24,000 nt of DNA, taken from the NCBI GenBank assembly GCA_002422685.1, contig DITC01000022.1, positions 565 through 24,564 on the forward strand, read 5' to 3'. The notes under the pieces are model-generated. The model saw nothing but the letters and a program-made list of their open reading frames with translations, did no database searches and had not been told where the DNA came from. Of the stretch, positions 1 to 24,000 are shown piece after piece. The position numbers and the translations under genes are program-made. Positions within the stretch are counted from its first letter, which is position 1. The number at the start of each line of letters is the position of its first letter. Source of the DNA: Thauera sp. UBA6194. Its GTDB lineage: Bacteria; Pseudomonadota; Gammaproteobacteria; Burkholderiales; Rhodocyclaceae.

Positions 1-1
1 C

Positions 2-49
2 TGGTGCCGGCAATAGGAATCGAACCCACGACCTTCTGATTACAAATCA
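2..49 (-). repeat. att repeat: truncated copy of the tRNA-Thr 3' part (anticodon stem to CCA)
   Basis: tggtgccggcaataggaatcgaacccacgaccttctgattacaaatca is identical over 48/48 bases to 23109..23156. The flanking bases differ (c1 vs a23108; c50 vs g23157). No tRNA 5' half follows it. Confidence 0.95.
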
Positions 50-67
50 CATTCTCGACCTCTTTGG

Positions 68-163
68 GAAGCATAGACATCCAACGACAGAAATAGCCAA
101 AACCCTTGCAAACACTGGCTTTCAGGCATATTCTCGAGACTCAGAAGCATAGACATCCGACGA
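68..163 (+). repeat. Pair of 20-bp direct repeats in the int-proximal arm (possible accessory protein binding sites)
   Basis: gaagcatagacatccNacga occurs at 68..87 and 144..163 (19/20 identical, 76 bp apart), between the att core and int. The function is inferred only. Confidence 0.55.
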
Positions 164-176
164 TCCGCATCAGCTC

Positions 177-210
177 GATTCGTTCCCCAGTCGTTCCCCG
201 ATCGTTCCCC
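177..210 (+). repeat. Three 11-bp-phased cgttcccc repeats (candidate integrase arm-type sites, left arm)
   Basis: cgttcccc occurs at 181, 192 and 203. The 25-bp block gattcgttccccagtcgttccccga (177..201) is identical to 23030..23054 at the other end of the element, in the same orientation. Confidence 0.7.
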
Positions 211-223
211 AGAGGTTCCAGAC

Positions 224-1570
224 ATGCCCCGCCAGCGCCTCACCCTGCCCCGCATCGCTGCCTTCAAGCCTGAGAAGGAAAGTTTTCTCTGGGACGAGGA
301 CATGCCGCGCCTCGCGGTGCGGGCGCGTCCGTCGGGCTCGAAGACGTTCATCTTCAAGGGCACGCTCGACGGCAAGGAGATCAAGGTCACCATCGGCAGT
401 ACCGACACATGGACAATCGAGGCAGCGCGCGAGCAGGCGCGGCTCTACCAGCGGCAGATCGACGATGGCAAGGATCCGCGGGACGTGATCCGCGAGCAGC
501 GCGAAGCAGAGGAGGCCGCGAAGGAGGCCGCCCAGGCTGCAGCAGCGGCCGCACGCGCCGAGATCGAGCGCGCCCAGCGTTACACCCTTCGCGCGCTCTG
601 CGACGCCTACACGGCCGCACTCGAGCGGGCAGGCAAGGCGAAGAGCGCAGCATCGACACGTTCCGCGTTCAAGTGCCACGTCGACGCCGAGACCGCGAGC
701 ACGCCGGCGAAGGACGTGACCGCCCACCAGCTGGCCGCCCTGGTGCGCAAGGTGCGCGAGGCAGGCAAGGAGCGCGCCGCCGGGATCCTGCGTAGCTACT
801 TGTCGGCAGCGTTCAACGCGGCCAAGCGCGCCCCCTTCGATTCCGCCCTTCCTGCAGACCTGATCCCGTTCGCCATCGAGCACAACCCCGTCGACGCGAT
901 CCCGGCAATCGCGGTGCAGCGTGGTGACCGCACCCTGAGCCCCGCCGAGCTCCGCACCTACCTCGGCCACATCCTGCGCGTCGGACAGGCGGATTCAGCC
1001 GGCCCCGACCTGGCCGACGTGGCTCTGCTGCTGGCGCTGCTGGCAGGCGGGCAGCGCATCGCCCAGTTGCTGCGTGCCAAGGTCTCCGACTTCGACGAGG
1101 AGGCCGGCACGCTGCGGCTGTGGGATGGCAAGGGCAAGCGCCGCACCGCCCGCGAACACGTTCTCCCCCTCGCGCCTCGCGCGGTCGAGCTGGTCACGTC
1201 GCTGGCCCGCCGCACGCAAGCACTCGGCGGCGAGCAATGGCTGTTCGCATCGTGGAAGGACACGAGGATGGCGGACGAAACCCCGGGCAAGCGCGCCGCC
1301 GAGATCTGCGAGGCGATGGGCTGCGAGTCGTTCAACCTGCGCGACATCCGCCGGACCGTCGAGACCATGCTCGCCGGGCTGGGCATCAGCAAGGACACCC
1401 GCGCGCAGTTGCTCTCCCATGGCATCAGCGGCGTGCAAGCGGCCCACTACGACCGGCATGAGTACATCGAGGAGAAGCGCGCCGCGCTGGTGGCGTGGGA
1501 GAACCGATTGATGGGGGTGGTCCGCGGCGAGAAGACACCATCGAACGTGCGGCAGTTGCGCGCAGCCTAG
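224..1570 (+). CDS. int: Tyrosine recombinase / phage integrase (P4-like, N-terminal arm-binding domain)
   Basis: 448 aa. The N-terminus FLWDEDMPRLAVRARPSGSKTFIFKGTLDGKEIKVTIG resembles the P4-type (DUF4102-like) arm-binding domain. The C-terminus carries catalytic-box patterns GGQRIAQLLRAKVSDFD, NLRDIRRT and LSHG..AAHYDRHEY. An agagg RBS lies 8 nt upstream. The gene sits next to the att repeat. Confidence 0.92.
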   Translation: MPRQRLTLPRIAAFKPEKESFLWDEDMPRLAVRARPSGSKTFIFKGTLDGKEIKVTIGSTDTWTIEAAREQARLYQRQIDDGKDPRDVIREQREAEEAAKEAAQAAAAAARAEIERAQRYTLRALCDAYTAALERAGKAKSAASTRSAFKCHVDAETASTPAKDVTAHQLAALVRKVREAGKERAAGILRSYLSAAFNAAKRAPFDSALPADLIPFAIEHNPVDAIPAIAVQRGDRTLSPAELRTYLGHILRVGQADSAGPDLADVALLLALLAGGQRIAQLLRAKVSDFDEEAGTLRLWDGKGKRRTAREHVLPLAPRAVELVTSLARRTQALGGEQWLFASWKDTRMADETPGKRAAEICEAMGCESFNLRDIRRTVETMLAGLGISKDTRAQLLSHGISGVQAAHYDRHEYIEEKRAALVAWENRLMGVVRGEKTPSNVRQLRAA

Positions 1571-1589
1571 TCCCCAGGCTCAAACTACC

Positions 1590-2210
1590 TCACGCCAAGC
1601 GCGTCACCCAATACGCCTCGGACACAATTGCGATCCCCGCGCCTTCCTCGCAATACTGCGCCGCCTTCGCGATCTTGGTGCCGAAGCTCGAATGACGCCA
1701 GAAATCTGAGCCCACGGAACCGATCACCAGATAGTTGAGCTTCTTGGTGACGCCCTTGGCCGGCTCGCCACCGCGCGCGAGCACAGCCTCGTGGCAGTCC
1801 GCCCGCGAACCGAACTCAAACACGCCGGTGAAGCAGAAGCTGCGACCCGGATAGAGAATCTCGGGCGCCGGCGCGGTCAGCGGCAAGGTGCTGGGAGCCG
1901 GCGCAGCCCCCACGCCAGCAGGGGCAGCAATCTGCATCAGCAGGCCGAGCAGTTCCCCGGCTTCGTCCGGGTCGAGCACCCCGTCGGCCAGCATGGCGCG
2001 CAGCCGGTCGTAAAGCACGCTGGCAGGCCAGGTATCGAGGCACTCCATGTTCCCGTGCAGCCACGCGAGGATGCCGTCGGCCTCATGCTGCTCGACCTTC
2101 CCGTCCAGTAGCGCCCCCTTTGCGAGGCCGATCAACTCGTCGATCTGCCGTTTCACGATGCGATCGGCGTGAATGCCCCGCAGCGCGTAGTCGTTGGGTT
2201 CCCGAGCCAT
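1590..2210 (-). CDS. BRCT domain-containing protein with an N-terminal helical domain of unknown function
   Basis: 206 aa. The C-terminus GRSFCFTGVFEFGSRADCHEAVLARGGEPAKGVTKKLNYLVIGSVGS...KIAKAAQY..GIAIVSEAYW follows the LigA-type BRCT pattern. A GGAGG RBS lies 5 nt upstream of the ATG. Convergent with int (19-bp gap). Confidence 0.75.
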   Translation of the reverse strand: MAREPNDYALRGIHADRIVKRQIDELIGLAKGALLDGKVEQHEADGILAWLHGNMECLDTWPASVLYDRLRAMLADGVLDPDEAGELLGLLMQIAAPAGVGAAPAPSTLPLTAPAPEILYPGRSFCFTGVFEFGSRADCHEAVLARGGEPAKGVTKKLNYLVIGSVGSDFWRHSSFGTKIAKAAQYCEEGAGIAIVSEAYWVTRLA

Positions 2211-2395
2211 ACAGCCTCCAAGTCTATGACGTATGGAAAAGGTATCACGGTAGCGTCATCGCGCATAGGCGAACCGCGGACCCGTTGCGCCCTGCCCTGT
2301 CGTGACCTGTCAAGGGCCTGAACAAGCGCGACGAGACAAAACGCGCCCGCCCCCTGCATCATCGGCCCTGCCTTAGACCCCAGAGCCATAACGCG

Positions 2396-2620
2396 ATGCA
2401 CGAACCCGAGTTCCAGGAAATATTCAACGGTGCCGACCTGCCCGCCGCGGTGATCAGCGCGAAGACGGGTGCCGCGCTGCTCGACGTGTCGGAGCGGCAG
2501 TGGCATCGACTGGTCGCGCGCGGTCTGCTGCCCCGCCCGATCAAGCTGGGGCGCAACACGCGCTGGCGCATGGCCGAGGTCGAGGCAGCACTCGAATCCA
2601 TTCCACCGAGCGAGGCCTGA
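2396..2620 (+). CDS. AlpA/excisionase-type HTH DNA-binding protein
   Basis: 74 aa. LLDVSERQWHRLVARGLLPRPIKLGRNTRWRMAEVEAAL matches the AlpA/Xis (HTH_17-like) pattern. First gene of the long plus-strand operon. Confidence 0.8.
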   Translation: MHEPEFQEIFNGADLPAAVISAKTGAALLDVSERQWHRLVARGLLPRPIKLGRNTRWRMAEVEAALESIPPSEA

Positions 2621-2702
2621 TGTGACCCCACAAAAAGGAAACGCTCACCGAGGCCTGGCCGCCAAGGTGAGCGCAAATGCAAAGCAATGTGACGTTGCGG
2701 AT

Positions 2703-3155
2703 GTGAGCCTACCTCACATCGAAGAAGCGATCTACCCCGATGTGTTCGCCGAGACCGCCCTCGCCTTCGCAATGCTGGCCATGGGCGAGCACGGTGTGAT
2801 CGACGACATGCACGCCGCCTCGGAGCTCCAGGCGATGGGCTGGCCTGTTCGCGTGTGGGACATCGAGTGCTCCGACGGCATCCGCCCGATTCCGCTCTGG
2901 GCCTTGCGTGAGTGGCTCGAGGATCGGCCGCGCGGCTGCTTCGATGAGTGGCTGCAGCGGTTCGACGACGCCTTCACCGAGATCCGCCTGCAGGCGCGAG
3001 GCAAAGACCGCGCCGCCCTCGAGTTGATCGACTGGTTCATTGAAGACCCCGCCAACCGGACCAGCGCAGCGCGCCGCGCCCTGCCGTCGTCCACCGAATA
3101 CGCTGCCATCGCGGCCCGCACTCTGAAGGAAAAGAACAATGGCTCTTGGCACTGA
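2703..3155 (+). CDS. Hypothetical protein (start uncertain)
   Basis: Frame of track ORF 2469..3155. Its first ~78 codons overlap the AlpA-like gene out of frame and look like GC shadow, so the start is moved to GTG 2703 (alternatives: GTG 2622, ATG 2772). The 3' end overlaps the giant ORF start by 17 nt. No motif recognised. Confidence 0.5.
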   Translation: MSLPHIEEAIYPDVFAETALAFAMLAMGEHGVIDDMHAASELQAMGWPVRVWDIECSDGIRPIPLWALREWLEDRPRGCFDEWLQRFDDAFTEIRLQARGKDRAALELIDWFIEDPANRTSAARRALPSSTEYAAIAARTLKEKNNGSWH

Positions 3156-6100
3156 CGACAAGATGCCCCGTGGCACGGTGGATGAGTTCAACAACCTTCG
3201 CCCGCTACCTGGCGCACCTGCCCCCGCGCAACCGCAACCGGCCGCCGGCCCGTGGCAGCGCTTCCAGCCCCAGGCCCAGGCCCAGCAGCCCGCTACCCAA
3301 GCGGCGCCACCGGTTACCGACTGGTCGAAGTTCGTGCCCGATCAGCCTGCCGCCCCGCAGACCGATTGGGGACAGTTCGTACCCGATCAGCCGCGCGAGA
3401 TGGGCATCATCAGCACGTTGGCGCAAGGCTTCCGCAACACCGGCCGCGCAGTCGGTGCAGCCGCCGACGTAGCACTCGACGATCGAGCAAGCGTGGTCGA
3501 GCGCGCGAACGCCCAGGCCGCCGCACCGAAGAACGAGAACCTGCGCGCCTTTGAAGGTGCGATCGAAAACCGCCGCGCCGCACTGGGCACCGACGACCCG
3601 GGTTTGCTGGATGCGCTGGGTGTGGTCGGCGGCGCGGTGCTCGCCCAGCCGAAGGGCGCCGGTTACGCGGTGCTCGAGCAGGCGCCGAACGCCGTGGCCG
3701 CCCTCGCCCCAGCTTGGGCAGGTGCGAAGCTGGGCGCCACCGCAGGCGCAGCTATTCCGCTGCCGGGCGCAGCACCCGCGCTCGGTGTGGTCGGCGGCCT
3801 GGCTGGCCTGTTCTTGGGTAACACCGCGCTCGAGGTCGGGCACAAGGCTATGGAAAAGGCGACCGACGGCCAGTTCACCGCCGCCGAGCGCGAGACCGCA
3901 TTCGTCGAAGGCGGAACGAAGGCTGCCACGATCACCGGCATCGATGCCGCGACGCTGGGCCTGTCGAAATGGATCATGGGTGCGACCTCTCGCGCCGTCG
4001 AGCGCGCCACCACGCGCGCCCTGACCGATGCCGGCGTCGATGTCGGCAACGAGGTGGCCGTGATGGCCGCCCGCCGATCGCCTGAGATGGTGAAGGCGGT
4101 GCGACAGGCACAAGAGGCAGCCATCGACACCACCGCCACGTTCGGCCGCAAGGCTGCCCGCGCTGGCGCAGCGCTCGGCCTCGAGACGATCGGTGAAGGC
4201 CTCGGCGAATACCTCGGCGAGCTCGCTGCAACGGGGAAGGCCGACGCGATCGACGCCGTGCTCGAGAGCGTGCTCAGCCTCGGCCAGTCGGGCGCAGAGG
4301 TCGCTTGGGGCGCATCGCGCAACGCCGCATCGATGGCCGCCGCCCGCCTCAACCCGGCCGCTGGTCCGAACAGCCGCGCCGCCATCGTCGCCTTGAACCA
4401 GCAGGCGCAGGGCAAGCTGCCACCGACTGAAGGCCCCCGCGCCGGCACGATGCAACAGGCTGCAGCAGCGGGGCAACTGGGCGGTGATTTGAATAACCAA
4501 GTGCCGACCGACTGGGCGCAGCAGATCGACGCGGCACTCGGCACCGCGCCCGCACAGCAAGAAGCGCAACCGATGGCGTCGCCCTGGCTCGATTACGAGC
4601 AGCAGGCACCGGCGACGGACTTGTCCGGATTCGTGCCCGATGCAGTCCCGGCCGGGTTCGTGCCGGACGCGAACCAGAACACCATCGAGACCTCCCCCGG
4701 CACCGCGCCGACCGCCACGACCAGCCCCGCGGCACCGAACGGCCAGCAGGATCAGCAGCAGGCCCCACGCCTCGTGCCGATGAAGGACGAGACCGCCGCA
4801 GCACGCCGCGCTGAAGTGGTCGCCAAGCGAACCGGCGTGCAGCACCTCGTGATTCCGCATCCGACCGTGGCCGGGCGCTTTGCTGTGGTGCCGGCCGACT
4901 CGCCGCTCGCCGCACCGACTGCCCAGACTGAGGGGCTCGACACTGCCGGCCTCTTCCAGACCCAGGTACCTATCCCGCTGAAGAACGCGCGCAACCTCGC
5001 CGGCATGATGTCGATGGCCGGCGGTGTCGAGCATGCCGTCGTGCCCGCCCCTACCGGTGATGGCTTCGGCGTGGCGCCCGTCGATCAACTTTCGCCCGCC
5101 CAGCTCCAGCAGTGGGCAGGCTTCCAACCCGGAACGCGGCGCGGTGCGGCCCGCCGCGTTCCAGGCCCGTCGGCCGCACCGACGGCAACGGCAACGCCCG
5201 CCCCCTCGGCGAGCACGACCAGCAGCACGGCCACCCCGATCGGGACGCCGGACGCTGGCCCCGAACTCGCCCAGGTGACCGGCGCGACGCCGCAAGCAGC
5301 ACCAGCAGCACCCGCAGTCCCGGAAGGCGCGCAGGGTCTCAACACCGAGGCCCAGCGCGCTGCACCGGCCCTGCCCCAGATCGACAGCAACACCTTCACC
5401 TCTGCCGTGGGCAACGCCCAGAGCACGATCCGCCGCGAACGCTGGACGGTGGACGGCGGCCGACGCTTCGAAGGTCGGATCCGCGCTGAACTCGAGCGTG
5501 CAGGCGTGTCGGCGAACGCGGCCCAGGCGGTGATCGACCTCGCGAAGCAGCAGAGTCCGGGCGACGCATTCGTGACCGGTGACGCGCTGGCGCAGGCGGC
5601 GCGCACGCTGGGCGTGATCAGCTCCGCATCGAGGACGACAACGCCGCAGCAGGACAAGCCCACCACCACCACCACCACCCGCGCCATCGTTCCCGGCCAG
5701 ACCGCCAAGGGCCGTGACGTGCTCCTCGCGCAGGTCGAGCAACTGAAGCAGCGCACCGCGCCCGCCGATCTGGTCAACGACTACAATGACCTGAAGGCCC
5801 GCATCGCCGACGCCCGCCGCCGCGCCGCCCTGAAGGCCACGAAGCGCACCGAGTCCGAGCGCCTCACCGAGTGGGCGGACAACCAAGATCGCGAACTCGA
5901 GCGCCTGCGCAACGAGATTGGGTTCGTAGAGCTGAAGGCCGGCACCGCGCGGTACAAGGTGCTCAACACGCCCGAGAACCTCGAGGTCTTCGCGCAGAAG
6001 CTGAAGAAGGCACCCGTCGGCCGATGGACGGTGACCGTCAAGCCTGAGGAGATTTACGACAATGTCGAAACCCGACCTGGCACAACCGAAGCCCAGCGTG

Positions 6101-9100
6101 AGACTGGCCGCAGTGCGGTGCGTGAGCTGGCCCGACGGGTCACGGCTCATCTACAGCGCCGAGGGAATCACCAAGATCGAGCCGCAATCGAGGTACTCGG
6201 CTCCCGCCTCTACGACGGATTCGCCGCCAACGGTGGCGTCGACCTCGTCGGCCAGCGAGTAACCAGCGCCGAAGACCTCGCCGTCTTGGCGCAGGTTTTC
6301 AGAGATCCCCGCTTCGAAACTTTTCGGGTCTTCTATACCGACCAGCAGGGCGTTGTCGTCGGTGAGGGCGCGTATTCGAGCCGCCTGCCCGCTGCTGTCA
6401 ATCTGCCGAACGACTTCGACGCCCACATCCGCCGCGACATGGGGCGCTTCGGCGCGACCGGCTTCTGGGTGCTTCACAACCACCCGTCCGGCCGCGCCAC
6501 CCCGTCACCGGCCGACGTCAATCTAACGAAGTGGATCGCCAGCAGCGTAAGCGGCTTCCGCGGTCACGTCGTGATCGATCACAACGAGTTCGCGACCATC
6601 GGCGGACAGGGCGCGGTGCAGGTCGTTCAGGCGCCGCAGCTCAACGGCACCGACTTCGGCAGCAAACCCGAGCTCGATCATCACATGCTCGGCAGCACGA
6701 TCAACGGTGAGCGGGACGTCGTGCAGGCCGCCAAAGCGCTGCAGGTGAAGAACGGGCACGCGGCCCTGATCTTCCTACGCCGCGACCAGAAAGTGCAGCT
6801 CGTGATGGATGTGCCGATGGCGTTGCTCCAGGACACCAGCCGCGCCGCCCTTGGCAAGCTGCGTGCAGTCGTGCGGGCGTTTGCGCGCGAGTCCGGGGCC
6901 GGTGGCTGGCGCTTCCTTGTACTGCCCGACGGCGTCAGCCCGGAGCCGATGAAGCGGCTGGTGCTGGACAACATCTTCACCGACATCGTGTCCGCGGATG
7001 GCACGACCGCCGGCAACTTCGGCGCGGTCACCACTGGCGACTTCCTCGATTACAGCCCGCCGATTCGTCGCGTGAAGGAGGCCGACGAGCCCAGTCGCGC
7101 GCAGACCGACACAGCTGCCTTCCGCCGCTGGTTCGGCAACAGCCAAGCCATCGACGACAACGGCCAGCCGCTGGTGATGTACCACGGCACGAACAAAGAC
7201 ATCACCGCGTTCAAAGCCGGCCGCGGTGGCGGGGCAATCTGGTTCGCCACCGACCCCACGCTCGCGAACATGTTCGTCGCCGGCGGCCGCCAGCGCATGG
7301 CCGAGGGCAACCGCAAAGGCTCGGCGGTCTATCCGGTGTTCCTGTCGGTGCAGAACCCGCTCGACTTGGGCGACGCATCGCCCCAGGACAACAGCCCCTA
7401 CTCGTACGTGCTGAAGGCCGCCGGCCTGCCCGCGAATTACGACGCGGTCGCAGAAATCGCCCGCCGCAACCTCGAAAGTGGGTATGCCGGCGTGAGCCCG
7501 TCGGCACAGGATCCGATCGCAACCCTGACCGAAACCTACATGGCCCGGTACAACCGGCTATCCGACATCCTCGATAACCCGGGGCTGATCGAGGTACTGC
7601 AGGAAGCCGGCTTCGATGGGATCAAGATGCAGGAACAGGGCGTGACCACCTTCGCGGTGTTCAGGCCCGAGCAGATCAAGAGCGCCACCGGCAACGCTGG
7701 CACCTTCGATCCGGCCGATCCGTCGATCGTGCGCGAGGACACCGCCGACCCGTACAACACCATCGAGACCCGCCCGAACACGACCGAGGCCCAGCTCGAC
7801 ACCGGCCGCGCCGCCCTCGCCGACGTGCAGCGGCGCATTCTCAGTCTTCGCGGCCAGCGGATCGGCGCGGCGGTGCTGGGCTCGCGCCTGGCCGCTGACC
7901 TCGCCACCACCGGCGGCGCGCAACTGATCGGCCAAGAGGTGCGCGACGCGAGCGACCTGGCGGTGTTGGGGCAGATCTTCAGAGATCCCCGCTTCGAGAC
8001 CTGGCGAGCCATTTTCGTGAAGGACGGGAAGATTGTTGGTGAGCACGCTTACAGCTCGCGCCTGCCCTCCTCGGTGCTCATGCCGCGCGGCATCGATCAG
8101 TGGCTCAAGACCCAATCGGAGAAATACGGCGCGGACGCCGTATTCACACTACATAATCACCCGAACGGCACCGCAAGGCCATCGGACGGCGACATGCACT
8201 TCGCGGCCCGACTGCGTCGTGAAGTTCCGAACTGGAAGGGCGAGATCATCATCGACAGCTCGGAATATGCCGTACTCACCGGCCTCGGTGTGCCGTCTGA
8301 GAGCTCCGAGAGCATGAGCGTGCGCGACCTGGCCGAATACGGCGCGACGGTAACCTTTGCCCCGCGCCTGGCTTCGGTCGACTTCAACTCTTCCCCCGAG
8401 CTCGAACACCGCCTCCTCGGCCTGCCGATCGGCGACCCGGCGAACATCGCGAAACTGGGCAAGGCCCTGCAGATTCCGGGCGGGCATGCCGCGATGATCG
8501 TGACCAGCGAGGGCAAGGTGCAGGCCCTGCTCGACGTTCCTGTCGCGCCCTTGCTCGACACCAAGTCGAAGCTGGGCCGCGCGAAGATCATGGCCATGGT
8601 CCGCCGAATCTCCCGTGCAACCGGCGGCGAGTCGCGGTTCCTCGTGGTGCCCAAGGGCGCGAAACTCGACCGCTGGTTTGTGCGCCAAGGCATCTTCCAG
8701 GACGTGGTGAGCGAGACCGGCACATCGATGTTGGCCGCCGTGCGCAAGTGGAACGGCGACCCGAATTGGTTCCCGATGGACCAGATCGGGCGCAACGCCG
8801 GCCGCAGCGCCCGCCTGCTGTACGAGCCCGCCGCTGGCTACGACGCCGCGGAGCCCGGCACGCGCCGCAGCCGCGCCGCCGAGCCGCAGCAGACCGAGGC
8901 GATCGAGGACTTCACGCCCGAGCGCGCCACCGTCGGCGAGTGGATCGCGCACCAGCTCAAGCAGAACAGGGGCTGGGCGATGGGTGCGCTGACGCGTGAC
9001 CAGCTCGCCGACATTTATGGCGCCAGCATGCCGGCAGTTGAGCAGTTCGACCGCACCGTGCAAGCGATGGACCTCGTTCGGAATCGCATGATGGAACAGG

Positions 9101-11526
9101 CCGACGCACTGGTCGAGCGCTGGCGGAAATTGCCCAGCAAGGAGGCCGACCGCCTCGCCGACGTGATGCACGCGGCCACCCTGGCGCAGTTCGACCCGGC
9201 CGAGATGAACGCGACCACGCCCGAGGAACAGCAGATCGCGGCCGACTTCGATGCGCTGTCGATGCCCGCTCAAGCGGTGTATCGCGACGTTCGCGACCAG
9301 TACCGTGACACCCTGATCGCGGTCCGCGATAGCCTCGCCAGCCGCGCCGAACGCACAGGCAGCACCGGGCGGGCCATCGCCGACGAGATCCGGCTCAAGT
9401 TCGACCGCTACCTTAGCGAAGGGCCTTACTTCAGCCTGGCCCGCTTCGGCGACTTCATCCTGATCGCCGACCGTGACGGGGAGCGTGTAGTCGAGGCGTT
9501 CGAGAGCTCACTGCAGCGTGAGAAGCGCGCCCGCGGACTGCGCGCCCAGGGCTTCCAGGTGAAGCTGACCGCGAAGCAGCAGTACAGCGCGACCAAGGAC
9601 GGCGCGGCCGGCTCCTTCATCGGCGACGTACTCGAGAAAGTCGATGCGCTCGACATGGACGGCGAGCAAAAATCGGCACTCATGGACCAGTTGAATCAGC
9701 TGGCCATTTCCGCCTTGCCGGACGCGAGCTATCGCAAGCACTTCGCGCACCGCAAGGGCACGCCGGGCTTTTCCAACGATGCGATGCGCGCCTTCGCCTC
9801 GTCGCAAATGCACGCAGCCCACCACCTGGCGCGGATCAAGCACGCCGACGAGCTCGCGCTGCTGATTGACGAGATGCGCGAGGACATCCAGGCCCAGCGC
9901 GGCGACGTCGACACCACCGAGCAGCAGCAGGTCGTCAACGAACTCACGCGCCGACTGGACCTCATGATGAATCCGACGACGCACCCGGTCACCGCAGCGC
10001 TCGGGCAGGTCGGCTTCGTGATGTCGCTCGGCGGCAGCATTGCATCGGGCATCACGAACCTGAGCCAAACCCCGCTTGTGACCTACCCCTGGCTGGGCTC
10101 GAAGTTCGGATTCGACAAGGCTGCCGGCGCCCTGCTGAAGGCGAGCAAGGATTACTTCGGCGGCCGATGGGAGAAGTGGTCGGGCTTTGTACTCGCCGAT
10201 AACCCGAACCTCATCGACGACGAGCGCGCCGCCCTGCGCCACCTCGAGGAAACCGGCTTGATCAACCTGACCCAGGCAAGCGACCTAGCCGGCACGGCGA
10301 ACACCGACTCGACGGTCAGCAAGCGGGCATTCGCGATCAACCGCGCAATGAAAATCGTCGGCTGGACCTTCCACACGCCGGAAGTCTTCAACCGGCAAGT
10401 GTCGGCCCTGGCCGCGTATCGCCTCGCGCGCGACGCCGGACAGACCCACGACACCGCCATCGAATCGGCGCGGCAAGCGCTTATCCGCACGCACTTCGAT
10501 TATTCCGCCAGCAACCGCGCCCGGTTCATGGCAGGAAATGTCACGCGGGTCATCACGATGTTCAAACAATATTCGCAGAACGTGACCTACCTGATGTGGC
10601 GCAACGCCTATCAGGCCCTCAAGGGCGAATCGGCCGATGTGCGCCGCGAGGCCCGCCGCATGCTGCTGGGTGTCGCCACGATGCACTTCGCGGCGGCCGG
10701 CACGATGGGCTTGCCGCTCGGGATCTTCGGCGTTACGCCCCTGCTGGCGCTACTCAGCATGGGCATGGGCGACGGGGACGATCCGTGGGATTGGGAAACC
10801 GAGTACCGCAACATGCTCGCCGACACCTTCGGCAAGGAGGGCGGGGAAGCCATCGCAAAGGGGCCGATCCGCATGCTGCTGAACGTGGATCTGGCGTCGC
10901 GCGTCGGACTCGGTGACCTCTGGATTCGCCCGCCGCAGAAGGAAGCCGAGGGGCGTGACCTCGTTGAGGCATGGCTGATCAGCCTGCTCGGCCCCGTCGC
11001 CGGTTACGCCGGGCAGATGGGCACCGCTGCGAAGGCCTTCGAAGAGGGCAAGTTCGCCCGGGGCGTTGAGGCGATGCTGCCCAAGTTCCTGGCGTCGCCG
11101 CTCAAGGCGATCCGGTATGAAGCGGAGGGCGTGCGCAGCTGGAAGGGTGCCGACCTTGGCATCACGCTCACCGAGGCGGACATCGCGGGCACGGCGCTGG
11201 GCTTCAATCCGGCACGCGTCGCCGAGATGTACGAGGGTCGCAGCGCGGTGAAGGGGCGCGAAGCACGGCTCCAGGCGCGGCGCGAGGAACTCACGAACAT
11301 GTGGTGGGAGTCGCAGCAGGCCGGCGACCGCACAGGTGTCGCCGAGGCGTTCGACCAGATCCGCAAGTTCAACCAGCGCAACCCGCCCTTCGCTATCACG
11401 ATGAAAACCTTGCGCCAGTCGGCGATGGCTCGGCGACGTGCCCAGCTCCAGACCGCACAGGGCTACTTCCTGAACCGCCGCCGCGACGAGCTCCGCGAGT
11501 TCAGCCGCTTCGCCAACATCGACTGA
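3139..11526 (+). CDS. Giant multidomain 'polyvalent' protein: 2x RadC-like JAB/MPN modules + ART-like domain + PLxRFG C-terminal region
   Basis: Uninterrupted 2,795-codon ORF with an aaggaaaag RBS upstream of ATG 3139. In-frame motifs are VLHNHPSGRATPSPADVNLT (HNH at 6475..6483), TLHNHPNGTARPSDGDMHFA (8152..8160), FRRWFGNSQAIDDNGQPLVMYHGT (YHG at 7180..7188) and YFSLARFGDF (SLARFG at 9433..9450). All recognisable motifs lie in this frame, and the antisense ORFs are low-complexity R/G/A-rich. Confidence 0.9.
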   Translation: MALGTDDKMPRGTVDEFNNLRPLPGAPAPAQPQPAAGPWQRFQPQAQAQQPATQAAPPVTDWSKFVPDQPAAPQTDWGQFVPDQPREMGIISTLAQGFRNTGRAVGAAADVALDDRASVVERANAQAAAPKNENLRAFEGAIENRRAALGTDDPGLLDALGVVGGAVLAQPKGAGYAVLEQAPNAVAALAPAWAGAKLGATAGAAIPLPGAAPALGVVGGLAGLFLGNTALEVGHKAMEKATDGQFTAAERETAFVEGGTKAATITGIDAATLGLSKWIMGATSRAVERATTRALTDAGVDVGNEVAVMAARRSPEMVKAVRQAQEAAIDTTATFGRKAARAGAALGLETIGEGLGEYLGELAATGKADAIDAVLESVLSLGQSGAEVAWGASRNAASMAAARLNPAAGPNSRAAIVALNQQAQGKLPPTEGPRAGTMQQAAAAGQLGGDLNNQVPTDWAQQIDAALGTAPAQQEAQPMASPWLDYEQQAPATDLSGFVPDAVPAGFVPDANQNTIETSPGTAPTATTSPAAPNGQQDQQQAPRLVPMKDETAAARRAEVVAKRTGVQHLVIPHPTVAGRFAVVPADSPLAAPTAQTEGLDTAGLFQTQVPIPLKNARNLAGMMSMAGGVEHAVVPAPTGDGFGVAPVDQLSPAQLQQWAGFQPGTRRGAARRVPGPSAAPTATATPAPSASTTSSTATPIGTPDAGPELAQVTGATPQAAPAAPAVPEGAQGLNTEAQRAAPALPQIDSNTFTSAVGNAQSTIRRERWTVDGGRRFEGRIRAELERAGVSANAAQAVIDLAKQQSPGDAFVTGDALAQAARTLGVISSASRTTTPQQDKPTTTTTTRAIVPGQTAKGRDVLLAQVEQLKQRTAPADLVNDYNDLKARIADARRRAALKATKRTESERLTEWADNQDRELERLRNEIGFVELKAGTARYKVLNTPENLEVFAQKLKKAPVGRWTVTVKPEEIYDNVETRPGTTEAQRETGRSAVRELARRVTAHLQRRGNHQDRAAIEVLGSRLYDGFAANGGVDLVGQRVTSAEDLAVLAQVFRDPRFETFRVFYTDQQGVVVGEGAYSSRLPAAVNLPNDFDAHIRRDMGRFGATGFWVLHNHPSGRATPSPADVNLTKWIASSVSGFRGHVVIDHNEFATIGGQGAVQVVQAPQLNGTDFGSKPELDHHMLGSTINGERDVVQAAKALQVKNGHAALIFLRRDQKVQLVMDVPMALLQDTSRAALGKLRAVVRAFARESGAGGWRFLVLPDGVSPEPMKRLVLDNIFTDIVSADGTTAGNFGAVTTGDFLDYSPPIRRVKEADEPSRAQTDTAAFRRWFGNSQAIDDNGQPLVMYHGTNKDITAFKAGRGGGAIWFATDPTLANMFVAGGRQRMAEGNRKGSAVYPVFLSVQNPLDLGDASPQDNSPYSYVLKAAGLPANYDAVAEIARRNLESGYAGVSPSAQDPIATLTETYMARYNRLSDILDNPGLIEVLQEAGFDGIKMQEQGVTTFAVFRPEQIKSATGNAGTFDPADPSIVREDTADPYNTIETRPNTTEAQLDTGRAALADVQRRILSLRGQRIGAAVLGSRLAADLATTGGAQLIGQEVRDASDLAVLGQIFRDPRFETWRAIFVKDGKIVGEHAYSSRLPSSVLMPRGIDQWLKTQSEKYGADAVFTLHNHPNGTARPSDGDMHFAARLRREVPNWKGEIIIDSSEYAVLTGLGVPSESSESMSVRDLAEYGATVTFAPRLASVDFNSSPELEHRLLGLPIGDPANIAKLGKALQIPGGHAAMIVTSEGKVQALLDVPVAPLLDTKSKLGRAKIMAMVRRISRATGGESRFLVVPKGAKLDRWFVRQGIFQDVVSETGTSMLAAVRKWNGDPNWFPMDQIGRNAGRSARLLYEPAAGYDAAEPGTRRSRAAEPQQTEAIEDFTPERATVGEWIAHQLKQNRGWAMGALTRDQLADIYGASMPAVEQFDRTVQAMDLVRNRMMEQADALVERWRKLPSKEADRLADVMHAATLAQFDPAEMNATTPEEQQIAADFDALSMPAQAVYRDVRDQYRDTLIAVRDSLASRAERTGSTGRAIADEIRLKFDRYLSEGPYFSLARFGDFILIADRDGERVVEAFESSLQREKRARGLRAQGFQVKLTAKQQYSATKDGAAGSFIGDVLEKVDALDMDGEQKSALMDQLNQLAISALPDASYRKHFAHRKGTPGFSNDAMRAFASSQMHAAHHLARIKHADELALLIDEMREDIQAQRGDVDTTEQQQVVNELTRRLDLMMNPTTHPVTAALGQVGFVMSLGGSIASGITNLSQTPLVTYPWLGSKFGFDKAAGALLKASKDYFGGRWEKWSGFVLADNPNLIDDERAALRHLEETGLINLTQASDLAGTANTDSTVSKRAFAINRAMKIVGWTFHTPEVFNRQVSALAAYRLARDAGQTHDTAIESARQALIRTHFDYSASNRARFMAGNVTRVITMFKQYSQNVTYLMWRNAYQALKGESADVRREARRMLLGVATMHFAAAGTMGLPLGIFGVTPLLALLSMGMGDGDDPWDWETEYRNMLADTFGKEGGEAIAKGPIRMLLNVDLASRVGLGDLWIRPPQKEAEGRDLVEAWLISLLGPVAGYAGQMGTAAKAFEEGKFARGVEAMLPKFLASPLKAIRYEAEGVRSWKGADLGITLTEADIAGTALGFNPARVAEMYEGRSAVKGREARLQARREELTNMWWESQQAGDRTGVAEAFDQIRKFNQRNPPFAITMKTLRQSAMARRRAQLQTAQGYFLNRRRDELREFSRFANID
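6270..6605 (+). other. Domain: RadC-like JAB/MPN metallopeptidase, copy 1 (intact HxH..S..D motif)
   Basis: EDLAVLAQVFRDPRFETFRVFY...GFWVLHNHPSGRATPSPADVNLT...HVVIDHNEF contains the RadC-type JAMM signature HNHPSG-x3-PS-x2-D. Confidence 0.8.
7105..7700 (+). other. Domain: ART-like (polyvalent-protein type ADP-ribosyltransferase-like) region
   Basis: TDTAAFRRWFGNSQAIDDNGQPLVMYHGT...GAIWFATDPTLANMF...AVYPVFLSVQNPLDL...FDGIKMQEQGVTTFAVFRPEQIK. This pattern is recalled from ART-PolyVal-type domains of phage and plasmid polyvalent proteins. The assignment is by eye only. Confidence 0.5.
7951..8280 (+). other. Domain: RadC-like JAB/MPN metallopeptidase, copy 2 (intact motif)
   Basis: SDLAVLGQIFRDPRFETWRAIFV...AVFTLHNHPNGTARPSDGDMHFA...EIIIDSSEY. 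It shares the 20-nt identity ttcagagatccccgcttcga (7978..7997) with copy 1 (6298..6317). Confidence 0.8.
8900..11526 (+). other. Domain region: PLxRFG-type C-terminal region with hydrophobic segments
   Basis: GPYFSLARFGDFILIAD fits the PLxRFG motif (S in place of P). Downstream hydrophobic stretches are VGFVMSLGGSIASGITNL, LLGVATMHFAAAGTMGLPLGIFGVTPLLALLSMGMG and LISLLGPVAGYAGQMG. Confidence 0.55.
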
Positions 11527-11551
11527 CCCCCTACTCCCGGAGAACGACACC

Positions 11552-12124
11552 ATGACCACCGACTACTTCGGCCTCAAGTCCAAGCTGATCGAGGCCTTGC
11601 CCGAGCGCCTGATCGAAGGGCACCCGACCTACGCGAACGCGCGCTCAGCCTTCGACGAGGTCGCCGCCCGCTACGAGCGCGCGACGGCTGCCTGCGCCAA
11701 GTCGAACAAGATCGCTGCGCAACTCGAGCGCAGCATCGAGCGCCTTCGGTCGGAACACGCGGAGCTGAAGGCCCGCCTGCCCGCCCTGGCGATGCAGGCG
11801 ATCGAGGCGACGGACACCAAGTTCACCGCCGCCGTGGATGCGCGCGCTGAGCTGCAGCGGATCCTGTGGGAGATCGAGGCGCGCACCGATGCGCTTGCCG
11901 GCGTGCGACGCGCGCACACCTTGAACAACCTGCACGGGGCTGCAGAGTCGGCCGCCATATCGCACACGGCCGCCCAGGAGCGGTTCGACCGTGTGCAGGC
12001 CAACGTGCGAAACCGCGTGGCCAGCGCGCTCGCCGCCACCTTATGCGAGGAAAAGGTCGAGGTCGAGGTCGAGGACTGGCCCGAGCGCGAGGAGGCAGAG
12101 TCGTTCGCGCGGTCGATGATGTGA
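11552..12124 (+). CDS. Hypothetical coiled-coil protein
   Basis: 190 aa. A ggaga RBS lies ~8 nt upstream, and the gene starts 25 nt after the giant ORF stop. It is rich in heptad-like A/E/R/L helices with an acidic tail (EVEVEDWPEREEAE). No family recognised. Confidence 0.65.
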   Translation: MTTDYFGLKSKLIEALPERLIEGHPTYANARSAFDEVAARYERATAACAKSNKIAAQLERSIERLRSEHAELKARLPALAMQAIEATDTKFTAAVDARAELQRILWEIEARTDALAGVRRAHTLNNLHGAAESAAISHTAAQERFDRVQANVRNRVASALAATLCEEKVEVEVEDWPEREEAESFARSMM

Positions 12125-12146
12125 CGCTGCCGTGATCGAGGCGCCG

Positions 12147-12683
12147 ATGCTGCTCTTCACCACCGTCGACACGTCGGCACCCGCACCCGCGCGCCACTCC
12201 GTTCCGCAAATCCCGAGGAGCGCCGAGACCATCGACCGCGCGCTCCTCGATCAGCCGGCGAGCTGGGCGTGCTTCCCGTCGGCGTGGCACCTGGCCGCCT
12301 GGCGTGCAGAGGCGGGTGAGCACTTCGCCCCGTGCGTTGATTGCCTGCCGGACTTTCAGGCGCGCATGCAGCGCCTGCACCGCTGCCGGCACCCCGACGT
12401 GATCTTCATCGAGGAAGACGGCGAGGTCGTCGGCCGGCTGCCCACGCCCGCGGGCTTGTCGCGCTACGGCTCCAGATCGGATGTTGATCCGGCCGCTTCC
12501 GCTTTTTCTGTGGTCCTGGCGTGCCGCTTCTTGGGCGTCGATGGCGTTGTCGCCCTGCTCGGGATCTCGGCGCCCTCGCTGCCGCACTATCGTAATGGCA
12601 ACAGAACGCTGCCGCCCGCGAAGTTTCTCGCGCTGCAGGCGGCCGTGCGCGCGGCGGCGCGGTTCATCACCTCGAGGAGCTGA
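12147..12683 (+). CDS. Hypothetical protein with a Cys/His cluster and a possible C-terminal HTH
   Basis: Frame of track ORF 12132..12683. ATG 12147 is preferred because a gagg sits 5 nt upstream; GTG 12132 is the alternative. Contains CVDCLPDFQARMQRLHRCRH, then LACRFLGVDGVVALLGISAPSLPHYRNGNRTLP (XRE-like HTH look). Confidence 0.6.
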   Translation: MLLFTTVDTSAPAPARHSVPQIPRSAETIDRALLDQPASWACFPSAWHLAAWRAEAGEHFAPCVDCLPDFQARMQRLHRCRHPDVIFIEEDGEVVGRLPTPAGLSRYGSRSDVDPAASAFSVVLACRFLGVDGVVALLGISAPSLPHYRNGNRTLPPAKFLALQAAVRAAARFITSRS

Positions 12684-12687
12684 CCTC

Positions 12688-13503
12688 ATGCACACACCCT
12701 GCTTTGCTGCCCAGGTAGAGCGCGCGCTCGGCATCGCCGCCGATGAACTCGCCGCCGCTGGCAACCCGGGTGCTGCGTTTGCCCAAGCGATCGTGCGCGC
12801 GATTCCCCAGGCGCAACACTTCACGCTGCCAGCGGGCGGCCGACTCTTCGATGATGGCCTGCGCGGGCTCGACACCGACCTGCACGCGATCCGCCTGCCC
12901 TACCCGGTCATCACGCTTTCCTTCGCTGACGGCGCGCGGCGGACACTCGTTGTCGCCCAGGAATTGCACGAGGCAGGACAGAACACCATCGTGGTGCGAG
13001 TCGCGGTGGACACGGGCGGCGGTCAGGGGTGGGGCTTTTTCCCGTGCACCGCCCAGCCGGAGCAGCGCCACGACGACGGCTCGGTCGCGTGGGTGTGCTT
13101 CGACAGCGTCGGCGGCCGACTGGACCGCACGCCGATGCACGAGGCGGTCATGGCTGCCGGGCGCAGCGTCCTCGAGCTGGTCGAAGCGCTCTCATGCAAC
13201 AACGTTGCGGCAGAGGTCGTCGAGCGCGTGGATCCGGCGGTGAATGCGCGCCGCCGCCGACAGGGGAAACTTGCGCTCTACGAAACGCGCGTTCTGGTCG
13301 TGAGGGTGGGCGACGTGGCGCACGCGATCGGTGCGCCAGTCGGAGATCGGAACGGACCGCGCGAACACCTGCGCCGCGGTCATGTGCGTCGCCTGCCGGA
13401 CGGTCGGAAGACTTGGGTGCAGGCCTGCGTTGTCGGCTCTCGGGCGCTGGGCGTGGTGCGGAAAAGCGCCTACGTGATCGAGGTTGAGCGCGCGCTCGCA
13501 TAG
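12688..13503 (+). CDS. Hypothetical protein
   Basis: Internal ATG 12688 of track ORF 12481..13503, with a gaggag RBS at 12674..12679, 4 nt after the upstream stop. The region upstream of 12688 overlaps the previous gene. 271 aa with a basic C-terminal motif REHLRRGHVRRLPDGRKTWVQACVVG. No family recognised. Confidence 0.65.
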   Translation: MHTPCFAAQVERALGIAADELAAAGNPGAAFAQAIVRAIPQAQHFTLPAGGRLFDDGLRGLDTDLHAIRLPYPVITLSFADGARRTLVVAQELHEAGQNTIVVRVAVDTGGGQGWGFFPCTAQPEQRHDDGSVAWVCFDSVGGRLDRTPMHEAVMAAGRSVLELVEALSCNNVAAEVVERVDPAVNARRRRQGKLALYETRVLVVRVGDVAHAIGAPVGDRNGPREHLRRGHVRRLPDGRKTWVQACVVGSRALGVVRKSAYVIEVERALA

Positions 13504-13857
13504 GGTTTCAGCACCCTGCACGCGACCTCGAAGGGCACCCGCTGTTGATCGAACACCTCGGCCGCCTTGTGCAACGGCATCCGCCCCGCCGCCCCCTAGC
13601 CGGAGATCCGGGAGATCATGGCGCGCATCTCGTGGCGCTGACTCTGATCGATCATCGACGGGACACGCAGATGTGGATATGCGATTAGCGTAACTGGAGA
13701 CCGTCACGTAATCCACAGGAGGGGCAACGCGTCGGCGATCGGGTTGCCCAGACTGGGGTAATGTTCTGTGAAGAGGTGGTCCGCTGTGTGGACTGGTCGC
13801 CGGTACAGGTAATCTGAATTACCAGCCGCTGCAGCGTGTCGCCGATGCGCTCGGACG

Positions 13858-14019
13858 TCACGGGATCGTCAAGGGGTTTGCTGGTGGATTACTGGGGGCA
13901 CATGGGGTGCTGCGGGGCGCGGTGCTGAGTTCGGCGCCATCGCCCAGTAAGTTGTGCACGCGGGCCGGCGGCTGGCCGTAGCGGTTTTTGGTGTGCTTGA
14001 CGAGCAGGGTACGGTGCAT
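13858..14019 (-). CDS. Possible small ORF (53 aa), unknown function
   Basis: Not in the track (under 60 aa). It has a strong RBS, aaggaggaagctATG (AGGAGG at 14025..14030), unusual for this region. Product: MHRTLLVKHTKNRYGQPPARVHNLLGDGAELSTAPRSTPCAPSNPPANPLTIP. The second half is low complexity, so this may be a gene remnant. Confidence 0.3.
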   Translation of the reverse strand: MHRTLLVKHTKNRYGQPPARVHNLLGDGAELSTAPRSTPCAPSNPPANPLTIP

Positions 14020-14180
14020 AGCTTCCTCCTTCGCTCTGCCGCCCGGGGTGGGCGGTGCGTCGGAGACAACATATCCGCATAAGGGTACAATTCAAACCCG
14101 TAAACGGGTACTCTTGACGCCAGACCATCAGCCCATCGGCACTGTTGTTTGGGTAGAATTCGCGCCGGAAAAGGAGCGTT

Positions 14181-15182
14181 ATGCCTAAAGCAGTGTCTTT
14201 GTTCTCGGGGTGCGGCGGATCGGACGCGGGCGTGATCGCGGCCGGGTTCGATGTCGTCATGGCGAATGACATAATCGCCTACGCGCGCGACGCCTATCTG
14301 GCCAACCTGCCCAAGACCGACTACGTGCTCGGCGATGTGGCCAAGATCGAGGACAGCGCATTCCCGAGCGCCGAGCTTCTAGTGGGATGCTATCCGTGCC
14401 AGGGCTTTAGCCAGGGTGGCGCCCGCGAGGCCGACCGCCGCATCAATACACTGTATCTGGAATTCGCCCGCGCTTTGCGGGCCATCCAGCCCAAAGCCTT
14501 TATTGCCGAGAACGTCTCGGGCTTGCGCCGCAGCACGTACAAGCATCTGCTCGACGACCAGATCGTGCAGTTCAGTTCGGCCGGCGAGCACGGCTATGAC
14601 GTGGTGTGGCAAGAGCTCAAAGCCCACGAATACGGCGTGCCACAAGAGCGCAAACGGCTGGTCATCGTCGGCATTCGGCGGGATCTGGGCGTGCGCTATG
14701 GCTTCCCGGCGCCCACCCATGGGCCGAGCGCGGACCAGCCCTACCTGACGATCGGGAAGGCGCTCGAAGGCTTGCCCGAATGGCCGGAAGGGGAATACTG
14801 CGACGACCCCTTCCACTGGTATTACCTTTCACGCAACCGCCGGCGCGGCGCGGACGAGATCAGCAAGACGATCGTCAGCCACATGCGCCACATGCCCTTG
14901 CATCCGGTGAGCCCCTCGCTCAAGCGCATCCACACCGACAAGTGGGAGTTCGAGGAGGACAAGCCCGCCCGCCGCTTTTCCTACCGCGAGGCTGCGCGGC
15001 TGCAGGGCTTCACCGGGAAATACCTCAAGCACGGCGGCGATTTTGTCTTTCCAGAGGCGTGCACCCATGCATCCGGGCAGGAAGGCAACCTGTTGCGCTA
15101 TCGGTACAAGGTCATCGGCAATGCGGTGCCGCCCCCGCTTTTCGAGGCGGTGGCAAAGGCGTTGCCGGATGTCTGGGACTGA
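14181..15182 (+). CDS. dcm: DNA (cytosine-5)-methyltransferase
   Basis: 333 aa with m5C-MTase motifs in order: LFSGCGG (I), GCYPCQGFSQGG (IV, catalytic PC), FIAENV (VI), QERKRLVIVG (VIII), GNAVPPPL (X). An aaaaggag RBS lies upstream. Confidence 0.93.
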   Translation: MPKAVSLFSGCGGSDAGVIAAGFDVVMANDIIAYARDAYLANLPKTDYVLGDVAKIEDSAFPSAELLVGCYPCQGFSQGGAREADRRINTLYLEFARALRAIQPKAFIAENVSGLRRSTYKHLLDDQIVQFSSAGEHGYDVVWQELKAHEYGVPQERKRLVIVGIRRDLGVRYGFPAPTHGPSADQPYLTIGKALEGLPEWPEGEYCDDPFHWYYLSRNRRRGADEISKTIVSHMRHMPLHPVSPSLKRIHTDKWEFEEDKPARRFSYREAARLQGFTGKYLKHGGDFVFPEACTHASGQEGNLLRYRYKVIGNAVPPPLFEAVAKALPDVWD

Positions 15183-15210
15183 CTGAGCGCGCGCGGAGCG
15201 GCGTGGGGTC

Positions 15211-15633
15211 ATGGCGGACCGCTTTTCCTCCGCAGCCCGCGACCGTGTGATGTCCCGCATCAAACAGCGTGACACTGCGCCGGAAATGGCGCTGTGGCGG
15301 GCGCTTTGGGCTGCGGGGCTTCGCTATCGGCTGAAGCTAAAGCAGAAGCTACCAGGCAAGCCCGATTTGATATTTGCGGCGGTCAAGGTCGCGATCTTTG
15401 TCCATGGCTGCTTCTGGCACGGGTGCCCAGAGCACGGCCGCAAGCCTAAGAGCCATGAAGCGTATTGGACGCCGAAACTCTCGAGGAACCTGCGCAGGGA
15501 TGCCGAGGTGAATGCCGCGCTCGAGGCGATGGGCTGGCAGGTTGTCCGATTCTGGGAACACCAGATCACAGCGGACCTGGCCGGCTGCATTGCACGAGTG
15601 GCCGTGTTGGTCAGGCCATGCACAACTGCATGA
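15211..15633 (+). CDS. vsr: Very short patch repair endonuclease
   Basis: 140 aa. TAPEMALWRALWAAGLRYRL...GKPDLIFAAVKVAIFVHGCFWHGCPEHG...YWTPKLSRNLRRD...GWQVVRFWEH is the Vsr signature. The gene lies directly downstream of the m5C MTase. Confidence 0.92.
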   Translation: MADRFSSAARDRVMSRIKQRDTAPEMALWRALWAAGLRYRLKLKQKLPGKPDLIFAAVKVAIFVHGCFWHGCPEHGRKPKSHEAYWTPKLSRNLRRDAEVNAALEAMGWQVVRFWEHQITADLAGCIARVAVLVRPCTTA

Positions 15634-16552
15634 CGTGCTGCATGCGTGCGTTTTCAGCGAGCAGCACGGTCGCGGCCTTTTCCCGTTTGGCAAGCAGCGT
15701 CAGGCGGACCCGGTCGAAAACGATGCCTCCATGCCGCGAAATGAAAGGGAGCTTTTCATCCAGCGCATGGCGCGGGGTGAAGATCGCGCGGACAGGATCA
15801 ACGTTGGCGATTTCGCTCACCCATTCATTCAGAATCTTAATGTTGAGGTCCTGCAGCTTCGCGTCCGTGTGCCAGTTCTTACCGCAGGCGCACTGCCCCA
15901 ACAGGTAAAGCTGCCCGGCGCGGCCATCGACGCTCTTCTTCCAAGCGACGATGTCGAGGCCCTGTTCCTTTGCCCGTTGAGGGGATGGGTCTTCCGGGTT
16001 GCCTTCCTTTGGGCCCCATTTCCATTCGCCGCACTGATCGCCAGTGGCCTTGCGCAATTCTTCGATCGCGCCTTTAAGCGTGGTTGCACTGCCCCGTGGG
16101 CGGGGCCAGCCAATGCGGTAGGAAGCCGCGTCGTCGCCCAGGTAGGCTTCGGCGATCAGGCACGACAGCGCCTCGAACGTGCGGGGGAGAAGCCGCTTTC
16201 GACCGGTCGAGTAGTCCTCCGCCAGACTCACTAGCAGAAGAAGTTCGTACAGTTGAGGATCTGCGGGGACGTGAATCAAACGGCTTCCCACGTGGCGAAA
16301 GGGGTAAGCGTCGCCCAAGAGCCGGGCACGGCGTTCGATCTCCGTCGCAGCTTCGGCCTCTGCCTCCTCAAGGGCCTTGTCGCGCTCCAATGCATTGTTG
16401 CCGCGTGGATAGTCATCATCGGCGCCAGAGAGCTTCTCATCGATGATGCCGGCGCTTATAGGGGCCTCACCCATCCGCAGCGCAGCAAGCTCGGCCTGAT
16501 CTGCATTTTCGGTCGGGTCGGTGCGCCGTGGCGCGCGTTTGCGCCTAGCCAT
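15611..16552 (-). CDS. Putative PD-(D/E)xK (Mrr-like) nuclease with an Arg-rich N-terminus
   Basis: Track ORF 15611..16573. ATG 16552 is preferred because a GAGGAGG sits 9 nt upstream; ATG 16573 is the alternative. The pattern FEALSCLIAEAYLG ... QGLDIVAWKK ... GQLYLLGQCACGKNW resembles restriction-endonuclease (Mrr_cat-like) cores. Its start overlaps the upstream ParB-like gene by 8 nt, and its 3' end overlaps the vsr 3' end by 23 nt. Confidence 0.5.
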   Translation of the reverse strand: MARRKRAPRRTDPTENADQAELAALRMGEAPISAGIIDEKLSGADDDYPRGNNALERDKALEEAEAEAATEIERRARLLGDAYPFRHVGSRLIHVPADPQLYELLLLVSLAEDYSTGRKRLLPRTFEALSCLIAEAYLGDDAASYRIGWPRPRGSATTLKGAIEELRKATGDQCGEWKWGPKEGNPEDPSPQRAKEQGLDIVAWKKSVDGRAGQLYLLGQCACGKNWHTDAKLQDLNIKILNEWVSEIANVDPVRAIFTPRHALDEKLPFISRHGGIVFDRVRLTLLAKREKAATVLLAENARMQHVMQLCMA

Positions 16553-17735
16553 TCGGCATCGCCTCCTCGCCATCGTCCAACGCTTTCATGACCGCGGCTT
16601 GCAGGGCGCTTGCCATGTTCCGGATCTTCAGCACTTGCGACAGCAATTCCGCCGCTTGCGCAGAGCTTGGCGGAGACTCCGCAACCAGCTTTACCAGATC
16701 CCCAAGGTTCTTTTCAGCTTCATCGAAGCCTTCCGAAATGCGCTCGTTTGCCGGCTGCAGTTCGGCCTCGATTTCGTCGACCGTGTAACCCTTGCGAACC
16801 AGCTTGAAGCGGGTATCGTCCGCAATTGCGGCCGCGTAGTCTCCGATCTGCCGGGAGTCGTCGATTGCGGGGTGGCCATCTGGCACGTCACGGTTGCCGA
16901 GCAGGCGCAGAAACACAACTCTGGCGTCTTCGAGGTGACTTTCCGGAATAGGGTCGGGGCGGGGAATGTCCGAGATTCCAAGCCGCTTGCGCACTGCCGG
17001 ATAGCCCAAGAGGGTGTAGACCCACGAGAAGGCAAAATCGGCATTGCTGCCCCGTCCCTTTCTGTAGCTGGCCTCGGGGTTGAACAGTCCGCATTTGATC
17101 AACTGATCGACCACGTTGTAGCCATGCAGAAGCCGGGCGATCGTCTTGTGCTGGTCGCCTGTCATCCGCGAAATGTCGTCGAGGGAGAGATCTCCGTCGC
17201 GTACGACCCGCGCGATCCATGCGGCTTTCGCATAGGAATCCCACGGCATCGATGCGGCCAGGTGCCGCACGCCCAGATAGGAGATCAGCTCTTTGGGCGA
17301 CTCACCTTCATTGAACCAGATGACTGGAATCTGGGTGATCGGCGGTTGTTGGTGGCTCTCCTGCAGTTCCTGGTAGCTCTGCGTCCGCTTGGCCTGATTC
17401 TTTGCACGCGGCTCGCCGGCAAGGACGAGGCATGCGGCCAGGCGGCGGTTGCCCTCTACGACGCGGTACTTGCTGGATTTCTTCTGCTTGATGGCAATTA
17501 CCGGTTCGGCCGGAAAGTAGCCGTTGACCGCCAGCGAGCTGATCACGTCCTCGATGCCGTAGTCGCCGACGATGCTGTCGAGGATTTCAATCTGGCTCGT
17601 CTTGGTTCCATCCGCATTGCCAAAGCGTGGGTTCTCGGGATCGAGCTCGAGTTTGTCGAGCTCGATCATGTCGATCGGCTTTTCGTCCTTAGCAAAGATT
17701 GATTGCTGGCCCGCCGGGGCTGCCTTCTTGGCCAT
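16545..17735 (-). CDS. ParB/Srx N-terminal domain protein (ParB-like NTPase/nuclease fold) with HTH-like middle and helical C-terminus
   Basis: Track ORF 16545..17777. ATG 17735 (MAKKAAP) is preferred because an aggaa sits 5 nt upstream. IELDKLELDPENPR...YRVVEGNRRLAACLVL is the ParB N-terminal box. LSLDDISRMTGDQHKTIARLLHGY looks like an HTH. Confidence 0.75.
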   Translation of the reverse strand: MAKKAAPAGQQSIFAKDEKPIDMIELDKLELDPENPRFGNADGTKTSQIEILDSIVGDYGIEDVISSLAVNGYFPAEPVIAIKQKKSSKYRVVEGNRRLAACLVLAGEPRAKNQAKRTQSYQELQESHQQPPITQIPVIWFNEGESPKELISYLGVRHLAASMPWDSYAKAAWIARVVRDGDLSLDDISRMTGDQHKTIARLLHGYNVVDQLIKCGLFNPEASYRKGRGSNADFAFSWVYTLLGYPAVRKRLGISDIPRPDPIPESHLEDARVVFLRLLGNRDVPDGHPAIDDSRQIGDYAAAIADDTRFKLVRKGYTVDEIEAELQPANERISEGFDEAEKNLGDLVKLVAESPPSSAQAAELLSQVLKIRNMASALQAAVMKALDDGEEAMPNG

Positions 17736-17853
17736 TTGCGTTCCTGGTCTTGACGTGCCATTGGGCAAATCGCCCACTCTGAATTATGGCAATGGTCTAT
17801 GTTTTTTTGACTTTCCGGGAATAATATCTGCCGGCGCCTAGTGTCAAAGTCAA

Positions 17854-18246
17854 TTACAGCGCACTTTCCTGACGCCGCGCCGGGTAGTCGCGGGCGGCAT
17901 CCTTTGCTTTCTCGAGCACGGCCACGACGCCGAAGTCGTCGGTCTGAGTGAGCAAGGCATTGATCTGCTCGATGCGCTCCTCGCGTTGGGTCTTGGGGCG
18001 AAGTTCGAGCACCTCTCCCGCGCTCGCCGGGCCCGGGGCCACCAGTAGCTCGGCGGGCTGGCGACCGAATGCCGCCGCGATGGCCGTGAGTTTTTCCACG
18101 GTGATGTTTCCATCGCCGTTCTTTGCCCGTTGTACCGTCCCAAACCCCACACCCGACTTCACTGCGATCTTCTTGAGCGTATCCAGCGCCGGGGTCGCCG
18201 CCATCCAGGCGGTGAGGTTCGCTGCGATGACTTGTGCAGTGTCCAT
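17854..18246 (-). CDS. XRE/cI-like HTH transcriptional regulator
   Basis: 130 aa. LDTLKKIAVKSGVGFGTVQRAKNGDGNITVEKLTAIAAAFGRQPAELL is an HTH_3-type motif. Divergent from a Cro-like gene. No SD upstream, so the transcript may be leaderless. Confidence 0.8.
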   Translation of the reverse strand: MDTAQVIAANLTAWMAATPALDTLKKIAVKSGVGFGTVQRAKNGDGNITVEKLTAIAAAFGRQPAELLVAPGPASAGEVLELRPKTQREERIEQINALLTQTDDFGVVAVLEKAKDAARDYPARRQESAL

Positions 18247-18248
18247 AA

Positions 18249-18297
18249 ATGGATTGTCCGCAAACTTTCAATCCATGTGCGGGTATTGAGAATACCC
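18249..18297. promoter_or_regulatory. Divergent control region with two different perfect palindromes (candidate operators) and a sigma70-like promoter for the Cro-like gene
   Basis: atggattg-N12-caatccat spans 18249..18276. gggtatt-gag-aataccc spans 18281..18297. TTGAGA (18286..18291)-N17-TAGCAT (18309..18314) places a transcription start within a few nt of ATG 18323, and the second palindrome overlaps the -35. Confidence 0.55.
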
Positions 18298-18322
18298 ATA
18301 TCTGGGTCTAGCATCGATCCCC

Positions 18323-18583
18323 ATGAACACCTTGCCTTCTCTCTACGGCTACGTGATGGCTTGGCTGCGCTCGCGTGCGATACCTCAACGTGAGGTGGCG
18401 CGCGGCTCGGAGGTTCCGTTGTCGACCGTCACCAAGATCGCCCAAGACGTAATCGCTAATCCCTCCGTGCCCACCATCCAGAAGCTCTACGACTACTTCC
18501 GCGGTCGCGGGCTCGCAGGTGGAAAGGACGAGCGGTCCTGCGCGGGCCACTACACACCGGGGTCATCGGAGGACGCCGCGTGA
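18323..18583 (+). CDS. Cro/antirepressor-like small HTH protein
   Basis: 86 aa. IPQREVARGSEVPLSTVTKIAQDVIANPSVPTIQKLYDYF is HTH-like. Divergent from the cI-like gene. Confidence 0.65.
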   Translation: MNTLPSLYGYVMAWLRSRAIPQREVARGSEVPLSTVTKIAQDVIANPSVPTIQKLYDYFRGRGLAGGKDERSCAGHYTPGSSEDAA

Positions 18584-18735
18584 CTCCTGTGCAATCGGTG
18601 AAGCGGGAACGGTTCGCAGCGAAGACTTGCGCCCCGACATGGACTGCGCCTACCTGCGGGGCACCGGTCGCCGGTCGATCGCGAACGAACACCATGAGGC
18701 CGCGTGACGCGGCACAACCCCCGAGGATCAATCGC

Positions 18736-19086
18736 ATGTCTAGCATCGTCGTCATCCATGGCCCGCAAGGCTGCGGCAAGACCCGCAACGCGCAGGCGCT
18801 CGCCGCGCACTCCGGCTATAGTCGCATCGTCGATGACTGGGACGGCCGGTCGAAGATCGAGGATGGCTGTCTTGTCCTGATCAACTCGATTCCCTTCGGA
18901 TTCAAGGTGCCCCCATTGCCCGTCGGCTTTCGGGGCGCGGCGCTGGTCGATGAAGCGAGCGCTCACCATGGTTTGCACAGGGTGCGCTCGAGCATGGTCG
19001 CGGGTGGCGCGACATTCGGTGAAAAGGAGTTTCAGCGAGGTGCGGTGTGCTTTCGATGGGGGGGCAGCCGGACGGTCGGAGAGTAG
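18736..19086 (+). CDS. Small P-loop NTPase-like protein
   Basis: Internal ATG 18736 of track ORF 18580..19086, with a gagga RBS 8 nt upstream. The Walker A motif is VIHGPQGCGKT. The GTG 18580 alternative overlaps the Cro-like stop but would add a non-protein-like N-terminus. The C-terminal third is poorly protein-like. Confidence 0.5.
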   Translation: MSSIVVIHGPQGCGKTRNAQALAAHSGYSRIVDDWDGRSKIEDGCLVLINSIPFGFKVPPLPVGFRGAALVDEASAHHGLHRVRSSMVAGGATFGEKEFQRGAVCFRWGGSRTVGE

Positions 19087-19360
19087 AGCAGAACAGCCAA
19101 GTAGAGCAGTTCTTCGACTGCTCTACCGGCCTCAAACCAAGCAACCATGCGGGTTCCAGCGGTTTGAGTAGAGCAGTAGTGCAGTTTTTGAGAAAAGGTC
19201 AGTCGGGGAAAATCCTGACCGCCCAATCCCCCTCTACCTTCCTTTTCCCTCCTTCCTCCTCTTTCTCTATTTCTCCTCTACTCTCCTCTACTTTCTTCTT
19301 CAAACCCTTATAGATAAAGGGATTGAGAGGAGTAGAGGAGAGAGTAGAGCAGTAGAGCAG
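19083..19360. repeat. Iteron-like array (GTAGAG core, both orientations): candidate replication origin
   Basis: gtagagcag occurs at 19083, 19101, 19168, 19344 and 19352. gtagaggag occurs at 19332. Inverted copies are ctgctctac at 19118..19126, ctctac at 19232, and ctcctctac at 19273 and 19283. An 8-bp inverted repeat is ctcaaacc (19131..19138) / ggtttgag (19161..19168). The region lies just downstream of the primase-helicase gene. Confidence 0.65.
19222..19312 (+). repeat. 91-nt G-free polypyrimidine tract (plus strand), followed by a small AT-rich palindrome and a purine-rich mirror segment
   Basis: No G occurs from 19222 to 19312 (cccaatccccctctaccttccttttccctccttcctcctctttctctatttctcctctactctcctctactttcttcttc...). 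Then comes cccttatagataaaggg, then gagaggagtagaggagagagtagagcagtagagcagaaggggg (19325..19367). Confidence 0.9.
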
Positions 19361-19388
19361 AAGGGGGCAGCCGCCTACCCCGTCGAAG

Positions 19389-19442
19389 AAAAAACCGGAC
19401 ACCCGTTCCCAGGCGCAGGCTCATGGCCTGCGGACTGTCCGG
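19389..19442 (-). terminator. Rho-independent terminator of the primase-helicase operon
   Basis: The minus-strand RNA is CCGGACA...GCAGGC-CAUGA-GCCUGC...UGUCCGG followed by UUUUUU. It starts 3 nt after the stop codon at 19445..19447. Confidence 0.6.
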
Positions 19443-19444
19443 CC

Positions 19445-21940
19445 TCACCCCTCGAGGAGGTCGCTGCCGCGATTCTCGAACTTGAGCGGCGGCACCCACC
19501 AGCACGGAGAGCCGTTGGTGTAGCCGCACTTGTCGCCTACCAGCATCTTCAGCGCCGCGGCGGCATCTTTGGATTGCGGGTTGGTCGGCGTCTTCACCCC
19601 CAACAGCTTCAGCACGCCGCTCGCCGACAACCTCTTCCATTCAGTTTTCGGCGCGGTCATGTCCAGTACCGAGGCGAGCATGTCATGGATCGCGCTCCGC
19701 ACGACGTGGCCGGCATTGCAGGCCTCGAGCTGCGCCTCCTCCTCACGGACCAACCACCAGCGCTCACCCTCCTCGTACGCAGCCGCGACCTGTGCCCACA
19801 GCTGCTGCAGGTCGAGACCATGCTCGTAGTCGACCGCGGTGACCGGCACCGTCCACCAGCGCACGTTACCTGTGTCGTCGCGCAGGAACTCCTCGGGGTT
19901 CACCGACGCGAAGAACACGGTGCGTCGCGGGAATTCGGAATCGACCCGTGCGTACGGCAACCGGACCTTGTCGGTGCGCTGGCTGATGAAGGCCTTCAGC
20001 ATCGCCACGTCGGCGCGGTTCATCGTGGAATCGACCTCGCCGAGCTCGACGATCCAGTGGCTGACGGCCGTCTTCACGCTGTCGCGATTGCTCGGGTCCA
20101 GGTGCATGCCGAGGTGGACGTAGTCGGCGAAAGCGTCCGGCAGGAGGTTGGCCACCCAAGGCGTTTTCCCGATGGACTGCGGACCCTGAAGCACCAACAC
20201 ACCCTTCGAGTAGAAGCCGGCGGTCTTCATTGCTGCAGCCACAGCGCTGATCAACCAGCGACGCACAACCAGATCCCGCAGCGACTGCGGGAAGCCCGGA
20301 CGCACGGTCAGCGTATTGCACAGCTGCGCGACTCGGTCCTTGCCGTCCCAGGGCTTCGACTTGATCCAGTCGGCGACCGTGTTACGCGGGCGCTGGAACG
20401 CCGTGGTTACCGCATACTCTGCGGCCTTCTCTCCGTTCAGGTCGTTGAGCGCGGCGAGGGATGTCACCCAGGACAGCGCGGCGTTGTCGGCCTGGTCGGG
20501 GCACACCTCGAGGCCCGGAAGCCGGAGCGAGGCCTTTTTCCGGATCACGTCGTAGAACACTGTGATGCCGTAGGCCTCGAGCAGCCGCTGCGTGTTTTCC
20601 ATCGTGTTCTTCAGGCTGATAGTGTTCTCCGTCATCGTGCAATGCGGAAACGCAGCCGGACTCAACGCCGGCACAGGGAGCCCATACGGAATGAACTCCT
20701 TCAGATCCACGTCACCCGGACGCGCCAACACAGCACGGGGGGCGGCCACGAGGCGCCGCGCAGCCGCAATCCCCGTCGGCCGGCCGAGGTTCGCAAAGCG
20801 CCTGCTGATCGCTTGTGCAAGCTGCTCCCGCTGCGTGCTCGACACATCGGCGGCCCGGATCTCTGCGGAGATAGGCCCCTCGATCTCGACCTGGTCGGCC
20901 GAGGCGATGCGGGCGAACCAATCGCGCTCCTGCACCACTGCTGCGCTGGCTGCTGCCTTGCGCTGCGCCCGATACGCGGCCCAGTTGTCCAGCCCGACCC
21001 AGTCCTTCAGCGACCCGACCGTGATCAGGCCCCCGGCGCGCTGTTCGTGCGCTTCTTCCCAGATCGCCGGCACGACGCCGGTCACGTACTTCACCGACTT
21101 CGATGACCACACGTCGACGATCTCGAGCGCCTCGAGCGCCTCTTCGGTGCCATGGAACTGGTGGTGCGCGGCGAAGATCACGTTGCGCCACGAGTCGCGA
21201 TCGTCGCAGTAGTCCTGCGGCAGCTGGTCCAGCATCCAGCGCAGCGCCTCGAGGTCGACATCGTCGTGGCGGTTCTTCACCGCCTCGAAGGGGTCGTCGT
21301 CCCAGGCGGCACCGGCGGTGGCCGAGCCCTTCACGGTCCAGTCTGCAGGGATTAGCGTGGGCAGCTCCTCGCGCACCCAGGCGGCCACCGCGTCCAGGTC
21401 GATCGTGGGCAGCATCCACAGCTCTTGATCCTCCAGGCTGCCGTTCAGCCACTGGTAGGGCTTGTGGGTGTCCGGGTGGATGCCGTAGGCGACGAACTGC
21501 TGGCCGATGCCCAGCACCTCGACCTTGTTCTCCTTCTCGCCCTCCTCCGGGTTCGGCCGCAGCCACACTGCCGAGTTGATCTTCGTGCGCGGCTCCGCGG
21601 CGGCATACACCAGCAGGCGCTTGGGCGCGCGGCCGATGCGGCACGGCGCCTCGCCGAAGCGCGCAACGAATGCCTCATACACCCGGGCGGCGACCGCCGG
21701 GTCGTAGAGGTCCAGATCCACCGCGGCGAGGGTGCCGGTACGCAGGCCGACGTTGAGGTGCCCCTGCCCGTTCGCTGCCCAGTAGGCGATCTGGTCGCGG
21801 TGCAGCACGGCGTCCTGCCAGCCGGGCACCATCCCGCTGGATCCGTCCGGTTTCCGACCCTTCCCGAAAACAGGAATCGGCTCGAAGCCCTGCGCGAGCA
21901 GCTTCGGGCCAAGGGATGCGTAATTCTGCGGGGCGTTCAT
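19445..21940 (-). CDS. Primase-helicase (Prim-Pol/AEP N-terminus, PriCT-like middle, VirE/D5-type P-loop C-terminus)
   Basis: Track ORF 19445..21970. ATG 21940 (MNAPQNY) is preferred because a gaggggg sits 8 nt upstream and it forms an ATGA overlap with the upstream gene. The N-terminus LLAQGFEPIPV...NVGLRTGTLAAVDLDLYD is Prim-Pol-like. DSWRNVIFAAHHQFHGTEEALE is PriCT-like. The Walker A is LQGPQSIGKT (~20162..20186). VRLPYARVDSEFPRRTVFFASVNPEEFLRDDTGNVRWW is VirE-like. Confidence 0.88.
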   Translation of the reverse strand: MNAPQNYASLGPKLLAQGFEPIPVFGKGRKPDGSSGMVPGWQDAVLHRDQIAYWAANGQGHLNVGLRTGTLAAVDLDLYDPAVAARVYEAFVARFGEAPCRIGRAPKRLLVYAAAEPRTKINSAVWLRPNPEEGEKENKVEVLGIGQQFVAYGIHPDTHKPYQWLNGSLEDQELWMLPTIDLDAVAAWVREELPTLIPADWTVKGSATAGAAWDDDPFEAVKNRHDDVDLEALRWMLDQLPQDYCDDRDSWRNVIFAAHHQFHGTEEALEALEIVDVWSSKSVKYVTGVVPAIWEEAHEQRAGGLITVGSLKDWVGLDNWAAYRAQRKAAASAAVVQERDWFARIASADQVEIEGPISAEIRAADVSSTQREQLAQAISRRFANLGRPTGIAAARRLVAAPRAVLARPGDVDLKEFIPYGLPVPALSPAAFPHCTMTENTISLKNTMENTQRLLEAYGITVFYDVIRKKASLRLPGLEVCPDQADNAALSWVTSLAALNDLNGEKAAEYAVTTAFQRPRNTVADWIKSKPWDGKDRVAQLCNTLTVRPGFPQSLRDLVVRRWLISAVAAAMKTAGFYSKGVLVLQGPQSIGKTPWVANLLPDAFADYVHLGMHLDPSNRDSVKTAVSHWIVELGEVDSTMNRADVAMLKAFISQRTDKVRLPYARVDSEFPRRTVFFASVNPEEFLRDDTGNVRWWTVPVTAVDYEHGLDLQQLWAQVAAAYEEGERWWLVREEEAQLEACNAGHVVRSAIHDMLASVLDMTAPKTEWKRLSASGVLKLLGVKTPTNPQSKDAAAALKMLVGDKCGYTNGSPCWWVPPLKFENRGSDLLEG

Positions 21941-22356
21941 GGCAGCACCCCCTCGGCGGCAAGCCCGCAAGCAATCACGAACTCTTCCTCGGCCGTGCCG
22001 ATGGTGATGTCGGCGAGCCGATAAACGGCGTAGCGAACCCGTTCAAACCGATTCGCACCCGCGACGAGTTCGGTCTCGATCGACCACCCGGCATCCCTCA
22101 AGCGCTTGATGTAGACGGACGCGCGCATCGAGCGCGCCAACCCGTCGAAGCGCCGATGCGTCACCTCCGCCTCAACGAGGAGCTGGCCGAGAAGTTGGCC
22201 GGCGCAAGTCCAGGGCCGGGGGAAGATCAGGCCATCGGACGACACACTCCACGTTGCGGTGTGTGGTAGAGTTTCGGCGTGAATTTGGCTCACATTTGAG
22301 CTTAGCGCCCGGATCGGTCCCCCAACCGTCCGGGCGTTTTCATTTGCGGTGGTCAT
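21937..22356 (-). CDS. Hypothetical protein (replication operon)
   Basis: Internal ATG 22356 of track ORF 21937..22530. It has ATGA overlaps with both neighbours (22353..22356 and 21937..21940). 139 aa. No motif recognised. Confidence 0.6.
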   Translation of the reverse strand: MTTANENARTVGGPIRALSSNVSQIHAETLPHTATWSVSSDGLIFPRPWTCAGQLLGQLLVEAEVTHRRFDGLARSMRASVYIKRLRDAGWSIETELVAGANRFERVRYAVYRLADITIGTAEEEFVIACGLAAEGVLP

Positions 22357-22616
22357 GCGGCACCCCGCTGCAGCAGCGCGTCGATCTCGTCGGCAGGCCA
22401 AACGAGGCGGCCGCCCGGAACCGCGGCGTTCTCGTTGGATCCACCACCCAGGCGAATCGGCTTGACCCCGTAGAAATGGCCGTTCCGCCAGAGTGCGGTG
22501 CGAATGGATGCAGGCTTGACGCCGGTGCACTTGGCAACATCGGCGGTCGAGTAGCCGCGAAAGGCGAGTTCGTGCTCGACCTGGTTGGCCGTGCGGGCGT
22601 TTTGCTTCTGGGACAT
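22353..22616 (-). CDS. AlpA/MerR-type HTH DNA-binding protein (second Xis/AlpA-like gene)
   Basis: 87 aa. GYSTADVAKCTGVKPASIRTALWRNGHFYGVKPIRL...GRLVWPADEIDALL. First gene of the minus-strand replication operon. Confidence 0.7.
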   Translation of the reverse strand: MSQKQNARTANQVEHELAFRGYSTADVAKCTGVKPASIRTALWRNGHFYGVKPIRLGGGSNENAAVPGGRLVWPADEIDALLQRGAA

Positions 22617-23011
22617 GTCGGGACTCTCCGAACAGTGCAGAGAGTCCGCCGGGGCGGGATTACGCGACCAACAGGCGGACTCGTTGCAAGTCCGCTGCTA
22701 CCACCACCGTCGTGTGGGTTGTCGCGACAGTACAGGATTCAGGGGTTCCACCGGCAGCGTACCGATCGCGCGCCCTCTGATCCTGCGCCCTCTGCACGGC
22801 GGCGGTGCTACGTGCTCGGGGTCTGACTATGCTTCGCCAGCGCCGGCCCGCCGCGGCCCTCGCTGGTCCGGTTCGGCCGGATTCCTCGCGGCAGTCTATC
22901 TGCTTTGACGAGAGCAATGCAAATCTCGCCGATCTCGGATGAATGTCCGCCACTAGACCACCAATCAGCAGCACCGACACCCCCACTCGACTAGCCAAAA
23001 CGCGGCCGGAT

Positions 23012-23054
23012 CGTTCCCCGCTTTTTCTGGATTCGTTCCCCAGTCGTTCCCCGA
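23012..23054 (+). repeat. cgttcccc repeats (candidate integrase arm-type sites, tRNA-proximal arm)
   Basis: cgttcccc occurs at 23012, 23034 and 23045. The 25-bp block 23030..23054 is identical to 177..201. Confidence 0.7.
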
Positions 23055-23064
23055 GCCCAGGAAG

Positions 23065-23092
23065 CAAAAACGCCAACCCCGAAGGATTGGCG
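23065..23092 (-). terminator. Rho-independent terminator of tRNA-Thr, located inside the island
   Basis: The minus-strand RNA is CGCCAAUCC-UUCG-GGGUUGGCG (9-bp stem with one G-U pair, UUCG tetraloop) followed by UUUUUG. It begins 16 nt past the tRNA CCA end. Confidence 0.8.
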
Positions 23093-23108
23093 TAAGCGCT
23101 TGAATCTA

Positions 23109-23156
23109 TGGTGCCGGCAATAGGAATCGAACCCACGACCTTCTGATTACAAATCA
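23109..23156 (-). repeat. att repeat within the intact tRNA-Thr
   Basis: 48/48 identical to 2..49. Confidence 0.95.
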
Positions 23157-23184
23157 GCTGCTCTACCAACTGAGCTATGCCGGC
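23109..23184 (-). tRNA. tRNA-Thr (anticodon UGU), CCA encoded
   Basis: The reverse complement folds by hand as a 76-nt cloverleaf: GCCGGCA-TA-GCTC-AGTTGGTA-GAGC-A-GCTGA-TTTGTAA-TCAGA-AGGTC-GTGGG-TTCGATT-CCTAT-TGCCGGC-ACCA. The anticodon loop is TT-TGT-AA. It closely resembles E. coli tRNA-Thr(UGU). Confidence 0.93.
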
Positions 23185-23195
23185 GAAGCGTCTGG

Positions 23196-23201
23196 ATTAT
23201 A
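23196..23201 (-). promoter_or_regulatory. Candidate -10 box (TATAAT) of the tRNA-Thr promoter
   Basis: A perfect TATAAT on the minus strand lies 11 nt upstream of the mature tRNA 5' end. The -35 is weak (aagaca with a 19-nt spacer). Confidence 0.4.
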
Positions 23202-23236
23202 GCGCAAGGCATTCACACAATGTCTTGCGCAAAAAA

Positions 23237-23277
23237 CTGTTTTTATATACAGTCCTTGGCACTGTATATAAAAACAC
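23237..23277. promoter_or_regulatory. Two tandem LexA-type SOS boxes (CTGT-N8-ACAG)
   Basis: Box 1, ctgtttttatatacag (23237..23252), is a perfect CTGT-N8-ACAG. Box 2, ctgtatataaaaacac (23262..23277), has one mismatch (ACAC). The two boxes are also inverted copies of each other and could form a 16-bp hairpin with a 9-nt loop. Confidence 0.6.
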
Positions 23278-23291
23278 GTGAGCAAACTTTC

Positions 23292-23465
23292 ATGGAAACA
23301 GCTCTCACCCGTACCCTGATGCCGCTTGGACTGCTCGCAGGCTTGATGCTTGCCACTGGCCATACTGGCGGCGCGCTGGCCGTGGCCGTCGCTGGCGGTG
23401 CATGCACCTGGATGACGCGGGCGGATGCACTCAAGCGGGACTTGCGTCGCCCACATCGAGCTTAA
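23292..23465 (+). CDS. Doubtful small hydrophobic protein (57 aa)
   Basis: Internal ATG 23292 of track ORF 23220..23465. Product: METALTRTLMPLGLLAGLMLATGHTGGALAVAVAGGACTWMTRADALKRDLRRPHRA, with one or two hydrophobic segments. No clear SD. It lies 15 nt downstream of SOS box 2, and its 3' end overlaps the ProQ-like gene 3' end. Confidence 0.3.
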   Translation: METALTRTLMPLGLLAGLMLATGHTGGALAVAVAGGACTWMTRADALKRDLRRPHRA

Positions 23466-23923
23466 CGACCGAACTTGTGCACAAGTTGCTGCAGCTTCTG
23501 CGCGTGTCGACGCTCGGCCTCTTCGGCCGCACGCTTTTCGCGCTGCTGGCGCGCGACTTCGGCAAAACGATCCTTGAGCGTAGCCGCTGCATGCTGGCGG
23601 TGTTCATCGGAGAGCTCGCCTACCGGGGCACCATCGAGATCATGACGATGCGTTCCGCGTTCGACTCCCTTGAGATATTTGGTGGAGGCCGTGTGCAAGC
23701 GTAGCGCCGTGCGCAGATTTTTGCGGTCGAAATCCGGAAAACGCTCGAGAATCGCGCCGTCGATCTTCAACGCCAAAGGCTTGTAATCACGAAACGTCGG
23801 GGATTCGGCCTGCAGCCGCTTGAGCATGGCACGCGGATCAAGCCTGGGCTTGGCTTGCACCGGTGCTGCTGCACCACTTGCGTCCGGCAGTTGGGCGTCG
23901 GTCGCAGTCTGTTCTGTAGTCAT
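23462..23923 (-). CDS. proQ: ProQ/FinO-family RNA-binding protein
   Basis: 153 aa. PTFRDYKPLALKIDGAILERFPDFDRKNLRTALRLHTASTKYLKGVERGTHRHDLDGAPVGELSDEH is the FinO/ProQ-domain pattern, followed by a basic helical tail. Chromosomal flank. Confidence 0.8.
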   Translation of the reverse strand: MTTEQTATDAQLPDASGAAAPVQAKPRLDPRAMLKRLQAESPTFRDYKPLALKIDGAILERFPDFDRKNLRTALRLHTASTKYLKGVERGTHRHDLDGAPVGELSDEHRQHAAATLKDRFAEVARQQREKRAAEEAERRHAQKLQQLVHKFGR

Positions 23924-24000
23924 CTTTGCAAGAACTTTGGATTCGGTATAAAACTCTGAGCAATGCAGAGACCTCTGCCGTCCGATCGATCTGATTCTGA

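Follow-up and report, generated by a model that had tools for sequence, protein, structure and literature searches.

A giant PLxRFG-type polyvalent protein in the core operon of a capsid-less tRNA-Thr island, a candidate phage satellite

The window, the whole stretch of 24,000 nucleotides that was analyzed, contains one complete integrative island, inserted into tRNA-Thr at its 3′ end, in a Thauera-like betaproteobacterial host. The island spans 23,155 bp (23.2 kb) between exact 48-bp direct repeats at 2-49 and 23109-23156, and a single gene of 8,388 bp occupies 36% of it, in line with the share of about one third given in a preliminary description of this DNA. The reading that we favor, with a probability of roughly one half, is that the island is a satellite that depends on a helper and supplies the particles with an ejected effector of its own, the product of this giant gene. 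The integrase, AlpA-type and primase genes suggest a satellite of the PICI-like type, and loading of the giant protein into the particles of a helper is plausible. The features of the island are the following:

2-49, no strand: left direct repeat (att), copied from the 3′-terminal 48 nt in tRNA-Thr(TGT)
224-1570, plus strand: tyrosine integrase, 448 aa (Pfam Arm-DNA-bind_3 and Phage_integrase)
1590-2210, minus strand: conserved 206-aa protein (phrog_3989, E = 5e-51), divergent from the giant-gene operon
2396-2620, plus strand: HTH_17 (MerR/excisionase/AlpA-type) gene (PF12728, 29.6 bits), first gene of the operon
2622-3155, plus strand: conserved 177-aa ORF, overlapping the start of the giant ORF by 17 nt
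3139-11526, plus strand: giant polyvalent protein gene, 2,795 aa
11552-12124, plus strand: conserved 190-aa ORF, coiled-coil-like, with orthologues in relatives
12132-12683, plus strand: conserved 183-aa ORF
12685-13503, plus strand: conserved ORF of 272 aa that carries the invariant motif HLRRGH[VI]R and is of a phage-borne family
14181-17777, both strands: variable cargo region of four genes
14181-15182, plus strand: Dcm methylase, in the cargo region
15211-15633, plus strand: Vsr, in the cargo region
15611-16573 and 16545-17777, minus strand: two further cargo genes
17854-18246, minus strand, and 18323-18583, plus strand: two HTH_3 genes
18580-19086, plus strand: small P-loop ORF
19445-21970, minus strand: Prim-Pol/PriCT_2/VapE-like primase-helicase, 841 aa
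21937-22356, minus strand: conserved ORF of ~139 aa between the AlpA-like gene and the primase
22353-22616, minus strand: second AlpA/HTH_17-like gene, 87 aa (weak PF12728 match)
23109-23184, minus strand: intact tRNA-Thr(TGT), whose 3′-terminal 48 nt (23109-23156) are the right-hand repeat

The tRNA is the sole match of an Rfam scan, and a scan for promoters and terminators returned counts at chance level. Searches with Pfam, NCBIfam and PHROGs agree with the preliminary description that the element has no visible virion or conjugation genes, and they likewise returned no lysis genes. The giant gene belongs to a conserved, translationally coupled six-gene operon headed by the HTH_17 gene, and not to the variable cargo region. 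The HTH_17 gene also matches phrog_66, “excisionase and transcriptional regulator”. It lies upstream of the giant gene, as had been described; the implied direct adjacency does not hold, since the 177-aa ORF is placed between the two. The 177-aa ORF has orthologues in five relatives of the island (L001, L002, L022, L023 and L025) and no family match in PHROG and other family profile searches, and the 190-aa ORF is without a match in Pfam, NCBIfam or PHROGs. The 272-aa ORF was considered as a hidden packaging gene, for which no support was obtained, its fold resembling only uncharacterized phage proteins; its AcrVA2 matches are not significant, and its family is found near PLxRFG genes in 2 of 108 loci, which amounts to no linkage. 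No similarity was found between the small conserved ORFs of the island and the flanks of phage giant genes. The divergent 206-aa protein, a candidate regulator, resembles in its C-terminal part the BRCT region of NAD-ligases; its gene is found in L001, L002 and L023, and L025 is cut at it.

Outside the operon, the integrase and the second AlpA/HTH_17-like gene are 97% and 98% identical, respectively, to their L002 counterparts, and the L001 counterpart of the latter has a weak Phage_AlpA match. The N-terminal half of the primase-helicase is 79% identical to that of L001, and its C-terminal half is mosaic. In the cargo region, PD-Lambda-5_A models match the N-terminal part of the 410-aa product, and relatives carry HicAB, RelE or KilA-N/BstA at the same place.

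The giant gene was described as a single 8.4-kb ORF, which is borne out: it runs uninterrupted for 2,795 codons on the plus strand from an ATG start preceded by an AAGGA ribosome-binding site. A stop-free run of this length would be expected by chance with a probability of ~1e-31 at the same GC content. GC3 is 0.75-0.93 in each 150-codon block, dN/dS against L001 is 0.09-0.27 across all segments, and the ORF is unbroken in at least 16 clustered relatives. As judged from these sequence features, the gene is functional and under purifying selection. The class of the protein is known, given that an almost identical protein is already in NCBI under the automatic name “PLxRFG domain-containing protein [Thauera sp.]”. 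What is unusual about it is its genomic context, not its class. No phage match to the gene was found by megablast, and a scan with the giant protein alone of GTDB genomes and IMG/VR returned nothing or ART-only matches. The homologues identified are neither housekeeping nor surface proteins, the outcome that would have spoken against the preliminary description. The predicted domains of the giant protein are the following:

3400-4338, plus strand: conserved N-terminal domain, Gly/Ala-rich and not in Pfam (aa ~88-400)
4339-6018, plus strand: low-complexity P/Q/A/T-rich linker, assigned by composition (aa ~401-960)
6055-7083, plus strand: RadC/JAB module A (aa 973-1315), with an HNHPSG..PSPAD motif
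7153-7707, plus strand: ART-PolyVal ADP-ribosyltransferase domain (aa 1339-1523; PF18760, E = 5.9e-24)
7765-8793, plus strand: RadC/JAB module B (aa 1543-1885), with an HNHPNG..PSDGD motif and a Prok-JAB match
8950-9357, plus strand: LPD39 domain (aa 1938-2073; PF18858, E = 4.5e-25)
9421-11481, plus strand: PLxRFG “tail-700” domain (aa 2095-2781; NF032893, E = 1.3e-202)

As predicted by sequence profiles, the order is thus N-terminal domain, low-complexity linker, RadC/JAB, ART-PolyVal, RadC/JAB, and LPD39 with PLxRFG. The motifs from which the domains had first been proposed are present in frame (HNHP at aa 1113 and 1672, YHGT at 1348 and SLARFG at 2099), and the JAB, ART and PLxRFG assignments all score above curated thresholds in HMM profile searches. 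RadC (PF04002) matches in two stretches with 50.4 bits against a gathering cutoff of 22.1, and the H-x-H...S...D metal-site motif of RadC/JAB is present in both modules, as HNHPSGRATPSPAD and HNHPNGTARPSDGD. Modules A and B constitute a duplicated unit of ~335 aa (41% identical, E = 1e-77). The preliminary description spoke of JAB pairs. The duplicated module is real; Pfam finds one RadC domain per module and not a pair, and a possible second, degenerate JAB within each module has an hhalign probability of 24%. The ART-PolyVal domain matches positions 1-140 of the 140 in its model with 85.9 bits (cutoff 31.2). Of a putative H-Y-D active site, the strand-1 His (HGT) and the G-x-DG Asp are conserved, with no confident placement for the strand-2 Tyr. 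This domain is missing from several family members, and the payload modules differ more generally between close relatives.

The two ends of the giant protein are conserved. The PLxRFG tail matches positions 1-678 of the 681 in the NF032893 model with 674.9 bits (cutoff 100), comprises 690 residues and forms the extreme C terminus in all 83 homologues; LPD39 precedes it in all homologues checked. The tail has a dN/dS of 0.09 and is predicted to be all-alpha (AF2 pLDDT 76, pTM 0.71). Hydrophobic helices had been ascribed to it, of which the hydrophobic character stands and the plural does not: a single strongly hydrophobic segment, itself conserved, was found at aa 2520-2544 (nt 10696-10770). 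Similarly, the N terminus had been called disordered. This applies only in part: residues ~88-400 form instead a conserved, uncataloged domain with a dN/dS of 0.11, and the low-complexity linker, with a dN/dS of ~0.25-0.27, is still constrained. The conserved domain was found in 241 representative clusters, mostly of giant proteins, nearly always in N-terminal position.

As a module, the PLxRFG tail belongs to phages. It is present in 73 phage records (e.g., F116, H66, POI1126, PBC5, PEp14 and SopranoGao, 57-65 kb), where the giant gene closes the virion module, ahead of the lysis genes, and H66 gp60 is annotated as verified in the virion by MS. In podophages of ~55-65 kb, the module terminates the giant internal proteins of the virion. 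Elsewhere, it was found in phage, prophage or non-mobilizable plasmid contexts only; the Neisseria, Thauera humireducens and Stenotrophomonas copies are within prophages. IMG/VR contains 248 relatives, and the arrangement of the island was seen in none of the 80 inspected. Among the phage-borne tails found, identity to the tail of the island family does not exceed ~40-45%, and none of them therefore points to a matching helper lineage.

The gene order of the island is common to at least six relatives (L001, L002, L021, L022, L023 and L025). The tRNA-Thr repeat also bounds L002, L022 and L023, islands of 19.0-19.8 kb in three other assemblies, and one relative combines the same core with a different integrase at a different integration site. 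L021 carries a Terminase_2 small terminase (PF03592, E = 4.6e-21), whose nearest phage matches are in 57-66-kb Ralstonia podophages. Next to the giant gene, some relatives retain its “upstream partner” gene of phage type. A tandem insertion at L022 was considered and discarded, as the shared stretch is only a hairpin of ~40 bp after the tRNA. No excised, circular or concatemer junctions were found in the metagenome contigs searched, a collection that lacks even integrated copies from this island family. A cultured carrier exists, Thauera phenylacetica B4P (locus L025), and the hypothesis on the island is therefore directly testable.

Under the satellite reading, the HTH_17-led six-gene operon would be turned on when a PLxRFG-type podophage multiplies in an island-carrying cell, and the island would excise and replicate with its own primase-helicase. 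Island DNA, at 19-23 kb about one third of the helper genome, would enter helper heads, and the giant protein would join the internal core of the capsid via its conserved end modules. In the next infection, DNA and protein would be ejected together, and the PLxRFG tail, being hydrophobic, would aid the passage of the protein across the envelope; the RadC and ART domains could then act on host nucleic acids and proteins in the cytoplasm, blunt defenses and aid establishment of the island. Consistent with such a role, the catalytic-type motifs of RadC and ART appear to be retained. The variable region holds defense or toxin-antitoxin cargo, as is known for the variable regions of satellites. A more specific proposal is put forward tentatively, as it may well not hold: the island may be the founding member of a satellite family with an internal-core or ejection protein of its own that replaces the giant injected protein of the helper by a shorter one, with a different payload of RadC with or without ART and with N- and C-terminal “bookends” as loading and ejection signals. 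Each particle of such a satellite would then deliver anti-defense enzymes of the satellite's choosing.

The same observations can be read in other ways. The giant protein may act in the resident cell as an interference or defense factor that, by virtue of its virion-loading end modules, replaces the giant protein of an infecting PLxRFG-type phage in its capsids, with crippled progeny or a direct attack by RadC/ART as the outcome. According to a proposal by Iyer et al. (PMC5512222), polyvalent proteins captured by hosts or islands may target incoming elements, and the defense-type cargo elsewhere on the island and the lack of the methylase and helicase domains typical of the phage versions fit such a function; satellites, in addition, often interfere with their helpers (PMC10085698). 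We nevertheless regard this role as rather unlikely, given that the giant gene is part of the conserved core operon led by an excisionase/AlpA-type gene and does not lie among the variable cargo, that the payload modules vary between relatives as anti-defense payloads do, and that the protein is without a PADLOC model match. An interference role could also coexist with satellite behavior.

Islands with an integrase and a primase may also be mobilizable, in which case a conjugative helper would move the polyvalent protein with the DNA via a type IV secretion system. An integrative mobilizable element is improbable here: relaxase, coupling protein and type IV secretion system genes are absent among the scanned ORFs of the island, the contexts in which the PLxRFG tail was found do not include a mobilizable element, RadC is also seen together with LPD38, a domain restricted to phages, and L021 carries a phage small terminase. 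A prophage in decay, of which the region would be a remnant and the giant gene a leftover from a podophage virion module, would agree with the prophage virion module as the nearest functional context of this gene elsewhere and with the absence of other virion genes, but is scarcely credible in view of purifying selection in all segments, an intact ORF in the clustered relatives, identical and precise att repeats around four islands of 19-23 kb, a conserved and translationally coupled six-gene operon, and the recurrence of the same core at another site, where the integrase differs.

What known satellites hijack is the size of the capsid, the specificity of packaging, or the tails. A targeted literature search of incomplete coverage did not turn up a polyvalent or ejection protein encoded by a satellite. 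If the island does load its giant protein into helper heads, satellites could customize the proteins injected beside their DNA, which might account for the survival of helper-less DNA when it meets restriction in a new cell. In that case, the conserved end modules would be what determines loading and ejection in a large and poorly understood class of giant phage proteins. If the more specific proposal of a replaced helper protein is correct, hijacking of the ejectosome would be a new class of helper exploitation, and the protein would be a natural modular chassis for the delivery of arbitrary protein domains via podophage particles. With payloads that vary among close relatives, the family amounts to a natural experiment on the swapping of effectors. 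Should the satellite reading be wrong, the island would still be a clean case of a phage-type polyvalent protein kept under selection outside a phage.

Several known systems can be compared with the giant protein. P1 DarB, proposed earlier as the paradigm, is a poor fit: searches with Pfam and NCBIfam returned no methylase or helicase domains in the island protein, and the pair of N6-adenine methyltransferase and DExH helicase that defines the DarB type is lacking. The PHROG label “DarB-like” on the protein covers the shared C-terminal module only. What carries over from P1 DarB and the “DarB-like” proteins of Bcep22 and JC1, giant virion-borne anti-restriction proteins, is the concept of delivery with the DNA. 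Virion proteomics of the Bcep22/JC1 proteins was set aside as support, as Bcep22 gp75 has neither the PLxRFG tail nor the N-terminal domain.

Closer to the island protein are the PLxRFG proteins of F116/H66-type podophages, which have the C-terminal module of LPD39 and PLxRFG in common with it. Against the phage set compared (H66 gp60, F116 p59 and p60, POI1126 gp30, PBC5 p23, and the “DarB-like” proteins of PEp14 and Pavtok), the island tail is 24-35% identical over ~98% of its length, and an HMM of the island tail detects F116 p60 with E = 8e-71 and POI1126 gp30 with E = 3e-287. Similar to the island protein, these proteins carry the tail at the extreme C terminus with a variable enzymatic payload upstream. 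They are 3,800-4,900 aa long, with methylase and helicase payloads, whereas the island protein has 2,795 aa and a RadC-ART-RadC payload; their genes reside in a virion module, whereas the island gene resides in a capsid-less integrase/primase island.

Hardies et al. (PMC4819975) place F116 p60, H66 gp60, douglas gp62 and PBC5 p23 in the T7 gp16 (IVP-D) family, an assignment of the F116/H66 homologues that rests on HMM-HMM analysis, and describe the F116/H66 giants as members of an extended family in which cytoplasm-destined domains are fused to an ejection module. The domain order had been described as not recognized as characterized, a statement that does not extend to the class itself, which is known from its NCBI name and from the T7 gp16-like assignment of its closest phage relatives. 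T7 gp16 and the C-terminal domain of N4 gp50 vRNAP are ejected core proteins, and the island tail is likewise predicted to be all-alpha with a hydrophobic segment. No sequence, profile or fold similarity to T7 gp16 or any solved structure was detectable for the island tail: hmmsearch of the tail profile against the PDB returned no gp16 or gp50 match, hhalign against T7 gp16 gave a probability of 0.2%, and the best Foldseek match had E = 0.65, with no similar fold.

The island protein is well supported as polyvalent by the definition that Iyer et al. (2017) gave, with at least two disparate activities in one protein and with RadC (twice), ART-PolyVal and LPD39 above gathering scores. These three domains were defined or used by Iyer et al. 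(PMC5512222), and the residence in an invasive element that goes with the definition is given by the att-bounded island with its integrase. The contexts in that study are conjugative, phage-late-region and host-captured, and a satellite-like island is not among them. RadC is specific to conjugative elements there, which does not hold for the island protein; in current data, RadC co-occurs with the phage-only LPD38 domain.

Among satellites, AH14b of the AH14a/AH14b pair (PMC4936722) was examined as a close analogue and rejected, as it has no giant protein; its assigned gene functions include no ejected or internal virion protein. The same is true of the core components of the four SatelliteFinder families (PMC10085698). 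Unlike PICI and P4-like satellites, the island is without a capsid-remodeling gene, psu/delta/sid or TerS. Of the five PICI core components, it has the integrase (224-1570), AlpA/merR/stl-type regulators (2396-2620 and 22353-22616) and the primase-replicase (19445-21970); a small terminase is absent from the window and present in L021, and no capsid morphogenesis or remodeling gene was found with Pfam, PHROGs and NCBIfam. With three of five components, the island would be of “Type C”, a class that de Sousa et al. (PMC10085698) treat as ambiguous. Of P4-like hallmarks, neither psu-delta-sid nor epsilon was found with PHROG and Pfam profiles, nor CI RNA with Rfam, and the primase is of the AEP Prim-Pol type rather than the alpha type of P4-like elements. 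The overall plan is nonetheless shared: PICI and P4-like satellites are, like the island, integrated at a tRNA and equipped with an integrase, an AlpA-type regulator, a primase-replicase and variable defense cargo, and they have about one third of the size of their helpers, as the island has about one third of that of a candidate-helper genome.

The giant ORF opens with ATG at position 3139 of the window and runs on the plus strand to 11526 (2,795 codons), exactly as first read, with a ribosome-binding site (AAGGA) upstream of its start. Its GC3 is 0.75–0.93 across all 150-codon blocks, and the probability of an equally long open frame by chance is ~1e-31 at the base composition of the window. 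The motifs named in the preliminary description, HNHP (aa 1113 and 1672), YHGT (aa 1348) and SLARFG (aa 2099), are all present, and profile searches place the JAB, ART and PLxRFG assignments above curated thresholds. The domains recognized in the giant protein are as follows.

RadC, two stretches, above the curated threshold in the profile search
ART-PolyVal, aa 1339–1523, E=5.9e-24
LPD39, aa 1938–2073, E=4.5e-25
NCBIfam NF032893 "PLxRFG domain-containing protein / tail-700", aa 2095–2781, E=1.3e-202

The giant protein thus belongs to the PLxRFG (NCBIfam), LPD39 and RadC families and to the polyvalent proteins as generally defined, with ART-PolyVal assigned at the domain level. The two RadC regions are copies of a duplicated module of ~335 residues (41% identity, E=1e-77). 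Of the two JAB pairs previously proposed, Pfam recognizes one RadC per module; the ~160 residues C-terminal to each RadC core may be a second, degenerate JAB (hhalign probability 24%). Compared with the relative island L001, dN/dS is 0.09–0.27 over all segments of the giant gene, including the low-complexity yet constrained stretch at aa ~401–960 (dN/dS ~0.25). The ORF encodes a polyvalent phage-type protein with intact catalytic-type motifs and purifying selection in every segment. In the same comparison dS differs among segments, indicating module-level recombination.

Residues 1–87 are rich in P, Q and A. The N-terminus had been taken as disordered; aa ~88–400 are instead a conserved domain, with no covering model in the Pfam scan of the giant protein. 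An exhaustive search matched this domain in 241 representative clusters (185 with E<1e-10), close to the N-terminus of proteins that are mostly 2,000–5,700 residues long. The corresponding DNA (window 3400–4338) encodes a Gly/Ala-rich conserved domain that heads giant proteins with various C-terminal tails. Of the 89 long representatives with the N-terminal domain, just 11 have the PLxRFG tail as well. A Neisseria prophage protein (E=2e-25) and the proteins P0017, P0019 and P0020 share the domain; the giant proteins of POI1126, F116 and T. humireducens lack it. Because the domain occurs mostly without the PLxRFG tail and is unevenly shared, it is an independent N-terminal module, joined to different tails in different proteins. 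Seemingly a "head" module of giant phage proteins that has escaped cataloguing, it may serve in capsid targeting or act on membranes.

The module composed of LPD39 and the PLxRFG tail lies at the extreme C-terminus in 83 of 83 homologues examined. It contains the invariant motifs YFxLxRFG and FHxxExxNR and a conserved hydrophobic stretch (aa 2520–2544) followed by an acidic DDDPWD motif. An AlphaFold model is nearly all α-helical (pLDDT 76, pTM 0.71), with no significant match in solved structures. The tail (window 9421–11481) carries, besides the invariant F-H-x-x-E-x-x-N-R and PLxRFG motifs, a further motif, H-F-D-Y-S-x-S-N-R-x-R, and its invariant polar residues hint that a module usually assumed to be structural might be catalytic or bind metal.

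Elsewhere, this C-terminal module belongs to virion proteins of ~60-kb podophages. The annotated phage collection has the tail in 73 records, and almost all of those listed are 57–65 kb; they include F116, H66, LKA5, phiC725A, POI1126, PBC5, Atu_ph08, PEp14, Pavtok, Parlo, SopranoGao/SJM3, douglas 12A4 and Skulduggery. The phage giant gene is the last of the virion module, with the lysis genes next downstream, and in prophages of Neisseria meningitidis, T. humireducens and Stenotrophomonas the tail gene adjoins capsid or virion-like genes. All 12 plasmid matches are typed non-mobilizable; nine are 55–87 kb, one is a Roseicitreum replicon of 425 kb, and the last two are ~2.17-Mb records from Neisseria gonorrhoeae. 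IMG/VR holds 248 relatives at ≤45% identity to the tail of the window, and in the 80 inspected no integrase or primase of the island type lies close to the gene. Outside the island family, the tail sits in phage-type contexts and not in housekeeping or surface proteins, the outcome that would have told against the original reading.

Directly 5′ of the PLxRFG giant gene in phages and some island relatives lies a weakly conserved, fast-evolving, Q/A-rich gene, which is absent from the island of the window and possibly encodes a second core or ejection protein. Its members belong to phrog_11341 (F116p58 and a T. humireducens 755-aa protein) or are more distant (a Neisseria 398-aa protein and ORFs of the relative islands L022 and L021). 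The coordinates are L004:2836–4863 (phage F116), L007:7720–9987, L005:8808–10004, L022:4010–5014 and L021:1316–2545.

Virion evidence comes from phage H66, whose gp60, named a PLxRFG protein and matched by our tail query, is annotated in RefSeq as a virion part verified by mass spectrometry. Hardies et al. placed H66 gp60, F116 p60, douglas 12A4 gp62 and PBC5 p23, the same four proteins that the query matches, in an extended T7 gp16 (internal virion protein D) family and likened them to N4 gp50, an ejection module bearing a cytoplasm-destined enzyme (PMC4819975). The remote link to T7 gp16 was not reproduced in our limited tests and is therefore treated as literature-based. Virion proteomics of the JC1/Bcep22 "DarB-like" proteins was also considered and set aside, because Bcep22 gp75 lacks this tail.

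The window begins with the 3′ 48 nt of tRNA-Thr(TGT), and an identical 48 nt ends the intact tRNA at 23109–23184. These repeats bound a 23.2-kb island, of which the giant gene occupies 36%, in agreement with the earlier estimate of about one third. The Rfam scan returned only the tRNA. Directly outside the island, beside tRNA-Thr, lies a ProQ/FinO-family gene (23462–23923, minus strand), which also adjoins the relative islands L002, L022 and L023 and is thus a useful marker of the empty site. The island is organized as follows.

224–1570, integrase
1590–2210, minus strand, 206-aa gene, phrog_3989 (E=5e-51), C-terminus like the BRCT domain of NAD-dependent ligases
six-gene operon, HTH_17, 177-aa ORF, giant gene, then 190-aa, 183-aa and 272-aa ORFs
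14181–17777, variable region, Dcm cytosine methylase, Vsr and a two-gene unit partly like PD-Lambda-5_A
two HTH_3 genes and a small P-loop ORF
leftward operon, AlpA-like gene, 139-aa ORF and Prim-Pol/PriCT_2/VapE primase-helicase

Gaps or overlaps within the six-gene operon are 1 to 25 nt. The 206-aa gene, whose product weakly matches PADLOC PDC-S48, diverges from this operon, the position expected for a master repressor. The 272-aa ORF (12685–13503) belongs to a family (loci L026–L132) in which the motif HLRRGH[VI]R is invariant. This family is frequent in contigs of uncultured tailed phages (247 IMG/VR relatives), usually a few kb upstream of a ~730–830-aa ORF; the best PDB fold matches, to AcrVA2, are non-significant (E~0.15, TM~0.2). 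The two-gene unit is convergent (320 aa, phrog_14650; 410 aa, phrog_3694), and the 410-aa product matches PD-Lambda-5_A defence models over its N-terminal ~130–190 residues only; this may amount to a restriction/defence cassette of undescribed type. Gene scans of the island revealed neither particle and lysis genes (capsid, portal, large terminase, tail, lysis) nor conjugation genes (relaxase, T4SS), which bears out the initial impression of an element with no visible virion or conjugation genes.

An NCBI entry, "MAG: PLxRFG domain-containing protein [Thauera sp.]", is nearly identical to the giant protein (three differences in the C-terminal 870 residues), and 15 further clusters form a close family at 60–93% identity. 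Within the family the N-terminal region and tail are kept, with one or two RadC modules and ART present or absent. The core gene order is the same in all six contexts read (L001, L002, L021, L022, L023 and L025, the cultured Thauera phenylacetica B4P). The giant gene itself is part of the conserved core operon of an integrase/AlpA/primase island that recurs, has exact boundaries and lacks capsid genes. Exactly the same 48-bp repeat surrounds L002 (19.8 kb), L022 (19.5 kb) and L023 (19.0 kb). In L001 this core is inserted elsewhere in the chromosome, with another integrase (420 aa, L001:25357–26619) at the opposite end, indicating exchange of the integration module. The shared repeats and the relocated core are strong sequence evidence for an active, mobile family and not a single relic. 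The variable region carries HicAB, RelE/HTH or KilA-N/BstA in different relatives and thus behaves as a cargo hotspot, and the C-terminal helicase half of the primase is mosaic (VapE or DUF5906). L021 encodes a small terminase (Terminase_2, PF03592, E=4.6e-21), the best phage matches of which are TerS of 57–66-kb Ralstonia podophages. Just beyond the left end of L002 is a group II intron reverse transcriptase/maturase (RVT_1 and GIIM, L002:4684–6036). A 207-aa cargo ORF of L001 (L001:20441–21064) shares a 45-residue stretch (71% identity, E=2e-12) with F116 (L004:18590–18724), downstream of the head-fibre gene, a small sequence connection of the islands to F116-type phages.

We favour, at a probability of about 0.5, a helper-dependent satellite whose giant protein is capsid-loaded, ejected and active in establishment. 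The conserved end modules would load the protein into the capsid core of the helper phage, it would be ejected together with the island DNA, and RadC (predicted nucleic-acid processing) and ART (predicted host-protein modification) would then favour establishment. The islands (19–23 kb) are about one third the size of the 57–65-kb phages. Satellites of P4/P2 and SaPI/80-alpha are likewise about one third the size of their helpers, a resemblance that is suggestive only. An interference or defence role of the giant protein inside the cell, which is compatible with satellite behaviour, is possible but rather unlikely. Conjugative mobilisation is improbable, as no transfer genes were found in the island and the known contexts of the tail are all phage-type. 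That the region is a prophage remnant in decay is more improbable still, given purifying selection, recurrence and precise att sites. The satellite proposal is testable in T. phenylacetica B4P, a cultured strain that carries the island.

The island differs from the known systems with which it was compared. P1 DarB, previously offered as the paradigm, is not an apt model since the giant protein has no methylase or helicase, and the island does not match P4-like satellites or ICE/IMEs. Its resemblance to PICIs is incomplete, with three of the five core components used by SatelliteFinder, a score that the SatelliteFinder authors class as "Type C" and ambiguous (PMC10085698); L021 has four of the five. 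The contexts that Iyer et al. gave for polyvalent proteins were conjugative, phage-late-region and host-captured, and RadC was listed there as a domain specific to conjugative elements (PMC5512222), whereas here RadC lies within a phage-type scaffold; in current data it also co-occurs with the phage-only LPD38. The literature searched, with incomplete coverage, yielded no description of a satellite-encoded polyvalent or ejection protein. The domain order had been called uncharacterised; the protein class is in fact known and automatically annotated, and what appears to be new is the island context and, with it, a putative "bring-your-own injected protein" strategy.

Follow-up and report, generated by a model that had tools for sequence, protein, structure and literature searches.

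A 2,795-residue protein encoded in the window (the whole stretch of 24,000 nucleotides that was analysed) contains two paralogous modules, in each of which a RadC-clade JAB domain with an intact active site is followed by a degenerate copy of the same fold. We consider it probable (roughly 0.7) that these are two cassettes, each pairing an active RadC-clade JAB with a non-catalytic pseudo-JAB partner, carried by a polyvalent protein and directed against a host or defence target.

A duplicated module in a polyvalent protein

The modules (aa 973-1293 and aa 1539-1865) each consist of an ETRP-x-TTEAQ peptide with a helix, a RadC-clade JAB with intact E/HxH/S/D residues, and a segment of ~120 aa (Table 1). 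The original prediction was of an internal duplication of ~1 kb, and BLASTP indeed aligns the two copies at 41% identity over 336 aa (E=1e-77), far beyond chance. The peptide is found at aa 977 and aa 1543 of ORF 3139..11526, which puts the module starts at nt 6055 and at nt 7753, with the predicted spacing of 566 codons; the Y-x-N-x start ascribed to both is correct for module 1 (YDNV), whereas module 2 reads YNTI. The common FRDPRFET (aa 1054 and aa 1614) was also recovered, as was the 20-nt identity between 6298-6317 and 7978-7997, which sits within a 47-nt direct repeat of 85%. An HMM built from the module alignment detects the N-terminal element in both copies, and AlphaFold places a helix of the module 1 element at module residues 12-34, with residues 1-20 at pLDDT 80-84.

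Table 1. Features of the integrated element and of the polyvalent protein.
Feature	Position (nt)	Strand	Basis
Element end, att repeat: partial copy of tRNA-Thr 3' part	2..60		59-nt direct repeat
Tyrosine integrase with Arm-DNA-bind_3 domain	224..1570	+	Pfam PF13356 + PF00589; PHROG 1, integrase
Polyvalent protein gene, 2,795 aa	3139..11526	+	single unbroken ORF, holds both modules
Module 1 N-terminal element (aa 973-1031), YDNVETRPGTTEAQ motif + helix	6055..6231	+	HMM E=4.9e-20
Module 1 catalytic RadC-type JAB (aa 1032-1158)	6232..6612	+	Pfam RadC; HMM E=1.7e-55; Foldseek 2qlc
Module 1 pseudo-JAB (aa 1172-1293), RadC-like fold without metal ligands	6652..7017	+	hhalign, AlphaFold, Foldseek, BFVD
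ART-PolyVal ADP-ribosyltransferase domain (aa 1339-1523), between the two modules	7153..7707	+	Pfam PF18760, E=5.9e-24
Module 2 N-terminal element (aa 1539-1591), YNTIETRPNTTEAQ motif + helix	7753..7911	+	HMM E=1.1e-18
Module 2 catalytic RadC-type JAB (aa 1592-1717)	7912..8289	+	Pfam RadC + Prok-JAB; HMM E=8.6e-50
Module 2 pseudo-JAB (aa 1748-1865)	8380..8733	+	HMM E=1.1e-29; aligns to module 1 pseudo-JAB (BLASTP)
LPD39 domain (aa 1938-2073)	8950..9357	+	Pfam PF18858, E=4.5e-25
PLxRFG ('tail-700') C-terminal domain (aa 2095-2781)	9421..11481	+	NCBIfam NF032893, E=1e-203
tRNA-Thr(TGT), integration site and other element end	23109..23184	-	ARAGORN; direct repeat

With several unrelated effector domains in one chain (by Pfam, RadC twice, ART-PolyVal and LPD39; by NCBIfam NF032893, PLxRFG, at 678 bits against a cut-off of 100), and encoded on a mobile element (integrase, att repeats at tRNA-Thr, a PrimPol/VapE-type replicase and phage matches in PHROGs), the host protein qualifies as polyvalent, a context absent from the original prediction. 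In PHROGs it matches giant phage proteins, including 'DarB-like antirestriction', and the PLxRFG region matches the C-termini of such proteins. The element is 23.1 kb long and integrated in tRNA-Thr, the 59-nt direct repeat at 2..60 being 93% identical to 23109-23167. An ortholog of 2,612 aa in Thauera phenylacetica B4P is without the segment at ~aa 1326-1492, which overlaps the ART-PolyVal domain, and there the two modules abut.

The protein resembles the giant multidomain mobile-element proteins surveyed by Iyer, Burroughs, Anand, de Souza and Aravind in 2017 (PMC5512222), here with RadC, ART-PolyVal, LPD39 and a PLxRFG C terminus. The passages of that survey that deal with RadC differ in handling it as a single domain and mention neither a pseudo-JAB nor a cassette, neither of which is a Pfam LPD family; the polyvalent proteins they describe are those of phages and conjugative elements, whereas no transfer or capsid genes were detected on the small integrase/PrimPol-helicase island studied here. 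A rationale for RadC within polyvalent proteins is set out in sections of PMC5512222 and PMC3239186.

The short peptide ~55 aa upstream of each JAB is sharply conserved and precedes the helix and a disordered stretch, as might be expected if the JABs were self-processing peptidases that cut at ETRP-x-TTE before each module and freed the effector domains after delivery. A third, orphan motif (NTIETSPGT, aa 514-522) would fit such a scheme, and passages by Iyer et al. propose that the peptidase domains of polyvalent proteins release other domains (PMC5512222). We nevertheless judge it very unlikely, as the TRP motif is found in only 47 of the 132 JABs with enough upstream sequence, recurs in stand-alone single-module proteins with only ~30 residues before it, and in its orphan form is not conserved in the Thauera ortholog. 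Nor do we know of any RadC-type JAB for which peptidase activity has been demonstrated.

RadC-type catalytic domains

Both catalytic domains are plainly RadC-like. The JAMM metal and catalytic residues are complete in each (E1060, H1113, H1115, S1123 and D1126 in module 1; E1620, H1672, H1674, S1682 and D1685 in module 2) and invariant or nearly so across 171 relatives, and the HNHP-x-G...S/D motif originally described as intact reads HNHPSG...PS..D and HNHPNG...PS..D. Pfam PF04002 matches two stretches at 50.4 bits against a cut-off of 22.1; the NCBIfam RadC models also match, under their full-length equivalog cut-offs, as expected because the JAB is a lone domain. The closest structure is RadC 2qlc_A (Foldseek E=5.8e-8, target-normalised TM 0.78, rmsd 2.2), and hhalign relates the domain to E. 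coli YicR with P=1e-15.

Canonical RadC comprises an HhH domain and a single JAB in ~220 aa. The domains described here have in common with RadC (PF04002; C. tepidum RadC, PDB 2qlc; E. coli YicR) the E, HxH, S and D residues, a score above the Pfam threshold and 2qlc as nearest structure, which is the nearest structure for the pseudo-domain too. They differ in constituting a distinct subfamily with invariant RDPRFET and SSRLP motifs, in having the ETRP peptide and helix in place of HhH, and in always having a metal-free copy of the fold after them.

The original prediction had favoured a regulated isopeptidase or deconjugase over a simple RadC-like protein, the fused active/dead pair removing ubiquitin-like, Pup-like or similar modifiers and possibly countering a bacterial ubiquitin-like antiphage system. 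The complete JAMM site in both modules is compatible with this, MPN+/MPN- pairing is typical of such enzymes, and the whole-module Foldseek matches include JAMM enzymes of archaea and eukaryotes and a bacterial Ubl-deubiquitinase (8tyx_B), all ranked behind RadC (E=7e-4 and weaker); passages of the polyvalent-protein survey also describe all biochemically characterised JAB domains as Ubl-tail peptidases (PMC5512222). Pfam, NCBIfam, Foldseek and hhalign, however, all assign both catalytic domains to the RadC clade, whose JABs are argued in parts of the same literature to be without a groove for the ubiquitin tail (PMC5512222) and to act instead on nucleic acids or nucleotides (PMC5512222, PMC3239186). 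In addition, the scan of the 20 other window ORFs revealed no ubiquitin-like, E1 or E2 family, and none adjoins the stand-alone homologs at the five loci examined. Given the Pfam score, the 2qlc and YicR matches and this neighbourhood, the deconjugase claim was not sustained and we regard it as improbable.

A metal-free copy of the JAB fold

The segments downstream of the JABs are empty in Pfam and NCBIfam even at E≤10, and that of module 1 has no PDB-sequence match either. The E, HxH, S and D positions are filled by variable non-ligand residues, so that all zinc ligands are lost, and by profile the segment is therefore a pseudo-JAB and not a RadC family member. Its relationship to the JAB is nonetheless detected by profile-profile comparison: hhalign aligns it to the JAB of its module with Prob 91.8% (P=7e-7) when 27 sequences are used, and with Prob 95.7% (P=1e-8, 81 columns) when the profiles hold 171 and 177 sequences, at an identity of only 17%. 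The real alignment scores 50.2, compared with 11.2 for a reversed profile and at most 18.3 for 40 column shuffles. Its register is identical to that of the pairs originally matched by eye, GATGFWVLHNHPSG with GAGGWRFLVLPDG and AEDLAVLAQVFRDPRFETFRVFY with ERDVVQAAKALQVKNGHAALIFL. The C-segment HMM also matches JAB domains directly, weakly (E=0.008; E=4e-4). The comparison of the single E. coli YicR sequence with the pseudo-JAB profile is not significant (hhalign P=0.013), so the sequence-level support comes from the comparison with the module's own JAB.

The AlphaFold model of the module 1 segment alone (pLDDT 82, pTM 0.75) has the same alpha-beta-beta-alpha-beta-alpha-beta order as that of the JAB. 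In Foldseek, chains of RadC 2qlc take the first five places among its PDB matches (E=7e-4 to 4e-3, TM 0.52-0.60), ahead of deaminases, the MPN- subunit KIAA0157 (5cw3_B, rank 7, E=0.047), JAMM1 and CSN5, and the best matches in BFVD are phage RadC/MPN proteins. The RadC/JAB matches in the two libraries align 114-122 of ~125 columns; those in the PDB have modest E-values (~1e-3) and TM of ~0.55-0.60. The structural residues common to JAB and pseudo-JAB are a P after strand 2, a G before strand 3 and a D in strand 4.

An unrelated alpha/beta domain, similar to the JAB by convergence or chance, would account for the lack of Pfam, NCBIfam and PDB-sequence matches, the 17% identity, the YicR result and the Foldseek E-values of only ~1e-3. 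We find this hardly credible, because the shuffled and reversed controls of the hhalign alignment (P=1e-8) are clean, JAB and segment have their secondary-structure elements in identical order, RadC/JAB structures come first in two independent libraries over nearly the full length of the segment, and the same structural residues are kept. The evidence supports the segment as a degenerate RadC-type JAB, until now without Pfam or NCBIfam annotation, and thereby the earlier proposal that an active JAB is followed, twice, by a degenerate one without the histidines.

The JAB and pseudo-JAB as a unit

In a set of 1.84 billion proteins the C-segment profile retrieved 662 representatives (clusters at 50% identity), most of them 2,000-5,000 aa long. 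In 181 proteins every C-segment with upstream sequence has a JAB before it, giving 175 pairs with a median gap of 14 aa. The HxH..S..D residues are complete in 173 of 179 JABs, and the apparent JAB-only cases are one IS-disrupted gene and one truncation. The JAB followed by a pseudo-JAB is thus an obligate unit in every intact protein sampled, and the whole cassette has been duplicated as one unit in at least three independent events.

The pseudo-JAB might instead be an independent ligand- or nucleic-acid-binding bead that targets the cassette to DNA, RNA or a nucleotide and neither packs on nor regulates the JAB. The whole-module AlphaFold model, with a pTM of 0.51 and a flexible, low-confidence linker (residues 194-207, pLDDT below 50), is consistent with this, as are the two conserved arginines R78 (86%) and R82 (81%), both in pseudo-domain helix 2, and a possible DNA-binding role for inactive RadC-type JABs was put forward by Iyer et al. 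(PMC3239186). The invariant order and short linker, and the fact that JAB and pseudo-JAB always duplicate together, are better explained by an integrated didomain; a generic targeting domain would be expected with other effector domains too, and no such combination occurs among the 181 proteins. An independent bead therefore seems unlikely. For direct packing of the JAB on the pseudo-JAB, their obligate co-occurrence is indirect support only.

In the integrated arrangement that we prefer, the 23.1-kb element encodes, in one polyvalent protein, two paralogous effector cassettes of ~320-330 aa, each laid out as N-terminal peptide and helix, complete-site RadC-clade JAB, linker of ~14 aa and pseudo-JAB of ~120 aa. 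The pseudo-JAB is an ancient internal duplicate of the RadC-type fold in which all metal ligands have been lost and only shared structural residues kept, and it may serve as the non-catalytic partner of the adjacent active JAB, forming an intramolecular pseudo-dimer in which it shapes or gates the substrate site or binds the substrate. The polyvalent context suggests that, soon after arrival in a new host, the cassette hydrolyses a host or defence target. A nucleic-acid or nucleotide-linked substrate, of the kind proposed for RadC, is a likelier target than a conjugate of a ubiquitin-like modifier. We know of no biochemical activity for any RadC-type JAB, and the substrate and the host-takeover role are accordingly read from context only.

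Precedents for such a partner are the MPN- subunits of MPN+ enzymes and the pseudo-catalytic domain of two-domain cytidine deaminases. As in Rpn11/Rpn8, CSN5/CSN6 and BRCC36/Abraxas-KIAA0157, a competent JAMM domain is found with a partner of the same fold that has no zinc ligands; the eukaryotic pairs, however, consist of two distinct chains from the classical MPN clade and act on ubiquitin or NEDD8, whereas the present pair is a covalent tandem, apparently of independent origin in the RadC clade, with no Ubl machinery nearby. We entertain only tentatively the stronger idea that the didomain corresponds, in a single bacterial chain, to the MPN+/MPN- enzymes, having arisen independently in the RadC clade, and that it needs the dead domain to build or gate the active site. 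In that case the cassettes, with 662 or more clusters (50% identity), would make up a large family of mobile-element effectors that has so far escaped annotation, and the long-disputed biochemical activity of RadC could be assayed in a compact enzyme of RadC type that is complete in itself. E. coli-type cytidine deaminase and the double-domain APOBEC3s combine a catalytic with a pseudo-catalytic domain in the deaminase-like fold class. The likeness lies in a tandem duplication after which one domain stays active and the other, metal-free, supports it; the deaminases differ in superfamily and chemistry, and the role of the pseudo-domain is established there by experiment and proposed here by analogy.

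The cassette also exists on its own, in genes encoding 360-415 aa that are located directly after those of polyvalent proteins, and a stand-alone module adjoins a TraC-like ArdC-N/MPTase/Toprim polyvalent protein.

A second domain without a metal site in each module

The modules of the polyvalent protein (aa 973-1293 and 1539-1865) each consist of an ETRP peptide with a helix, a JAB and a downstream segment that we call the pseudo-JAB (aa 1172-1293 and 1748-1865). The duplication of a roughly 1-kb module, proposed from the sequence alone, is borne out by BLASTP, which aligns module 1 with module 2 at 41% identity over 336 residues (E=1e-77), the alignment starting at the ETRP motif, spanning the JAB and reaching the end of the downstream segment. 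The shared landmarks are all present, with ETRP-x-TTEAQ at aa 977 and 1543 (module starts at nt 6055 and 7753, 566 codons apart), FRDPRFET at aa 1054 and 1614, HNHP at aa 1113 and 1672, and the 20-nt identity (6298-6317 and 7978-7997) lying within a 47-nt direct repeat of 85% identity. The sole inaccuracy concerns the Y-x-N-x start, which holds for module 1 (YDNV) and not for module 2 (YNTI). An orphan peptide, NTIETSPGT (aa 514-522; window 4678-4697), has no JAB behind it; its DNA matches the start of module 2 (7756-7775) at 90% identity. As the only orphan copy, and one without conservation in the Thauera ortholog, it gives low probability to the idea that the ETRP motif is a dispersed cleavage signal.

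The downstream segments matched nothing relevant in Pfam, NCBIfam or PDB sequences; a Pfam search at E<=10 with both segments and 20 family members returned no relevant match, and the segment alignment used as a profile against PDB sequences gave only chance-level matches (E about 1). Profile-profile comparison of the JAB with the downstream part in an alignment of 27 modules gave a Prob of 91.8% (P=7e-7), and a comparison of 171 JAB with 177 downstream sequences gave 95.7% (P=1e-8, 81 columns). The register that had been drawn by eye was reproduced exactly, with LVGQRVTSAEDLAVLAQVFRDPRFETFRVFY opposite MLGSTINGERDVVQAAKALQVKNGHAALIFL and GATGFWVLHNHPSG opposite GAGGWRFLVLPDG, and the real score of 50.2 compares with 11.2 for the reversed target and at most 18.3 in 40 column-shuffled targets. 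An HMM of the downstream segment finds true JAB domains weakly (E=0.008 and E=4e-4). The single sequence of Escherichia coli YicR gives a strong match to the module JAB (P=1e-15); its JAB falls on the pseudo-JAB profile in the same register at a non-significant P=0.013, which we did not use as evidence.

In AlphaFold models the two halves have the element order alpha-beta-beta-alpha-beta-alpha-beta in common. As Foldseek was unable to separate both domains in the whole module, the segment was modelled alone (pLDDT 82, pTM 0.75), and its best five PDB matches were five RadC 2qlc chains (E=7e-4 to 4e-3, TM 0.52-0.60, 114-122 aligned columns), followed by a deaminase, the MPN- protein KIAA0157, JAMM1 and CSN5. 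In BFVD the best matches were phage proteins named 'RadC-like JAB', 'RadC DNA repair' and 'MPN domain'. On these three independent lines, namely profile-profile comparison, secondary structure and fold search, the downstream segment is a JAB; the JAB/MPN fold on which the original prediction depended has statistical support (the P value of 1e-8 with clean controls) as well as structural support (2qlc). The segments lack the histidines, as had been noted, and the zinc ligands and the catalytic Glu, Ser and Asp are all replaced by variable residues; a Pro after strand 2, a Gly before strand 3 and an Asp in strand 4 are conserved in pseudo-JAB and active JAB alike. Each module thus holds a RadC-type JAB and a second domain that has lost its metal site.

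Linkage and cassette behaviour of the JAB/pseudo-JAB pair

JAB and pseudo-JAB are obligately linked and behave as a cassette. Searching 1.84 billion representatives with the pseudo-domain profile gave 662 proteins at E<=1e-3, mostly of 2,000-5,000 aa. A JAB followed by a pseudo-JAB occurs at least once in 170 of the 181 proteins sampled. In the 175 such pairs a median of 14 aa separates the two domains, and HxH..S..D is kept in 173 of 179 JABs. Six 'pseudo-JAB only' cases look like N-terminally truncated fragments because the pseudo-JAB begins at residues 1-29. Five cases are 'JAB only', and two of these were inspected. In one (locus L008, 2156-3886) an IS200/IS605-type Y1 transposase sits between JAB and pseudo-JAB of a stand-alone module homolog, the pseudo-JAB resuming in the next ORF (E=6e-48), and databases list the homolog as a JAB-only protein because the transposase splits the gene; the other (L007) is a truncated remnant. 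The remaining three proteins (181-216 aa, ending directly after the JAB) we take to be fragments. Both candidates for JAB and pseudo-JAB encoded as separate genes, the mirror of a heterodimer, were rejected, being the same insertion split and truncation.

The full module is also found on its own, in genes encoding 360-415 aa. One of these, within a relaxase-T4CP operon on a Nitrosomonas plasmid-like contig, immediately follows a TraC-like ArdC-N/MPTase-PolyVal/Toprim protein, and others follow giant methyltransferase and helicase (LPD3) proteins. Several stand-alone module proteins (P0001-P0008, columns ~160-195 of the 27-module alignment A1) have an additional conserved N-terminal peptide, KGG-x-PG-x-PGL-x(4)-ITD-x-x-GR-x-V-x-HW, which is absent from the window protein; P0001 has a precomputed PF18823 match.

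Besides the window protein, five sampled proteins have a second copy, which is the complete module in four and the pseudo-JAB only in P0038. Within P0041 and within P0044 the copies are nearer to each other (49% and 47%) than to any other module, whereas those of the window protein, P0036 and P0037 form two orthologous series, and the whole module has therefore been duplicated at least three times independently. One large RadC-type JAB subfamily is thus always accompanied by its own dead copy, and the pair is an evolutionary unit that is duplicated whole, stands alone and is shuffled among giant polyvalent proteins.

Candidate role and novelty of the pair

The pseudo-JAB would partner the active RadC-type JAB beside it without being catalytic itself, either by forming a pseudo-dimer within the chain or by binding the substrate. 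The pair would work like MPN+/MPN- pairs and the catalytic/pseudo-catalytic tandems of deaminase-like fold; the whole-module AlphaFold model has a pTM of 0.51 and a low-confidence linker. The cassette may act as a hydrolase effector, delivered to a new host or expressed early in it. The original prediction inferred a deconjugase from this pairing, which is unlikely because no ubiquitin-like machinery lies nearby and because RadC-type JABs are argued, in published analyses (PMC5512222, PMC3239186), to be without the ubiquitin-tail groove, contextual analysis there favouring nucleic-acid or nucleotide substrates.

The pseudo-domain falls outside the profiles of every curated family tested, and judged by Pfam (2025), NCBIfam (2026) and the literature open to searching it is undescribed; literature searches gave nothing specific on a tandem active/inactive RadC JAB, on PLxRFG or on RadC function on conjugative elements. 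To our knowledge, few bacterial and mobile-element domains without a demonstrated activity are as widespread as RadC-type JABs. With the pair, constructs for biochemical and structural studies have a defined boundary. The pair also contributes a pseudo-enzyme domain family missing from Pfam and NCBIfam, and would extend the principle of active/inactive JAB pairing, known from eukaryotic complexes, to the weaponry of bacterial mobile elements. We regard the surprise as moderate, not high, because polyvalent proteins with RadC and tandems of a catalytic and a pseudo-catalytic domain were already familiar.

The host protein and its integrated element

The catalytic domains are RadC-clade JABs. 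These two matches, together with ART-PolyVal, LPD39, PLxRFG and the alignment of the C-terminal third to giant phage proteins (one family being labelled DarB-like antirestriction in PHROGs), make the whole protein a polyvalent protein in the sense set out for such proteins by Iyer et al. 2017 (PMC5512222). Megablast of its gene against PLSDB plasmids gave no match.

Features of the window and of the polyvalent protein
Feature	Position	Strand	Remark
Polyvalent protein gene, 2,795 codons	3139..11526	+	Single ORF containing both modules
RadC-like JAB (two matches)	aa 1050-1138 and about 1655-1692		Pfam
ART-PolyVal ADP-ribosyltransferase	aa 1339-1523		Pfam
LPD39	aa 1938-2073		Pfam
PLxRFG 'tail-700' domain	last ~690 residues		NCBIfam, E=1e-203
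Tyrosine integrase	224-1570		Beside partial tRNA copy
C5 cytosine methyltransferase (Dcm-type), then Vsr very-short-patch endonuclease fused to DUF559-like region	14181-15633
PrimPol + PriCT_2 + VapE-like helicase protein, 841 aa	19445-21970	-	Primase-helicase
tRNA-Thr(TGT)	23109-23184		59-nt repeat is 3' part of tRNA
ProQ/FinO-family RNA-chaperone gene	23462-23923	-	Just outside element, beyond tRNA-Thr

The nearest genome match, Thauera phenylacetica B4P, has an ortholog of 2,612 aa (locus L006, 7022-14860) without a ~167-aa segment (window 7114-7614, aa ~1326-1492) that holds most of ART-PolyVal, so that both JAB modules abut; identity is 86% upstream and 68% downstream of it. Between these close relatives the difference amounts to an indel of a domain cassette. 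The unannotated N-terminal region contains an internal repeat of ~45 aa (window 4771-5154, aa 545-672; VPMK...GVQHLVIPHPTVAGRFAVVPAD and IPLK...GVEHAVVPAPTGDGFGVAPVD) with a local alignment score of 66 against 23.6 +/- 4.4 for shuffles and no family match. A short motif, [TD]D[WL]-x-x-FVPD, occurs four times (aa 65, 80, 498 and 507; window 3316-3393 and 4621-4674), embedded in Pro/Ala/Gln-rich low-complexity sequence, and may be a short linear interaction motif.

From the tRNA-Thr repeats, the integrase and the gene content, the window is essentially one 23.1-kb integrated element, the polyvalent gene making up 36% of the element. The direct repeat of 59 nt (2-60 and 23109-23167) is 93% identical, with the first 48 nt exact. 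Among the genes of the window, none for capsid or conjugation functions and none of the ubiquitin-like, E1 or E2 kinds was detected. No obvious cognate restriction gene was identified for the Dcm/Vsr locus, and the Dcm-type gene may be an orphan methylase carried as anti-restriction cargo. The PrimPol/PriCT_2/VapE module, of a type annotated by PHROGs as phage primase/helicase, suggests that the excised element replicates autonomously. A second repeat, of 37 nt, lies just inside each element end (165-201 and 23018-23054) and may be an arm-type site.
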